Of a stretch of DNA of 64,000 nucleotides, positions 1 through 64,000 are shown piece by piece (position 1 is the stretch's first letter; each line of letters begins with the position of its first letter). The stretch is from Actinomycetota bacterium (lineage in GTDB: Bacteria; Actinomycetota; Acidimicrobiia; Acidimicrobiales; CADCSY01). Location of the stretch: contig JADDQY010000035.1 of the NCBI GenBank assembly GCA_016781135.1, forward strand, positions 17,764-81,763, given 5' to 3'. The position numbers and the translations under genes are program-made. Below the pieces are notes generated by a model. It was not told where the DNA came from, searched no databases, and worked only from the letters and a program-made list of their open reading frames with translations.

Positions 1-187
1 CCACGGCCCACGCGGCGACGGCGTCGTCGTCGCAGACCACGGCCGCGTGCAAGGGTGCCGCCGCCGCCACCACCACCGTCGCCATGTGCCGGGCCAGAGA
101 CTCCCGAGCGGGACCGTCGAGCGCCGGGGCCAGTCGCAGCTTGGCTCGGGCGAAGGCCTTGACCGGGACCAGCACCGCCGCAGCCAT
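1..187 (-). CDS. cofC: CofC/FbiD-like 2-phospho-L-lactate guanylyltransferase, N-terminal fragment running off the window
   Basis: Not in the ORF track because there is no stop in the window. Manual minus-strand translation from ATG 187..185 gives MAAAVLVPVKAFARAKLRLAPALDGPARESLARHMATVVVAAAAPLHAAVVCDDD. VPVKxFxxAKxRL is the CofC/FbiD N-terminal signature. It is divergent from gpsA, as fbiD and gpsA are neighbours in mycobacteria. Confidence 0.5.
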   Translation of the reverse strand, partial: MAAAVLVPVKAFARAKLRLAPALDGPARESLARHMATVVVAAAAPLHAAVVCDDDAVAAWAV

Positions 188-196
188 GTGGCGGGC

Positions 197-202
197 ATTC
201 TA
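197..202 (-). promoter_or_regulatory. candidate -10 hexamer TAGAAT for cofC
   Basis: Minus-strand TAGAAT lies 9 nt upstream of the ATG at 187, in the 70-nt divergent region. Confidence 0.3.
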
Positions 203-245
203 CGACGGGAGCGATGCCGGCCTCCTCCGCCTTCCGCCCCCTGTC

Positions 246-251
246 TAAGGT
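246..251 (+). promoter_or_regulatory. candidate -10 hexamer TAAGGT; gpsA would be leaderless
   Basis: A TANNNT hexamer is followed by exactly 6 nt (CGGACG) and then the GTG start at 258. The same TANNNT-N6-start geometry recurs at fur, rex and acs. Confidence 0.35.
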
Positions 252-257
252 CGGACG

Positions 258-1286
258 GTGGTGCGGGTGGCGGTCATCGGGGCGGGTGCCTGGGGCACCA
301 CCTTCGCTGCCCTGCGGTGCGCCAACGGACCGACGGTGCTGTGGGCCCGGCGGGCGACCCTGGCCGCCGAGATCGACAAGGCTCACGTCAACCCCGCATA
401 CCTTCCCGGCGTCGTGCTCCCAACCGGGCTGCGGGCCACCGCCAGTCTCGCCGAGGCGGTCGGCGACGTCGACGCCCTCGCGGTGGCGGTCCCCACCCAC
501 GGCGTGCGCACCGTGCTCGAGGCGCTTGCCGCCGACCTCGCTTCCGGCGTCCCCGTCGTCAGCCTGGCCAAGGGGCTCGAGCAGGGGTCCCGGAAACGGA
601 TGACCGAGGTGATCGCCGAGGTTCTCCCAGGCCATCCCGTCGGCGCCCTCACCGGCCCCAACCTCGCCGGTGAGATCCTCGCCGACCGGCCCGCCGCCTC
701 GGTCCTGGCCATGGCCGACCAGACCACGGCGAGCGTCCTGCAGAGGGCGTTCAGCACCGAGAGCTTCCGGGTCTACACCAACGACGACGTCGTCGGCTGC
801 GAGGTCGCCGGAGCCCTCAAGAACGTCGTCGCCATCGCCGCCGGCATGGCCGACGGGATGGACCTCGGCGACAACGCCCGGGCCGCCCTGGTCACCCGGG
901 GCCTGGCCGAGCTGACCCGCTTGGCCGTCGCCCTCGGCGGCGACCCCCGTACCTGCGCCGGCCTGGCCGGCCTCGGAGACCTGGTCGCCACCTGCAGCAG
1001 CACCAGGAGCCGGAACCACCAGCTGGGCGTGGAGCTCGGCCGAGGTCGAGCGCTGGCCGCCATCGTCGCCGACCTCCGCAGCGTCGTCGAAGGCGTCCGC
1101 ACCGCCCCGGTGGCGTGCGAGCTCGGCGCCGAGCTCGGCGTGGAGGTCCCCATCGCCGAGCAGACGGCGGCGGTGTGCCGGGGTGAGCGCTCGGCCGCCG
1201 ACGCCCTGGCTGCCCTGATGCACCGTCGCCCCCGCCCCGAGCTCCACGGCCTGTCGCCCACACCCGTCCCGCCGCCGGCACACTGA
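258..1286 (+). CDS. gpsA: NAD(P)H-dependent glycerol-3-phosphate dehydrogenase
   Basis: 342 aa. N-terminal Rossmann motif VAVIGAGAWGT. Contains the GpsA-typical segments LAKGLE, GPNLAGEI and GALKNVVAIAAG. Confidence 0.9.
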   Translation: MVRVAVIGAGAWGTTFAALRCANGPTVLWARRATLAAEIDKAHVNPAYLPGVVLPTGLRATASLAEAVGDVDALAVAVPTHGVRTVLEALAADLASGVPVVSLAKGLEQGSRKRMTEVIAEVLPGHPVGALTGPNLAGEILADRPAASVLAMADQTTASVLQRAFSTESFRVYTNDDVVGCEVAGALKNVVAIAAGMADGMDLGDNARAALVTRGLAELTRLAVALGGDPRTCAGLAGLGDLVATCSSTRSRNHQLGVELGRGRALAAIVADLRSVVEGVRTAPVACELGAELGVEVPIAEQTAAVCRGERSAADALAALMHRRPRPELHGLSPTPVPPPAH

Positions 1287-1291
1287 AGACG

Positions 1292-1702
1292 ATGCGCGTG
1301 GCATTGGGCAGCGACGAGCACACCCCCTTGGTCGACGAGGTTCGGCGCCGCCTCGTCGAGCTCGGCCACGAGGTCGCGGTGGTGGCCGACGGCGACCCCT
1401 GGCCGGAGGTCGGGCGTGCAGTGGGTGAGGCCGTGGTGGCGGGCACGGCGGCGCTGGGGGTCGTGTGCTGCTGGACGGGAACCGGCGTTTCGATCGCCGC
1501 CAACAAGGTCCCCGGGGTTCGAGCGGCGCTGTGCACCGACGCCGAGACGGCCCGGGGGGCGCGGCGCTGGAACGACGCCAACGTCTTGGCCCTCGGCCTG
1601 CGCCTGACCTCACCCGAAGTGGCCGGGGAGATGCTCCAGGCCTTCTTCACCACCGAGGTCGACGACCAGGAGGTGGAGACCTTGCGGCGGCTTCCGGAGT
1701 GA
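1292..1702 (+). CDS. rpiB: ribose-5-phosphate isomerase B (RpiB/LacA/LacB family)
   Basis: 136 aa. MRVALGSDEHT start and CCWTGTGVSIAANKVPGVRAA active-site region. Begins 5 nt after the gpsA stop. Confidence 0.85.
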   Translation: MRVALGSDEHTPLVDEVRRRLVELGHEVAVVADGDPWPEVGRAVGEAVVAGTAALGVVCCWTGTGVSIAANKVPGVRAALCTDAETARGARRWNDANVLALGLRLTSPEVAGEMLQAFFTTEVDDQEVETLRRLPE

Positions 1703-1749
1703 AGCAACATCCACCGGGCGCCGCTGTCACGTAAAGGGCTTGGCAACGG

Positions 1750-1755
1750 TAGAAT
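1750..1755 (+). promoter_or_regulatory. candidate -10 hexamer TAGAAT upstream of the sigma factor gene
   Basis: Lies in an A/T-richer patch of an otherwise GC-rich intergenic region. No convincing -35 element was found. Confidence 0.25.
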
Positions 1756-1772
1756 TCGGACACGAGAGAATG

Positions 1773-1790
1773 GCCTTCATGCGTGAAGGC
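1773..1790 (+). promoter_or_regulatory. perfect 7-bp inverted repeat GCCTTCA-TGCG-TGAAGGC in the sigma factor leader
   Basis: Read directly from the sequence. Sits 42 nt upstream of GTG 1832 and downstream of the TAGAAT. Could be an RNA hairpin or a dimeric regulator site. Confidence 0.35.
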
Positions 1791-1831
1791 AGCCGGAGAT
1801 CGGCCGGCGCTCCACCGGGGGGGGAGTACGT

Positions 1832-2764
1832 GTGGCCAGAGAGCCAACGGTCAGGGTCGATGACGACGACCTTGTCCAGCTCTACCTGAACGACATCGGC
1901 AAGTACCCGCTGCTCACCAAGGACGACGAGTTCCGTCTCGGCGAGGCGGTGCAGGCCGGCGAGGCCGCCGCCGCTCAGCTGACGAGCGACCGCCAGATCG
2001 ATCCCGAGCGGCGAGCCGAGCTCGAGGACCTGGTCCGAGCCGGCACCGAGGCGGCAATCCACTTCGTGAACTGCAACCTGCGCCTGGTCGTCTCCATCGC
2101 CAAGCGCTACTCCACCGCTGGGCTCCCGCTGCTCGACGTGGTGCAAGAGGGCAACTTCGGCCTCATGCACGCGGTCGAGAAGTTCGATCCCCACAAGGGG
2201 TTCAAGTTCTCCACCTACGCCACGTGGTGGATCCGCCAGGCGATCGGTCGGGGCATCGCCAACACCGGCAAGGCCATCCGCCTCCCGGTCCACGCCGGCG
2301 ACCAGCTCTTCGCCCTGCGGATGGAGAGCGTGGCGTTCGAGGTGCGCTGCGGGCGGGCGCCACGTGCGGGGGAGCTGGCCGAGGCGCTCAACCTGCCCTT
2401 GCGCAAGGTCGAGGAGCTGCTGCCCTACCTGCAGGACCCGGTGTCGCTGTCGGAACCGCTGAAAGACGGCGAGCGCGAGCTGGGCGATCTGGTCGAGGAC
2501 ACCTCGTCGCAAACTCCCGACCAGCAGGTGTTCGCCTCGATGCTGCCCGCGCAGGTGGCCGAGCTGCTGTCGAGCCTCGACGCCCGGGAGCGAGAGGTCC
2601 TCTGCCTGCGCTACGGCCTCGACCGAGGCCGTCCCCGCACCCTCGAGGAGGTCTCGCAGCGCTTCGGTCTCACCCGGGAGGGCATCCGCCAGATCGAGGC
2701 CAAGGCGGTGCTGAAGCTCCGGCGCCGGTTCAACCGGGGCGAGCGGGACCTCCTCACCGCCTGA
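1832..2764 (+). CDS. RNA polymerase sigma factor, sigma-70 family (group 1/2-like, no long region 1.1)
   Basis: 310 aa. LYLNDIGKYPLLTKDDE (region 1.2), NLRLVVSIAKRY and FSTYATWWIRQAI (region 2), and a region 4 HTH LEEVSQRFGLTREGIRQIE. A G8-containing SD (GGGGGGGGAG) lies 5 nt upstream. Confidence 0.85.
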   Translation: MAREPTVRVDDDDLVQLYLNDIGKYPLLTKDDEFRLGEAVQAGEAAAAQLTSDRQIDPERRAELEDLVRAGTEAAIHFVNCNLRLVVSIAKRYSTAGLPLLDVVQEGNFGLMHAVEKFDPHKGFKFSTYATWWIRQAIGRGIANTGKAIRLPVHAGDQLFALRMESVAFEVRCGRAPRAGELAEALNLPLRKVEELLPYLQDPVSLSEPLKDGERELGDLVEDTSSQTPDQQVFASMLPAQVAELLSSLDAREREVLCLRYGLDRGRPRTLEEVSQRFGLTREGIRQIEAKAVLKLRRRFNRGERDLLTA

Positions 2765-2813
2765 TCAACCAGGCCGGCGCCCACTGGACCGGCTGCCGAG
2801 GGGAGGCGAAGCG

Positions 2814-3614
2814 GTGGAGCCGGGCCTGCTTCGCGACCTCCTCACGGCGTTGGTGGGATTGCTCGCCGGTGTCCTCTCCGGCGCCTTCGGGGTTGGCGGC
2901 GCGACCATCTCCACACCCGGCATCCGCCTGCTCGGGGTGGCCCCGCTGATGGCCGTGGGCACCACTCTCCCGGCGATCCTGCCCAGCGCGGTCAGCGGTG
3001 GTCTGCGCTATCGGGACGAGGGCCTGGTCGATTGGCGGGCGGTCGTCTGGACGGTTCCCGTCGGGGTGGCGGCATCGTTGGCCGGTGCTGCCGCCGCAGG
3101 GCTGGTGCCCGGCGAAGGCCACGTGCTCCAGCTCCTCACCGCCGCGCTGCTGGGGCTCAGCGCCTGGCGCATGGTGAGCAACGTCGGCCGCCCGAACGCC
3201 GCCAACGTCGGCGCCGACCCCGACTCGGAGGAGCCGCTCACCAGGGAGCCTTCGCCCCTCGGCCTGGGCGCGGTGGGCTTGGTCGCCGGTGGGCTCTCGG
3301 GCCTCCTCGGCATCGGCGGGGGCGTGGTCATGGTCCCCGCGTTCAACCACATCGGGTTGTCGGTGCGCACCTCGGTGGCCACGTCGTTGGTGTGCGTAGG
3401 AGCCCTCGCCGTGCCGGGCACGATCGCCCATGCCGCGCTCGGCAACATCGACTGGAGGACGGCGCTGGTGCTCGCCGTCACCGTGGTACCGGGTGCCCGC
3501 CTCGGGGCGACGGCATCGCTGCGGCTGCGCGACCGGCACCTCACCCAGGTGGTGGCGGCCTTCCTCGGCGTGGTCGCCCTCGTCTACGCCGCCGGGGAGC
3601 TGGCGGCCCTGTAA
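2814..3614 (+). CDS. TauE/SafE (DUF81) family anion exporter, membrane protein
   Basis: 266 aa and polytopic. Duplicated G-rich motifs GAFGVGGATISTP and GLLGIGGGVVMVP. SD GGGGAGG upstream. Confidence 0.8.
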   Translation: MEPGLLRDLLTALVGLLAGVLSGAFGVGGATISTPGIRLLGVAPLMAVGTTLPAILPSAVSGGLRYRDEGLVDWRAVVWTVPVGVAASLAGAAAAGLVPGEGHVLQLLTAALLGLSAWRMVSNVGRPNAANVGADPDSEEPLTREPSPLGLGAVGLVAGGLSGLLGIGGGVVMVPAFNHIGLSVRTSVATSLVCVGALAVPGTIAHAALGNIDWRTALVLAVTVVPGARLGATASLRLRDRHLTQVVAAFLGVVALVYAAGELAAL

Positions 3615-3618
3615 GGCA

Positions 3619-4305
3619 TCATTCCCGGCCTTCGATCAACTGCCTGGCCCGGGCGAAGACGGCGTCGAACATCTCCTCGGTGAGGGTGCCGGTGAACGTG
3701 TTCTGCTGGCTGGGGTGGTAGGAGCAGAGCAACGTCCGGCCGTCAGGCAACTTGACCTCGACGCCGTGGCCGAAGCGGGGCCGGGGCCGGACCCCTACCA
3801 AGGCGGCCACCACCTGGGCGGCGAAGGCGCCGAGGGCGACGACCACCTGCACGTCGGTGAGCAGGGCCCACTCTCGGGCCAGGTACGGCACGCAGGTGTC
3901 GCGCTCAACCGGCGTGGGGCGGTTGCCGGGCGGAGCGCAGCGCACGGCGGCGACGACGTAGGCACGGCTGAGGTGGAGGCCGTCGTGGCGGTGCACGCTG
4001 TTGGGCTGGCTGGCGAACCCGGCCCGGTGCAGGGCGCGAAAGACCCAGTCGCCGGAACGGTCGCCGGTGAAGATCCGGCCAGTGCGGTTGCCGCCGTGGG
4101 CGGCCGGGGCCAGGCCCACCACCAGCAGCCGGGCGTCCGGGTCGCCGAAGCCGGGGATGGGGCGGCCCCAGTAGTCGTGGTCGATGTACGCCGCCCGCTT
4201 GCGCACCGCCACCTCCTCCCGCCACTCGACCAGGCGAGGACAGGCACGACAATCGATCACGTCGGCGTTGACCTGGGCCAGCGAGTCCCTCGCCGCGGTG
4301 AGCAT
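3619..4305 (-). CDS. uracil-DNA glycosylase, family 4/5 (UdgB-like, Fe-S type)
   Basis: C-terminal 228 aa of the 412-aa track ORF. The start is moved to ATG 4305..4303 (MLTAARD). Motif GLAPAAHGGNRTGRIFTGD and N-terminal CRACPRL. The upstream part of the track ORF is antisense to the next gene. Confidence 0.8.
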   Translation of the reverse strand: MLTAARDSLAQVNADVIDCRACPRLVEWREEVAVRKRAAYIDHDYWGRPIPGFGDPDARLLVVGLAPAAHGGNRTGRIFTGDRSGDWVFRALHRAGFASQPNSVHRHDGLHLSRAYVVAAVRCAPPGNRPTPVERDTCVPYLAREWALLTDVQVVVALGAFAAQVVAALVGVRPRPRFGHGVEVKLPDGRTLLCSYHPSQQNTFTGTLTEEMFDAVFARARQLIEGRE

Positions 4306-4374
4306 CGAGGACCACGGTAGGTTGGCCCGATCGCCGCTCGCACCCGCAAGCCCAAACCGCCTCCGCCGACGGTC

Positions 4375-4998
4375 GTGGTGCTGGTTCGCCACGGCCAAAC
4401 GCCCACCACCGGCGACCTGCTCCCCGGTCGGGCGCCCGGGCTGCACCTGGCCGACGCCGGTGTGGCCCAGGCCGAGGCGGTGGCCGAGCGCGTCGCCGGC
4501 CTGAAGCGGGTCGACGAGGTGGTGGTGTCCCCCTTGGAGCGCACCCGCGAGACGGCTCGGCCCATCGCCCGCGCTCGGGGGCTCAAGGCGAAGGTCGACC
4601 GCGGCCTGCTCGAGTGCGACTTCGGCGAGTGGACCGGGCGCTCCCTCAAGGAGCTGAGACGCCTGCCGGAGTGGGCCACGGTGCAGCGCTACCCCAGTGG
4701 CTTCCGCTTTCCGGGGGGGGAGTCGTTTCGGGAGATGCAGCTCCGCATCACCGCCGCCCTGGCCCGACTGGTCGAGCGCCATCCCGGTGGTGTGGTGGTG
4801 GCGGTGTCGCATGCCGACCCGATCAAAGCCGCCGTCGCCGATGCGTTGGGCACTCACCTCGACCTGTTCCAGCGGATCGTCGTGTCGCCCTGCTCGGCCA
4901 CGGTCATCAGCTACGGCGCCGCAGGACCATCGGTGCTCGCCGTGAACTCCGTCGCCGGCGGGCTGCCGGGGCCGGCCGACGAACGCCGCCGCCGCTGA
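4375..4998 (+). CDS. histidine phosphatase family protein (MSMEG_4193-type putative phosphomutase)
   Basis: 207 aa. LVRHGQT catalytic RHG, SPLERTRETA, and SHADPIK. First gene of the conserved actinobacterial trio. Confidence 0.8.
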   Translation: MVLVRHGQTPTTGDLLPGRAPGLHLADAGVAQAEAVAERVAGLKRVDEVVVSPLERTRETARPIARARGLKAKVDRGLLECDFGEWTGRSLKELRRLPEWATVQRYPSGFRFPGGESFREMQLRITAALARLVERHPGGVVVAVSHADPIKAAVADALGTHLDLFQRIVVSPCSATVISYGAAGPSVLAVNSVAGGLPGPADERRRR

Positions 4999-5513
4999 TG
5001 GGCGCCTCGTTCGAGCTGCCCGAGGTCGACCGGTTCACCTCGACGGCGGTCGGACCTCCGGGAGCTCGAGTGTTCTATCTCCAGGCGGTGACCGGAACCG
5101 AGGTCGTGACGCTTCGCTTGGAGAAGGCTCAGGTGGCGGCGCTCGCCGGTTACCTGGCCGAACTGCTCTCCGACCTCCCGACGCCGTCACCCGAGGAGAT
5201 CCCACGCGAACTCGAGCCGGTCGAGCCCCTGGTGGCCGAATGGGTGGTCGGTCAGCTCGGCGTGGCCTTCGACGAGGCCCGCGACCGCATGGTGATCCGC
5301 GCCGACGAGGTCGTGCCCGACGACGCCGACGACGAGGTGGCGGCCGGCGAGGGGAGCGCCCGCTTCGCCCTCACCCGGCCCCAGGTTGCGGCCTTCGTCG
5401 TCCATGCCGCCTCGCTGGTGTCCGCCGGTCGGCCTCCGTGCCCGCTGTGCCGGCGACCACTCGATCCCGAGGGACACGTGTGCATCAAGACCAACGGGCA
5501 CAAGCCGCGCTGA
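4998..5513 (+). CDS. DUF3090 family protein
   Basis: 171 aa from ATG 4998, a TGATG overlap with the upstream stop. C-terminal zinc-ribbon-like CPLCRRPLDPEGHVCIKTNGH. Second trio member. Confidence 0.75.
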   Translation: MGASFELPEVDRFTSTAVGPPGARVFYLQAVTGTEVVTLRLEKAQVAALAGYLAELLSDLPTPSPEEIPRELEPVEPLVAEWVVGQLGVAFDEARDRMVIRADEVVPDDADDEVAAGEGSARFALTRPQVAAFVVHAASLVSAGRPPCPLCRRPLDPEGHVCIKTNGHKPR

Positions 5514-6193
5514 AGCTCCTGGCCGAGGGCGACGTCGAGCTCAAGGGACGGATGCCCTGGAGCACGAACCAGACCTTTCTGGTCGAGGTGGCTCATGGCG
5601 ACGACGCCATGCTCGGGGTCTACAAGCCCGGGCGGGGTGAACGGCCGTTGTGGGACTTTCCCGGAGGCCTCTACCGCCGGGAGGTGGCGGCGTGGGTGCT
5701 CTCTGAGCTGCTCGGGTGGGGCATCGTGCCCGAGACGGTGTTGCGCGACGGCCCGTTGGGGGAGGGCTCGGTGCAGCGGTTCGTCAGCGCGGACTTCTCC
5801 CAGCACTACTTCACCCTCTACGAGGACCCGACGCACCACGACGCGCTTCGGAGGATCTGTGTGTTCGATCTCCTGGCCAACAACACCGACCGCAAGGGCG
5901 GGCACTGCCTGCTGGGGGAGGACGGCCGGCTGTGGGCGATCGACAACGGGCTCTGCTTCCACCCTCACCCCAAGGTGCGGACCGTGATCTGGGAGTTCGG
6001 GGGGGAACCGGTCCCCGACCCGCTGCTCGGCGACGTCGACGCCCTGTTGGGCCGGCTCCCCGGCGGGTTGGTGGCGCTGCTCGCCGGTGACGAGGTCGAC
6101 GGCGTGCGCCAGCGGGCGGAGTGGCTCTTGCGCCGAGGGCGCTTTCCCGCACCCGATCCCCTCGGGCGCTGCTACCCCTGGCCGCTGGTATGA
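5480..6193 (+). CDS. SCO1664 family protein (PI3/4-kinase-like fold)
   Basis: Conserved body GRMPWSTNQTFLV, GVYKPGRGERPLWDFP, NNTDRKGGHCL and WAIDNGLCFH. Start uncertain: GTG 5480 is proposed and overlaps the DUF3090 end. Confidence 0.7.
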   Translation: MHQDQRAQAALKLLAEGDVELKGRMPWSTNQTFLVEVAHGDDAMLGVYKPGRGERPLWDFPGGLYRREVAAWVLSELLGWGIVPETVLRDGPLGEGSVQRFVSADFSQHYFTLYEDPTHHDALRRICVFDLLANNTDRKGGHCLLGEDGRLWAIDNGLCFHPHPKVRTVIWEFGGEPVPDPLLGDVDALLGRLPGGLVALLAGDEVDGVRQRAEWLLRRGRFPAPDPLGRCYPWPLV

Positions 6194-7176
6194 CCGTGTC
6201 GAGCGTGGCCGAGGCCCTCACCGCCGGCGACCTCGACGAGCTGTCGCGCTGGGTGGACCGGTTCTGCGAGGTGCGTGACTGGGACAGTCTGACCGCGCTG
6301 CGCGACGCCAGCCGAGATGCGTTCGCCCGGCGTGGTCACCAGCTGTGGCCCATCGCCAGCCAGGCCGAGTACCGCCTGGCCCTGGAGGCGCCGGCGGGGT
6401 GGGCGGGCCGCGTGCTGGTCGATGGCGCCGGGCGATTCGCCCTCGGCCCGCTCCCCGAGGTGGTGGCGTCGACCCACACGTGGGAGGAGCTGGCCGCCCA
6501 TGTGGCGCCCACGCCTGCGGCGGCGCTCGCCGCCCACGAGCGGGTGCTGCGGGGCGAGCGCATCGACGACGACGCGCGCATCGACGCGGGGGTGCTCGAG
6601 CTGCCCCTTGCCTTGCAGTCCTGGGAACCCCAGTACGCGCTGGCCACCTACGAGAGCCATGGAGCCCTGTTCCCGGCTCCTCGGGCCTCGGCGCTGGTCC
6701 GCCGCGAGCTGCCGAGCCCGGGGGCGACCGTTGACGACCCCGAGGTGAGCGGGGCGCTGCGAGCCCTCGTCGAGCGCTGGGTGATCGAGTCGAACGGTGA
6801 GGTGGGGGTGGTGGCGGTGGAGGCGACGGCAGAAGCGGCGGTGGGCGCGCTCGGGCACCGGGAGGTGGGCTGGGCCGAGATCGAGCCCGCCGAGGCCCTG
6901 GCGGCGATGGCGTGGGCCGGCGCCAGCGGGGGAGCGCACGGCCGGCGGCTCGGGGCCGCCACCGGTCGCTTCGGCGCGTGGTGGGCTCTCGCTGCCCTCG
7001 CCGGCATGCTCGATGACTGGCCAGCGGTCCCCGAGGACCTCGGCGACGTTGCCTCAGCCCTGCGCTGGGCCCGGTGGCACCCGCTCGCCCCGGCCCTCGG
7101 CTGGTCCCTCCACCTCGCCGTCGAGGACCCTCACACCCAGCTGGCGTGGGCCATCGCCGCCACCGACCACACCTGA
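6190..7176 (+). CDS. hypothetical protein, translationally coupled to the SCO1664-family gene
   Basis: 328 aa from ATG 6190, an ATGA overlap with stop 6191..6193. High GC3. No family recognised. Trp/Ala-rich and apparently soluble. Confidence 0.6.
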   Translation: MTVSSVAEALTAGDLDELSRWVDRFCEVRDWDSLTALRDASRDAFARRGHQLWPIASQAEYRLALEAPAGWAGRVLVDGAGRFALGPLPEVVASTHTWEELAAHVAPTPAAALAAHERVLRGERIDDDARIDAGVLELPLALQSWEPQYALATYESHGALFPAPRASALVRRELPSPGATVDDPEVSGALRALVERWVIESNGEVGVVAVEATAEAAVGALGHREVGWAEIEPAEALAAMAWAGASGGAHGRRLGAATGRFGAWWALAALAGMLDDWPAVPEDLGDVASALRWARWHPLAPALGWSLHLAVEDPHTQLAWAIAATDHT

Positions 7177-7242
7177 CCCAGGCACGCCGCACCACGACGC
7201 GAGCGAGCCCCCGAAGAAGGTGGCGAGGAGCACCGCTACCTT

Positions 7243-7263
7243 CCCTCGAACCCGGTTCGAGGG
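7243..7263. terminator. perfect 9-bp hairpin CCCTCGAAC-CCG-GTTCGAGGG between convergent genes
   Basis: Read directly. Lies 8 nt beyond the fur stop and 67 nt beyond the stop of the plus-strand gene. No T-tract, as is usual for high-GC terminators. Confidence 0.45.
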
Positions 7264-7270
7264 CGAAACC

Positions 7271-7831
7271 CTACGCACACGCCTCGCAGACCCCGATCAG
7301 GTCGAGGCGGTGGTGCTCGGAGGTGAAGCCGGTGCGATCGGAGACCTCGGAGATGGCCCGGGCGACGCTGCGCTCGATTTGGGGCGAGGCGGTGAAGTCC
7401 TCGACCACCCCGCAGGACGAGCAGATCAGGTGGTGGTGGTGCTCGGTGAGGTCCTCGGCCAGCTCGTGGCGGGCGAAATCGTCGGTGGTGACGACCCGGC
7501 GCACCACCCCGGCCTGCTCGAGCACCGCCAGGTTGCGGTAGACCGAGCTCTGGGCCAGCGCCGGCTGCAGGCTCAAGATGTCGGGAATCGACAGCGGGTG
7601 ACGAGACTCGGCGAGCAGGTCGACGAGGGTTCGGCGCTGGGTGGTGAAGCGCTGGCCGACGGCGTCGAGGCGGTCGGCGGCCGTCACGTGGAGATCGGTC
7701 ACGATCGCGCTCGCTCGCTTGGCGCCAGCCCGGTTGGTGGAGCGCCTCGTGGAGGCCGGGTCCTCGCCCGCCCTCCCCACGCCACCCTTGCCCGGGTCGG
7801 CGTTGGAAGAGGCGCGTCGGAGATCAGGCAT
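7271..7831 (-). CDS. Fur family transcriptional regulator (metal specificity unknown)
   Basis: Winged-helix QRRTLVDLL...SVYRNLAVLEQAG, then HHHHLICSSCG and a C-terminal CEAC structural Zn site. ATG 7831 is preferred: hand-counted GC3 is about 84% and the promoter geometry is leaderless. The alternative is GTG 7702. Confidence 0.8.
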   Translation of the reverse strand: MPDLRRASSNADPGKGGVGRAGEDPASTRRSTNRAGAKRASAIVTDLHVTAADRLDAVGQRFTTQRRTLVDLLAESRHPLSIPDILSLQPALAQSSVYRNLAVLEQAGVVRRVVTTDDFARHELAEDLTEHHHHLICSSCGVVEDFTASPQIERSVARAISEVSDRTGFTSEHHRLDLIGVCEACA

Positions 7832-7837
7832 GCGGTC

Positions 7838-7870
7838 ACGCTACCAGTCCTCCTGAGAATCAGTGAGAAC
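7838..7870 (-). promoter_or_regulatory. candidate leaderless fur promoter (-10 TAGCGT) with upstream TTCTCA direct repeat / CTGA-N3-TCAG palindrome
   Basis: Minus strand reads TTCTCACTGATTCTCAGGAGGACTGG-TAGCGT-GACCGC-ATG. The -10 lies 6 nt from the ATG. A/T-richer repeats overlap the -35 region, as expected for an autoregulated Fur-type box. Confidence 0.3.
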
Positions 7871-8033
7871 CGGCCGCGCCCGCTCCCGTTCTCCGTGAGC
7901 CTGGGGAGCGGAGACGGGTCTTCGCTCGCAGGCGTTCGCCGGCGCCCCTCGGCCTCCGGCGGGCCTGTCGTCGCCCGGCTCCCGGGGAGGGGTCGCACGC
8001 CCGTGGGCTGGGTCGCGACCCCGGGGGGCGGGA

Positions 8034-8768
8034 CTACGTCGTCGCCGTCTCCGGCGCCGTCGCCCCCTCGACCCTGTCGAGGCGCTGGCGGTAGAGGGCG
8101 GACATGGTGTCGTTGGCGGCCAGGATCGCCGGCAGCGCGTCGACGACCGCCGGCCACGACCGGCCGGGGATGGCGCTGTGGAGCTCTCCGTCGGCCAGCC
8201 CGGTGCTCATGCGGTTCCCGGCGCAGCCCAGGCTGAGGGCGGCCTCGCCGGTCTGCACGGCGAGCGGGAGCACGGCACAACCCGGCCGTCCCGTGGTCGG
8301 GACCGTCATGGGGGCCACCCCCGCCCGCAGCGCTGCTTCGTGGAGCAGCATCACCTGCGCCGGGGTCCCCGCCACCAGCACGACATCGGGAGCGAACGGC
8401 GCGTCGGCAGCCGGCGCGTAGGCGACGAACGCCGGGGCCTGCCACACGGTGGGGATCGAGGGCACCTCGGCAGGGTCGATGTAGCCAGCACCGGCCATCA
8501 CCGCCACGGTCTCGCCCAGCTCCGCCGCCCGGTCCTCGGGCAGGGGGATGCCGTGCACGTGGGCACCGATGACGCAGTGGTAGTGGTCGCCGGGCACGGT
8601 GTAGAAGGTCTGGCCTTGCCGCGCCTGGCGCCAGAAGGCGCAGCTGGCAGCGACCGGCCCGCCCGACCACGCCGGTACGCCCTCGGGCCGCTCGTCGAGG
8701 AAGCCGATGGCGACGGGGGAGCCGTCGAGGCCCAGTGCCGATTGGAGGTCGAACGGGCTGGTCGACAT
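8034..8768 (-). CDS. DUF169 domain protein
   Basis: 244 aa. Family recognised from overall pattern (PVAIGFL...CAFW...FYT...HYHC). SD GAAGGAG lies 4 nt upstream of the ATG. Confidence 0.7.
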   Translation of the reverse strand: MSTSPFDLQSALGLDGSPVAIGFLDERPEGVPAWSGGPVAASCAFWRQARQGQTFYTVPGDHYHCVIGAHVHGIPLPEDRAAELGETVAVMAGAGYIDPAEVPSIPTVWQAPAFVAYAPAADAPFAPDVVLVAGTPAQVMLLHEAALRAGVAPMTVPTTGRPGCAVLPLAVQTGEAALSLGCAGNRMSTGLADGELHSAIPGRSWPAVVDALPAILAANDTMSALYRQRLDRVEGATAPETATT

Positions 8769-8854
8769 GTTGCTCCTTCCGGTCGTCGCCCGGACAGCGG
8801 CAATGTACCGTCTCCCGAGCCCGCGCAGGAGGACCGCTCGATAGCCTCCGAGGA

Positions 8855-9730
8855 GTGGGCGCAGCCGGCGATGCCGCTCCCGGCCCCGAGGGGGTCGCCG
8901 TGCTCGCCGGGATGCGGGTGGGCGTCACCGCCGATCGGCGCTGGAAGGAGCAGGCCGACCTGTTGCGCCGCCGGGGTGCCGAGGTGCTCCACGGCCCCAC
9001 CCTGGTCACCGTCGACCTGTCCCTCGACGAGCCCCTCCGACAGGCCACCGCGGCGCTGGTCGACCAGCCACCCGACCTGGTCGTCGTCACCACCGGCTTC
9101 GGCTTGCGCCTGTGGCTCGAAGCCGCCGCCGCGTGGGGACTGGACGGCCAGCTCGAGGCGGCGCTGGGTGCCGGTGCCATCGTCGCCCGGGGCGCGAAGG
9201 CGGCGTCGGTGGTGCGAGGTGCTGGACTCCAGGTGTCGTGGCGGGCGCCGAGGGAGACCATGGACGAGGTCGTCGATCACGTCGCCGATGCTCACCCCCG
9301 GTGCCGGAGGGTGGCCCTGCAGCTGTTCGGTCCGGAGGTGCACCCGTCGACGGCGGCGCTGCGGGCCCTGGCCGGCGAGCTGGTGGAGGTTCCGGTCTAC
9401 CGGTGGCGCCTGCCCGACGACCCGGGGCCGGCTCAGCGGCTGGTCGAGGCCGCCGTCGCCGGCGAGCTCGAAGCCGTCACCTTCACCAGCCAGCCCTCGG
9501 TCCACCACCTGCTGCGCATCGCCGAGTCGATCGGGCAGGCGGACGCTCTGAGGGCCAGCTTCAACGGAGGCGTGCTGGCCGCCTGCGTGGGCCCGGTGTG
9601 CGCCGAGGCCGCCCGGGAGGAGGGCATCGAGCGCCCGGTGTGGCCCGAGCCGCCGCGCCTGGTGGCCATGGTCCGTCAGCTGACCGCGCTCCTCGAAGCC
9701 TCCCGAGCCCCGGAGCGCTCTGGCTCGTGA
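8855..9730 (+). CDS. uroporphyrinogen-III synthase (HemD)-like protein, stand-alone
   Basis: HemD-like LAGMRVGVTADRR, VVVTTGFG and AVTFTSQPSV. Start GTG 8855 (TAGCCT -10 is 7 nt upstream) or ATG 8912. Confidence 0.7.
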   Translation: MGAAGDAAPGPEGVAVLAGMRVGVTADRRWKEQADLLRRRGAEVLHGPTLVTVDLSLDEPLRQATAALVDQPPDLVVVTTGFGLRLWLEAAAAWGLDGQLEAALGAGAIVARGAKAASVVRGAGLQVSWRAPRETMDEVVDHVADAHPRCRRVALQLFGPEVHPSTAALRALAGELVEVPVYRWRLPDDPGPAQRLVEAAVAGELEAVTFTSQPSVHHLLRIAESIGQADALRASFNGGVLAACVGPVCAEAAREEGIERPVWPEPPRLVAMVRQLTALLEASRAPERSGS

Positions 9731-9732
9731 GA

Positions 9733-9761
9733 TTGTGAAGGCGAGCACATCGTCCTACGAT
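9733..9761 (+). promoter_or_regulatory. candidate rex promoter (TTGTGA-17-TACGAT) overlapped by a Rex-operator-like site TTGTGAAGGCGAGCACAT
   Basis: 11 of 14 matches to the Rex consensus TTGTGAA-N4-TTCACAA. The -10 TACGAT lies 6 nt before GTG 9768, which implies a leaderless transcript. Confidence 0.45.
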
Positions 9762-9767
9762 GGCCGG

Positions 9768-10529
9768 GTGACGGCCCGACGCCCCCGCCGCCGCATCCCC
9801 GAGGCGACCGTAGCCCGGTTGCCGGTCTACTTGCGCAGCTTGCTCGAGCTCACCGGCACCGACACCGCCACCATCTCCTCGGAACGGCTGGCGGAGATGG
9901 CCGGGGTCAACGCCGCCAAGGTCCGCAAGGACCTCTCCTACCTCGGGTCCTACGGAACGCGGGGAGTCGGCTACGACGTCGAGTACCTGCTGTTCCAGAT
10001 GAGCCGCGAGCTCGGGTGCACCCAGGACTGGCCGGTCATCATCGTCGGCGTGGGCAACCTCGGCCATGCCCTGGCCAACTACCGGGGCTTCGCCGACCGC
10101 GGGTTCCCCGTCGGGGCCCTGGTCGACGCCGACCCGGCCAAGGTGGGGGAGCGGGTGGGCGGCCTGGTGATCCGCGGCATCGAGGAGCTGCCCACCATCG
10201 CGGCCGAGCTGGGCACCTGCATCGGGATCGTGGCCACTCCCGCTCAGGTCGCCCAGGAGGTGGCTGACCGGCTCGTCGCCGCCGGGGTCAGCTCGATCCT
10301 CAACTTCGCTCCCGCCGTGGTCAACGTCCCTCCCGACGTCTCCCTGCGCAAGGTCGATCTCGCCATCGAGCTGCAGATCCTGAGCTTCTACCAGCAGCGG
10401 CGGGCGCCGCTGGCGGCCAAGGTCGCTCTGCCCCCGTCCCCGTCGGTGCCGGCGCCGGCCACCGGAGACGTCCGGGCGCCCGGCGTGGTGCCGGCGGCCC
10501 TGGCGGCCACCGGCGAGACGTCGAGCTGA
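9768..10529 (+). CDS. rex: redox-sensing transcriptional repressor Rex
   Basis: IPEATVARLPVYLRSL, NAAKVRKDLSYLGSYGTRGVGY, and Rossmann VGVGNLGHALANY. The track start is 9735, but GTG 9768 is preferred on promoter geometry. Confidence 0.85.
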   Translation: MTARRPRRRIPEATVARLPVYLRSLLELTGTDTATISSERLAEMAGVNAAKVRKDLSYLGSYGTRGVGYDVEYLLFQMSRELGCTQDWPVIIVGVGNLGHALANYRGFADRGFPVGALVDADPAKVGERVGGLVIRGIEELPTIAAELGTCIGIVATPAQVAQEVADRLVAAGVSSILNFAPAVVNVPPDVSLRKVDLAIELQILSFYQQRRAPLAAKVALPPSPSVPAPATGDVRAPGVVPAALAATGETSS

Positions 10530-10655
10530 ACGCCGTCCTCTCGTGGGTGTCGATCCCTGCTCCATCCCCTTGACTTGGCAGCGGGACGCCGGTTCGGGGA
10601 TGCTGGGCCGGCACGGCCCGGCCTGCGAAGCCGGAGGAAGGAAGCGCGTGGCCAC

Positions 10656-11906
10656 GTGTCGGTGATCGTCGTCGGGCTCAACCACCGGTGTGTCCCGCTT
10701 CCTCTCCTCGAGCGGATGACCGTCTCGCGCCAGCAGATCCCCAAGGCGCTCCACGACCTGCGCGGCCGAGACGACGTGACCGAGGCGGTGGTGCTGTCCA
10801 CCTGCAACCGCACCGAGATCTACGCCCACGCCGAGCGGTTCCACGGCGCCGTGGGCGACATCCGCGACTTCCTCTCGGAGCTGAGCTCGTTGCCGCCGGA
10901 GGACTTCGCCGACCATCTGTACCAGTTCCACGACGCCGGCGCGGTGGCGCACCTGTTCACCGTGGCTGCCGGGGTCGACTCCGCCGTGCTCGGGGAGAGC
11001 GAGATCCTCAGCCAGGTCAAGGGGGCCTGGGAGGTCGCCAGCGCCGAGGGGGCCACCGGCCCGGTGCTCAACATGTTGTTCCGCCACGCCCTCGAGGTGG
11101 GCAAGCGGGTGCGCAGCGAAACCGCCATCTCCCGCCACATCACCTCGGTGTCGCAGGCCGCCGTCGCTCTCGCCGAGGAACGGCTGGGGTCGCTCGAGGG
11201 TCGGCGGGTGCTCGTCCTCGGCGCCGGCGACACCGGCGGGGGGATGGTGGCGTCGCTCGCCGAGGCCGGGGTCCGTGACGTGCTGGTGGCCAACCGCACC
11301 TGGGAGCGGGCCGAAGCCCTGGCCCAGCGGGTCGGAGGCAGGGCCGTTCGCCTGGTCGACGTGCCCGCCACCCTCGCCGAGGCCGACCTGCTGCTCACCT
11401 CCACCGGGGCGGCGTCGGTCCTGGTCGACCACGGCGATCTCGAGCCGGTGGTCGCCGCCCGAGGCGGTCGGCCGCTGCTCATCGTCGACGTGGCCGTGCC
11501 CCGTGACGTCGATCCCGGCGCCGCCGACCTGCCCGGCGTGACCCTCCTCGACATGGACGACCTGCGGGCCTTCGCCGAACGGGGCCTGTCGGAGCGCCGC
11601 CGGGAGGTGACGAGGGCCCGCGACCTGATCGACGACGAGGTGTCCCGCTACCGGGAGGCCCTCACCACCCGTCAGGTCGCCCCGTTGGTCACGGCCCTGC
11701 GGGCGCGGGTCGACGAGCTGCGGGCCGCCGAGGTCGACCGCCAGGGCCGGCGCCTCGACCCGGCCCAGCGCGACGCCGTCGATGCCGTCACCCGGGCCGT
11801 CGTGGCCAAGCTGTTGCACCAGCCCACGGTGCGGCTCAAGGACGCGGCCGGCAGCCTGCGGGGCGAGCGCCTGGCCGAGGCCCTGCGCGACCTGTTCGAC
11901 CTGTAG
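10656..11906 (+). CDS. hemA: glutamyl-tRNA reductase
   Basis: VSVIVVGLNHR start (GTG 10656), STCNRTEIYA active-site Cys, GAGDTGG NADPH site. The 5' part of the track ORF is discounted. Confidence 0.9.
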   Translation: MSVIVVGLNHRCVPLPLLERMTVSRQQIPKALHDLRGRDDVTEAVVLSTCNRTEIYAHAERFHGAVGDIRDFLSELSSLPPEDFADHLYQFHDAGAVAHLFTVAAGVDSAVLGESEILSQVKGAWEVASAEGATGPVLNMLFRHALEVGKRVRSETAISRHITSVSQAAVALAEERLGSLEGRRVLVLGAGDTGGGMVASLAEAGVRDVLVANRTWERAEALAQRVGGRAVRLVDVPATLAEADLLLTSTGAASVLVDHGDLEPVVAARGGRPLLIVDVAVPRDVDPGAADLPGVTLLDMDDLRAFAERGLSERRREVTRARDLIDDEVSRYREALTTRQVAPLVTALRARVDELRAAEVDRQGRRLDPAQRDAVDAVTRAVVAKLLHQPTVRLKDAAGSLRGERLAEALRDLFDL

Positions 11907-11957
11907 GGGCCGGACGGGGACCGCCTGGCTTCCTTTCGGGCATCGGCGCCTCCTACC

Positions 11958-12905
11958 GTGGGCTCGGTGGGCGGTCGCATCGCCATCGCCACCCGCGGGA
12001 GCCCGCTGGCCCGCTGGCAAGCCGGCCACGTCGCCGCCCTGCTCCGAGCGGTCCACGCCGGCCTCGGCGTCGACCTGGTCGTCGTCGAGACCTTCGGTGA
12101 CCGGGCCCTCGATCGCCACATCTGGGAGCTGGGGGGCCAGGGAGCGTTCGTCAAGGAGGTGCAGGCGGCCGTGCTCGACGGGCGGGCCGACGTGGCCGTG
12201 CACTCGGCGAAGGACCTTCCGTCGAACCCGGCGCTGGCCACGCCGGGCCTGGTGATCGCTGCCGTCCCCGAGCGGGGCGACCCTCGCGACGCGCTCGTGG
12301 GCCGGGCGCTCGAGCAGGTCCCACCCGGAGGCGTGATCGCCACCGGCTCCACCCGGAGACGGGCGCAGCTCGCCGACGTGCGCCCCGACCTCACCTTCAT
12401 CGGGCTCCGGGGCAACATCGACACCCGCCTGGCCGCAGCCCCGCGCTTCTCGGCGATCGTGGTCGCCGCCACCGCCCTCGCCCGCCTCGACCACCACGGG
12501 TACGCCGCCGAGGTGCTGTCGCCCGAGACCATGGTGCCCCAGGTCGGCCAGGGGGCGTTGGCGGTCGAGTGCCGGGTCGACGACCCCGCCACCCGGGCGC
12601 TGCTGGCGCCGGTCGACCACCTTCCCACTCACCGGGCCCTCGCCGCCGAGCGAGGGTTCCTGGCCACGCTCGGAGGTGGCTGCGAGCTCCCGGCTGGGGC
12701 CTACGCCGTCGAGGGCGCCGACGGCCAGCTGTGGATGCGAGCGGTGCTGGCCACCCTCGACGGTCGCCAGGTGTTGCGCGACCAGGTCGTGGTCCCTGCC
12801 GCCGACGACCCCGCCCAGGCCGGCCGGCACCTGGGCGAGCGCCTCTTGTCGTCGGGCGGCGGCCATCTCCTGCTCGCCGAGCTGGGGCGAGCACCAGCGC
12901 CGTGA
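11958..12905 (+). CDS. hemC: hydroxymethylbilane synthase (porphobilinogen deaminase)
   Basis: 315 aa. IATRGSPLARWQA, HSAKDLP, RGNIDTRL and GGCELP. Confidence 0.9.
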   Translation: MGSVGGRIAIATRGSPLARWQAGHVAALLRAVHAGLGVDLVVVETFGDRALDRHIWELGGQGAFVKEVQAAVLDGRADVAVHSAKDLPSNPALATPGLVIAAVPERGDPRDALVGRALEQVPPGGVIATGSTRRRAQLADVRPDLTFIGLRGNIDTRLAAAPRFSAIVVAATALARLDHHGYAAEVLSPETMVPQVGQGALAVECRVDDPATRALLAPVDHLPTHRALAAERGFLATLGGGCELPAGAYAVEGADGQLWMRAVLATLDGRQVLRDQVVVPAADDPAQAGRHLGERLLSSGGGHLLLAELGRAPAP

Positions 12906-12945
12906 CGGCCGCAGTGAGCCGGACGACGACCGGGCGAGAGCGACG

Positions 12946-14463
12946 ATGACCGTCTACCTCGTTGGGGCCGGGCCAGGGGACCCGGGGCTGCTCACCGTGC
13001 GGGGGGCCGAGGTGCTGGCCGGCGCCGACGTGGTGGTGCACGACCGGCTGTCGGTCGCCTCGCTGCTCGAGCTCGCCCCTCCCTCGGCCGAGCGCATCGG
13101 GGTGGGCAAGACCCCCCGGGGCCCGAGCACGTCCCAGGAGGAGATCAACGCCCTGCTGGTGGCCAAGGGAAGCGCCGGGCTCGAGGTCGTGCGCCTGAAG
13201 GGCGGTGACCCCTTCGTGTTCGCTCGGGGCGCGGAGGAAGCGGCGGCGCTGGCGGCGGCAGGCGTCGCCTTCGAGGTGGTGCCCGGGGTCACCTCGGCCG
13301 TGGCCGTGCCCGCCTACGCCGGGGTGCCCCTCACCGCTCGGGGGCTGGCGACCTCGTTCACCGTGGTCACCGGCCACGGTGACGGGCTCGGGGCCACGCC
13401 CACCGACTGGGAGGCGGTGGCCCAGGTCGGAGGGACGGTCGTGGTGCTCATGGGCGTGGCCACCAGGGGCGAGATCGCCCGGCGCCTGCTGTCCGGAGGT
13501 CTGGCGCCGTCCACCCCCGTGGCCTCGGTGCGCTGGGGTACCCGACCCGAGCAACGCACGGTGCGCACGACGCTCGCTGCGCTCGGCGACGCCGACCTCG
13601 AGCCACCGGCGGTGATCGTCATCGGCGACGTCGCCGCCCTCGACCTGGCGTGGTACGAGCGGCTGGCCCTGTTCGGCCGGACCGTGGTGATCACCCGGCC
13701 CCGGCACCAGACGGCGGCCCTCACCCGGCGCCTCCAACGGCTCGGCGCGGCCACGATCGCGCTCCCCACCATCGAGATCGACGAGCCCGCCGATGGAGGA
13801 GCGGCGTTGCGGGCCGCGGCTGCGTCGGTTGGGTCCTACGACTGGGTGGTGTTCACCTCGGCCAACGCCGTCGAGCGCTTCCTCCCCCTGCTGCGCGACG
13901 CGCGGGCCTTCGGTCCGGCGCGGGTTGCGGCCATCGGCCCGGGTACCGCCCAAGCGCTGGCCGAGGCCCGAGTGGTGGCCGACGTGGTACCCGAGCGCTT
14001 CGTCGCCGAGGGGCTGCTCGATGCCCTACCGCCACCGCCACCGCCCGCCTCGGCCGGTCGGGGGCGGGGCCGGGTGCTCCTGCCTCGGGCCGCGGTCGCC
14101 CGTGACGTGCTGCCCGACGGGTTGCGGGCGGCGGGCTGGGACGTCGACGTGGTCGAGGCCTACCGCACACGTCCCGCCCGCCCACCGCCCGAGGCGCTGG
14201 CCGCGGTGGCTCGCGCCGACGCCATCGCCTTCACCTCCTCGTCGACGGTCACCAGCTTCGTCGAGGTGGCCGGCCCCGACGCCGTGCCGCCGGTGGTGGT
14301 CTGCATCGGTCCCGTCACCGCCGCCAGCGCTCGCCGCCTCGGGCTCACCGTCGCCGTCGAGGCCGCTGTGCACACCCTCGACGGGCTGGTCGACGCGCTG
14401 GTGGCGGCGCTGGCGCCCACACGCCAGGCAACGGTCGTCGGCCGGGAGGAGGCGTCGCCGTAG
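12946..14463 (+). CDS. bifunctional uroporphyrinogen-III C-methyltransferase / uroporphyrinogen-III synthase
   Basis: 505 aa from ATG 12946. N-terminal CobA domain VYLVGAGPGDPGLLT, RLKGGDPFVF. C-terminal HemD domain VVITRPRHQ...VVFTSANAV...IAFTSSSTV. Confidence 0.85.
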   Translation: MTVYLVGAGPGDPGLLTVRGAEVLAGADVVVHDRLSVASLLELAPPSAERIGVGKTPRGPSTSQEEINALLVAKGSAGLEVVRLKGGDPFVFARGAEEAAALAAAGVAFEVVPGVTSAVAVPAYAGVPLTARGLATSFTVVTGHGDGLGATPTDWEAVAQVGGTVVVLMGVATRGEIARRLLSGGLAPSTPVASVRWGTRPEQRTVRTTLAALGDADLEPPAVIVIGDVAALDLAWYERLALFGRTVVITRPRHQTAALTRRLQRLGAATIALPTIEIDEPADGGAALRAAAASVGSYDWVVFTSANAVERFLPLLRDARAFGPARVAAIGPGTAQALAEARVVADVVPERFVAEGLLDALPPPPPPASAGRGRGRVLLPRAAVARDVLPDGLRAAGWDVDVVEAYRTRPARPPPEALAAVARADAIAFTSSSTVTSFVEVAGPDAVPPVVVCIGPVTAASARRLGLTVAVEAAVHTLDGLVDALVAALAPTRQATVVGREEASP

Positions 14464-14472
14464 GCTGGCCGG

Positions 14473-15450
14473 GTGAGCTACCCGGCCCGACGCCCCCGCC
14501 GGCTGCGGCGCACGCCGGCGCTGCGGCGCCTGGTCGCCGAGTCCCGCCTGTCGGTCGACGACCTGGTGGCGCCGTTGTTCGTGCGGGAGGGCATCGACGA
14601 GCCGCAGCCGGTCCCGTCGCTTCCCGGGGTCGTGCAGCACACGCGAGAGTCGTTGCGCAAGGAGGTCGCTCGCCTCGCCGACCTCGGCCTGCCCGCGGTG
14701 ATGCTCTTCGGTGTCCCCGAGGCCAAGGACCCCGAGGGCACCGGCGCGTGGGATCCCGAGGGCGTCGCCCAGGCGGCGCTGCGCGACCTGCGCCACGAGG
14801 TGGGTGACGCCGTGGTGCTGATGGCCGACCTGTGCCTCGACGAGTACACCGACCACGGCCACTGCGGGGTGGTAGCGGGCGACGGCACCGTCGACAACGA
14901 CGCCACCCTCGAGCGCTACGCCCGCGTGGCCCGGGCTCAAGCCGAGGCCGGAGCCGACGTCGTCGCCCCCAGCGGGATGATGGACGGCCAGGTGGCCGCC
15001 GTGCGCCGGGCCCTGGACGAGGCCGGCCGCCCCGAGGTGGCCATCCTGGCCTACGCGGCGAAGTACTCCTCGGCCCTGTACGGGCCGTTCCGGGACGCCG
15101 TGGGCGTGAGCATTGCCGGCGGCGGGGACCGGCGCTCCTATCAGCAGGACCTCCGCAACCGGCGTGAGGCCCTGGTCGAGGTGGCTCTCGACGTGGAGGA
15201 GGGCGCCGACGTGGTGATGGTCAAGCCGGCGCTGGCGTGCCTCGACGTCATCGCTGCGGTGAGGTCCTCGGTGGACATCCCGGTCGCCGCGTACCACGTG
15301 TCGGGTGAGTACGCCATGGTCAAGGCGGCCGACGAGCGGGGCTGGATCGACGGGCGGGCGGTCGCCGTGGAACAGCTGGCAGCGGTGAAGCGGGCCGGGG
15401 CCGACGTGATCGTCACCTACTTCGCCGCCGAGGTCGCCGAGTCGCTGTGA
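14473..15450 (+). CDS. hemB: porphobilinogen synthase (delta-aminolevulinate dehydratase)
   Basis: 325 aa. RRLRRTPALRRLV, PLFV, VAPSGMMDGQV and VMVKPA (Schiff-base Lys region). Confidence 0.9.
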   Translation: MSYPARRPRRLRRTPALRRLVAESRLSVDDLVAPLFVREGIDEPQPVPSLPGVVQHTRESLRKEVARLADLGLPAVMLFGVPEAKDPEGTGAWDPEGVAQAALRDLRHEVGDAVVLMADLCLDEYTDHGHCGVVAGDGTVDNDATLERYARVARAQAEAGADVVAPSGMMDGQVAAVRRALDEAGRPEVAILAYAAKYSSALYGPFRDAVGVSIAGGGDRRSYQQDLRNRREALVEVALDVEEGADVVMVKPALACLDVIAAVRSSVDIPVAAYHVSGEYAMVKAADERGWIDGRAVAVEQLAAVKRAGADVIVTYFAAEVAESL

Positions 15451-16796
15451 GCGACGCCACCACCAACGCCGGTCTGTTCGAGCGGGCGCAACGGCGCATC
15501 CCCGGCGGGGTCAACTCGCCGGTGCGGGCGTTCCACTCGGTCGGCGGCACCCCGTACTTCGTGGGTCGGGCCGAGGGCGCATGGGTGTGGGACGTGGAGG
15601 GACGGCGCTACCTCGACTACGTGCAGAGCTATGGCGCGTCGATCCTCGGTCACGCCCATCCGAAGGTGGTGGAGTCGGTGAGGGAGGCCGCTCGCGCCGG
15701 CACCACCTACGGTGCGCCCACCGAGGGCGAGGTGCTCCTGGCCGAGCAGCTGTGCGAACGGGTCCCCGGCCTGGACATGGTCCGCCTGGTCTCGAGCGGC
15801 ACCGAAGCGACGATGTCGGCCGTCCGCCTGGCCCGGGGTGCCACCGGGCGCACCAAGGTGGTGAAGTTCGCCGGCTGCTACCACGGCCACAGTGACGCCC
15901 TGCTGGCCGCCGGGGGCAGCGGGGTGGCCGACCAGGGCCTCGCCGATTCCGCCGGCGTGACCGCGGGTGCGGTCGCCGACACCGTGGTCGCTCCCTACAA
16001 CCGGGTCCCCGAGCTCGACGCCGACGTCGCCGTGGTCGTGGTCGAGCCGGTCGCCGCCAACATGGGCCTGGTACCGCCGGTTCCGGGGTTCCTCGAGGGC
16101 CTACGGGCGGCGTGCGACGCCGCCGGCGCGCTGTTGTGCTTCGACGAGGTCATCACCGGCTTTCGCGTCGGGCTGGGTGGAGCGAGCCGTCGCTTCGGGG
16201 TGCAGCCCGACCTGTGGTGCTTCGGCAAGGTGATCGGAGGCGGCCTGCCGCTCGGTGCCTTCGGCGGCCGCCAGGTGGTGATGGAGCAGCTGGCGCCGCT
16301 CGGGCCCGTGTACCAGGCCGGCACGTTGTCGGGGAACCCCCTCGCCACCGCCGCCGGCCTGGCCGTGCTCGGCGAGCTCGACGCCGCCGCCTACACCATG
16401 CTCGACGGGCGGGCGGGCGAGCTGGCGGCCATGCTGGAGGCGGTGGTCGCCGACGCCGGCCTGCCCGTGCAGGTGCCCCGGCTCGGTCCCCTGGTGGGCC
16501 TGTTCTTCTCCGAGTCGCCGGTCGCCGACTACGACGAGGCCCGGGTGGCCGCCGAGAACGGCATCTACCGCCGTTTCTTCCGGGCGATGCTCGACCGGGG
16601 GGTGGCGCTCGCTCCGGGCCCCTACGAGGCCGTGTTCCCGAGCCTGGCCCACGGGCGCGACGACCTCGAGCGCACGGCCGACCTCGCCGCCGCCGCCGCC
16701 GCCGAGGTCGGGGGTGGGGACGGGCCCGAGGGGGAAGGGCTGCGACGATGGAAACCGCTCCAGCCCTCTCCCGGCGCGCTCCAGCCACGGCCATGA
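15447..16796 (+). CDS. hemL: glutamate-1-semialdehyde 2,1-aminomutase
   Basis: 449 aa. IPGGVNSPVRAF, SGTEATMSAVRLARG, FDEVITGFR and CFGKVIGGGLP (PLP Lys). GTGA-type overlap with hemB. The C-terminal roughly 30 aa is a low-complexity tail. Confidence 0.9.
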   Translation: MSDATTNAGLFERAQRRIPGGVNSPVRAFHSVGGTPYFVGRAEGAWVWDVEGRRYLDYVQSYGASILGHAHPKVVESVREAARAGTTYGAPTEGEVLLAEQLCERVPGLDMVRLVSSGTEATMSAVRLARGATGRTKVVKFAGCYHGHSDALLAAGGSGVADQGLADSAGVTAGAVADTVVAPYNRVPELDADVAVVVVEPVAANMGLVPPVPGFLEGLRAACDAAGALLCFDEVITGFRVGLGGASRRFGVQPDLWCFGKVIGGGLPLGAFGGRQVVMEQLAPLGPVYQAGTLSGNPLATAAGLAVLGELDAAAYTMLDGRAGELAAMLEAVVADAGLPVQVPRLGPLVGLFFSESPVADYDEARVAAENGIYRRFFRAMLDRGVALAPGPYEAVFPSLAHGRDDLERTADLAAAAAAEVGGGDGPEGEGLRRWKPLQPSPGALQPRP

Positions 16797-18334
16797 TCAC
16801 CCGCACCCGCCTCGGGAGCCTTGCCGCCGCCGTCGATGCCGCCACCGACGACCTCGTGGCCCGCCGGGCGCCGGCACGCCTGTGGGCCGGCGACCACACC
16901 CTCTGGCAGGAAGATCCCACCGAGGTGGCCGACCGCCTCGGGTGGCTGCCCGTGGTCGCCGAGATGCTGGCGCAGGTCCCTGAACTCGAGGCGTTCGCCG
17001 CCAGGGCCGCAGCCGACGGGCTGCGCCACGCCGTGCTGCTCGGCATGGGCGGCTCCAGCCTGTTCCCGGAGGTGCTGTGGCGGACCTTCCGTGCCGCTCG
17101 GGGGTCGCTCGACCTGCGGGTGCTCGACACGACCGATCCCGCAGCGGTGGCGCGGGTCGCCGATGAGCTCGACCTCGACGCCTGCCTGTTCGTCGCCGCC
17201 TCCAAGTCGGGCACGACCATCGAGACCGTCAGCCAGCTGGCGCACTTCTGGGCCCTCACCGGCGAGGACGGCCGCCGCTTCGTCGCCGTCACCGACCCCG
17301 GCACCGAGCTCGCTGACCTCGGACGGGAGCGAGGGTTTCGGGCGGTGTTCGAGAACCGGCCCGACATCGGCGGCCGCTACTCCGCCCTGTCGTACTTCGG
17401 CCTGGTGCCCGCCGCGCTGCTCGGCGTCGATGTGGCCGGCCTGCTCGACCGGGCGATGGCGGCCGCCGCCGTTACCGGTCCCGACGTCGACCCCGCCAGC
17501 AACCCGGCGCTGCGGCTGGCCGCCATCATCGGCGCCGGCGTCCGACTGCGCCGGGACAAGCTCACCCTCGAGCTGCCCTACGAGATCGGGACCTTCGGCT
17601 TGTGGCTGGAGCAGCTCGTCGCCGAGTCCACGGGCAAGGGAGGCACCGGCGTCGTCCCCGTGGCCGGTGAGTTCCTCGCCGGCCCTGATCGCTACGGCGA
17701 CGACCGGCTCTTCGTGTTGACGGGGTACCGTCCGGGGCTCGAGGAGCTGGTCGAGGCCGGGCACCCCGTGGTCGAGCTGGGCTACCGCCGCCCGCTCGAC
17801 CTCGGTGGGCTGGTGCTGCTCTGGGAGCAGGCCGTGGCCCTGGCGGGGGCGGTGCTCGGCATCAACCCCTTCGACCAACCCGACGTCGCCGCCGCCAAGG
17901 AGGCCACCAGCCGTGTCCTGGCGGCGGGGCTCCCCGACATCCCGACGGTTCCGCTGGCCGAGCTCCTCGACCAGGTCGGCGCCGGTGACTACGTCGCCAT
18001 CCAGGCCTACGTCGACCCCGACGACACCGAGCTGCTCGGCGGCCTTCAGGCGGCCCGCCTGAAGCTGCGCGACCGCCTCCGGGTGGCCACCACGCTCGGC
18101 ATCGGGCCCCGCTTCTTGCACTCCACCGGCCAGCTCCACAAGGGCGGGCCGCCCTCGGGGGTGTTCGTCCAGGTGGTGGGTGACGACCCCGTCGACCTCG
18201 ACATCCCCGGCAAGCCCTTCGGCTTCTCGACGCTGAAGCGGGCCCAGGCGGCGGGCGATCTCCTCGCGCTCCAGCAGCGAGGTCTGCGGGCGGGACGGGT
18301 CGCCGTCGGCGACCTGCTGGCGGTGGCGACGTGA
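16793..18334 (+). CDS. pgi: glucose-6-phosphate isomerase
   Basis: LLGMGGSSL, ASKSGTTIET and GGRYSALS. Start is ATG 16793 (ATGA overlap with the hemL stop) or ATG 16748. Confidence 0.85.
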   Translation: MITRTRLGSLAAAVDAATDDLVARRAPARLWAGDHTLWQEDPTEVADRLGWLPVVAEMLAQVPELEAFAARAAADGLRHAVLLGMGGSSLFPEVLWRTFRAARGSLDLRVLDTTDPAAVARVADELDLDACLFVAASKSGTTIETVSQLAHFWALTGEDGRRFVAVTDPGTELADLGRERGFRAVFENRPDIGGRYSALSYFGLVPAALLGVDVAGLLDRAMAAAAVTGPDVDPASNPALRLAAIIGAGVRLRRDKLTLELPYEIGTFGLWLEQLVAESTGKGGTGVVPVAGEFLAGPDRYGDDRLFVLTGYRPGLEELVEAGHPVVELGYRRPLDLGGLVLLWEQAVALAGAVLGINPFDQPDVAAAKEATSRVLAAGLPDIPTVPLAELLDQVGAGDYVAIQAYVDPDDTELLGGLQAARLKLRDRLRVATTLGIGPRFLHSTGQLHKGGPPSGVFVQVVGDDPVDLDIPGKPFGFSTLKRAQAAGDLLALQQRGLRAGRVAVGDLLAVAT

Positions 18335-19254
18335 AGCTGGGCATGGTGGGCCTCGGCCGCATGGGGGCGAACATGTCGACGCGACTCGAGCGGGCCGGCC
18401 ACGAGGTGGTCGGCTACGACCGCAACCCGGAGGTCTCGCAGGTCGCCAGCATCGCCGAGCTGGTCGAACGCCTGGGCGAGGGGAGCCGGGCGGTGTGGAC
18501 GATGGTCCCCTCCGGCGATCCCACCGAGGCCGCCATCGCCGAGATCGCCGACCACCTGGGTGAGGGCGACGTCGTCGTCGACGGGGCCAACTCGAACTAC
18601 CACGACTCCATCCGCCGGGCTGGCGACCTGGCGGCGCGAGGCATCGGCTTCGTCGACGCCGGCGTGAGCGGGGGCGTGTGGGGCCTCGAGGAGGGCTATT
18701 GCCTCATGGTGGGGGGCGCCCCCGAGCACGTCGCCGCCCTACAGCCGGTGTTCGACGCCCTGGCCCCCGAGGAGGGCGGCTTCGTCCACGCCGGCCCGAG
18801 CGGCGCCGGGCACTACACCAAGATGGTCCACAACGGCATCGAGTACGGCCTCATGCACGCCTACGCCGAGGGCTACGAGCTGCTCGCCGCCGCCGAGCTC
18901 GAGATCGACGTCGACGGCGCCGTGGAGGCCTGGCGCCACGGCAGCGTGGTGCGCTCGTGGCTGCTCGACTTGCTGTGCCTCGCCCTCGACGGCGACCCGG
19001 CCTTGGCGTCGATCGCCGGCCGCGCCCACGACTCCGGCGAGGGGCGCTGGACGGTCAACGAGGCCGTCCGCCTGGCCGTCCCGCTCCCGGTCATCTCCGC
19101 GGCACTGTTCGCCCGGTTCTCCTCCCGCCAGCTCGACTCGCCGGCCATGAAGGTCGTGGCCGCGCTGCGCAAGCAGTTCGGGGGCCACACCACCGAGTCG
19201 GTCGAGCAGCGCCCGCACGAGGCAGGGGACGAAGAGCGCAACCGGGAGGCGTGA
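18331..19254 (+). CDS. gnd: 6-phosphogluconate dehydrogenase, decarboxylating (short Gnd/YqeC type)
   Basis: 307 aa. [16 protein letters not shown] and [20 protein letters not shown] overlap with pgi. Confidence 0.85.
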
Positions 19255-19258
19255 GCTC

Positions 19259-20641
19259 GTGCACTGCGACGCTCTGGTGCTGTTCGGCGCCACCGGCGAT
19301 CTCGCCCGCAAGAAGCTCTTCCCCGCGGTCTATGGCCTGGCCCGACGCTCGTTGCTCGACGGCATCCCGGTCGTGGGGGTGGCGTCGTCTCCGTGGGACG
19401 ACGACCAGCTGGCGGCCTACGCCCGTCGGTCGGTGGCCGAAAGGGTCGGCACGGTGGACGAGGAGGTGTTCGCGTCGCTGGCCGCCTCGCTGTGCTACAT
19501 CGCCGGCGACTACCGCCACCACGAGGTCTACGACGTGTTGGCGGCCCGGCTGGCCGGCTACGAGCTGCCGCTGATCTACCTCGCCATCCCCCCCGAGCTG
19601 TTCGACGACGTCATCAGCGGGCTGGCGCGGGTCGGACTGAACCAGCGGGCCCGCCTCGTGGTCGAGAAGCCCTTCGGTCGCGACAGCGCGTCTGCCGCCG
19701 CGCTGGCCGCGTGCGTGGCCTCGGCCTTTCCGGAGGAGCGGGTGTACCGCATCGACCACTTCCTGGGGAAGGAGTCAGTCGAGAACCTCCTGGTGTTCCG
19801 CTTCGCCAACTCCCTCCTCGAACCGGTCTGGAACCGGGGCTACGTCCACAGCGTCCAGGTCACCTTGGCCGAGCCGTTCGGGATCGAGGGGCGGGGCTCG
19901 TTCTACGAGAGCGTGGGGGCGTTGCGCGACGTGGTGCAGAACCACCTCCTCCAAGTGGTCACGCTGGTGGCCATGGAGCCCCCGGTGGCGGCCGACGCCG
20001 ACGCCCTCCGGGACGAGAAGGTCAAGGTGCTGCGGGCCATGCGCCCGCTCGACCCCGACCGGGTGGTGCGGGGCCAGTACCTCGGCTACCGCGACGAGCC
20101 CGGCGTCGACCCGGCGTCGGAGGTGGAGACCTACGTTGCCGCCTGCTTCGAGATCGACTCGTGGCGGTGGGCGGGGGTGCCGTTCCTGGTCCGGTCGGGC
20201 AAGCGCATGGCCACCGCCACCCTGGAGTGCGTGGTGCGCTTCCAGGCGCCGCCTCGTCTGCTGTTCGCCCCCTCCGGAGGCACCCAGCCCGAGCCCGACC
20301 TATTGGTGTTCCGCCTGGGCGGCGACGAGGGCGTCACCTTCCAGTTGTCGGCCAAGGCGCCCGGCGACGAGCTCGAGACGCGCCAGGTCGAGCTGGACGT
20401 GTCCTTCGACCGGGTGTTCGGCCCCCGCCAGGAGGCCTACGAGCGCCTCCTGGAGGACGCCATGGAGGGCGACCGGCGCCGCTTCGCCCGGGCCGACAGC
20501 CTCGCCGAGGCCTGGCGGGTGGTGCAGCCGGTGCTGGACCGGCCCGGCCCCGTGCACCCGTACCCGCCCGGCTCGTGGGGACCTCCTGAGGCGGCTGAGC
20601 TCGCCGGGCCTCTCGGCGGGTGGCACGAGTGCAGGTCCTGA
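19259..20641 (+). CDS. zwf: glucose-6-phosphate 1-dehydrogenase
   Basis: 460 aa. [23 protein letters not shown] and [10 protein letters not shown]. Confidence 0.9.
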
Positions 20642-20642
20642 G

Positions 20643-21134
20643 GTGGCGGCCGTGCTCGCCGTCGACCTCGGCGGGACCTCGATGCGGGTCGCTCGGGCCG
20701 AGGCCGGCGGCGTGCTCAGCCACCGTCGAGAGGTGCCCACCCCTCCGACCCCCGGTGCCGCCCCGCTGGTGGCCCTCATGGAGGAGGTGCTGGCCGCCGG
20801 AGCTGTCGATGCCGCTGTGGTCGGGGTGCCCGGCCGGGTGGACTACGGGGCGGGGCGCCTAGAGCACGCGCCGAACCTCCCGCTGGAGTGGCGCGACGAG
20901 CTCTGCGAGGAGGCGCTGCGCTCCCGGATCGGCCTCGAGGCCGAGGAGCCCGGCATCGAGCACGAGGTCGGCGACGTTGCAGCGGCCCGCCGCGTCGTGC
21001 CCGCCCCCGACGGTGGCCATCCGGGCTGGGTCGTTCCCCGCCGGGATCACGTCTTCCCGCTGCCGCCGGCGGGCTGTGGTGACGTGGTCCCGGTACCAGG
21101 GCCCCCAGCCTGGCCCTTCGCCGCTCACCGTTGA
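20643..21134 (+). pseudogene. ROK-family (glucokinase-like) remnant: intact N-terminal ~95 aa, non-ROK continuation
   Basis: GTG 20643 lies 1 nt after the zwf stop. VLAVDLGGTSMRVA (ATP-binding phosphate-1 motif) and VGVPGRVD are ROK-like. After the palindrome GGCCTCGAGGCC (20931..20942) the similarity is lost and hand-counted GC3 drops from about 90% to about 78%. The ROK signature, zinc motif and NDAN segment are absent. Confidence 0.45.
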
Positions 21135-21174
21135 GCGTTAGCCCCGCTTGCTCGTTCCGGGTAGGGATCGGGGC

Positions 21175-21828
21175 ATGTCCCAGCGACCCCCGGTTGGCGA
21201 GGTCGACGTCGTCGACGACGTGGCCGGCGCCTTCGCCGCCCTGGTGGCCGCCGAGGCGCCGTCGACGGTCGCCCTGTCCGGCGGGAGCACCGCCCGGCGG
21301 TGCTACCAGGCGTTGGCGGCCAGGGACATCGACTGGCGAGGTGTGACCGTGCTGTTCGGCGACGAGCGGTGGGTGCCGGTCGGCTCGCCCGACTCCAACG
21401 AGGGGATGGCCCGGGAGGTGCTGCTCGACCACGTGGACCCGGGAGCGGTCCGGTCGATGCGGGAGGCCGGCGCCAGCCTCGAGGCGGCCGCCGATGCCTA
21501 CCACCGCCTGGTGGGCGAGGTGGCGCCGATCGACCTCGTGCACCTGGGGCTGGGTGACGACGGGCACACCGCCTCGCTGTTCCCCGGGTCGCCCGCCCTC
21601 GACGTCGACGACCGCCTGGTGGTGGCCACCGGCGATGACGCCCACCCCCATCCCCGGCTCACGCTGACCTATCCGGGGATCACCCGGGCCGGTGTAGCGG
21701 TGGTCACGGTCAGCGGTGCCGCCAAGGCCGACGCGTGGCAGCGGCTGTGCCGGGGCGACGACGTCCCCGCCGCTCGCGTTCGGGCTCCGCGGGTGCTGTG
21801 GCTCGTCGACCCGGCGGCCGCTGGCTGA
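21175..21828 (+). CDS. pgl: 6-phosphogluconolactonase
   Basis: ALSGGSTAR, FGDERWVP and GLGDDGHTASLFPG. ATG 21175 is preferred over the track's TTG 21148. Confidence 0.85.
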   Translation: MSQRPPVGEVDVVDDVAGAFAALVAAEAPSTVALSGGSTARRCYQALAARDIDWRGVTVLFGDERWVPVGSPDSNEGMAREVLLDHVDPGAVRSMREAGASLEAAADAYHRLVGEVAPIDLVHLGLGDDGHTASLFPGSPALDVDDRLVVATGDDAHPHPRLTLTYPGITRAGVAVVTVSGAAKADAWQRLCRGDDVPAARVRAPRVLWLVDPAAAG

Positions 21829-21842
21829 CGCAGCCGCCCTGT

Positions 21843-23081
21843 CTAGGGCGAGCGCTCCGGTACCAGGCGGGCGAGGGCGGCGACCGCTCGGTACGCCGTC
21901 TCGGCGGGGCCGAGCTCGTCGGGGCGCAGCAGGTTGGCCATGATGCGCAGCACCCACTCCATGAGCGACCGGGAGTGCATCCCCACCCGGGTGAGCTCGC
22001 GCATCAGCACCGGCCGGCCGATGATGGCGGCGAAGCCCCGGGCCACCTTGAAGTACAGGCCGAACTCCCGCCGCAGCATCTCCGGGTAGCGCTGCAGGGC
22101 GAGACCGTCGCCGCTCGTGAGCGCCTCGCTGACCACCCCGGCGGCCATGCGGCCGGTCTCGTAGGCGTAGTCGATGCCCTCGCCGTTGAACGGGTTGACC
22201 GACCCGGCGGCGTCGCCCACCGCGAGCCACGTCGGCCCTGCCTTGGGCCCGACCGACCCCGCCATGGGCAGGCGTCCGCCGGTGGGCTGGCCGACCTGGG
22301 TCTCGGGGCTGATCCCCCAGCGTGCCGGCGCGGTGGCGGCGAACTCGGCCATGAGGTGCGAGGTGTTGACCTGCCTCCAGTGACGGAAGGTCGACAGCAG
22401 CCCGATCCCGACGTTGATGGTCCCGTCGCCCAGCGGGAAGATCCAGCCGTAGCCGGGGAGCGAGGCACCGTTGCGGTCGCGCACGTCCAGGGCGCTCTCG
22501 ATCCACGGATCGTCGTGTCGCGGGCTGCGCCAGTAGCCGCGGATGGCCATGCCGAGGGGATACGAGCGGTTCCGGGAGGTGCCCAGCGCCCGGCCGAAGC
22601 GGGAGTTGGCCCCGTCGGCGACCACCACGTAGCGGGCCCGCAGCTCCTCGGGCTCGGCCGAGGCGCCCCGGCGCACCACCGCCCCGGCCACCAGGCCGCG
22701 CTCGAGGACCGGGCCCAGCACCTCGCTGCCCTGCAGCAGGGTGGCGCCGGCCTTGACCGCGTGCTCGGCCACCAGCTGGTCGAGGTGGCGGCGCCGCACG
22801 ACGTAACCGTGGGAGGGGAAGTGGGGGTGGTCCGGCCACGGCAGCTCGAGGGTGACGCCGTGCGCCACCGCCCGCAGGCCGACGAAGCGATGGTGGCCGG
22901 CCGCCACCTGGTCCTCGAGGCCCATGTCGGCCAGCTGGCGCACGGCCCGCGGGGTGAGCCCGTCACCGCAGGTCTTGTCGCGGGGGAAGGTCTTGCGCTC
23001 GACGACCACCACGTCGTGGCCGGCCTGGGCGAGCCAGTAGGCGGTGGCGGCGCCGGCGGGACCACCGCCGACCACCACCAC
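21843..23081 (-). CDS. geranylgeranyl reductase family FAD oxidoreductase (MenJ-like menaquinone/isoprenoid reductase candidate)
   Basis: VVVVGGGPAGAATA, CGDGLTPRA, ADGANS and GDAAGSVNPFNGEGI. Start placed at GTG 23081; the region immediately upstream overlaps the cytochrome c stop at 23099..23101. The N-terminal 180 aa of the track ORF is an off-frame artefact. Confidence 0.8.
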   Translation of the reverse strand: MVVVGGGPAGAATAYWLAQAGHDVVVVERKTFPRDKTCGDGLTPRAVRQLADMGLEDQVAAGHHRFVGLRAVAHGVTLELPWPDHPHFPSHGYVVRRRHLDQLVAEHAVKAGATLLQGSEVLGPVLERGLVAGAVVRRGASAEPEELRARYVVVADGANSRFGRALGTSRNRSYPLGMAIRGYWRSPRHDDPWIESALDVRDRNGASLPGYGWIFPLGDGTINVGIGLLSTFRHWRQVNTSHLMAEFAATAPARWGISPETQVGQPTGGRLPMAGSVGPKAGPTWLAVGDAAGSVNPFNGEGIDYAYETGRMAAGVVSEALTSGDGLALQRYPEMLRREFGLYFKVARGFAAIIGRPVLMRELTRVGMHSRSLMEWVLRIMANLLRPDELGPAETAYRAVAALARLVPERSP

Positions 23082-23098
23082 CTCGGCGCGGGTGGAGG

Positions 23099-23872
23099 TC
23101 AGCCTCCGCTCCCGGCCTCCGAGGAGTCGTCGCCACCGGCGCTCTGGGCCTCCTCCGCCGGGGCCTCGCCGGCGGGGACCCCGCCCTCGCCGCCCGCCAG
23201 GGCCGACTCCGCCTCGCCGCCGAGGATCTCGCGCTCGTAGCGCACCACGGCAAGGATCTCCTCCTCGGTGAGCAGGTCGCCGAAGGGGGGCATGGGGCCA
23301 CCTGAGGTCTGCGACGAGATGTGCTGGCCGCCCGGTCGGTCGGGGTTGCCGTACGGGGTGCCCGCGGGCGGTGAGCCGTTCACGACCCAGTCGATGTGCT
23401 GGGCGGGGTCGGGGAAGGTGGCGAGCACCTCCCCGGCGCTGAGCGGGCGGCCGACGCCGCCGCCGCCGTCGGCTCCGTGGCAGCTGGCGCACGAGGCGGC
23501 GTAGATGGACTGGCCTTGGAGCAGCACCGGGTCGGTGATGCCCTTCTCGGGCACCACGAGAGACCCGGCGTAGACGACCGCCCAGATCGGCAGCAGGGCG
23601 AGCACGGGCACGGCCCACGCCGGGATCTTGGGGCGCCCGAGCGCGGCGGCGACGTAGGGAGGGGGCGGGGGGGGTGGCGGGGGAGGCCCGGTGGGCGCTA
23701 CCGGAGCTGCCGGAGCAGCGGCCGCCGGGGCCGCCGCCGGGGCGGCGGAGGGAACTGCGGGGCTGGCCGACGAGGGGGGGGGAGCAGCGTCACCGTCACC
23801 GCCACCGCTGAGGCCGAGGGCGGCACGACGCTCCCGCGAGCGCTGCAGGAGGTGCTCGGGGACCTCGGTCAC
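23099..23872 (-). CDS. membrane-anchored monoheme class I cytochrome c with a long cytoplasmic N-terminal tail
   Basis: 257 aa. One CxxCH (CASCHG) and distal Met in GGPMPPFG. One TM (IPAWAVPVLALLPIWAVVYAG). N-terminal MTEVPEHLLQR motif, an Ala/Pro linker with 10 consecutive Pro, and an acidic Gly/Glu tail. SD GGAGGTG upstream of the GTG. Confidence 0.8.
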   Translation of the reverse strand: MTEVPEHLLQRSRERRAALGLSGGGDGDAAPPPSSASPAVPSAAPAAAPAAAAPAAPVAPTGPPPPPPPPPPYVAAALGRPKIPAWAVPVLALLPIWAVVYAGSLVVPEKGITDPVLLQGQSIYAASCASCHGADGGGGVGRPLSAGEVLATFPDPAQHIDWVVNGSPPAGTPYGNPDRPGGQHISSQTSGGPMPPFGDLLTEEEILAVVRYEREILGGEAESALAGGEGGVPAGEAPAEEAQSAGGDDSSEAGSGG

Positions 23873-24111
23873 GTCTCACCTCCAGCGTCGGGTCGGTACC
23901 TCGGACGGCAGCGGCCGCCCGCCTGACGGTCGCCAGCCTACGTTGATCGCTCGGCCAGAGAGCAAGTCGCCGACGTCCCCGATTCCGGGCCTGCGATGTG
24001 CCGGGCGCCTCGGGTCGGTGGTAGACCTGACGGCCATCGCCGAGGAGGGGGAGGACCTGGGGAGTGGGTAGGCGTGCGGCTGGGTCGATACGCTTTCCCG
24101 GCACCACGGCG

Positions 24112-24132
24112 TACAATGTGAGAACTTTCACT
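24112..24132 (+). promoter_or_regulatory. candidate bc-operon promoter -10 TACAAT overlapped by the Rex-operator-like site TGTGAGAACTTTCACT
   Basis: TACAAT at 24112..24117. ATGTGAGAACTTTCACTA matches 11 of 14 positions of TTGTGAA-N4-TTCACAA. Lies in the lowest-GC patch of the 297-nt divergent region. Confidence 0.45.
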
Positions 24133-24169
24133 AGTCGGGGATCGGCATGAGCGGGGAGGAGGTCACCGG

Positions 24170-24610
24170 TTGGTTGCGTTCGGCGTGTCCTTGGCGGTGA
24201 CCTTCGGTTCCATCGCCGCCGGTCTGTCGCGGATGAAGCGCCGGCCACTCGACACCCCCCTCACCTGGGGCGAAGCGATGTTGGCGGCCACGTTCGTGTT
24301 CTTCGTGCTGTTCATGGCCTATGGGGTGGTGCCCCACCAGTGGCTCACCTGGGCCGACAACGAGCTCAACTGGCGGCCCGACCGCTTGCTGGCCGGCCCC
24401 GGCGCCGTGTTCACCAAGTTGCCGTTCGACCTCACCTACCTGGTGCTCCGCGACGTCGTGGTCAGCGCCATCTACGGCGCCTTCCTCGTCGCCCAGGTCG
24501 TGGTGTGGAAGCTGTGGCAGACCCGGGGCAAGGCAGGTGCCACTGGCCAGCCCGAGCTCGAGACCTCTCCGTTCGGTCGTCCCCTCGTCAAGCTCGTGAA
24601 GAAGGCCTGA
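24170..24610 (+). CDS. small integral membrane protein, first gene of the Rieske/cytochrome b6 operon
   Basis: 146 aa with about 3 predicted TM helices. TTG start with a strong SD GGGGAGGAGG 8 nt upstream. Its stop lies 3 nt before the ferredoxin ATG. No family recognised. Confidence 0.6.
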   Translation: MVAFGVSLAVTFGSIAAGLSRMKRRPLDTPLTWGEAMLAATFVFFVLFMAYGVVPHQWLTWADNELNWRPDRLLAGPGAVFTKLPFDLTYLVLRDVVVSAIYGAFLVAQVVVWKLWQTRGKAGATGQPELETSPFGRPLVKLVKKA

Positions 24611-24613
24611 CCT

Positions 24614-25027
24614 ATGCCCAAGACTGATGCCAACCCGCCCATGCCGACCTTCTCAGGCGACTACGTCCTTCAGGAGATCGCGCCCGACGCGCTGTCGAAG
24701 TCGGTGAAGCCCAAGCAGTTCCTCCACATCGACCAGTCCGAGTGCATCATGTGCGAGGGCTGCGTCGACATCTGCCCGTGGAAGTGCATCCACATGCTCT
24801 CCACCGAGGCCATCACCGACGCCACCAACACGACGGCCCCGGGCATCGATCCCGACGACCACGTCATCTTCGTGGTCGACGAGGACATCTGCACCCGCTG
24901 CGCCCTATGTGTCGACCGGTGTCCCACCGGGGTCATCGTCCTCGGCAAGGCCGGAGTGGCGGCTCGCGACGGCGACCAGCACCAGCGCGACAACAACCAC
25001 GGCTACGGCTACGGGATGCGCTTCTAG
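24614..25027 (+). CDS. 2x[4Fe-4S] ferredoxin-type protein
   Basis: 137 aa. Two complete motifs, [12 protein letters not shown] and [12 protein letters not shown]. No signal peptide or TM. Its stop lies 1 nt before the cytochrome b ATG. Confidence 0.85.
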
Positions 25028-25028
25028 C

Positions 25029-25811
25029 ATGGCCAGGACCGTCCAGGGCCACGGGGGAGGGCTGGCCGAGAAGGTCGGCAAGCGGCTCGAGACCATGCAG
25101 AGCTCCCAGGCCTGGAACTCGATCTTCCGGCCGGGTTCGATCTTCCGCAAGGGCTACACCGACAGCCCCCGGAACCGGTCCTACGTGATCATGAACTCGG
25201 TGCTGTACCACCTGCACCCGGTCAAGGTGAAGCGCCACGCGGTCAAGGTCAGCTACACCCTGTGCCTCGGCGGCCTCTCGTTCTTCCTGTTCATCGTGCT
25301 CACCGTCACCGGCATCTTCTTGATGTTCTTCTACCGCCCCACCGCCGCCCAGGCGTGGGACGACATCCAGTCCCTGCACACGTCGGTGACGTTCGGGCTG
25401 CTCGTGCGCAACATGCATCGGTGGGGAGCCCACTTGATGGTGCTGAGCGTGTTCCTGCACATGGCCAGGGTCTTCTACCACGGCGCCTACAAGCCGCCCC
25501 GGGAGTTCAACTGGGTGATCGGGGTGATCCTGCTCACCCTCACCCTGCTGCTCTCGTTCACCGGCTACCTGCTGCCCTGGGACCAGCTGGCTCTGTGGGC
25601 GGTGACCGTGGGCACCAACATGATGGGCTACACCCCGGTGTTCGGCGATCAGGTCCGCTTCGTGCTGCTCGGCGGGGTGGAGATCGGCACCGACACCTTG
25701 CTGCGCTGGTATGTGCTCCACGTCCTGATGCTGCCGTTCGTCCTCGTGATCTTCCTCGCCGTGCACTTCTGGCGGGTGCGCAAGGACGGCGGCATCTCCG
25801 GGCCACTGTAG
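25029..25811 (+). CDS. cytochrome b6-type (split, N-terminal four-helix) cytochrome b
   Basis: 260 aa from ATG 25029. Helix B His pair [15 protein letters not shown] (13 residues between). Helix D His pair [16 protein letters not shown] (14 between, b6-like). LCLGG Cys at the position of the heme ci-binding Cys of b6 and Bacillus QcrB. Confidence 0.9.
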
Positions 25812-25839
25812 GGCGACGGCAGAGGGAGGCGACACGACC

Positions 25840-26619
25840 ATGACCGAGATCCCCGAGCACCTGCTCAAGCGGGCACAGGAGGCCAAGGCCAAGGCGGCAG
25901 CCAAGAAGGGCGGGGGCCCGCCGTCCGGGGGCGCCGACGGCGGTGGCGCGGCCGGCGGCGACGATGCCGGGAAGATCCCCGCCCACCTCCTGGCCCGCTC
26001 CGAGGCGGCCCGGGGAGCGTCCGAGGGAGGTGGGGTGGCCACCGCCGAGCGTCCCGCCGGCGGCGCCGTCGCCACCATGCCCGGTGCCGGCGCCCAGGCG
26101 CCGCCGTTGGCCACCGGCCCCGAGGGGCACACCCAGCGCCTCCTCACCGTGGTCAAGGCCGGCTCCATCCAGGACGTCAAGGCCAAGCCGGTCGACAAGG
26201 TCCACACCTGGCCCCACCTGCTCGTCGGCGAGTTCGTCGCCTGCCTGGCGATGACCGCCTTCCTCCTGGTCTTCTCCGCCGTGGTCAACGCGCCGCTGCT
26301 CAGCCTGGCCAACTTCAACCTCACGCCCAACCCCTCGAAGGCGCCCTGGTACTTCCTCGGCCTCCAGGAGCTGCTGACCATGTTCCACCCCATGGTCGCC
26401 GGCGTGACCATCCCCGGCATGGGCATCTTCGGCCTGATGCTCGCTCCCTACACCGATCGCAACCCGTCGGCCCGACCGGAGGACCGCAAGTTCGCCATCG
26501 CCCTGTTCACGCTCTTCGTCATGTTCTGGGCGGTGCTGGTCATCATCGGCTCGTTCTTCCGGGGCCCCGGGTTCAACTTCACCTTCCCCTGGAACGATGG
26601 CGTCTTCTTCGACCTGTAG
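25840..26619 (+). CDS. cytochrome b C-terminal domain protein (subunit IV / PetD-like) with ~110-aa N-terminal extension
   Basis: 259 aa. PSKAPWYFLGLQELL (a PEWY-type Qo motif variant) and 3 TM. The N-terminus carries MTEIPEHLLKR plus a second copy, IPAHLLARS. Confidence 0.85.
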   Translation: MTEIPEHLLKRAQEAKAKAAAKKGGGPPSGGADGGGAAGGDDAGKIPAHLLARSEAARGASEGGGVATAERPAGGAVATMPGAGAQAPPLATGPEGHTQRLLTVVKAGSIQDVKAKPVDKVHTWPHLLVGEFVACLAMTAFLLVFSAVVNAPLLSLANFNLTPNPSKAPWYFLGLQELLTMFHPMVAGVTIPGMGIFGLMLAPYTDRNPSARPEDRKFAIALFTLFVMFWAVLVIIGSFFRGPGFNFTFPWNDGVFFDL

Positions 26620-26634
26620 ACCGAGCGAGGTGCT

Positions 26635-27480
26635 GTGATGGAAGGCACGACCGTCCTCACCATCGCCATCCCCGTGTTGGTGGCGCTGGCCGCGCTGGTG
26701 CTGTTCACCACCTCGCGTCGCCGCGACACCGCCCGGGCACGGGCCGGCGAAGCCGGCCAGGATCAGGTCGAGGGAGCGCGCCGGCCCACTGGGCGCGAGG
26801 TTGAGCGCCAGGCGGTGCTGGCCCGCACCTCCACTGGGACCGAGCTGACCCGGGTGGAGGACGCCCCTCCCGCTCCGTACATCCCGCCTGACGAGGAGGC
26901 CATCGGCGTCACACGCCGTCAGTTCTTCAACCGCAGCATCGTCGGGCTCATGGGTTTCTCGCTCTCGGGCTTCGGCGCCGCCTGCATCGCCTTTCTCTGG
27001 CCCACGCTGTCGGGCGGCTTCGGTTCGAAGATCAACGTGGGCAGCATCGACGACGTCCTCTCCACCATCCGCGACACCCGCGAGCCGTTCTACGTCCCTG
27101 AAGGGCGCTTCTACATCAACCCCTTCCCGCCCGACGCGGTGCAGGCTGCCTCCGGGGTCTACGGGCCGAGCGTGCAGGCGGGCATGCAAGCGGGGGTGGT
27201 GGCGCTCTACCAGAAGTGCCCGCACCTGGGCTGCCGAGTGCCCTGGTGCATCACCTCACAATGGTTCGAGTGCCCCTGCCACGGGTCGCAGTACAACCGG
27301 GTGGGCGAGAAGAAGGCCGGCCCCGCCCCCCGCGGCATGGACCAGTTCCCGGTCACCCTCAGCGGCGGCGTGATCACCGTCGACACCGGGCTGGTGGTCG
27401 ACGGCCCGCCCATCGGCACCAACACCACCGGCCAGGAAGCCGAGGGCCCGCACTGCGTCGGCGGGTCGTCGGAGCACTGA
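26635..27480 (+). CDS. Rieske [2Fe-2S] iron-sulfur subunit
   Basis: 281 aa. CPHLGC and CPCHGSQY boxes. An N-terminal TM followed by an internal twin-arginine motif TRRQFF and a second TM. Confidence 0.9.
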
Positions 27481-27484
27481 ACGC

Positions 27485-28681
27485 ATGACCGTCGCCGCAA
27501 CGGTGCAGCAGTCGATCGCCATCGTCGTCGCCTTGGCGATCGTGGTCGGCTGGGGCCTGTACCTGCTGGCCAACGTCCGCCGGGCCAAGCCCGAGGTCGG
27601 CTCCGAGCTCGAGCTGGCGCCCAACCGCAAGCCCTATCTCGACGACGATGCGCTGGAAGGCCCACGCCTGGAGCGGGCCCTCACCTGGGGGTTGATCACG
27701 CTGGCGATCTGCGGTGTGGGCCTCCCGCTGTACTGGCTGGCCGAGCCCGGTCGCCAGGCCGGGGCCGTCGAGGACTTCAACGAGCGCCTCGGCGGCGTGT
27801 TCTTCATCCACGACCAGCCCATCGGCGGGGGGGCGCTGTTCTCGCCCACCGCCGACGGTGGCTTCAACTGCGCCGGCTGCCACGGCGGCATGCAGGGGCT
27901 GGGGGCGACCGTGCCCTACACGCTCACCGACCCCGTGACGGGCGACCTGCGCCAGGTGCAGTGGTCGGCCCCCTCGCTCAACGACGTCACGCTGCGCATG
28001 ACCGACGAGCAGATCCGCAAGGTGCTGGTGTACGGGCGGCCCCACTCGCCGATGCCCGCCTGGGGCCTCGAGGGCGGCGGCCCGCTCAACGACCAACAGC
28101 TCGACAACCTGATCCTGTACCTCCACCGCATCGCCATCACGCCGGAGGAGGCCCGCAAGCAGAACACCGACAAGGCCGAGGCCGAGCTCGAGCGCCTGCG
28201 AGCCGAGGGCCAAGGTGAGGCCACGCTGGGCCAGGCCCTGTTCAACGTCAACTGCGCGCGGTGCCATACCGAGGGCTGGTCCTACGGCCAGCCCGAGCTC
28301 CCCGGCGGCGGCTACTTCGGGCCCAGCCTGTACAACTCGGTGGAGCAGTTCCCGGCGGCCGAGGACCACGTGGAGTTCGTGGCCGACGGTGCCGAGATCG
28401 GCGAGCAGTACGGCATCGGCGGGTTCAGCGACGGCAACATGCCGTACTTCGGGCAGGTCCTCACTCCCGAGCAGGTCCAGGCCATCGTCGACTACGAGCG
28501 GGGCTTGGCTGACAGCGTGGAGCGCCAGCAGGAGGCCGACGCCACCGCGCCGCCGGTACCGGGTGAGGCACCGCCGGCGGCCGGCGGGACGCCGAGCGAG
28601 AACGACGGCGACCCGCCGCGGCCCGAGGAGGGCGAGGGGCCGGGGCCACCAGGTGGGCCGTCCCCGGGCGGGGAGGCGTGA
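27485..28681 (+). CDS. membrane-anchored diheme cytochrome c
   Basis: 398 aa. An N-terminal TM and two CxxCH motifs (CAGCHG, CARCHT). Pro/Glu/Gly-rich C-terminal tail. Confidence 0.85.
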   Translation: MTVAATVQQSIAIVVALAIVVGWGLYLLANVRRAKPEVGSELELAPNRKPYLDDDALEGPRLERALTWGLITLAICGVGLPLYWLAEPGRQAGAVEDFNERLGGVFFIHDQPIGGGALFSPTADGGFNCAGCHGGMQGLGATVPYTLTDPVTGDLRQVQWSAPSLNDVTLRMTDEQIRKVLVYGRPHSPMPAWGLEGGGPLNDQQLDNLILYLHRIAITPEEARKQNTDKAEAELERLRAEGQGEATLGQALFNVNCARCHTEGWSYGQPELPGGGYFGPSLYNSVEQFPAAEDHVEFVADGAEIGEQYGIGGFSDGNMPYFGQVLTPEQVQAIVDYERGLADSVERQQEADATAPPVPGEAPPAAGGTPSENDGDPPRPEEGEGPGPPGGPSPGGEA

Positions 28682-29487
28682 TGGCGTCCCTGGCCGCCAC
28701 GGTCGCTCTCAGCGTCACCTGGGACCCCACCATCCGCGGCGTCCTCGTCGTGCTGGTGGCGGTCCTGGTCCTCATGGGATCGGCGTACGTGCTGCTCGCC
28801 ACCAACCTCGGCGTCCGCCTCGGGTTCCTGGTCGCAGCGGCGGCTTTCTGGGGCTGGATGACGATCATGGGACTGGCGTGGTGGGCCTACGGGATCGGTC
28901 TGCAGGGTCCGTCGCCCACGTGGAGCGTCGTCGAGGTGCTCACCAGCACCCGACCTGACGACACCTCACAGGCGGCGCTCGTCGAAGCTCGCGACCTGTC
29001 GAAATGGACTGAGCTACCCGAGGGCGACGTCATCCGCGGTGAGGCCCAGGCGTCGGCCGACGCCGCCCTCGCCGGTGAGGAGAGCGGGGTCGCCGTGTTC
29101 GAGGCCACCTCTGACTACGTCACCACGGACGCCTACGCCATGGGGGGGAAGGACCCCGACAACCTCTTGTCGCGGCTGCCGGGGCCGACCCCACCCCAGT
29201 ACGCGATCATCCAAGTGCAGCGTGTGGTGCCGGTCGTGACCCTCGAAACGGGCCAGACGTGCCCGCCGGACGCCAGGTGCATCGAGTTCGGGGAGACCCC
29301 GCCCAAGGCCGAGGCCCAGCCCGGAGCCCCGGAGATCTCGGTGATCATGGCCCGCGACCTCGGCGCCCGCCGGCTCCCGCCGGCACTCATCACCATCGCC
29401 TCGGCCATCCTTCTCGGGGTCACCTGCAACGCCCTGCACCGCCGGGACAAGGTCGCCTCCGAGCACCGCTCACAAGCGAAGGTCTGA
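28678..29487 (+). CDS. integral membrane protein coupled to the diheme cytochrome c gene
   Basis: 269 aa. GTGATG overlap with the upstream stop. Three N-terminal TM, a roughly 150-aa extracytoplasmic domain and a C-terminal TM. No family recognised. Confidence 0.6.
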   Translation: MMASLAATVALSVTWDPTIRGVLVVLVAVLVLMGSAYVLLATNLGVRLGFLVAAAAFWGWMTIMGLAWWAYGIGLQGPSPTWSVVEVLTSTRPDDTSQAALVEARDLSKWTELPEGDVIRGEAQASADAALAGEESGVAVFEATSDYVTTDAYAMGGKDPDNLLSRLPGPTPPQYAIIQVQRVVPVVTLETGQTCPPDARCIEFGETPPKAEAQPGAPEISVIMARDLGARRLPPALITIASAILLGVTCNALHRRDKVASEHRSQAKV

Positions 29488-29560
29488 GGCCGCCGACGCG
29501 GCCACGAGGAACCCGGCCAGACGGGCGTGCTGGGGCGTGGGCGGTTAGTGTTGGGCCCCC

Positions 29561-30058
29561 ATGGATCAGTACCTGCCCCTGGTGGTGATGTTCGTGCTGG
29601 CCGTGGGCTTCGTGGTGCTGAGCATCGGCACCTCGAGGCTCCTGGCTCCCCGGCGGCCGACGCTGGCCAAGCAGGCGCCCTACGAGTGCGGGATCGTCCC
29701 GACTCGTGGACCGGCCCGGCGCTTTCCCGTGCGCTTCTACCTGGTGGCCATGATCTTCATCGTGTTCGACATCGAGATCATCTTCTTGTTCCCATGGGCC
29801 GTGCTGCACCGCCAACTCGGCCTCTACGGTCTGCTGGCGGTCGTGGTGTTCATCGTCCCGTTCTTCTTGTCGTTCCTGTGGGAGGTTGCCGAGGGCGGGC
29901 TCGACTGGGGCCCGATCGCACACCAACGGCCGCTCGGGCTGGCCAACGAGCCCGGCCGCACGACCACCTCGACCGTTCGCCTCGTCGGCCTCGACGGGCG
30001 TGAGCCGGTAGGGGCAGGGGTGGCGACGGGCGAGCAACGAGGCGGGGAGGCGAGCTGA
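29561..30058 (+). CDS. nuoA: NADH-quinone oxidoreductase subunit A (with ~45-aa C-terminal extension)
   Basis: [27 protein letters not shown]. Confidence 0.9.
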
Positions 30059-30621
30059 TGGGCCGGGGCGAGGGTCTCGGCGGGCTCCAGCACAACTTCC
30101 TCACCGGCAACCTCGAGGCCGCCGTCAAGTGGGCCCGGCGCAACAGCATGTGGCCCGCCACCTTCGGCCTGGCCTGCTGCGCGATCGAGATGATGGCCAC
30201 GGGTGCGTCGCACTTCGACCTCAGCCGCTTCGGGATGGAGGTGTTTCGGGCGTCGCCTCGTCAGGCCGACCTCATGATCGTGGCCGGGAGGGTGAGCCAG
30301 AAGATGGCGCCGGTGCTGCGCCAGGTCTACGACCAGATGGTGGAGCCCAAGTGGGTCCTGTCCATGGGGGTGTGTGCTTCCAGCGGAGGGATGTTCAACA
30401 ACTACGCCCTCGTCCAGGGCATCGACCAGGTGGTGCCGGTCGACGTCTACGCACCAGGGTGCCCGCCCAACCCCCAGACGTTGCTGCACTCGATCCTCAC
30501 GCTCCACGAGCTGGTCCGCACCGGCCAGATCCTGCGCCGTCCAGGGACCGGCGCCGGCATCCGAGTCGACGAGCAGGGGGGGGGCGAGCGGGTCCCGGTC
30601 CACGTCGCCACCCCGAGGTAG
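30058..30621 (+). CDS. nuoB: NADH-quinone oxidoreductase subunit B
   Basis: [19 protein letters not shown] and PGCPP (cluster N2 ligands). TGATG overlap with nuoA. Confidence 0.92.
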
Positions 30622-30632
30622 CGGCAACCTCG

Positions 30633-31121
30633 ATGGCCGATGTGGAGCTGCGCCACGGCGTTCCCGAGACCCGGGCCCTCGGCCAGGTCGTCCTCCACCC
30701 CCCCCGGGGCGCCTATCGGGACGTGGTCGCCGGGCTGCGCCAGGAGGGGTTCACCATGTGCGTCGACGTCACCGCCGTCGACTACCTCACCCATCCGGGC
30801 CGATCAGGGCTACCCCCGGGGGTGGCACCGGAACGCTTCGAGGTTGTGGTCACACTCCTGTCGTTCGAGCGGCGGGAGCGGCTGCGGCTACGGGTGCAGG
30901 TGCCCGAGCACGATCCCGTGCTGGACTCGCTGTACGACCTTCACCCCAGCAGCGAGGCTCCGGAGCGGGAGGTGTTCGACATGTTCGGCGTCGCCTTCGA
31001 AGGGCACCCCGACCTGACCCGCATCCTCATGCCCGAGGACTGGGAGGGCCACCCCCTGCGCAAGGACTACTCGGTCGGCCGCATCCCGGTGCAGTTCAAG
31101 GCCGCTGGAGCGCCCCGGTGA
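30633..31121 (+). CDS. nuoC: NADH-quinone oxidoreductase subunit C
   Basis: 162 aa from ATG 30633. EREVFDMFGVAFEGHPDLTRIL and EGHPLRKDY. Confidence 0.9.
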   Translation: MADVELRHGVPETRALGQVVLHPPRGAYRDVVAGLRQEGFTMCVDVTAVDYLTHPGRSGLPPGVAPERFEVVVTLLSFERRERLRLRVQVPEHDPVLDSLYDLHPSSEAPEREVFDMFGVAFEGHPDLTRILMPEDWEGHPLRKDYSVGRIPVQFKAAGAPR

Positions 31122-31128
31122 GGCGGCG

Positions 31129-32460
31129 ATGACCAGCACCGAGCGGGTGTACCCGGGGGCGATCACCTCCGAGGGGGCGCAGGAGCTGGCGGCGCGCGGC
31201 GCGTCCACGGCTGCGGAGCTCCTGCGGGAACAGGGCTCGGTTTTGCGCCTGTCCGAGGTGGCGGCCGCCGAGCAGGCGGACCGGGCCGGTCCCGAGGACG
31301 AGACCATGATCATCAACATGGGCCCGCAGCATCCGAGCACCCATGGCGTGCTGCGCGTGATGCTCGAGCTCGAGGGCGAGACGGTGCTGCGCACCAAGCC
31401 AATCATGGGCTACCTGCACACGGGGATGGAGAAGACCGGCGAGGACCTGACCTACCTGCAGGGCGCCACCAACGTCACCCGGATGGACTACGCCAGCCCG
31501 TTCTTCAACGAGCTGGTCTTCTCGCTCGCCACCGAGGCCCTGCTCGAGGTCGACATCCCGCCCCGGGCCACCTGGATCCGGATGCTGATGTGCGAGCTCA
31601 ACCGGATCTCGTCGCACTTCCTGTTCCTCGCCACCAACGGGATGGACCTGGGTGCCATCTCGATGATCCTCTATGGCTGGCGTGAGCGGGACATGGTGCT
31701 GCAGTTCTTCGAGAAGACGACCGGCTTGCGGATGAACCACAACTACGTCCGCCCCGGAGGGGTTGCCGTCGACCTGCCCGATGGCTGGCGCGATGACGTG
31801 CTGCGCCTCCTCGACGCCCTGCCGTCGCGGCTCGAGGAGTACGACGACCTGATGACCGGCCAGCCCATCTGGCGGGGCCGGACCCAGGGGATCGGCCTGC
31901 TCACCCCGGAGGAGGCGGTGGCGCTCGGCGCCACCGGGCCCATCCTGCGCTCCACCGGCGTTCCCTGGGACCTGCGCCGCGACCTGCCCTACCTCGCCTA
32001 CGACCAGGTCGACTTCAACGTGGTGGTGGGCAGCTACGGGGACGTGTTCGACCGCTACGCCATCCGCCTCAACGAGATCCGAGAGTCGATCGACATCGTC
32101 CGCCAGATCGTCGACCGCATGCCCGGAGGCGACTACCGCGTGCAGGACAGGAAGATCACCCCCCCGCCTCGGGCTCGGATCGACGAGTCGATGGAGGCGC
32201 TGATCCACCACTTCAAGATCTTCACGGAGGGCTTCCGGGTGCCCGAGGGCGAGGTCTACGTGGCGGTGGAGTCCCCCCGGGGTGAGTTGGGCTGCTACCT
32301 GGTGTCCGACGGGAGCGGCAAGCCCTACCGCCTCCACATCCGGGGCCCGTCGTTCTACAACCTGCAGACGCTGCCCCACATGATGCGCGGCGGTCTCATC
32401 CCTGACGCCGTGGCCGTCATCTCCTCGGTGGATCCGATCATGGGCGAGGTCGACCGGTGA
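31129..32460 (+). CDS. nuoD: NADH-quinone oxidoreductase subunit D
   Basis: 443 aa. NMGPQHPSTHGVLR, VTRMDYASPF and a C-terminal VDPIMGEVDR. Confidence 0.93.
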   Translation: MTSTERVYPGAITSEGAQELAARGASTAAELLREQGSVLRLSEVAAAEQADRAGPEDETMIINMGPQHPSTHGVLRVMLELEGETVLRTKPIMGYLHTGMEKTGEDLTYLQGATNVTRMDYASPFFNELVFSLATEALLEVDIPPRATWIRMLMCELNRISSHFLFLATNGMDLGAISMILYGWRERDMVLQFFEKTTGLRMNHNYVRPGGVAVDLPDGWRDDVLRLLDALPSRLEEYDDLMTGQPIWRGRTQGIGLLTPEEAVALGATGPILRSTGVPWDLRRDLPYLAYDQVDFNVVVGSYGDVFDRYAIRLNEIRESIDIVRQIVDRMPGGDYRVQDRKITPPPRARIDESMEALIHHFKIFTEGFRVPEGEVYVAVESPRGELGCYLVSDGSGKPYRLHIRGPSFYNLQTLPHMMRGGLIPDAVAVISSVDPIMGEVDR

Positions 32461-33053
32461 GCCGCCTCAGCCCCGATAACGAGGAGCTGGCCCGCACCAT
32501 CATCGGGCGCTATCCCCGCAGCCGCTCGGCGCTCATCCCGTTGCTGCACGTGGCTCAGGAGCAGGAGGGGTGGGTGAGCCGCGACGCCATGGCCCATATC
32601 GCCGAGCTGCTCGGGATCACCCCTGCCGAGGTCCTGGGGACCTGCAGCTTCTACGGGATGTTCAAGCTCGAGCCCGTCGGGCGTTACGTCGTCGGGGTGT
32701 GCACCAACATCTCCTGCCTGCTGCTCGGCGGCGAGGAGCTGCTCGAGCACTGCGAAGCCCGCCTCGGGGTCAAGGCCGGCGCCACCACCGACGACGGGAT
32801 GTTCACGCTGGAAGACGTGGAGTGCATCGCTGCGTGCACCGACGCACCCTGCCTCCAGGTCAACTACCGCTACTTCCTCAACATCACTCACGATCAGGTT
32901 GACGCCCTGTTCGACGACCTGCGGGCCGGCCGGCGCACCGACGAGGTGCCCGTTCACGGCACGCTGACCCGCGTGCGCCAGCACGTCGCCCCGGAGCGGT
33001 GGTCGGGCCACGGCGCCGAGGGCCTCCCTCTCCCGCCCGGCCAGGCGCGCTGA
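32457..33053 (+). CDS. nuoE: NADH-quinone oxidoreductase subunit E
   Basis: 198 aa. 2Fe-2S ligands in VGVCTNISC and CIAACTDAPC. GTGA overlap with nuoD. Confidence 0.9.
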   Translation: MSRLSPDNEELARTIIGRYPRSRSALIPLLHVAQEQEGWVSRDAMAHIAELLGITPAEVLGTCSFYGMFKLEPVGRYVVGVCTNISCLLLGGEELLEHCEARLGVKAGATTDDGMFTLEDVECIAACTDAPCLQVNYRYFLNITHDQVDALFDDLRAGRRTDEVPVHGTLTRVRQHVAPERWSGHGAEGLPLPPGQAR

Positions 33054-34396
33054 TGGCGGTCAGCGACGCCGCCCCCATCATTTCCACCCGCCTTGCCCGC
33101 CCCGACGGCCACACCTTGGCCGGCTACGAGGCGACGAGGGGCTACACCGCCCTGCGCAAGGCGCTGGGCATGGGCCCCGACGCGGTGCTGGAAGAGGTCA
33201 AGGCGGCCAACCTCCAGGGCCGGGGCGGCGCCGGCTTCCCCGCCGGGGCGAAGTGGTCGTTCCTGCCCAAGGACGTCTTTCCCCGCTACTTCGTGGTCAA
33301 CGGCGACGAGAGTGAGCCCGGCACCTCGAAGGACCGTCCGCTCATGGAGCGCGACCCCCACCAGCTCATCGAGGGGCTGCTCATCTCCTGCTTCGCGGTG
33401 CGGGCGGCCCAGGCCTTCATCTACGTGCGGGGCGAGATGGCGCTGGCCCAAGAGCGTCTCGCCACCGCCCTGAACGAGGCCTACGCCGCCGGCTACGTGG
33501 GTCGCGACATCATGGGGTCGGGCTGGTCGCTCGACATCGTGTTGCACTGGGGGGCGGGCGCCTACATCGTCGGCGAGGAGACCGCCCTCATCGAGAGCCT
33601 CGAGGGCCAGCGGGGCATGCCCCGGCTCAAGCCGCCGTTCTTCCCGGCAGCCAAGGGCCTGTACCTGCAGCCAACCGTGGTCAACAACGTCGAGACGCTG
33701 TCGAACATCCCCTGGATCGTCACCCACGGCGGCGCCGCCTTTGCCGCCCTCGGCACCGAGAAGGCGGCGGGCACCCGGCTGTTCGCCCTGTCGGGTCACG
33801 TGCGCCGCCCCGGGGTCTACGAGGTCGAGATGGGCACCACCACCTTCCGAGACCTGGTGGAGGCCCCGGTGTACGGCGGCGGCATCCGTCACGGCAACAA
33901 GCTCAAGGCGTTCATCCCCGGGGGGGCGTCGGCGCCGTGGTTCTACCCCGAGCAGCTCGACTTGGCGCTGGACGCCAGCGTGGTCGGCCCCGCCGGGTCC
34001 ATGCTCGGCTCGGGCGCGGTGGTGATCATGGACGACACCACCTGCGCGGTGCGGGCGGCGTGGCGGCTGGTCCGGTTCTTCGCCCACGAGTCGTGTGGCA
34101 AGTGCACCCCCTGCCGGGAGGGGGGGGCGTGGCTGGAGAAGATCCTGCGCCGCATCCTCGACGGCCACGGCCGGGAGGACGACATCGAGCTCCTGCTCGA
34201 CGTGGGCGACAACATCAGCCCGGGACCCTTCCCCCACCCGCCGCTCGACGGCGTAGCGGCCGTACCGTTCCCGTTCAAGCAGACCACGATCTGCCCCCTC
34301 GGGCCCTCGGCGGTGTCGCCCATCCACTCCTCGATCCTGCGTTTTCGAGACGAGTACCTGATCCACATCAAAGACGGCAGGTGCCACCTTGGCTGA
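33053..34396 (+). CDS. nuoF: NADH-quinone oxidoreductase subunit F
   Basis: 447 aa from ATG 33053 (TGATG overlap). GRGGAGFP (FMN), GAGAYIVGEETALIESLEG, and ESCGKCTPCREG (cluster N3). Confidence 0.93.
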   Translation: MAVSDAAPIISTRLARPDGHTLAGYEATRGYTALRKALGMGPDAVLEEVKAANLQGRGGAGFPAGAKWSFLPKDVFPRYFVVNGDESEPGTSKDRPLMERDPHQLIEGLLISCFAVRAAQAFIYVRGEMALAQERLATALNEAYAAGYVGRDIMGSGWSLDIVLHWGAGAYIVGEETALIESLEGQRGMPRLKPPFFPAAKGLYLQPTVVNNVETLSNIPWIVTHGGAAFAALGTEKAAGTRLFALSGHVRRPGVYEVEMGTTTFRDLVEAPVYGGGIRHGNKLKAFIPGGASAPWFYPEQLDLALDASVVGPAGSMLGSGAVVIMDDTTCAVRAAWRLVRFFAHESCGKCTPCREGGAWLEKILRRILDGHGREDDIELLLDVGDNISPGPFPHPPLDGVAAVPFPFKQTTICPLGPSAVSPIHSSILRFRDEYLIHIKDGRCHLG

Positions 34397-37295
34397 GCAG
34401 ACCGAGCAGGCGACCAAAACCACGGTCACCGTGGTCCTCGACGGGCGGGAGATCGAGGCCAATCCCGGCGAGCTGGTGATCGCCGCCGCCGAGCGCAACG
34501 GCGTCTACATCCCCCGCTTCTGCTACCACCCTCGGATGCGCCCGGTGGGCATGTGCCGCATGTGCATCGTCGAGATCGACTCGGGTCGGGGGCCCGCCCT
34601 GCAGCCGTCGTGCATGCTGCCCGTCGCCGAGGGGATGAAGGTCGACACCCAGTCGGCCCTCACCAAGAAGGCCCAGGACGGGGTGCTCGAGTTCCTCCTC
34701 ATCAACCATCCCCTCGACTGCCCGGTGTGCGACAAGGGCGGGGAGTGCCCCCTCCAGGACCAGACGCTGGCCTTCGGTCCCGGGGAGACCCGCTTCGTCG
34801 AGGAGAAGCGCCACTTCGAGAAGCCCATCCCGATCAGCGAGCTGGTCTACCTCGACCGCGAGCGCTGCGTCCTGTGCGACCGCTGCACCCGCTTCGCCAA
34901 GGAGGTGGCCGGCGACCCGTTGATCTCCTTCATCGACCGAGGGAACCACACCCAGGTCAACACCTTCCCCGACGACCCCTTCTCCTCCTACTTCAGCGGC
35001 AACACCGTGCAGTTGTGCCCCGTGGGGGCGCTGCTGGCCCGGCCCTACCGCTTCCGGGCCCGGCCCTGGGACCTCGACCAGGTCGAGTCCACGTGCACCG
35101 CCTGTGCCTTTGGGTGCCGAGTGGCGCTGCAGTCGTCGGCCAACCGTCTGGTACGCAAGCTCGGCGTCGACGTCGACCCGGTCAACCAGGGATGGACGTG
35201 CGACAAGGGCCGTTTCGACTTCGAGGCGGTCAACAGCGACGACCGCCTGGGCACCCCGCTGGTGCGCTCCACCGCCGGGCCGGTCAACGGGAACGGGGGC
35301 AGCCCGGTCGACCTCGCGCCAACGTCGTGGTCCGAGGCGTGGGACCGCGTCATCGAGGGCATCGGGCGGGCCCGCCTGCGACCCGGTCCTGAGTCGATCG
35401 CCGTGCTCGGTGGGGCTCGCCTCACCAACGAGGACGCCTACGCCTGGTCGAAGCTCGCCCGCAGCGTGCTCGCCACCGACTCGGTCGATGCCCAGTTGGG
35501 CGACGGGCTGCCCGCCGAGGTCGTGGTCGGCCTGCCCCGGGCCTCGATCGACGCCGCCTGTGCCGCCGAGACCGTCCTTCTGCTGGCGCCCGATCTGAAG
35601 GAGGAGCTGCCAGTGCTCTACCTGCGCCTGCGCCAAGCGGTGGTGGACGGGGGCCTCAACCTCGTCGAGGTCAGCCCGGTGGCGACCGGGATGACCCCCT
35701 ACGCCACGGTGTCGGTGCGCTACCGGCCGGGCGAGGCCGCCGAGGTGGTGCGAGCGCTGGTCTCGGGTGACGGCGGTGTCGGCGCCGGCGGTCAGTCCGA
35801 TGCCATGCGCCGGGCGGGCGAGCTGCTGCGCAAGGGCTCGTTGGTGTGCGTGCTCGGCCGCCCGTCGCTGGCCGAGCGGGCCCAGCCGATCGCCGCCGCC
35901 GCCGCCGCCGTGCTCGACGCGTTGCCAGCCACGACGTTCCTGTCGGCGCTGCGTCGGGCCAACGTCCACGGTGCCCTCGACATGGGCTTGGCGCCGGGCA
36001 TCCTCCCGGGAAGGGTGTCGCTCGACGAGGGCCGACGCTGGTTCGCCGAGGCCTGGCCGGCGGTCCCCGCCAGCCGGGGCCTCGACGCCGAGGGCATTAT
36101 CGCCGCCGCCGCCGAGGGCCGGGTGGCGTGCCTGATCCTCCTCGGCGCCGACCCGCTGGCCGACTTCCCCGACCGCTCGCTCGCCCGGCGGGCCCTCGCC
36201 GGGGCCGGCTTCGTGATCGCCGTCGACTCCTTCCTCACCGCCTCGTCCCGCCGGGCCGACGTGGTACTGCCGGCTGCGACCTACGGCGAGAAGGGGGGCA
36301 CGACCACGAACATCGAGGGCCGGGTCAGCCGGCTCCACCAGAAGATCACCGCGCCGGGGACGGCCCGCCCCGACTGGATGATCGCCGCCGAGCTGGCCTG
36401 GCGGCTGGGAGGCGACCTCGGCTTCGGGTCGGAGGACGAGGTCTGGGACGAGATCGAGCGCCTGGCACCCTCGCACCACGGACTCACCCGAGCCCGCCTG
36501 GCCTCGGCCGAGGGGTTCGACGGGCTGCTCGCCGGCGGGGTGGCCGAGGTCGGCGATCACGACGCCCCTCCCACCATGTCCGGAGCCGATGCCCCTGGCA
36601 TCCAGGGCCCGCTGGGCCACACCAAGGACGACAGCCTGGCCACGACCGGGATGGGCCATGACGTCCACCCCGATCCCCAGGCAGGGGCGGAGCCGGCGGG
36701 GGCGCCGGCGGGGGTGGCCAGGGCCGAGGCGGCGGCTGGCGCCGGCGGATCGGGCTACGCCGATGGCGACACGCCGGGGGAGGTGGAGCGCGACGCTGAC
36801 GCCGTGGAGCGGTCGGTGGAGGCCGAGGGCAGTGGCCGCTCGGGTGCCTTCCGGCCCTCGGGGGGTGGCGGCGATCGGGGCTCCACCCCCCAGCGCCCGT
36901 CCCCGCTGCGCTGGTCGTTGGTCGAGCCGCCGCCCTCGCCCCCGCCGCTCGACCGCTACTCGCTGCGCCTGGTGTCGGCCCGAAAGCTCTACGACGACGG
37001 GACCCTGGTCCAGAACTCGCCCTCGCTGGTGCCGCTGGCCCCCGGGGCTCGCATCCGCGTCAACCCCGCCGACCTGTCGCCCCTCGGGGTGGTCGCGGGC
37101 AGCAAGCTCCAGGTGAGCAGCAGCCAGGGTCGGGTGGTGCTGGAGGCGGCGCCCGACCCCGCCGTGCCCCAGGGCAGCGCCGTGGTCGCCTTCAACCAGC
37201 CCGGACCAGGAGCCGCCGATCTCATCGACTCGACCCAGCCGGTCACCGAGGTGCGCATCGAGACGCTCAGCGGGGCGTCGGGACCTACGCCATGA
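34389..37295 (+). CDS. nuoG: NADH-quinone oxidoreductase subunit G (968 aa, with low-complexity insertion)
   Basis: N-terminal 2Fe-2S/4Fe-4S motifs CYHPRMRPVGMCRMC, HPLDCPVCDKGGECPLQ and CVLCDRCTRF. Molybdopterin-like body. A roughly 130-aa Ala/Gly/Glu/Pro-rich insertion at about 36550..36950. Confidence 0.9.
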   Translation: MAEQTEQATKTTVTVVLDGREIEANPGELVIAAAERNGVYIPRFCYHPRMRPVGMCRMCIVEIDSGRGPALQPSCMLPVAEGMKVDTQSALTKKAQDGVLEFLLINHPLDCPVCDKGGECPLQDQTLAFGPGETRFVEEKRHFEKPIPISELVYLDRERCVLCDRCTRFAKEVAGDPLISFIDRGNHTQVNTFPDDPFSSYFSGNTVQLCPVGALLARPYRFRARPWDLDQVESTCTACAFGCRVALQSSANRLVRKLGVDVDPVNQGWTCDKGRFDFEAVNSDDRLGTPLVRSTAGPVNGNGGSPVDLAPTSWSEAWDRVIEGIGRARLRPGPESIAVLGGARLTNEDAYAWSKLARSVLATDSVDAQLGDGLPAEVVVGLPRASIDAACAAETVLLLAPDLKEELPVLYLRLRQAVVDGGLNLVEVSPVATGMTPYATVSVRYRPGEAAEVVRALVSGDGGVGAGGQSDAMRRAGELLRKGSLVCVLGRPSLAERAQPIAAAAAAVLDALPATTFLSALRRANVHGALDMGLAPGILPGRVSLDEGRRWFAEAWPAVPASRGLDAEGIIAAAAEGRVACLILLGADPLADFPDRSLARRALAGAGFVIAVDSFLTASSRRADVVLPAATYGEKGGTTTNIEGRVSRLHQKITAPGTARPDWMIAAELAWRLGGDLGFGSEDEVWDEIERLAPSHHGLTRARLASAEGFDGLLAGGVAEVGDHDAPPTMSGADAPGIQGPLGHTKDDSLATTGMGHDVHPDPQAGAEPAGAPAGVARAEAAAGAGGSGYADGDTPGEVERDADAVERSVEAEGSGRSGAFRPSGGGGDRGSTPQRPSPLRWSLVEPPPSPPPLDRYSLRLVSARKLYDDGTLVQNSPSLVPLAPGARIRVNPADLSPLGVVAGSKLQVSSSQGRVVLEAAPDPAVPQGSAVVAFNQPGPGAADLIDSTQPVTEVRIETLSGASGPTP

Positions 37296-38494
37296 GCGGC
37301 GACCCGCTGTTCGCCGGGGGCGTCGACTGGGTCGTCGTGGCCTTCGTAGTGGTCAAGGCGCTGATCGGGTTCACGATCGTCATGGTCGGCGTCATCTTCA
37401 TGATCTGGTTCGAGCGCAAGGTCATCGCCGACATGCAGAACCGGATCGGTCCCAACCGGGCCGGTCGTTGGGGCCTGGCCCAGACCCTGGCCGACGGCAT
37501 CAAGCTGATCTTCAAGGAGGACCTGTGGCCTGACAAGGCCGACAAGCCGGTGTTCCGCCTCGCCCCCTACCTCTCGGTGGCTCCGGCGTTCCTCACCTTC
37601 ACCATCGTGCCCATCGGCGGGGTGTTCAGCGGCGGCAACGACGGAGCCGTCGAGCTGTTCGGCCGGCGCACCTGGCTCCAGGTGGCCGACCCCCCGGTGG
37701 GGGTGCTGTTCCTGCTGGCCATGTCTTCGATCGCCGTCTACGGCATCATGCTGGCCGGTTGGTCATCGGGCTCGAAGTACCCGCTGCTCGGTTCGGTACG
37801 GGCGTCGGCTCAAATGGTGAGCTACGAGGCCGCGCTCGGGCTGTCGGTGGTGGCGGTGGTGCTCCTCAGCGGCTCGCTGTCGACCCATGACATCGTCGCC
37901 GCCCAGGCGGGAAGCATCCTCGACTGGAACGTCATCGCCACCGCTGGCGTGCCCTTCGCCATCTTCTGCGTGGCCGCCACGGCCGAGCTCAACCGCCCCC
38001 CGTTCGACCTGGTGGAGGCCGAGCAGGAGCTGGTGGGCGGGTTCCACACCGAGTACTCCTCGATCCGCTTCGGCATGTTCTACCTGGCCGAGTTCATGAA
38101 CACCATCACCATGTCGGCCATCATCGTGACGCTGTTCCTCGGGGGACCGGCCGGGCCGGTGTTGTTCGGGCCGCCCCTCATCTGGGGGATCCTCTGGTTC
38201 ACGCTCAAGGTGCTGGTGTTCCTGTTCACCTTCGTGTGGCTGCGGGCCACGCTGCCCCGCTACCGCTACGACCAGCTCATGGACCTCGGGTGGAAGCGCC
38301 TGATCCCCCTGGCGCTGGGATGGCTGCTGGTGATCGGCGCTCAGCGCATCGGCCTCGACCGGGGCTGGGACCGCTTCGTCACCGGTGCCGCCAGCCTGGT
38401 CGTGCTCACGCTGGCGGCCGTGGCGCTGTTCGGGGCGATCAGGGTGGCCGAGCGCCGTCGCCAGAGCGACCAGTTCGGCGAGGTCGTGGCGTGA
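37292..38494 (+). CDS. nuoH: NADH-quinone oxidoreductase subunit H
   Basis: 400 aa. ERKVIADMQNRIGPNR, GWSSGSKYPLLG, RPPFDLVEAEQELVGG, and YRYDQLM. ATGA overlap with nuoG. Confidence 0.93.
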   Translation: MSGDPLFAGGVDWVVVAFVVVKALIGFTIVMVGVIFMIWFERKVIADMQNRIGPNRAGRWGLAQTLADGIKLIFKEDLWPDKADKPVFRLAPYLSVAPAFLTFTIVPIGGVFSGGNDGAVELFGRRTWLQVADPPVGVLFLLAMSSIAVYGIMLAGWSSGSKYPLLGSVRASAQMVSYEAALGLSVVAVVLLSGSLSTHDIVAAQAGSILDWNVIATAGVPFAIFCVAATAELNRPPFDLVEAEQELVGGFHTEYSSIRFGMFYLAEFMNTITMSAIIVTLFLGGPAGPVLFGPPLIWGILWFTLKVLVFLFTFVWLRATLPRYRYDQLMDLGWKRLIPLALGWLLVIGAQRIGLDRGWDRFVTGAASLVVLTLAAVALFGAIRVAERRRQSDQFGEVVA

Positions 38495-38739
38495 TGCTTC
38501 GTCCTCGTGCGCTCGCTTGGCGGTTTCGGCCTCGCTCGCGCGCGGCGCTCGCTCCGTTCGGCCGGCCCGTCGGCGCTGCGGTGGACGGGCGAAGCCTGTT
38601 GACCTGCGCCGTGGCCACGCCTGGCGGCCTCCGCCCGCTGGGGCACCAGCCACATCCAGGTTGCCTGCAGCGGCGGTCGTGGCCGGTGGCCGTGCCCCCT
38701 CGCGGCCGGTGGGTCGATGCCGGGAAGGGGCAGGCCTGA
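38494..38739 (+). CDS. candidate relay small ORF (81 codons) bridging nuoH and nuoI
   Basis: ATG 38494 overlaps the nuoH TGA (38492..38494). The frame is open to TGA 38737..38739, which overlaps the nuoI ATG (38739). The product is Arg/Pro-rich and hand-counted GC3 is about 79%. Coding status is unproven. Confidence 0.3.
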   Translation: MLRPRALAWRFRPRSRAALAPFGRPVGAAVDGRSLLTCAVATPGGLRPLGHQPHPGCLQRRSWPVAVPPRGRWVDAGKGQA

Positions 38740-39443
38740 TGGGCTACTTCGACGGGTTCCTCGTCACGCTCAAGCAGATCTTCTCCGACCGGGTCACGTC
38801 GGAGTACCCGAAGGAGAAGCGGCCCAAGCCGCTGCGCCACCACGGTCGCCACGTCCTCAACCGCTACGAGGACGGCATGGAGAAGTGCATCGGCTGCGAG
38901 CTGTGCGCCGGCGTGTGCCCGGCTCGGTGCATCTACGTACGCGGCGCCGACAACCCCCCCGAGGCGCCGGTCTCCCCCGGGGAGCGTTGGGGGTTCGTCT
39001 ACGAGATCAACTACCTGCGCTGCATCCACTGCGACCTGTGCGTCGAGGCGTGCCCCACCGAGGCCATCACCGAGTCGAAGCTGTTCGAGTTCTCCTTCAC
39101 CAACCGTGAGGACGCGATCTACACCCGCTCCGAGCTCCTGGTCGGGGACGACGGCAAGCCCAAGAAGCTCCCGTGGGAGGACTGGCGTGGCGGCGACGAC
39201 GACCACACCTCGGCGTGGATGCGGGCCACCTCACCAAACGGGCAGGCCGCCTACGAGGGAAGGGTGCAGTGGTCGGGCGAGCTCGGCTACGGCGTGCGGG
39301 CGCCCGAGGCGGGCCAGTCCGGCGACCCGGAGCTGGCCCCGCCAACCGACGTGGAGGCCACCGCGAAGGGACCGCTCTACGCCGGCTCCGACACGGCTCC
39401 GGGTGAGCGCGCGAGCGACCACCGCCACGTCGAGGCCAGCTGA
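38739..39443 (+). CDS. nuoI: NADH-quinone oxidoreductase subunit I (with ~90-aa C-terminal extension)
   Basis: 234 aa from ATG 38739. CIGCELCAGVCP and CIHCDLCVEACP. SD GGGAAGGGG upstream. The 5' part of the track ORF is discounted. Confidence 0.9.
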   Translation: MGYFDGFLVTLKQIFSDRVTSEYPKEKRPKPLRHHGRHVLNRYEDGMEKCIGCELCAGVCPARCIYVRGADNPPEAPVSPGERWGFVYEINYLRCIHCDLCVEACPTEAITESKLFEFSFTNREDAIYTRSELLVGDDGKPKKLPWEDWRGGDDDHTSAWMRATSPNGQAAYEGRVQWSGELGYGVRAPEAGQSGDPELAPPTDVEATAKGPLYAGSDTAPGERASDHRHVEAS

Positions 39444-40018
39444 TGGTCGACACGATCGTCTTCGCCGTCGCCGCCGTGGTGATCCTCGCCGGAGCCGTCG
39501 GCGTGGTGCTCTCGCGCAACCCGGTGCACTCGGCGCTGATGCTGGTCATGACCCTGTTCGGGATGGCGGTGCTGTTCGTCGCCCAGGACGCGCACTTCCT
39601 GGCCGCGGTGCAGGTCATCGTCTACGCCGGGGCGATCGTCGTGCTGTTCTTGTTCGTGATCATGCTGCTCGGCGTCGACACCGCCGAGAACCTGTCCACC
39701 GAGCCCCTCGCCGGGCAGCGCCCCGCTGCCGGGCTGGTGGCCCTGGCCAGCGTGGGCCTGCTGGCCGTGCTGGCGGTTCGGGCGGTGCAGGTGAGCACCG
39801 GGTCCCGCTCGGTCAGCGCCCCCCTCGAGGGCGAGCCCTCCAACATCGCCACCCTCGCCGAGGTGCTGTTCACCGACTACGTGTTCGCCTTCGAGGTCAC
39901 CTCGGTGCTGCTGGTGATCGCCGTGGTCGGTGCCGTGGTGATGGCTCGCAGGCCCCGCCCCGACCCCGAAGGCGACGAGCTCGGCGTGGAGCGCCACGCC
40001 GAGGCCGAGCTGGCGTGA
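39443..40018 (+). CDS. nuoJ: NADH-quinone oxidoreductase subunit J
   Basis: 191 aa. [12 protein letters not shown] and [25 protein letters not shown] overlap with nuoI. Confidence 0.9.
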
Positions 40019-40025
40019 GGCGACG

Positions 40026-40331
40026 GTGACCGTCGACGAGACCTGGTACTTGGTGCTCTCGGCGCTGCTGTTCACGATCGGCGCCGCCGGGCTGCTGGTG
40101 CGGCGCAACCCCCTCGTGATGTTCATGTGCGTCGAGCTGATGCTCAACGCCGTGAACCTGACCTTCGTCACGTTCTCCAACGTGTTGAACGACGTCTCCG
40201 GCCAGGTGGTGGTCTTCTTCGTGCTCGTGGTGGCGGCTGCCGAGGTCGTCGTCGGCCTGGGCATCATCGTGGCCATCCTGCGCCGGCGCCCCGACGCCAC
40301 CGCCGACGACGTCTCGATGCTCCGAGGCTGA
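40026..40331 (+). CDS. nuoK: NADH-quinone oxidoreductase subunit K
   Basis: 101 aa. [31 protein letters not shown]. Confidence 0.9.
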
Positions 40332-40520
40332 GCGTTCGGCGCGGCCTGGACCTGCCATGCGGCTCAACCTGCGGCTGTCCCGCCTTGCCCAGGGAGTTCT
40401 TCGACATGTTCACCGACGCCCCCGATCGACCCGACCTGCGGCTCGGGCGATTCCCGGCACGCCCGGATATGCCGAGTTCACCGCGCCGGGCAGTGAGCCG
40501 AAGCCGGTGATGGGTGACTG

Positions 40521-41284
40521 ATGAGCGTCGTTCCTCCGGCCCCTGATCCACCCACCGAGGGGTGGTGGCTCGACCCCGACAACCCCCGCCTCATCCGCTA
40601 CCACGACGGGCAGCGCTGGACCGACCACGTGGGCCGCTCCAGCTCACCCCGCCCCGGCCTGCCCGCCCACCAGGCGTTCTTCCCGCTCGGCGCCGGTCCC
40701 GAGGGCATCCCCACCGGCTCGCCCTTGGCGCCCGGCAGCGGTCGCTACCTGTCGAAGTACGCGGTGGGGCCTCGGTTGCCTGATCATCGTCGGGCTGCTG
40801 GTGGGCGCCTACGGCATCGGCGCGTACCAGGCGGGCGCTCTCAGCTTGGCCGCGGCGGCGCCGATGATCGTCGTCGGTGGGCTGTTGTTCTTCGGCCCCA
40901 TGGTCGTCGCCTTCGTCTCTGCCTGGCGAGCCGGTATCCGCCCTCCCGGGTTCTCACGCAACGCCAGCTTCTTCGAGATCCAGATCGGGGTCATGATCTT
41001 CGGGTCCCTGATGAGCGCCGTGCTGTGGGAAGTGTCCGAGGCCCTGAGATCGGGCAGCGGTCCGGCACTGGCGGTGAGAGGGGTGTCGATCCTCGTCGGT
41101 TCCATCGCCGTCGGGATCTACGCCATTCCCACGGTCTGGTCGGCGGTTCGCAACCCCGCACCACCTGCGGGGATGGGACCGCTGGCTGTGGGCAGTCGGT
41201 GCCCTGGCAATGTCGCTGTTGTTCATCCTGTGGGTGACGGGCGCGCTTCCCCAGGGGCGACAAGTACGACTGGTGCCACGCTGA
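40521..41284 (+). pseudogene. DUF2510-domain membrane protein gene, apparently disrupted by two +1 frame changes
   Basis: In frame 0 from ATG 40521, GWWLDPDNPRLIRYHDGQRWTDHV is a DUF2510-type motif. GC3 collapses after about 40770, where frame +1 takes over (LGCLIIVGLLVGAYGIG..., 4 TM-like helices). After about 41160 a further +1 frame carries WDRWLWAVGALAMSLLFILWVTGALPQG and ends at TGA 41282..41284. Confidence 0.5.
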
Positions 41285-41484
41285 TGGCCCAGGTGGTGCT
41301 GTGGGCCCTGCCCGGCGAATGGGAGCAGGTGGAGCTGTTCGCCCCGGACCTCGACGACCGGATCGCCACCCGAGTCCGGTCCAACGCCGCCGACTCAGGG
41401 TCAGACCAGGCAACGCCTCCTCCATCCTCCCCTGAGCGCCCGGTGCCGGCAGCGGCCCTCCACCGGCGAGCGGCGCTGCGGTAG
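41284..41484 (+). CDS. small hypothetical ORF (66 aa) preceding nuoL
   Basis: ATG 41284 overlaps TGA 41282..41284. Product MAQVVLWALPGEWEQVELFAPDLDDRIATRV.... Hand-counted GC3 about 83%. Ends 12 nt before nuoL. Confidence 0.3.
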   Translation: MAQVVLWALPGEWEQVELFAPDLDDRIATRVRSNAADSGSDQATPPPSSPERPVPAAALHRRAALR

Positions 41485-41496
41485 GGTCGGCCCGAG

Positions 41497-43449
41497 ATGC
41501 TGAGCGCCGTGTGGCTGATCCCCGCGTTGCCCCTCGCCGGGTTCCTCATCTTGTTGTTCTGGGGGCGCAAGCTGGGCGAGCCGGGGGCCGGCTGGCTGGC
41601 CACGAGCATGGTGGCCGGCTCGTTCCTCGCCGGCCTGGTCACCTTCGCCGGTCTGCTCGGCCAGGACGAGCACCACCGCCAGTTCGTGTTCACCCTGTTC
41701 GAGTGGTTGCCGTCGGGTGGCCTGTCGGTCGACATGGGCCTGCTGGTCGACCCCCTGTCGATCACCATGGTGCTGTTCGTCACCGGCGTGGGGTCGCTCA
41801 TCCACCTCTACTCCATCGGCTACATGCACGGCGATCCCCGGTTCCACACCTTCTTCCTCTACCTGAACCTGTTCGCCTTCTCGATGCTGATGCTGGTGCT
41901 GGGCGACAACCTGCTGGTCACCTTCCTCGGCTGGGAGGGGGTGGGGGCCTGTTCGTACTTCCTGGTGTCGTTCTGGTTCGAGCGGCGCTCGGCGGCGGTG
42001 GCCGGCAAGAAGGCGTTCGTCACCAACCGGGTGGGCGACTTGGGCTTCATGGTCGCCATGTTCCTCACCTTCGCCTCCCTCGGGACCCTCAGCTACGCCG
42101 GGGAAGGGGGCGTGCTCGAGAACGTCGCCAGCCTCTCCGGGACCACGGCCCTGGCCATCGCCCTACTGCTGTTCGTGGGGGCAGCGGGCAAGTCCGCTCA
42201 GCTCCCGCTCTACGTCTGGCTGCCCGACGCCATGGAAGGTCCGACCCCGGTGTCGGCCCTCATCCACGCCGCCACCATGGTCACCGCCGGCGTCTACCTG
42301 ATGGTCCGGATGAACCCGTTGCTCGACGTGGCCCACGGGGCCCTCACCGTCATCGCCGTGGTCGGCGCCGCCACCGCCCTGTTCGCCGCCACGTGCGCCG
42401 TGGCCCAGCGCGACATCAAGAGGGTGCTCGCGTACTCGACCGTCTCCCAGCTCGGCTACATGTTCCTCGCCGTGGGGGTCGGCGCCTACGTGGCCGCCAT
42501 CTTCCACATGATCACCCACGCCTTCTTCAAGGCCCTGCTGTTCCTCGGCGCCGGCTCGGTCATCCACGGGATGCACGACGAGCAGGACATGCGGCGCATG
42601 GGCGCGCTGCGCAAGCTCATGCCGGTGACGGCGGCCACGTTCATCGTCGGGTGGCTCGCCATCGCCGGCGTGCCCCCGTTCTCGGGCTTCTGGTCGAAGG
42701 ACGAGATCCTGGCGGCGGCGTGGGACTCGAGCCCGGTGCTGTGGGCCGTGGGCGTGGTCACCGCCCTGCTGACCGCCTACTACATGAGCCGCCAGGTCTT
42801 CCTCGTGTTCTACGGCGAGGCCCGGTGGAGCGAGGCGGCGCGCGGGAGGTCGGCCGAGGGTGCTCTGACCACGCCCGACCACGAGCCCGCTGCTGCCGGC
42901 CACGCGCCGAGCACTCCCCACGAGTCCCCGGGGCTGATGACCGGGCCCTTGGTGGTGCTGGCCGTGCTGGCGGCCGTTGGCGGCGTCCTCAACCTCCCGG
43001 GCGTGTTCACCCTCGAGCACTTCCTCGAGCCGGTGTTCGAAGATCGGCTGCACGAGCTGTCGATCGGGACCGGGATTCAACTGACGCTCGCCGCCGTCAC
43101 CGCAGTCGGCGCCGCCATGGGGATCCTCGTGGCCCGCGCCATCTACCTGCGCGGTGCCGCCCCCGCCGAGCGCTTCGAGCCCGAGCTGCTGCGGCGGGCC
43201 TGGCGTTACGACGAGGCCCTGGCGGGGTTCTTCGGCGGCCCCGCCCGTGCCTTCGCCAACTTCACCTCCCGGGTGCTCGACGGCCGGGCGATCGACGGCG
43301 CGGTCAACGGCGTGGCCGGCCTGGTGCGAGCGAGTGGGAGCCGGCTGCGGGTTGTCCAGACCGGGTACGTGCGGAACTACGCCCTGGGCCTCGCCGCCGG
43401 AGCGGTGGCGCTCCTCGGGTTCTTCCTGTTGCGAACGGGTCTGGTCTAG
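41497..43449 (+). CDS. nuoL: NADH-quinone oxidoreductase subunit L
   Basis: 650 aa. GWEGVGACSYFLVSFW, GKSAQLPLYVWLPDAMEGPTPVSALIHAATMV and VLAYSTVSQLGYM. Confidence 0.93.
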   Translation: MLSAVWLIPALPLAGFLILLFWGRKLGEPGAGWLATSMVAGSFLAGLVTFAGLLGQDEHHRQFVFTLFEWLPSGGLSVDMGLLVDPLSITMVLFVTGVGSLIHLYSIGYMHGDPRFHTFFLYLNLFAFSMLMLVLGDNLLVTFLGWEGVGACSYFLVSFWFERRSAAVAGKKAFVTNRVGDLGFMVAMFLTFASLGTLSYAGEGGVLENVASLSGTTALAIALLLFVGAAGKSAQLPLYVWLPDAMEGPTPVSALIHAATMVTAGVYLMVRMNPLLDVAHGALTVIAVVGAATALFAATCAVAQRDIKRVLAYSTVSQLGYMFLAVGVGAYVAAIFHMITHAFFKALLFLGAGSVIHGMHDEQDMRRMGALRKLMPVTAATFIVGWLAIAGVPPFSGFWSKDEILAAAWDSSPVLWAVGVVTALLTAYYMSRQVFLVFYGEARWSEAARGRSAEGALTTPDHEPAAAGHAPSTPHESPGLMTGPLVVLAVLAAVGGVLNLPGVFTLEHFLEPVFEDRLHELSIGTGIQLTLAAVTAVGAAMGILVARAIYLRGAAPAERFEPELLRRAWRYDEALAGFFGGPARAFANFTSRVLDGRAIDGAVNGVAGLVRASGSRLRVVQTGYVRNYALGLAAGAVALLGFFLLRTGLV

Positions 43450-43451
43450 GG

Positions 43452-44981
43452 ATGGAGGACCTCCCGCTTCTGAGCGCGCTGGTCGTCGCGCCCGCGGCTG
43501 GCGCCGGGACCGTGGCCCTGATGCCGAGGGACCGGCCCAACGCCACCCGCACGGTCGCGGTGCTCACCACCTTGGTGGTGGCGGTGCTGAGCGTCCTGGT
43601 GCTGGTCGCCTTCGACACCACCGACGCCGGGTTCCAGTTCACCGAGCGCTACCCCTGGATCGACGACTTCGGCATCGCCTGGTACCTGGGCGTCGACGGC
43701 ATCTCGCTGTTCCTCGTCGTGCTCACCGGTCTGCTGTTCCCGATCGCGGTGATCGGCGTCCGCCCTCACCACGACCCCAAGGCGTACCTCGCCTGGTTGC
43801 TGCTGCTCGAAGCCGGCTGCCTGGGGGTGTTCGTCGCTCTCGACCTGTTCGTGTTCTTCGTGATGTTCGAGATCGTGCTCGTGCCCATGTACTTCCTCAT
43901 CGGCGGGTGGGGCTACGGGGAGCGGGTCTACGCCGCGCTCAAGTTCTTCCTGTTCACGATGCTGGGTTCGGCGTTCATGCTGGTCGGGATCCTCGCCGTG
44001 GCGTTCCTCCACGAACGGGCCACCGGCGTGCTCACCTTCGACTTGGTGGTGCTGGCCGAGGCCCAGGGCGCCATCGCCGCGACCACTGCCCGCTGGCTGT
44101 TCCTGGCCTTCGCCATCGCCTTCGCCGTGAAGGTGCCGGTGTTCCCGCTCCACACCTGGTTACCCGACGCCCACACCCAGGCCCCCACCGCCGGCTCGGT
44201 GATCCTGGCCGGAGTCATGCTCAAGCTCGGCACCTACGGGTTCCTGCGCTTCGGGCTCTACCTGTTCCCCGAGGCTGCTGCCTACTTCGCCCCGGCGCTG
44301 GTCACCCTCGGGGTCGTGGGCATCATCTACGGCGCGGTCGTCGCCGCCATGCAGCGCGACCTCAAGCGCCTGGTGGCCTACTCCTCGGTGGCCCACCTGG
44401 GCTTCATCGTGCTCGGCACCTTCGCCTTCACCACTCCGGCCCTCTCCGGGGGCGTCATGCAGATGGTGAACCACGGCATCTCCACCGGCGCCCTGTTCCT
44501 CCTCGTGGGCATGATCTCCGACCGGCGCCACACCCGCGAGATCTCCAAGCTCAACGGGCTGCAGAAAGCCGCGCCGTTGCTCGCCGGTGTGTTCACCGTG
44601 GTCATGCTCTCCTCCATCGGTCTCCCCGGGCTCAACAACTTCGTCGGGGAGTTCCTGGTGCTCATCGGGAGCTTCCCCACCCGTCGGTGGTGGACGGTGG
44701 TGGCCACCGTCGGGGTGATCCTCGCTGCCGTGTACCTCCTGTGGGCCTACCAACGGGTGTTCCACGGCGTCCCCGACGACGAGAACGCCTCGACGCCCGA
44801 CATGACTCGCCGCGAGCTGGCGGTCATGGCCCCGCTGCTGGCGGCCATGGTGTTCCTCGGCGTCTACCCCAAGCCGGTGCTCGACCGCATCGAGCCCGCC
44901 GTCGACCGGCTCATCGCCCACGTAGAGGACAGCTCCGGCTTCAGCCAACCCCAGATCGTGGCCGAGGGGCGGAGCGAATGA
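43452..44981 (+). CDS. nuoM: NADH-quinone oxidoreductase subunit M
   Basis: 509 aa from ATG 43452. FEIVLVPMYFLIGGWG, KVPVFPLHTWLPDAHTQAPTAGSVILAGV and LVAYSSVAHLG. The track ORF 41511..44981 is a frame fusion artefact upstream. Confidence 0.92.
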   Translation: MEDLPLLSALVVAPAAGAGTVALMPRDRPNATRTVAVLTTLVVAVLSVLVLVAFDTTDAGFQFTERYPWIDDFGIAWYLGVDGISLFLVVLTGLLFPIAVIGVRPHHDPKAYLAWLLLLEAGCLGVFVALDLFVFFVMFEIVLVPMYFLIGGWGYGERVYAALKFFLFTMLGSAFMLVGILAVAFLHERATGVLTFDLVVLAEAQGAIAATTARWLFLAFAIAFAVKVPVFPLHTWLPDAHTQAPTAGSVILAGVMLKLGTYGFLRFGLYLFPEAAAYFAPALVTLGVVGIIYGAVVAAMQRDLKRLVAYSSVAHLGFIVLGTFAFTTPALSGGVMQMVNHGISTGALFLLVGMISDRRHTREISKLNGLQKAAPLLAGVFTVVMLSSIGLPGLNNFVGEFLVLIGSFPTRRWWTVVATVGVILAAVYLLWAYQRVFHGVPDDENASTPDMTRRELAVMAPLLAAMVFLGVYPKPVLDRIEPAVDRLIAHVEDSSGFSQPQIVAEGRSE

Positions 44982-45000
44982 GGACGCATCGCTGCGGGGG

Positions 45001-46542
45001 GTGCCCGTGATCGCCCAGCTCGAGCCCGTCGCCACCCCGGGGATCGACTGGTTCGCCATCTCCCCGCTGCTGGTGCTGGTGGGCGCCGCCCTGTTCCTGC
45101 TCACCGCCGCCGCCCTCACCACCACCACCCCGCCGAAGGGTTTCTACGCCCTGTTCACGGTGGTCAGTGCCGTGGTGGCCATCGCGTGCTCGGCGCTGCT
45201 GTGGGAACGGGTCACCGACCCGACCGAGGGCGCCTTCGCCGCCATCGCCGGCGCCGTCACCATCGACGGCTTCAGCGTGTTCTTCGCCGTGGTGATCTCG
45301 GTGGCCATCGCCCTCGGTGCCCTCTCTGCCGACGACTACCTGCGACGGGAGGGCCTCGACGGGCCCGAGCTGTACGTGCTCATGCTGCTGTCGGGGGCGG
45401 GCGGGGTGGTCATGGCCATGGCCAACGACCTCATCGTCGTGTTCCTCGGGCTCGAGACGCTCTCCATCGCCTTGTACGTGATGGCCGGGTTCCACCTGCG
45501 GCGCCTCGAGTCGCAGGAGTCGGCCATCAAGTACTTCGTGCTCGGGTCGTTCTCCTCGGCGTTCCTGCTGTACGGGATCGCCCTGGTCTACGGGGCCACC
45601 GGTTCGACCAACTTCAGCCAGATCGCCCGTTTCCTGTCCGGCAACGTGCTGATCGCCAACGGCTTGCTCTTCGCCGGCTTCGCCTTGTTGCTGGTCGGGC
45701 TGGGGTTCAAGGTGGCCGCCGTCCCCTTCCACGTGTGGACTCCCGACGTCTACCAGGGGGCGCCGACCCCCGTCACCGGGTTCATGGCCTCGGCAGCCAA
45801 AGCGGCGGGCTTCGCCGCCCTGCTCCGGGTCTTCATGTCGACCTTCGAGCTCTACCGGGTCGACTGGAGGCCGATCATGTGGGTCCTCGCCGTGCTCACC
45901 CTGGTGGTGGGCTCGTTCCTGGCCATCGTGCAGAACGACGTGAAGCGCATGCTCGCCTACAGCTCGATCAGCCACGCCGGGTTCGTGCTCGTCGGTGTCC
46001 AGGCGGCGAGCGACCGGGGGGTCGCCGGTGCGCTGTTCTACCTGCTCGCCTACACCTTCATGGTGGTGGGCAGCTTCGGCGTCGTCGCCCTGGTCGGTGG
46101 TCGCGGCGACGCCGCCCACGACCTGTCGTCCTACCGCGCTCTGTCGGCTCGCCGCCCGGTGCTGGCCCTCGTCTTCACCGTGTTGCTGTTGGCCCAGGCC
46201 GGCGTCCCCCTCACCTCGGGTTTCCTGGCCAAGTTCTACGTCATCGGCGCTGCCGTGGAGTCCAACAGCTACGCCTTGGCCCTGGTCGCCATGGTCTCGG
46301 CGGTGGTGTCGGCGTTCGTCTACCTGCGCATCACGGTCGCCATGTACATGTCAGACGCCGACGCCATGGACGGCGCGCCGGCCGGCGAGCCCTCTCCACC
46401 TGCCGGCGTTCGGGTGCCGCCGGCCGCTGCCCTCGGCCTGGCCGTGGCGGTCGCCTTCACCATCGCCGTGGGGCTGCTCCCCTCGGCCGTGGTCGACTTC
46501 ACCCGTGACGCCGTCCCCGTCCTCGTCAGCGTCGGCCCCTAG
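45001..46542 (+). CDS. nuoN: NADH-quinone oxidoreductase subunit N
   Basis: 513 aa. LETLSIALYVMAG, FKVAAVPFHVWTPDVYQGAPTPVTGF and MLAYSSISHAGF. Confidence 0.92.
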   Translation: MPVIAQLEPVATPGIDWFAISPLLVLVGAALFLLTAAALTTTTPPKGFYALFTVVSAVVAIACSALLWERVTDPTEGAFAAIAGAVTIDGFSVFFAVVISVAIALGALSADDYLRREGLDGPELYVLMLLSGAGGVVMAMANDLIVVFLGLETLSIALYVMAGFHLRRLESQESAIKYFVLGSFSSAFLLYGIALVYGATGSTNFSQIARFLSGNVLIANGLLFAGFALLLVGLGFKVAAVPFHVWTPDVYQGAPTPVTGFMASAAKAAGFAALLRVFMSTFELYRVDWRPIMWVLAVLTLVVGSFLAIVQNDVKRMLAYSSISHAGFVLVGVQAASDRGVAGALFYLLAYTFMVVGSFGVVALVGGRGDAAHDLSSYRALSARRPVLALVFTVLLLAQAGVPLTSGFLAKFYVIGAAVESNSYALALVAMVSAVVSAFVYLRITVAMYMSDADAMDGAPAGEPSPPAGVRVPPAAALGLAVAVAFTIAVGLLPSAVVDFTRDAVPVLVSVGP

Positions 46543-46572
46543 CCGCCCGACGCCAGGTCGTGCTCCTTTCCT

Positions 46573-46602
46573 TTGGCCAGATCTGAAGGCGATCACTAGG
46601 CT
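46573..46602 (+). promoter_or_regulatory. candidate promoter of the second nuo operon (TTGGCC-18-TAGGCT) with an embedded Rex-like site TCTGAAGGCGATCACT
   Basis: Lies in the low-GC 68-nt spacer. The -10 ends 8 nt before GTG 46611, so the transcript would be near-leaderless. The operator-like element (46582..46597) shares the core TGAAGGCGAnCAC with the rex promoter site. Confidence 0.35.
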
Positions 46603-46610
46603 GCGCGAGA

Positions 46611-46976
46611 GTGTCTGAGTTCCTGCGTGCCTACCTGACCGTGGCCGTGTTCGCCGGAGCCGCCGGCCTGCTGGTGCTGGCGTTGTCGACGGTGGGACGA
46701 CTCCTTCGCCCGTCCCGCCCCACTCGTGAGAAGGCCATCTCCTATGAGAGCGGCGTCGACCCGGTCGGGCCGGGGTTCGGCCAGAGCCAAGTCCGCTACT
46801 ACATCTTCGCCCTGCTGTTCGTGCTGTTCGACGTGGAGGCGGTCTACATCTTCCCCTGGGCGCTCCGGCTGGAGGAGTACGGTGGCTTCGGGCTGGTGGA
46901 AATGGCCATCTTCATCGTCATACTCGCTCTCGGACTGGTGTACGCCTGGCGGAAGGGAGTGCTGCGGTGGGTCTGA
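46611..46976 (+). CDS. nuoA2: NADH-quinone oxidoreductase subunit A, second copy
   Basis: 121 aa. [30 protein letters not shown]. Confidence 0.9.
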
Positions 46977-47467
46977 TCGAGCGGGGGAAGCTGCCCAAGC
47001 CCCTGAGCCACCTTCTCGGGCTCAGCCGTAGCTACTCGCTGTGGGTCTACCAGTGGGGGCTGGCCTGCTGCGCCATCGAGATGGGAGCGTGCTTCGGCTC
47101 GCCCCGCTACGACGTGATGCGCCTCGGCGTGATCCCGTTCCCCGTCAGCCCTCGCCAAGCCGACCTGGTCGTGGTCTCGGGCACGGTCACCGACAAGCTG
47201 GCTCCGGCCCTCCGCCGCCTCTACGAGCAGATGCCCGAGCCCAAGTACGTCATCTCCATGGGCAGCTGCGCGAACTCCGGTGGGCCCTACTGGGACTCCT
47301 ACTCGGTCACCAAAGGCGTCGACCAGATCATTCCCGTCGACGTGTACGTGCCCGGATGCCCGCCTCGGCCCGAAGCCCTGCTGGAGGGCATCGTGATGCT
47401 CCAGCAGCGCATCCGCGACGAGGACATGGCCGAGCGCTGGAAGGGAGACCCGATTGTCGTCGGCTGA
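46967..47467 (+). CDS. nuoB2: NADH-quinone oxidoreductase subunit B, second copy
   Basis: 166 aa. [24 protein letters not shown]. Confidence 0.9.
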
Positions 47468-48614
47468 GCCGGGGGCCGGGGACGATCCAGCCCGACGTCC
47501 CTCGCTGCCGGCGGAGGAGGTCACCGACCCGACGCTGCGGGCCGAGGTCGACAACCCGGCTGACGCCAACGTCCCGACCGGCGCTGAGGCTGCCCCGGGC
47601 GGAGGGACGAGCGCGGCCGACGCACCGCCGCTGCCCGCTGCCGGCGCCCCGGCTGAGCTCTCGAGCGAACAGACGCCCCCGCAGGGACAGCAGCGGGGTG
47701 CCGCCGGGCCGGACCAGGGGTTGGCCGACGTGGCCGGCGGCGACGCCGGGTCGCCGGAGAGCAGCGGCCACACCGGCACGGACCCGCCGGTGCCGGCTGC
47801 CCCGGCGAACCCGCCACCGGTCCAAGGGGGAGCCACCGTCCCGGAGCAGCCTCCGGCGACGCCTCGGGCCGTGGCCGCCGAGGGGGCGCTCGCCCGCCAG
47901 GCCAAGGCCGAGCAGGCTGACCAGGCGGCCGAGGCCGCCGCCGGCGCCGGGCTCGGGGAGGAACCGGATCCGGGGCTCGACCAGCCCCGCCGCGACCTGG
48001 TCGAGCGCCTCGGCACCGCCCTCGATGGCGGGGTGCTCGACGTGCACATCGTCCCCGGCGTCGATGTGTGGGTGCGGGTGGGCATCGACCACTGGCACCG
48101 GGCCTTCGAGGTGTGCCGCCACCACCTCGGGCTCACCTACTTCGACTTCCTCTCGGCCATCGACTGGCTGCCCTCGCCCTTCGGGCGGAGCGAGGACACC
48201 GGTACCGACGAGGACGCTGGCGCCGACGACCGGGCCGCCGGCCCCGGAGGCCCCGGCGAGCTCGAGCACGGGGTGACCGGGGGGAGCACCCGCTTCCAGC
48301 TGCTGGCCCGGCTGGTGTCGCCCACCAGCCACCTCGGGTTGACCCTCAAGGCCGACGTCGACGACGTCGAGCTCCGGGCGCCGACGGTCTCGGATCTCTA
48401 CCCCGGGGCCGACTGGCACGAGCGCGAGACGTGGGAGATGTACGGCATCGACTTCGTCGGGCACCCCAACCTCGTGCACCTCTACCTCCCGGGCGCGTTC
48501 GAGGGCCACCCGCTGCGCAAGGACTTCCCCCTCCTGGCCCGTGAGGTCAAGCCCTGGCCCGGGCTGGTCGACGTCGAGGCCATGCCCGGCGAAGCCGAAG
48601 CAGCGTCATCGTGA
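47454..48614 (+). CDS. nuoC2: NADH-quinone oxidoreductase subunit C, second copy, with ~185-aa disordered N-terminal extension
   Basis: 386 aa. The C-terminal domain has [18 protein letters not shown] and [10 protein letters not shown]. The N-terminus is Pro/Ala/Gly/Glu-rich but keeps high GC3. The TTG 47454 start is uncertain. Confidence 0.8.
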
Positions 48615-48630
48615 GGGCCACGCCGTGAGC

Positions 48631-49797
48631 ATGCTCACCGAACACCAGCAGCGGGCCTATATCGGCGGCCAGGCCGCCGAGGCCCGGGTCAACCTCGAGC
48701 TCGAGACCGACGGGATGACCCTCAACATCGGGCCCCAGCACCCGGCGACCCACGGCACGCTGCGCATCATCACCCGCCTCGACGGCGAGCAGGTGATCTC
48801 CGCCGAGCCGGTGATGGGCTACATGCACCGGGGCTACGAGAAGCTCACCGAGGTCCGTACGTACCCCCAGATCAACACCCTGATCAACCGCATCGACTGG
48901 CTCAGCAGCTTCGCCAACGAGGTGCCGTTCATCCTCGCCGCCGAGCGGCTCATGGAGATCGAGGCGCCACCCCGGGCGCAGTGGATCCGCACGATTTTCT
49001 TCGAGCTCAGCCGGATCGCCAACATCACCCTGTTCCTGGGCGAGATGGGCGTGCAGCTGGGCGCGATCACCGCGGTCTTCTACGCCTTCCGCGATCGGGA
49101 GCACGTGCTCAACCAGATCGAGGCGGCGACCGGGGGCCGCTTCCACCCGAACTACGACCGCATCGGGGGGCTGAAGGAAGACCTGCCCAAGGGGTGGGTG
49201 GCCGAGACCAAGTCGGTGATGGCCAAGGTGCGCGACTTCTGCGACGAGATGGAGACCTTGGTCGGCACCAACGAGATCTTCGAGACCCGCACCCGGGGCA
49301 TCGGGGTCATCCCCGTCGAGGTGGCCCTCGGCTACGGGCTGTCGGGGGCGAACATCCGGGCCTCCGGCCTCGACTGGGACCTGCGTCGCGACAGCGACAC
49401 CCCTCTGGCCTGGAAGGAGGTCGACTGGAAGGTCTGGACCCACCCCGACGGCGACAGCTTCGCCCGCTACTGGGTCCGCCTCCAAGAGACCCGGGAGGCG
49501 ACGCTGATCGTCGACCAGCTGCTCGACGGCCTGCCGGCGGGGCCGATCATGGCCAAGGTGCCCCGCATCATCAAGGTGCCGCCGGGGGAGGCGTGGGTCG
49601 CCACCGAGAACCCGCTCGGCGAGATGGGCTACTACCTCGTCAGCAAGGGCGACCTGGGCCCGTTCCGGGTCAAGATCCGCACGCCCTCGTTCAACAACAT
49701 CTCGATCGTCCCCTGGGTGCTCAAGGGCGTCTACGTTCCCGACGTGATCACCATCCTGGCCAGCCTCTACTTCATCCTCGGCGACATCGACCGATGA
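48631..49797 (+). CDS. nuoD2: NADH-quinone oxidoreductase subunit D, second copy
   Basis: 388 aa from ATG 48631 (or GTG 48625). NIGPQHPATHGTLR, INRIDWLSSF and a C-terminal [10 protein letters not shown]. Confidence 0.9.
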   Translation: MLTEHQQRAYIGGQAAEARVNLELETDGMTLNIGPQHPATHGTLRIITRLDGEQVISAEPVMGYMHRGYEKLTEVRTYPQINTLINRIDWLSSFANEVPFILAAERLMEIEAPPRAQWIRTIFFELSRIANITLFLGEMGVQLGAITAVFYAFRDREHVLNQIEAATGGRFHPNYDRIGGLKEDLPKGWVAETKSVMAKVRDFCDEMETLVGTNEIFETRTRGIGVIPVEVALGYGLSGANIRASGLDWDLRRDSDTPLAWKEVDWKVWTHPDGDSFARYWVRLQETREATLIVDQLLDGLPAGPIMAKVPRIIKVPPGEAWVATENPLGEMGYYLVSKGDLGPFRVKIRTPSFNNISIVPWVLKGVYVPDVITILASLYFILGDIDR

Positions 49798-49967
49798 GAG
49801 AAAACAGCGCGCCGAAGGCGCACGTTTGGCCTTTCTCGGCGGTCGAGCGGAACGGGGCAGCTGGACGGATGGCACCAAGGGGAGGGGCCCGCCCCGAGCG
49901 CCAGCGAGGGGTGAGAGGGGTCCCGCGTGATGACAGGACCCGTCCAGCGGTGGGGGTGGCAACGTGA
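49794..49967 (+). CDS. candidate relay small ORF (57 codons) bridging nuoD2 and nuoH2
   Basis: ATG 49794 forms an ATGA overlap with the nuoD2 stop (49795..49797). The frame is open to TGA 49965..49967, a GTGA overlap with the nuoH2 GTG at 49964. Product [57 protein letters not shown]. Confidence 0.3.
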
Positions 49968-50995
49968 CGCTCGCGCTGGAGCTCGCCTACTGGCAGCAGC
50001 TCGCCATCAAGGTCCTCGCCATCCTCGTCATCGTGCCCACGGCCACGGCCATCATCGTCCAGACCTTCCTCTTCAAGATGATGGCCCACATGCAGAGCCG
50101 GCTCGGCCCGATGGAGGCCGGCCCCCACGGCACCCTCCAGCTCATGGCCGACGGGGCCAAGTTCGTGCAGAAGGAGCTGCTGGCCCCGGCTCGGGCCGAC
50201 CGGCGGGTGTTCACCCTGGCCCCCGTGGTGGTGCTGCTGTCCACCTTCTTGTTGTTCGTGGTCATCCCCGCTGGTCCGGGCATCGTGGCCGAGAACCTCG
50301 ACCTCGGCATCTTCTTCGCCCTGGCGGTGTCGTCGATCTCGGTCCTCGGCGTGCTCATGGCCGGTTGGGCCTCGGCCAACAAGTACGCCCTCATGGGCGG
50401 GCTGCGGGCGGCCGGTCAGCTCATCGCCTACGAGCTGCCCCTGGTCCTGGCTGTGGTGGGGGTGGTCATCCAGGCAGGCGATCTCAGCCTGCAGGGCATC
50501 GTGCGGGCCCAGGCCGAGGGGGAGATCTTCGGCTTCGGGCTGATCGGTCTGCCGTTCGTGCTCACTCAGTTCCTCGGCTTCGCCCTGTTCCTGATCGCGA
50601 CCCAGGCCGAGCTCACTCAGCCTCCCTTCGACATGCCGGTGGCAGAGTCGGAGCTGGTGGCCGGCTTCCAGGTGGAGTACAGCGGCTTGCAGTTCCTCTA
50701 CTTCTACCTCGGCGAGTTCGGCGCCGCCTTCGCCTTCTCGGCGCTGGCCGCCACCATGTTCCTCGGCGGCTGGTGGGTCCCGGGGCTCGATCTCGAAGGC
50801 GGCCTGCTGGCGAACGTCGTGGGTCCGGTGGTGCTGTTCGCCAAGACGATGGCGGTCGCCTTCGTCATCTTCTGGATCCGCTTCACCTACCCTCGTCTGC
50901 GCGAGGACCAGCTCCAGAGCTTCGCCTGGAAGTACCTCATCCCCCTGTCGCTCGTGAACATCCTGGTGACAGGGGCGTTCAAGGTCATCTTCTAA
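49964..50995 (+). CDS. nuoH2: NADH-quinone oxidoreductase subunit H, second copy
   Basis: 343 aa. [20 protein letters not shown] and [16 protein letters not shown]. Confidence 0.9.
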
Positions 50996-51018
50996 CCGCT
51001 CGAGAGGAGGAACAGCCC

Positions 51019-51495
51019 ATGCCCGAGCTCCCCGGTCTGATGAAGGGCCTCAACGTGACCCTGCGCACCATGTTGCGCCCGGCGGTCACCACCCAGTACC
51101 CCCACGTGAAGGAGGCTCCTCCCAGCCGGGCGCGGGGGGTGATCGCCCTCAAGGAGGAGAACTGCACGGTGTGCATGCTCTGCGCCCGGCAGTGCCCGGT
51201 CTGGTGCATCTACATCGAGGGCCACAAGACCAAGGCGCCGCCACGGCGGGCCGGGGGCAAGCCCCGCACGGTGCAGTTGCTCGACCGCTTCGACATCGAC
51301 TACTCGCTGTGCATGTACTGCGGGATCTGCGTGGAGGTGTGCCCCTTCGACGCCCTGTTCTGGAGCCCCGAGTACGAGTACTCCGAGCCCCACATCGCCG
51401 ACCTGCTCCATGACAAGGACCGCCTGGGCCAGTGGATGGAGGCCGTCCCCGAACCGGAGCCGCTCGAGGCCGGCGCCGTGGCCAAGAAGAAGTAG
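51019..51495 (+). CDS. nuoI2: NADH-quinone oxidoreductase subunit I, second copy
   Basis: 158 aa from ATG 51019. SD GAGAGGAGG upstream. [12 protein letters not shown] and [12 protein letters not shown]. Confidence 0.9.
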
Positions 51496-51615
51496 AGCGG
51501 GTGCCGACCGGGCCTGGGCGACGCCGCCGACGACTGGCCGCGCCCCCGAAAGCGTGCAAAGGTTCGACGTGCAGCACGGGACCCTTGCACGAGAGGTAGA
51601 TCGGCGGTCTCATCC

Positions 51616-52134
51616 TTGATTGCCCAGAACATCGCCTTCACCATCCTCGCCGCGGTGGCCACGCTGGCCGCCGTGCGAGTGGTGACCACCCGCAACGTCG
51701 TCCACGCCGCCCTCTACCTGGTGATGGTGCTGGCCAGCGTGGGTGCGCTCTACGTGCTGCTGGTCGCCGAGTTCGTGGCCGCGGTGCAGATCCTGATCTA
51801 CATCGGCGCCATCGTCGTACTGTTCTTGTTCGGGATCATGCTCACCCGGGCCACGATCGGCGCCGACGCCGGCCTCGACAACGACCAGCGGTGGATCGCG
51901 GCGGTCACCGGGCTGTTCCTGCTCGGAGTGCTCACCTTCGTGCTGGTCGACGCCTTCGGCGACGACCGCCTGCCCAGTCTCGAGAACATGAGCCGTGAGG
52001 CGCTCACGGCCGAGCGAGGCACCGGCGCCGTGGGCGACGCCATCTTCTCCACCTATCTCGTCCCCTTCGAGGTGGTCTCGGTGCTCCTGCTCGCCGCCCT
52101 GGTCGGCGCCATCGTCCTGGCACGGAGGGAGTGA
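51616..52134 (+). CDS. nuoJ2: NADH-quinone oxidoreductase subunit J, second copy
   Basis: 172 aa. [36 protein letters not shown] start inferred by alignment with nuoJ. Confidence 0.85.
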   Translation: MIAQNIAFTILAAVATLAAVRVVTTRNVVHAALYLVMVLASVGALYVLLVAEFVAAVQILIYIGAIVVLFLFGIMLTRATIGADAGLDNDQRWIAAVTGLFLLGVLTFVLVDAFGDDRLPSLENMSREALTAERGTGAVGDAIFSTYLVPFEVVSVLLLAALVGAIVLARRE

Positions 52135-52214
52135 TGTCGTCGTTCGCTGCGCTCTCGTGCCTGACCGCCGACGTCCGACGGCCGCTGGCCACGCCGGTCG
52201 GGGAAGGAACCTGA
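52134..52214 (+). CDS. candidate relay small ORF (26 codons) bridging nuoJ2 and nuoK2
   Basis: ATG 52134 overlaps the nuoJ2 TGA (52132..52134). TGA 52212..52214 overlaps the nuoK2 ATG (52214). Product MSSFAALSCLTADVRRPLATPVGEGT. Confidence 0.3.
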   Translation: MSSFAALSCLTADVRRPLATPVGEGT

Positions 52215-52522
52215 TGCTGGTCAACCAGTTCCTGCTGCTCGGGGCCGTGCTGTTCTGCGTCGGGGTCTACGGCGTGCTCGCCCGGCGCAACGGCGTGCTC
52301 GTGCTCATGTCCATCGAGCTCATCCTCAACGCCGTCAACATCAACCTGCTGGCCCTGGGGTCGCTCCAGGGGCCGCAGGCGGCGGTGGTCGGGCAGGTCT
52401 TCGCCCTGTTCGTGATCACCATCGCCGCCGCCGAGGTGGGCGTTGGCCTGGCCATCGTGCTGCTCATCTACCGCAACCGCCACTCGGTCGACCTCGACGA
52501 GGTCGACCTCATGAAGGGGTAG
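52214..52522 (+). CDS. nuoK2: NADH-quinone oxidoreductase subunit K, second copy
   Basis: 102 aa from ATG 52214. RRNGVLVLMSIELILNAVNINL, AAAEVGVGLAI. Confidence 0.9.
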   Translation: MLVNQFLLLGAVLFCVGVYGVLARRNGVLVLMSIELILNAVNINLLALGSLQGPQAAVVGQVFALFVITIAAAEVGVGLAIVLLIYRNRHSVDLDEVDLMKG

Positions 52523-52531
52523 CGGCAGGCG

Positions 52532-54718
52532 GTGCTCGAGAACGCCTGGATCATCCCTGCGATCACGTTCGCCTCGTTCTGGCTGATCCTGTTCCTCGGC
52601 AAGCGCCTTCCCAAGCACGGTGCCGAGATCGGCATCGCCGCCGTGGGAGCCGCCTTCGTGCTTTCGTGCGTCGCCGTTGCCCAGTGGATCGACCGCCCGG
52701 CGACCGAGATGGTCACGGCGGCCACCGGCGCCGGGGAGGAGCACGGCGGGGCCGGCGAGGAGCACGGCGCCGAGCCCGAAGAACACGGCGGAGCCGGCGA
52801 GGAGCACGGCGCCAAGCCCGAACAGGAGGCAGGCCACGCCCTCGGCCAGGTCCGGATCCTCGCTGCCGAGGCGGACGGCGAGCACGGGGAGGAGGCCGAG
52901 CACGAGGTTGAGCCCATCCGGGCCGCGGTGGAGCGCAACGTCACGTGGTTCTCGATCGGCGGCATCGACGTCACCGTGGGCACCGCCGTCGACGGCCTGA
53001 CCGTGGTGATGTTGTTCACGGTCACGATGATCTCGCTGCTGGTGCACGTCTTTTCGACCAACTACATGCACGGTGACGTTCGTTTCACCTACTTCTTCGC
53101 CGCCCTGTCGCTGTTCACCACCGGGATGCTGCTGCTGGTGGTCTCGAGCAGCACCCTCCAGGCCCTCTTCGGCTGGGAGCTCATGGCCGTGTGCAGCTTC
53201 ATGCTGATCGGCCACTGGTGGGAGAAGAAGGAGAACTCCAACGCCGCCATGAAGGCGTTCCTCACCACCCGGACGGGAGACGTCGGGCTGCTGGTGGGCA
53301 TCGTCACGTTGTTCTTTGCCGCTGGCCAGACCTTCGACATCGCCCGGATCAACGAGGCGGCGTTGAGCCGAGGAGTGCCCCAGACCGCGCTGGTGGTGGG
53401 CGCGGCCGCCTTGCTCATCGGGGTGATCGGCAAGTCGGCCCAGTTCCCGCTGCACACCTGGCTCCCCGACGCCATGGCCGGCCCCACCCCGGTGTCGGCC
53501 CTGATCCACGCCGCCACCATGGTGGTGGCCGGCGTCTACCTCGTGGCTCGCCTCTACGGGGTGTTCTGGTCGGCGTTCGACATCGGAGCAGGCGGCGCCA
53601 ACCCCGTCGCCATCGTCGGCGGCATCACCATCCTCATCGCCGCCGCCCTGGCCTTCGTGCAGCGCGACATCAAGAAGGTGCTCGCCTACTCCACGGTGAG
53701 CCAGCTGGGGTACATGGTCATGGCGCTGGGGGTGGGGGCGTGGACGGCGGGCATCTTCCACCTCTTCACCCATGCCTTCTTCAAGGGACTCCTCTTCCTC
53801 GGCGCCGGTTCGGTGAGCCACGCCGTCCACAGCTTCGACATGAAGGCCGACATGGGCGGGTTGCGCAAGTACATGCCGACGACCTTCGCCACCTTTCTGA
53901 TCGGCTCGCTGGCCCTGGCCGGGCTGCCGCCGCTCGCCGGGTTCTGGTCCAAGGACGAGATCCTCCTCGGTGCCGCCGAGAACGGCTACCGGTTCTTCGA
54001 GGTCCTCGGCCTCGTGGGCGCGTTCATGACCGCCGCCTACATGACCCGCTGCGTCTACCTCACGTTCTTCGGGGAATACCGGGGCCACGGGCATCCTCAC
54101 GAGTCGCCGCCGGCGATCACCGTGCCTCTGGCGGTGCTGGCGGTGTTCTCGGTCGGAGCCGGCTTTCTCAACGCCCCCGGGTTCGAGCTGTTCGGCACGC
54201 TCACCGAGAACCGGGTGTACCTCCGGGCCGGCGTGCCCCATCACCCGTTCGAGGTGTTCCCAGCGGTGGTGTCGACCGTGGTGGTGCTGGCGGCGCTGGC
54301 CCTCGGCTACCTGCTGTTCTTCCAGCGGCGCCTTCCCCGTGGGGTCACCAGCCGCAACCCTGCCGCCCGGGCCGGCTACGGCCTGCTCGTCAACAAGTAC
54401 TACCTCGACCACCTCTACACCGGGGTCATCGTCGGGTCGGTCAAGGGGGCCATTGCCCGAGGCGCGTACTGGATCAACCAGAAGGTGATCGACGGGGTGG
54501 TCAACGGGATCGGGATCGCCTCCAAGCGCGCCGGCGGCTGGGTCTACCGCCACGTCGACCAGGAGGTGGTCGACGGTGCGGTGAACGGCGCCGGGTTCGG
54601 CGCCGAGGGCTTCGGGGGCATCCTGCGCACGATCCAGACGGGCCGGGTGCAGCAGTACGGTGCCCTGCTGTTCGGCGCCACCGCGGTGCTGGCGCTCGGC
54701 CTGGTCATCTTCGTCTAA
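52532..54718 (+). CDS. nuoL2: NADH-quinone oxidoreductase subunit L, second copy (728 aa, His/Glu-rich loop insertion)
   Basis: GKSAQFPLHTWLPDAMAGPTPVSALIHAATMV and VLAYSTVSQLGYM. A roughly 65-aa acidic EEHG-repeat insertion lies between TM2 and TM3. Confidence 0.9.
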   Translation: MLENAWIIPAITFASFWLILFLGKRLPKHGAEIGIAAVGAAFVLSCVAVAQWIDRPATEMVTAATGAGEEHGGAGEEHGAEPEEHGGAGEEHGAKPEQEAGHALGQVRILAAEADGEHGEEAEHEVEPIRAAVERNVTWFSIGGIDVTVGTAVDGLTVVMLFTVTMISLLVHVFSTNYMHGDVRFTYFFAALSLFTTGMLLLVVSSSTLQALFGWELMAVCSFMLIGHWWEKKENSNAAMKAFLTTRTGDVGLLVGIVTLFFAAGQTFDIARINEAALSRGVPQTALVVGAAALLIGVIGKSAQFPLHTWLPDAMAGPTPVSALIHAATMVVAGVYLVARLYGVFWSAFDIGAGGANPVAIVGGITILIAAALAFVQRDIKKVLAYSTVSQLGYMVMALGVGAWTAGIFHLFTHAFFKGLLFLGAGSVSHAVHSFDMKADMGGLRKYMPTTFATFLIGSLALAGLPPLAGFWSKDEILLGAAENGYRFFEVLGLVGAFMTAAYMTRCVYLTFFGEYRGHGHPHESPPAITVPLAVLAVFSVGAGFLNAPGFELFGTLTENRVYLRAGVPHHPFEVFPAVVSTVVVLAALALGYLLFFQRRLPRGVTSRNPAARAGYGLLVNKYYLDHLYTGVIVGSVKGAIARGAYWINQKVIDGVVNGIGIASKRAGGWVYRHVDQEVVDGAVNGAGFGAEGFGGILRTIQTGRVQQYGALLFGATAVLALGLVIFV
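52730..52831 (+). repeat. in-frame tandem repeat encoding (G)AGEEHG(A/G)xPE units in nuoL2
   Basis: Two adjacent 42-nt units (52748..52789 and 52790..52831) differ at a few positions. They are preceded by a partial unit. Translation: GAGEEHGGAGEEHGAEPEEHGGAGEEHGAKPEQE. Confidence 0.8.
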
Positions 54719-54746
54719 CCGTCGAACGGGGGAGTGGGAAACGCAC

Positions 54747-56273
54747 ATGGACGCCCTGGATGACCTGGCGCTGACCGCGGCGGTGTTCCTTCCCCTTGTG
54801 GGAGCGGTGGTGATGCTGCTCACTCCCCGCCGGCAGGAGACCGTCCACAAGGTGATCGCCTTGCTCACCACCCTGGCGACCTTCGCCGTCGGGGTCTACG
54901 TGCTCGTGCGGTTCGACTACCGCCGGGCCGACCTGTTGCAGTTCAACGTGAACGCGTCGTGGATCGACGTCATCAACAGCCGGTACATCCTCGGCGTCGA
55001 CGGCATCTCCCTGCCGCTTCTGATCCTGTCGATGTTCGTGTGCGTGCTGGTGGTGATCTACAGCTGGAACCACTTCCCCGAGCCCCACAACCCCAAGGCG
55101 TTCCTCCTCCTCGTCCTGGTGCTGGAGACAGGGATGAACGGGACCTTCGTGGCCCAGGACCTGATCCTGTTCTTCGTGTTCTTCGAGGTCGTGCTGTTGC
55201 CGATGTACTTCATGATCGGGGTGTGGGGCGGTGAGCAGCGCCAGTACGCCGCCATCAAGTTCTTCCTGTTCACCCTGTTCGGATCGGCGCTCATGATCCT
55301 CAGCTTCCTGGCCCTGTTCTTCCGCGGTGGTCAGACCTTCGCCATCCAAGAGCTCATTGCCGTGGCGTCCGACACCATCCCCCGCTCGACCCAGCTGCTG
55401 ATCTTCGGCGGCCTGTTCATGGGTTTCGCCATCAAGGTCCCGATGTTCCCGTTCCACACCTGGCTGCCTGACGCCCACACCCAGGCCCCGACCCAGGGCT
55501 CGGTGATCCTCGCCGCCATCCTGCTGAAGCTCGGCACCTACGGGTTCGTGCGCATCGCCATCCCCATCCTCCCCGAGGCTGCCCGGGTGTGGGCCCCGTG
55601 GATCGGTGGCCTCGCCGTCATCGGCATCATCTACGGCGCTCTCGGATGCCTGGCCCAGAGCGACATGAAGCGGCTCATCGCCTTCTCGTCGGTGGCCCAC
55701 ATGGGCTACGTCATGCTTGGCATCGCCACCCTCACCGACTTCGGGATCAACGCCGCCGTCTTCGGGATGGTCGCCCACGGCCTCATCACCGGGATGCTCT
55801 TCTTCGTGGCCGGATCGGTGAAGGACCGGTTCCACACGCTCGAGCTCTCCCGCCTCGGTGGCCTGCTGATCCAGGCGCCGCGCATGGGCTGGATCCTCGG
55901 CTTCTGCGCCATGGCCTCGCTCGGCCTGCCCGGCCTCGCCGGGTTCTGGGGCGAGTTCCCGGCGATCCTCGCCGCCTACAACCCCGCTCCAGGGCTGTCC
56001 CGGGAGCTGTTCCGGGTGTACATGGTGGTCGCCGCCATCGGCACCGTCTTCGCCGCCGGCTACCTGCTGTGGATGCTCCAGCGAGCCGCCTTCGGCACCC
56101 CCACCAAGGAGTTCGCCGGCCACCCCATCCCCGACATGCGCTGGCCCGAGTACCTGGCCTGGACGCCGATGCTCCTGCTCATCGTGGTGCTGGGCATCTT
56201 CCCCAACCTGTTGTTCGGGTTGACCAACCGCGCCGTCGACACTGCACTCGCTGCCTTCGGCGGGGGTGGCTGA
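54747..56273 (+). CDS. nuoM2: NADH-quinone oxidoreductase subunit M, second copy
   Basis: 508 aa from ATG 54747. FEVVLLPMYFMIGVWG, KVPMFPFHTWLPDAHTQAPTQGSVILAAI and LIAFSSVAHMG. Confidence 0.9.
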   Translation: MDALDDLALTAAVFLPLVGAVVMLLTPRRQETVHKVIALLTTLATFAVGVYVLVRFDYRRADLLQFNVNASWIDVINSRYILGVDGISLPLLILSMFVCVLVVIYSWNHFPEPHNPKAFLLLVLVLETGMNGTFVAQDLILFFVFFEVVLLPMYFMIGVWGGEQRQYAAIKFFLFTLFGSALMILSFLALFFRGGQTFAIQELIAVASDTIPRSTQLLIFGGLFMGFAIKVPMFPFHTWLPDAHTQAPTQGSVILAAILLKLGTYGFVRIAIPILPEAARVWAPWIGGLAVIGIIYGALGCLAQSDMKRLIAFSSVAHMGYVMLGIATLTDFGINAAVFGMVAHGLITGMLFFVAGSVKDRFHTLELSRLGGLLIQAPRMGWILGFCAMASLGLPGLAGFWGEFPAILAAYNPAPGLSRELFRVYMVVAAIGTVFAAGYLLWMLQRAAFGTPTKEFAGHPIPDMRWPEYLAWTPMLLLIVVLGIFPNLLFGLTNRAVDTALAAFGGGG

Positions 56274-56314
56274 TGACTCGTTTTCTCCCGCCTGATCCGG
56301 CCGAGGGTGACTGA
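56273..56314 (+). CDS. candidate relay mini-ORF (13 codons) between nuoM2 and nuoN2
   Basis: ATG 56273 overlaps the nuoM2 TGA (56271..56273). Product MTRFLPPDPAEGD. TGA 56312..56314 lies 1 nt before the in-frame nuoN2 GTG at 56316 and inside the alternative start at 56307. Confidence 0.25.
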   Translation: MTRFLPPDPAEGD

Positions 56315-57821
56315 GGTGGAGCCCGTGTTCAGCGCGCCCACGGTCGACTTCCACGCCTTTGGACCGGAGATCGTCCTCGTGGTCGTGCTGGGCGTGCTGT
56401 TGCTGGTCGACCTCGTCTTCGAAGAGCGTGCTCGCTGGGCCTCCTCGACCATCGCCGGGATCGGGCTGCTCGCCGCCCTGGTGCCGGTCCTCACCCTGGC
56501 CATCGACGGCGGCGACCGGACCCTGTTCGGGGGGGCCTACGTCGTCGACAACTTCGCCCTGGTGCTCAAGGGCTTGTTCCTGGTGGCGGGGTACGTCACC
56601 GTGCTCATCAGCACCGACTACATCGGCGACGGCGACTACTACGAGGGCGAGTACTACTTCATGCTGCTGTCGTCGTTGCTGGGCATGACCGTCATGGCGT
56701 CCGCCCGCGACCTGCTGAGCATCTTCGTGGCCCTCGAGCTGCTGTCGATTCCCGCCTACCTGCTGGCCGGATGGCGCAAGCGCGATCTACGGGGCAACGA
56801 GGCCTCGCTGAAGTACTACCTGCTCGGGGTGTTCGCCTCGGCGGTGATGCTCTACGGGATGTCACTGGTGTTCGGTGTGGCCGGCTCCACGCTGCTGTCC
56901 GATGTCGGCGCCGCCGTGTCCAGAGGGCCTCGCTCGGCGCCGGTCATCACCGTGGGGATCGTGTTCATCGTCGTCGGCTTCGCCTTCAAGGTCTCGGCGG
57001 TGCCGTTCCACACCTGGGCCCCCGACACCTACGAAGGCGCCCCCACCCCGATCACGGCCTTCTTGTCGGTGGCCTCCAAAGCCGCCGGCTTCGTGGCCCT
57101 GGTGCAGTTGGTGTTCATCGGCTTCCTCGGTCGTGACGACGTGTGGGCCCCCATGTTCTGGGTGCTCGCCGCTGTCACCATGACCGTCGGCAACCTCATC
57201 GCCCTGCGCCAGACCAACGTCGTGCGCCTCCTCGCCTACTCCTCGGTGGCCCAGGCCGGGTTCATCCTGGCCCCCTTCGCCGTCGCTGCCGACATCCCCG
57301 CTGCCCGGGGTGGCGTGGGCTCGGCCACCGGCGCGGTCGTCACCTACCTGTTGATCTACTCGGCCATGAACCTGGGAGCTTTCGCCGTGGTCATGGCCGT
57401 CGCCCGCAAGACCCGCTCCGGGGAGATCGCGTCCTACGGCGGGCTGTTCCAGTACGCGCCGGGGCTGACCGTGCTCATGACCATCTTCTTGTTCGCCCTG
57501 GCCGGGATCCCGCCCCTCGCCGGGTGGTACGCCAAGTTCGTGGTGTTCAAGTCGCTGCTCGACGCCGGGACGGCAGCCGCCATCGCCCTCGCCGTGGTCG
57601 GCGTGGTCAACTCGGTGATCGGGCTCTTCTACTACGCCTCGGTGGCTCGGGAGATGTGGATGAGCCCGGTGCCCGACGGTCAGGAGGTCACGCCCGTCCG
57701 GGTCCCCGCCGCCTTGGGTGCCAGCCTGGCCCTGTGCGCGGCGGCGACACTCGCCATCGGCGTCGTTCCCAACCTCGTCGCCCGCCTCGGAAACCTGGCC
57801 CTGTTCGGGGCGCTCCCGTAA
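56307..57821 (+). CDS. nuoN2: NADH-quinone oxidoreductase subunit N, second copy
   Basis: 504 aa. LELLSIPAYLLAG, FKVSAVPFHTWAPDTYEGAPTPITAF, LLAYSSVAQAGF. Start GTG 56307 or GTG 56316. Confidence 0.9.
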   Translation: MTEVEPVFSAPTVDFHAFGPEIVLVVVLGVLLLVDLVFEERARWASSTIAGIGLLAALVPVLTLAIDGGDRTLFGGAYVVDNFALVLKGLFLVAGYVTVLISTDYIGDGDYYEGEYYFMLLSSLLGMTVMASARDLLSIFVALELLSIPAYLLAGWRKRDLRGNEASLKYYLLGVFASAVMLYGMSLVFGVAGSTLLSDVGAAVSRGPRSAPVITVGIVFIVVGFAFKVSAVPFHTWAPDTYEGAPTPITAFLSVASKAAGFVALVQLVFIGFLGRDDVWAPMFWVLAAVTMTVGNLIALRQTNVVRLLAYSSVAQAGFILAPFAVAADIPAARGGVGSATGAVVTYLLIYSAMNLGAFAVVMAVARKTRSGEIASYGGLFQYAPGLTVLMTIFLFALAGIPPLAGWYAKFVVFKSLLDAGTAAAIALAVVGVVNSVIGLFYYASVAREMWMSPVPDGQEVTPVRVPAALGASLALCAAATLAIGVVPNLVARLGNLALFGALP

Positions 57822-57854
57822 CCGCTCGCTCACCGCTCGTCCACCATCGGAACC

Positions 57855-59045
57855 GTGGTCGGCGACGTGATCAATCGCCAGGGGCCACTGCGGTTCGACG
57901 AGTTCCTGGAGTTGGCGCTGTACGGTCCCGACGGCTTCTACGCCCGTGGCCGCGGCGCCGGGCGCCGGGGTGACTTCCTCACCAGTCCCGAGGTGGGCCC
58001 GCTGTTCGGGGCGGTGGTGGCCCGGGCCCTCGACGTCGAGTGGCGGGGACAGGGGCAGCCCGACCCCTTCGTGGTGGTGGAAGCCGGCGCCGGGCGAGGG
58101 CAGCTGGCCCGCAGCCTGCTTGACGCCAACCCCGCCTGCGCCGGCTCCCTGCGCTACGTCTGCGTCGAGCGGTCGCCCACGTTGCGGGCGGCGGCCACGG
58201 CCGTCCTCCACCCCGAGCCGGCGACGATGCTCCTCGGGCCCGTCGTCGGCGCCGACGAGGAGCTTCGGGTCCTTCCCGGTCGAGGCCCGCTGGTGGCCGT
58301 GGTCGAGGAGCTGCCGGCGACGGTCGGTGTGCACGCCGTGCTGGCCAACGAGCTGCTCGACAACCTCCCGTTCCGGCTGCTCCAGCGACACGAGCACGGG
58401 TGGGGCGAGGTGTTCGTCGGCATGAACGCGGACGGCGCGCTGGGTGAGCTTCTCGTTGACGCCGCCCCCGGCGTCGCCGCCGAAGCCGATCGCCTTGCCC
58501 CCGACGCTCCCTCCGGCGCCCGGATCCCGCTGCAGCACGCGGCGGTCAACTGGCTGAGGCGGGCCCTCGCCCTGGTCGTGCGGGGGCGGGTGGTGGTCAT
58601 CGACTACGCCGACACCACCGCCGGCCTCGCCCTTCGCCCGTGGCACCATTGGACCCGTACCTATCGGGCCCACGGCCGGGGCGGGGCGCCCCTCGACACC
58701 CCTGGGAGCCAGGACGTGACCTGCGAGGTGGCGGTCGACCAGCTGGCGGCGGCCGTCGGCCGGCCCGACGGCGATCGGTCCCAGGCGGAGTGGCTCGCCT
58801 CCCACGGGATCGACGAGCTGGTGGCTGCCGCCCGCTCCACCTGGCACGAGCGGGCCCACCTGGGCGACCTGGCAGCGCTGGCGGCCCGGAGCAGGGTCGG
58901 GGAGGCCGAGGCCCTGTGCGACCCCGGCGGCCTGGGCACCTTCCGGGTCCTCGAGTGGCTCCTCCCCCGTGGTGGTGGTGGGGCCGCCGGCATCTCCGCC
59001 GGCGTCGGCCACCAGGACCGGAGTGGGGCGGAGGGGGATCGGTGA
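57855..59045 (+). CDS. MidA/NDUFAF7-like SAM-dependent methyltransferase (DUF185 family)
   Basis: 396 aa. LRFDEFLELALYGPDGFY, GDFLTSPEVGPLFG and VVEAGAGRGQLA (SAM motif I). Begins 33 nt after nuoN2. Confidence 0.7.
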   Translation: MVGDVINRQGPLRFDEFLELALYGPDGFYARGRGAGRRGDFLTSPEVGPLFGAVVARALDVEWRGQGQPDPFVVVEAGAGRGQLARSLLDANPACAGSLRYVCVERSPTLRAAATAVLHPEPATMLLGPVVGADEELRVLPGRGPLVAVVEELPATVGVHAVLANELLDNLPFRLLQRHEHGWGEVFVGMNADGALGELLVDAAPGVAAEADRLAPDAPSGARIPLQHAAVNWLRRALALVVRGRVVVIDYADTTAGLALRPWHHWTRTYRAHGRGGAPLDTPGSQDVTCEVAVDQLAAAVGRPDGDRSQAEWLASHGIDELVAAARSTWHERAHLGDLAALAARSRVGEAEALCDPGGLGTFRVLEWLLPRGGGGAAGISAGVGHQDRSGAEGDR

Positions 59046-60487
59046 GCACCCGAGGAGCGGGAGCACTGGTGTTCGCCACCTCGGCGGCGGTGCTGGTGCT
59101 CGAGATCCTCGCCGGGCGGATGGTGGCCCCCTACGTGGGGGTGTCGATCGAGACCTTCACCGGGGTGATCGGCACCGTGCTGGCCGGCATCGCGCTCGGG
59201 GCCGCCGCCGGCGGTCGCCTGGCGGACCGCCGGTCGCCGCGGCTGCTGGTCGGCCCGGCCGTCGTCGCCGGAGGGGTGCTGGCCCTGATGTCGGTGCCAG
59301 TGGTGTCGCTGCTGGGGCCGGCGGTGGCGGGCGGGGGACCGCTCGCCATCGTGGTGCTGGCGGCCGGCGCCTTCTTCGCCCCCGCCGCCGTCCTGAGCGC
59401 GGTCAGCCCGATGGCGGCCAAGCTGCGCCTGGCCAGCCTGGCCGAGACCGGGTCGGTGGTGGGGGGCCTGTCGGCCGCGGGCACGGCCGGGGCACTGTTC
59501 GGCACGTTCCTCACCGGCTTCGTGCTGGTGGTCGCCGTGCCCACCCGGCCGCTGGTGATCGCCCTCGGTGTCGCCCTCATCCTCGCCGGCGGGCTGCTGT
59601 GCTGGCGGCTGGCAGGCCGTCTGCCGAGCGGGGGGGCGGTCGCGACCGTGCTGGTCGCAGCCAGCGCTGCCTCGCTCTCACCGAGCCCGTGTCAGGTCCA
59701 CACCACCTACTACTGCGCCCAGGTCCAGGTCGACCCCAGCCGTTCGACCGGCCGGGTGCTGCTGCTCGACAACCTTCGCCACAGCTACGTCGACCTGGCC
59801 GACCCGACCCATCTGGAGTTCCGCTACGTCCGGCTCCTGGCCGACGTGGTCGGGGCCGAGCACCCCCCGGGGCGACCGGTCGACGCCCTCCATCTCGGCG
59901 GGGGCGGCTTCACGTTTCCTCGGTACCTCGATGCCACCCGGCCTGGCTCGACCAGCCTGGTGCTCGAGCTCGACCCCGGCCTGGTCGCGCTCGCCGCCGA
60001 CGAGCTCGGCCTGCGCACCGACGCTGACCTGCGTGTGGAGGTGGGCGACGCCCGGACGGCACTGGCCGAGCTGGCCACCGACGCCTTCGACGTGGTCGTC
60101 GGCGACGCCTTCGGCGGCCTGTCGGTGCCCTGGCACCTGGCCACCGTGGAGGTGGCCGAGGAGCTGGCCCGGGTCCTGCGTCCCGAAGGGGTCTACGCGG
60201 TCAACGTGATCGACGGGGGACCCGACCGCCTCGTGCGAGCCGAGGCCGCCACCCTCGGCGACGTGTTCGAGCACGTGGCGGTCATCGCTCCGCCCTCCGG
60301 TACGGGCGACACCCCCGCCAACCACGTCCTCGTGGCGTCACAGGAGCCCCTCGCCCTCGGTCCCGACGACGTCGGCGTCGGCGACGGCGTGGTGCTCACC
60401 GGGCCCGACGTCGACGCCTTCGTCGCCGGGGCCCGACCTCTCACTGACGACTTCGCCCCCGCCGACCAGCTCCTCACCCGCCGGTGA
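59042..60487 (+). CDS. fused polytopic membrane domain / spermidine synthase-like methyltransferase
   Basis: 481 aa from GTG 59042, a GTGA overlap with the midA-like stop. About 7 N-terminal TM helices. The C-terminal domain has HLGGGGFTFPRY, LELDPGLV, VVGDAFGG and VLRPEGVYAVN. Confidence 0.7.
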   Translation: MSTRGAGALVFATSAAVLVLEILAGRMVAPYVGVSIETFTGVIGTVLAGIALGAAAGGRLADRRSPRLLVGPAVVAGGVLALMSVPVVSLLGPAVAGGGPLAIVVLAAGAFFAPAAVLSAVSPMAAKLRLASLAETGSVVGGLSAAGTAGALFGTFLTGFVLVVAVPTRPLVIALGVALILAGGLLCWRLAGRLPSGGAVATVLVAASAASLSPSPCQVHTTYYCAQVQVDPSRSTGRVLLLDNLRHSYVDLADPTHLEFRYVRLLADVVGAEHPPGRPVDALHLGGGGFTFPRYLDATRPGSTSLVLELDPGLVALAADELGLRTDADLRVEVGDARTALAELATDAFDVVVGDAFGGLSVPWHLATVEVAEELARVLRPEGVYAVNVIDGGPDRLVRAEAATLGDVFEHVAVIAPPSGTGDTPANHVLVASQEPLALGPDDVGVGDGVVLTGPDVDAFVAGARPLTDDFAPADQLLTRR

Positions 60488-60547
60488 CCCTGCCCGGCTC
60501 TGGCCGGGCCTGGCGCCGCCTCCGTGGCCGTGCCCGAGCCTGCCACC

Positions 60548-60553
60548 TAACCT
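60548..60553 (+). promoter_or_regulatory. candidate -10 hexamer TAACCT; acs would be leaderless
   Basis: TAACCT-CGGTGC-ATG, with exactly 6 nt to ATG 60560. A CCCGGC-TCTG-GCCGGG hairpin sits upstream, after the preceding gene. Confidence 0.35.
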
Positions 60554-60559
60554 CGGTGC

Positions 60560-62533
<1,974 letters not shown>

Positions 62534-62575
62534 GGCGCGGCGAAACGCGGGCGCTTCCTCGTCGCCTGCCCCTCC

Positions 62576-64000
<1,425 letters not shown>

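Follow-up and report, generated by a model that had tools for sequence, protein, structure and literature searches.

A MidA/NDUFAF7-family methyltransferase gene behind an 11-subunit complex I operon of Acidimicrobiia and its candidate target arginine in NuoD2

The window, meaning the whole stretch of 64,000 nucleotides analyzed here, has a GC content of ~70%, and its closest protein matches come from metagenome-assembled genomes of Acidimicrobiales and Actinomycetota. It contains a canonical 14-gene nuo operon with nuoE, nuoF and nuoG (nuo1, 29561–46542) and, beginning 68 nt after it, a second operon (nuo2) with the order nuoA2-B2-C2-D2-H2-I2-J2-K2-L2-M2-N2. The DNA farther upstream encodes a ferredoxin, a split cytochrome b, a Rieske protein and a dihaem cytochrome c. 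Within the nuo2 operon (46611–57821), nuoE, nuoF and nuoG are absent; the remaining A, B, C, D, H, I, J, K, L, M and N genes in one operon correspond to the class of 11-subunit 'ancestral-type' complex I-like enzymes reportedly described by Moparthi and Hagerhall. We identified no electron-donor module in the nuo2 operon. For Actinomarinales, F420 has been suggested (PMC7771536). The features discussed below are as follows.

30058–30621, + strand: NuoB1 of the canonical operon (aligned with 2fug chain 6, numbered by chain, and with M. smegmatis 8e9g_B)
31417–31434, + strand: HTGMEK motif of NuoD1, canonical nuo (motif search; pairwise alignment)
46611–57821, + strand: nuo2 operon, 11 genes (Pfam for the subunits; NuoI2 by NCBIfam)
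46611–46976, + strand: nuoA2
46967–47467, + strand: nuoB2 (PSST/NDUFS7 homologue)
47454–48614, + strand: nuoC2
48541–49797, + strand: nuoD2
48826–48843, + strand: HRGYEK motif of NuoD2 (motif search; NuoD1–NuoD2 pairwise alignment)
49964–50995, + strand: nuoH2
51019–51495, + strand: nuoI2 (NCBIfam)
51616–52134, + strand: nuoJ2
about 52214–52522, + strand: nuoK2
52532–54718, + strand: nuoL2
54660–56273, + strand: nuoM2 (longest ORF)
56307–57821, + strand: nuoN2 (TAA stop at 57819–57821)
57855–59045, + strand: midA-like gene, SAM-dependent methyltransferase of the MidA/NDUFAF7 family, PF02636/COG1565 (Pfam, PDB profile, AF2/Foldseek)
59042–60487, + strand: fused MFS/spermidine-synthase family gene (NCBIfam NF037959, E 5.7e-94; frame plot)
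60560–62533, + strand: acs, acetyl-CoA synthetase (Pfam ACAS_N, AMP-binding and AMP-binding_C)

The midA-like ORF has a GTG start, encodes 396 amino acids and shows a third-position GC of 0.90. The gap that separates it from nuoN2 on the same strand is exactly 33 nt, as an earlier note on this DNA had reported. A scan of 56000–61000 for sigma-70 promoters and intrinsic terminators found nothing between the two genes, which counts as weak evidence in an actinobacterium of 70% GC; midA is probably co-transcribed as the trailing gene of nuo2. At its other end, the GTG start of the MFS/spermidine-synthase gene overlaps the midA stop codon (GTGA; sequence 59040–59045), which makes translational coupling of the two genes likely. 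This neighbor follows midA only in the closest relatives (L003, L004, L005, L020 and L026), and we therefore ranked a functional link between the two genes low. The usual downstream neighbor of midA in relatives is acs, with variable insertions between the two genes, and a functional link of midA to acs was likewise ranked low given its variable junction. An H+-pyrophosphatase gene lies downstream on the strand opposite to acs.

Three comparisons assign the midA-like protein to its family. Against Pfam, residues 55–301 match PF02636 (Methyltransf_28, formerly DUF185) with an E value of 3.2e-32 and 112.4 bits, for a curated cut-off of 23.3 bits, and the match spans profile positions 2–237 of 249. 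Profile searches against the PDB returned only three solved proteins, namely 4f3n (Burkholderia COG1565, 7.5e-32), 5ztz (Dictyostelium MidA/NDUFAF7, 4.4e-23) and 1zkd (Rhodopseudomonas palustris DUF185, 2.4e-22). An AF2 model built from 26 homologues (pLDDT of 84.3) shares the whole-protein fold of the solved family members, a Rossmann-type methyltransferase core with a C-terminal part specific to the family, and its best six Foldseek matches in the PDB are 4g67, 5ztz, 5zu0, 4f3n and chains A and B of 1zkd (TM of 0.67–0.71 over ~390 columns), whereas the best match outside the COG1565/MidA structures reaches a TM of only 0.32. Because the Pfam, PDB profile and Foldseek results agree, membership of the MidA/NDUFAF7 family is secure, and the family assignment made from the letters alone in the earlier note stands (fold TM ~0.70). 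An NCBIfam search of the same protein gave no family at an E value of 0.01 or better, which reflects the coverage of that library. The JGI annotation of Acidimicrobiia relatives already reads 'MidA family methyltransferase'.

The protein contains both motif strings that had been singled out in it: GDFLTSPEV, an instance of the N-terminal GDFxT(S/A)PE motif, and VVEAGAGRGQLA, which is SAM motif I (ExGxGxG). Residues D40, F41, T43, P45, E46, E76, G78, G80 and G82 are invariant across the Acidimicrobiia, R. palustris, Burkholderia and Dictyostelium proteins, and all 26 Acidimicrobiia MidA sequences aligned strictly keep the SAM-binding motif along with other residues that are invariant in the family. 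Residues 374–396 form a Gly/Ala-rich tail of low confidence. Identity to characterized or solved relatives is 26–35%.

We surveyed the association of midA with nuo2 from both ends. Starting from MidA similarity, we collected 80 species-level genome loci with 49–69% MidA identity, nearly all from Acidimicrobiia, 77 of which had enough upstream DNA. All 77 place nuoN2 upstream of midA on the same strand, with a gap of at most 200 nt in 67 of them (median of 48 nt), and the full B2-C2-D2-H2...N2 order is found wherever the flank reaches. The nuo2 gene order also recurs in loci L001–L083, with D directly followed by H in every locus covering that stretch. In seven loci, an insert of 0.9–3.5 kb separates nuoN2 from midA, and in two of these seven it is a two-component system. 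The midA–acs junction is looser, with only 25 of 65 loci at 300 nt or less. Starting instead from NuoN2 similarity, we collected 80 metagenome loci (58–77% NuoN2 identity), 68 of them with at least 600 nt downstream. In 64 of these 68, midA lies downstream of nuoN2 on the same strand, 62 times within 300 nt; two loci (L146 and L166) have no midA in 4 kb of downstream sequence and carry unrelated genes instead. All of these loci belong to one class and are phylogenetically non-independent, such that the synteny partly reflects shared ancestry.

Outside this class, we looked at five alpha-proteobacterial contexts. None has a DUF185 gene linked to nuo (0/5), and all five show a lgt-midA-Cu-oxidase_4 triad, the last gene being YfiH/PgeF-like (pgeF). 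Because the linkage is absent from these five contexts of alpha-proteobacteria, the lineage in which the arginine modification is documented, it is not a property of the family. The nuoN2–midA linkage is strong in Acidimicrobiia and is neither absolute nor universal; the expectation that DUF185 genes would adjoin nuo clusters in other genomes thus holds for Acidimicrobiia and fails as a general rule.

The substrate known for this family directed attention to NuoD. [quoted passage not shown] The equivalent residue in NuoD2 is encoded by codon 48829–48831, within GYMHRGYEK, and is the predicted methylation site; the same string occurs in 49 of 49 NuoD2 orthologues covering the region. At the aligned position, NuoD1 reads GYLHTGMEK, with Thr (31420–31422) opposite the NuoD2 Arg. 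Close relatives of NuoD1 among representatives of clusters at 50% identity all read GYLHTGMEKTGE or GYLHTGMEKTAE, that is, Thr, in a set whose clusters mix lineages and only partly isolate the Acidimicrobiia NuoD1 orthologues. Arg-Gly at the NDUFS2 Arg85 position is hence present in NuoD2 and missing from NuoD1 of the same organism. Because Thr replaces Arg, NuoD1, as judged from its sequence, cannot be arginine-methylated at the HxG site.

These assignments alter what had been proposed for this locus. The earlier note, aligning by eye, took the Arg of VTRMDY in NuoD1 and INRIDW in NuoD2 as the homologous target, and from this concluded that both paralogues keep an Arg. That segment is the wrong one: the HRGxE Arg precedes it by 20 residues, the offset expected for Yarrowia R141, which is a different second-sphere residue of N2 (PMC3750175, PMC8042128). 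At the true site the paralogues differ, and the accompanying suggestion that the enzyme may be specific to the complex lacking an NADH module gains from this difference. An Arg at this site does not by itself suffice for methylation; symmetric dimethylarginine is present in Nqo4 of Paracoccus denitrificans and absent in E. coli, which has an unmethylated Arg at the same site (PMC3750175).

A reciprocal difference is found in NuoB. NuoB1 contains IVAGRVSQK, whose Arg aligns with Arg83 of Thermus Nqo6. NuoB2 has the N2 cysteines and reads VSGTVTDK, with Thr where Thermus Nqo6 has Arg83, and Thr occupies this site in 16 of 16 NuoB2 orthologues covering the region. The solved structure most similar to NuoB2 is mitochondrial NDUFS7 (E value of 1.7e-53), and VSGTVTDK aligns with VAGTLTNK of mouse NDUFS7, the mitochondrial configuration. 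In Thermus, Nqo4 has Thr at the HRGxE Arg position (PMC3750175, PMC8042128), and Nqo6-R83 fills the space of NDUFS2-R121 (PMC8042128). Taken together, the NuoD Arg/Thr and NuoB Thr/Arg patterns indicate that the N2 site of nuo1 is Thermus-type, without a methylatable arginine, and that the N2 site of nuo2 is mitochondrial/Paracoccus-type.

From these observations, we consider it probable that the midA-like gene encodes a protein arginine methyltransferase that dimethylates the NuoD2 arginine near N2 while the 11-subunit complex matures. The substrate would be the Arg of GYMHRGYEK, equivalent to NDUFS2 Arg85. By analogy with mitochondria and Paracoccus, symmetric dimethylation would take place on free or early-assembly NuoD2, in parallel to NDUFAF7, which acts on NDUFS2 before NDUFS2 joins NDUFS7. 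Dimethylated NuoD2 might then dock more readily onto NuoB2, and the environment of N2 would be shaped by the modified residue, with possible effects on assembly or on the N2 potential. The canonical 14-subunit enzyme would have no need for methylation, with Thr in NuoD1 and an arginine supplied by NuoB1, which is the Thermus solution. The reciprocal Arg–Thr swap between NuoD and NuoB therefore predicts the 11-subunit complex as the sole client. As a tentative extension, the two complex I-type enzymes of Acidimicrobiia might place an arginine beside N2 in different ways, one unmodified from NuoB and the other dimethylated by MidA from NuoD; we hold this broader statement to be considerably less likely than the proposed function itself.

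The strongest competing explanation is that the protein is a genuine COG1565 methyltransferase with another substrate (another Nuo2 subunit, another protein or a small molecule), and that its position is gene order inherited within one bacterial class, without functional coupling. We consider this somewhat unlikely. Such an origin is compatible with the confinement of every surveyed locus to Acidimicrobiia, with the broad synteny of the entire nuo2-midA-(x)-acs neighborhood, and with the two nuoN2 loci that lack a downstream midA; the unrelated but conserved lgt-midA-pgeF triad of the alpha-proteobacterial homologues, and the mere 26% identity to the characterized MidA, would also leave room for a different substrate. 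However, the nuoN2–midA junction is much tighter (67/77 loci at 200 nt or less) than midA–acs (25/65 at 300 nt or less), down to a MidA identity of 49%. A different substrate also sits poorly with the presence of the precise target Arg in the partner NuoD2 and not in NuoD1, together with the reciprocal change in NuoB, and the HRGxE arginine is the only experimentally established substrate of the family (PMC3750175, PMC9006661).

A second alternative retains NuoD2 as the partner but dispenses with the chemistry: the protein could be mainly a non-catalytic assembly chaperone of the 11-subunit complex that binds NuoD2, with methylation being non-essential. The operon position is compatible with any assembly role, and both NDUFAF7 and MidA make direct contact with NDUFS2 and function early in assembly (PMC9006661). 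Catalysis nevertheless appears to have been retained, because the SAM-binding motif and the family-invariant residues are strictly conserved (26/26 Acidimicrobiia sequences). In Dictyostelium, a methyltransferase-deficient mutant failed to rescue the knockout, according to the account given in a review (PMC9006661). We consider a chiefly non-catalytic role improbable. Least plausible is that the protein methylates nucleic acid (DNA), a role put forward tentatively for MidA of Wolbachia: when that protein was expressed in E. coli, m4C and m6A calls were sparse and lacked a motif, a result its authors call preliminary (PMC12455994). The modified bases numbered only 166 and showed no recognition motif (PMC12455994), the fold found by Foldseek is that of the protein arginine methyltransferase MidA and not of DNA methyltransferases, no restriction or DNA-related gene adjoins midA here, and the place that midA keeps across loci is within a respiratory operon.

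Methylation of NuoD2 by the midA-like protein, the reading we prefer, builds on several earlier reports, and the newness implied for it in the earlier note was overstated. Apart from the modification in Paracoccus, NDUFAF7 has been established as the enzyme responsible in human cells (PMC3829151, PMC9006661), and methylation of NuoD has been proposed as the role of the MidA homologues of alpha-proteobacteria (PMC9006661). The presence of two nuo clusters in Acidimicrobiia, one without EFG, is known from work on Ca. Actinomarinales (PMC7771536). For the same group, passages of a 2021 preprint (bioRxiv 10.1101/2021.02.01.429150) describe a conserved string of an 11-subunit complex I operon, NDUFAF7 (K18164/PF02636), htpX and pspE, and call NDUFAF7 an accessory assembly component; the passages of that preprint matched by term search contain no statement on the target residue or on paralogue specificity. 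The enzyme family, the modification, its bacterial occurrence and the synteny in one order of Acidimicrobiia are thus already reported, and the gain here is incremental, without a new principle. What we add is how widely the linkage extends across Acidimicrobiia, that five alpha-proteobacterial contexts lack it, and the reciprocal NuoD/NuoB Arg–Thr swap. The idea that only one of the two paralogues offers the target appears to be new, as we found no prior statement of it in the literature searched.

The locus is of interest because a dimethylarginine beside N2 may serve assembly, redox tuning or both, and in mitochondria the modification is hard to separate from the residue itself (PMC8042128). 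Here, a methylase, a NuoD Arg and a mitochondrial-type NuoB occur in one cell with a sister complex that has neither the target nor this NuoB type, which amounts to a natural experiment. Given its size, the system should lend itself to heterologous reconstruction in E. coli, whose NuoCD arginine stays unmethylated. The locus also supports, by genomic context from outside Proteobacteria, the view that complex I is acted on by bacterial DUF185 proteins. If the broader statement about two enzymes with different sources of the arginine is correct, dimethylation of the N2 arginine would be no speciality of proteobacteria and mitochondria but would characterize an older complex I lineage of Gram-positive bacteria that lacks the NADH module, and it might adjust the potential of N2 to suit another electron donor.

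We compared the locus with the four closest known systems. The best match in both sequence and structure is the Burkholderia thailandensis COG1565 protein (4f3n/4g67; E value of 7.5e-32, TM of 0.70, 35% identity), a structural-genomics target whose function its depositors give only as 'likely methyltransferase'. Alpha-proteobacterial MidA proteins, such as R. palustris 1zkd, are likewise bacterial members of PF02636, and the dimethylarginine of Paracoccus NuoD provides a bacterial precedent. They differ from the midA-like protein in sequence (31% identity), in lying in the lgt-midA-Cu-oxidase_4 triad with no nuo nearby (5/5) and in their presumed target, a single canonical 14-subunit complex I.

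Human and Dictyostelium NDUFAF7/MidA share with the midA-like protein the PF02636 domain, the two-domain fold (TM ~0.70 to 5ztz) and the GDFxTxPE and ExGxGxG motifs, and in both cases the methyltransferase is accompanied by a NuoD with the HRGxE Arg and a NuoB with the mitochondrial-type Thr. The Dictyostelium protein is only 26% identical. The midA-like gene, moreover, sits inside the operon that encodes the complex presumed to be its substrate, and this presumed client is an 11-subunit enzyme without the NADH-oxidizing module rather than canonical complex I. The same arrangement is seen in the Ca. Actinomarinales string, which comes from the same class and, in the passages of the preprint, has nuoABCDHIJKLMN followed directly by a K18164/PF02636 gene, with a full 14-subunit nuo operon close by. 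There, a heliorhodopsin gene and an iron ABC transporter lie ahead of the operon, with htpX and pspE after it, whereas in the window the two nuo operons stand directly in tandem and midA is followed by the fused MFS/spermidine-synthase gene and acs.

At 29561-57821 the window holds two complete nuo operons arranged head to tail; only 68 nt separate the end of nuoN (46542) from the start of nuoA2 (46611). Directly upstream of the first operon is a gene cluster in which cytochrome b is split into separate ORFs for its N-terminal and C-terminal parts, and the GC fraction falls to 0.67 at 24001-26000. Pentose-phosphate genes are found upstream of the respiratory cluster.

Genes and operons of the window
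18184-21828: 6-phosphogluconate dehydrogenase-like, glucose-6-phosphate dehydrogenase and 6-phosphogluconolactonase genes
24611-28681: 4Fe-4S ferredoxin, split cytochrome b, Rieske protein and dihaem cytochrome c genes
29561-46542: first nuo operon, 14 genes, E, F and G included
46611-57821: second nuo operon, 11 genes

NuoC2, encoded by the second operon, carries a Pro/Ala/Gly-rich N-terminal extension of ~200 residues (47454-48090) ahead of its Complex1_30kDa domain, the Pfam match to which begins at residue 214. Its orthologue at the relatives' locus L003 is of similar length (380 aa); those at L001 and L002 have only 237-243 aa. NuoD2 (48628-49797) lacks a segment of ~25 residues, corresponding to residues 345-369 of NuoD1 (31129-32460). 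Over its full length, NuoD2 aligns best in NCBIfam with the 366-residue NuoD model NF008974, scoring 401.5 bits, below the curated cut-off of 522.

In the window, nuoN2 is followed by midA, the MidA/NDUFAF7-type methyltransferase gene, and the GTG start of a fused MFS/spermidine-synthase family gene (59042-60487) shares bases with the midA stop codon. No relatives but the closest (L003, L004, L005, L020 and L026) have this fused gene after midA; at the other loci, acs (acetyl-CoA synthetase) or other genes take that place. In two relatives, nuoN2 and midA are separated by genes for a response regulator of the OmpR type and a HAMP histidine kinase, with midA directly after the kinase gene. In two metagenome loci of the NuoN2 type (L146 and L166), no midA was found within 4 kb downstream.

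Genes after nuoN2 at individual loci
L023, 8001-9977: two-component insert
L075, 8000-9971: two-component insert
L146, 3110-4294: MGMT/Schlafen-domain gene
L166, 5510-8936: Fpg-type glycosylase, short-chain dehydrogenase and sulfatase genes

Around the alpha-proteobacterial MidA homologue, the string lgt - midA - Cu-oxidase_4 (YfiH/PgeF-like) is conserved in all five contexts examined (L084-L088), and the stop codon of one gene often overlaps the start codon of the next.

The Arg and Thr states of the NuoB and NuoD paralogues are reciprocal between the two pairs. NuoB1 (30058-30621) has Arg at the position of Thermus Nqo6-R83 and is paired with a NuoD1 Thr (31420-31422), whereas NuoB2 (46967-47467) has Thr and is paired with the NuoD2 Arg (48829-48831), the predicted methylation site. 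The nearest solved structure to NuoB2 is that of mitochondrial NDUFS7, with Thermus and Mycobacterium NuoB ranking behind it.
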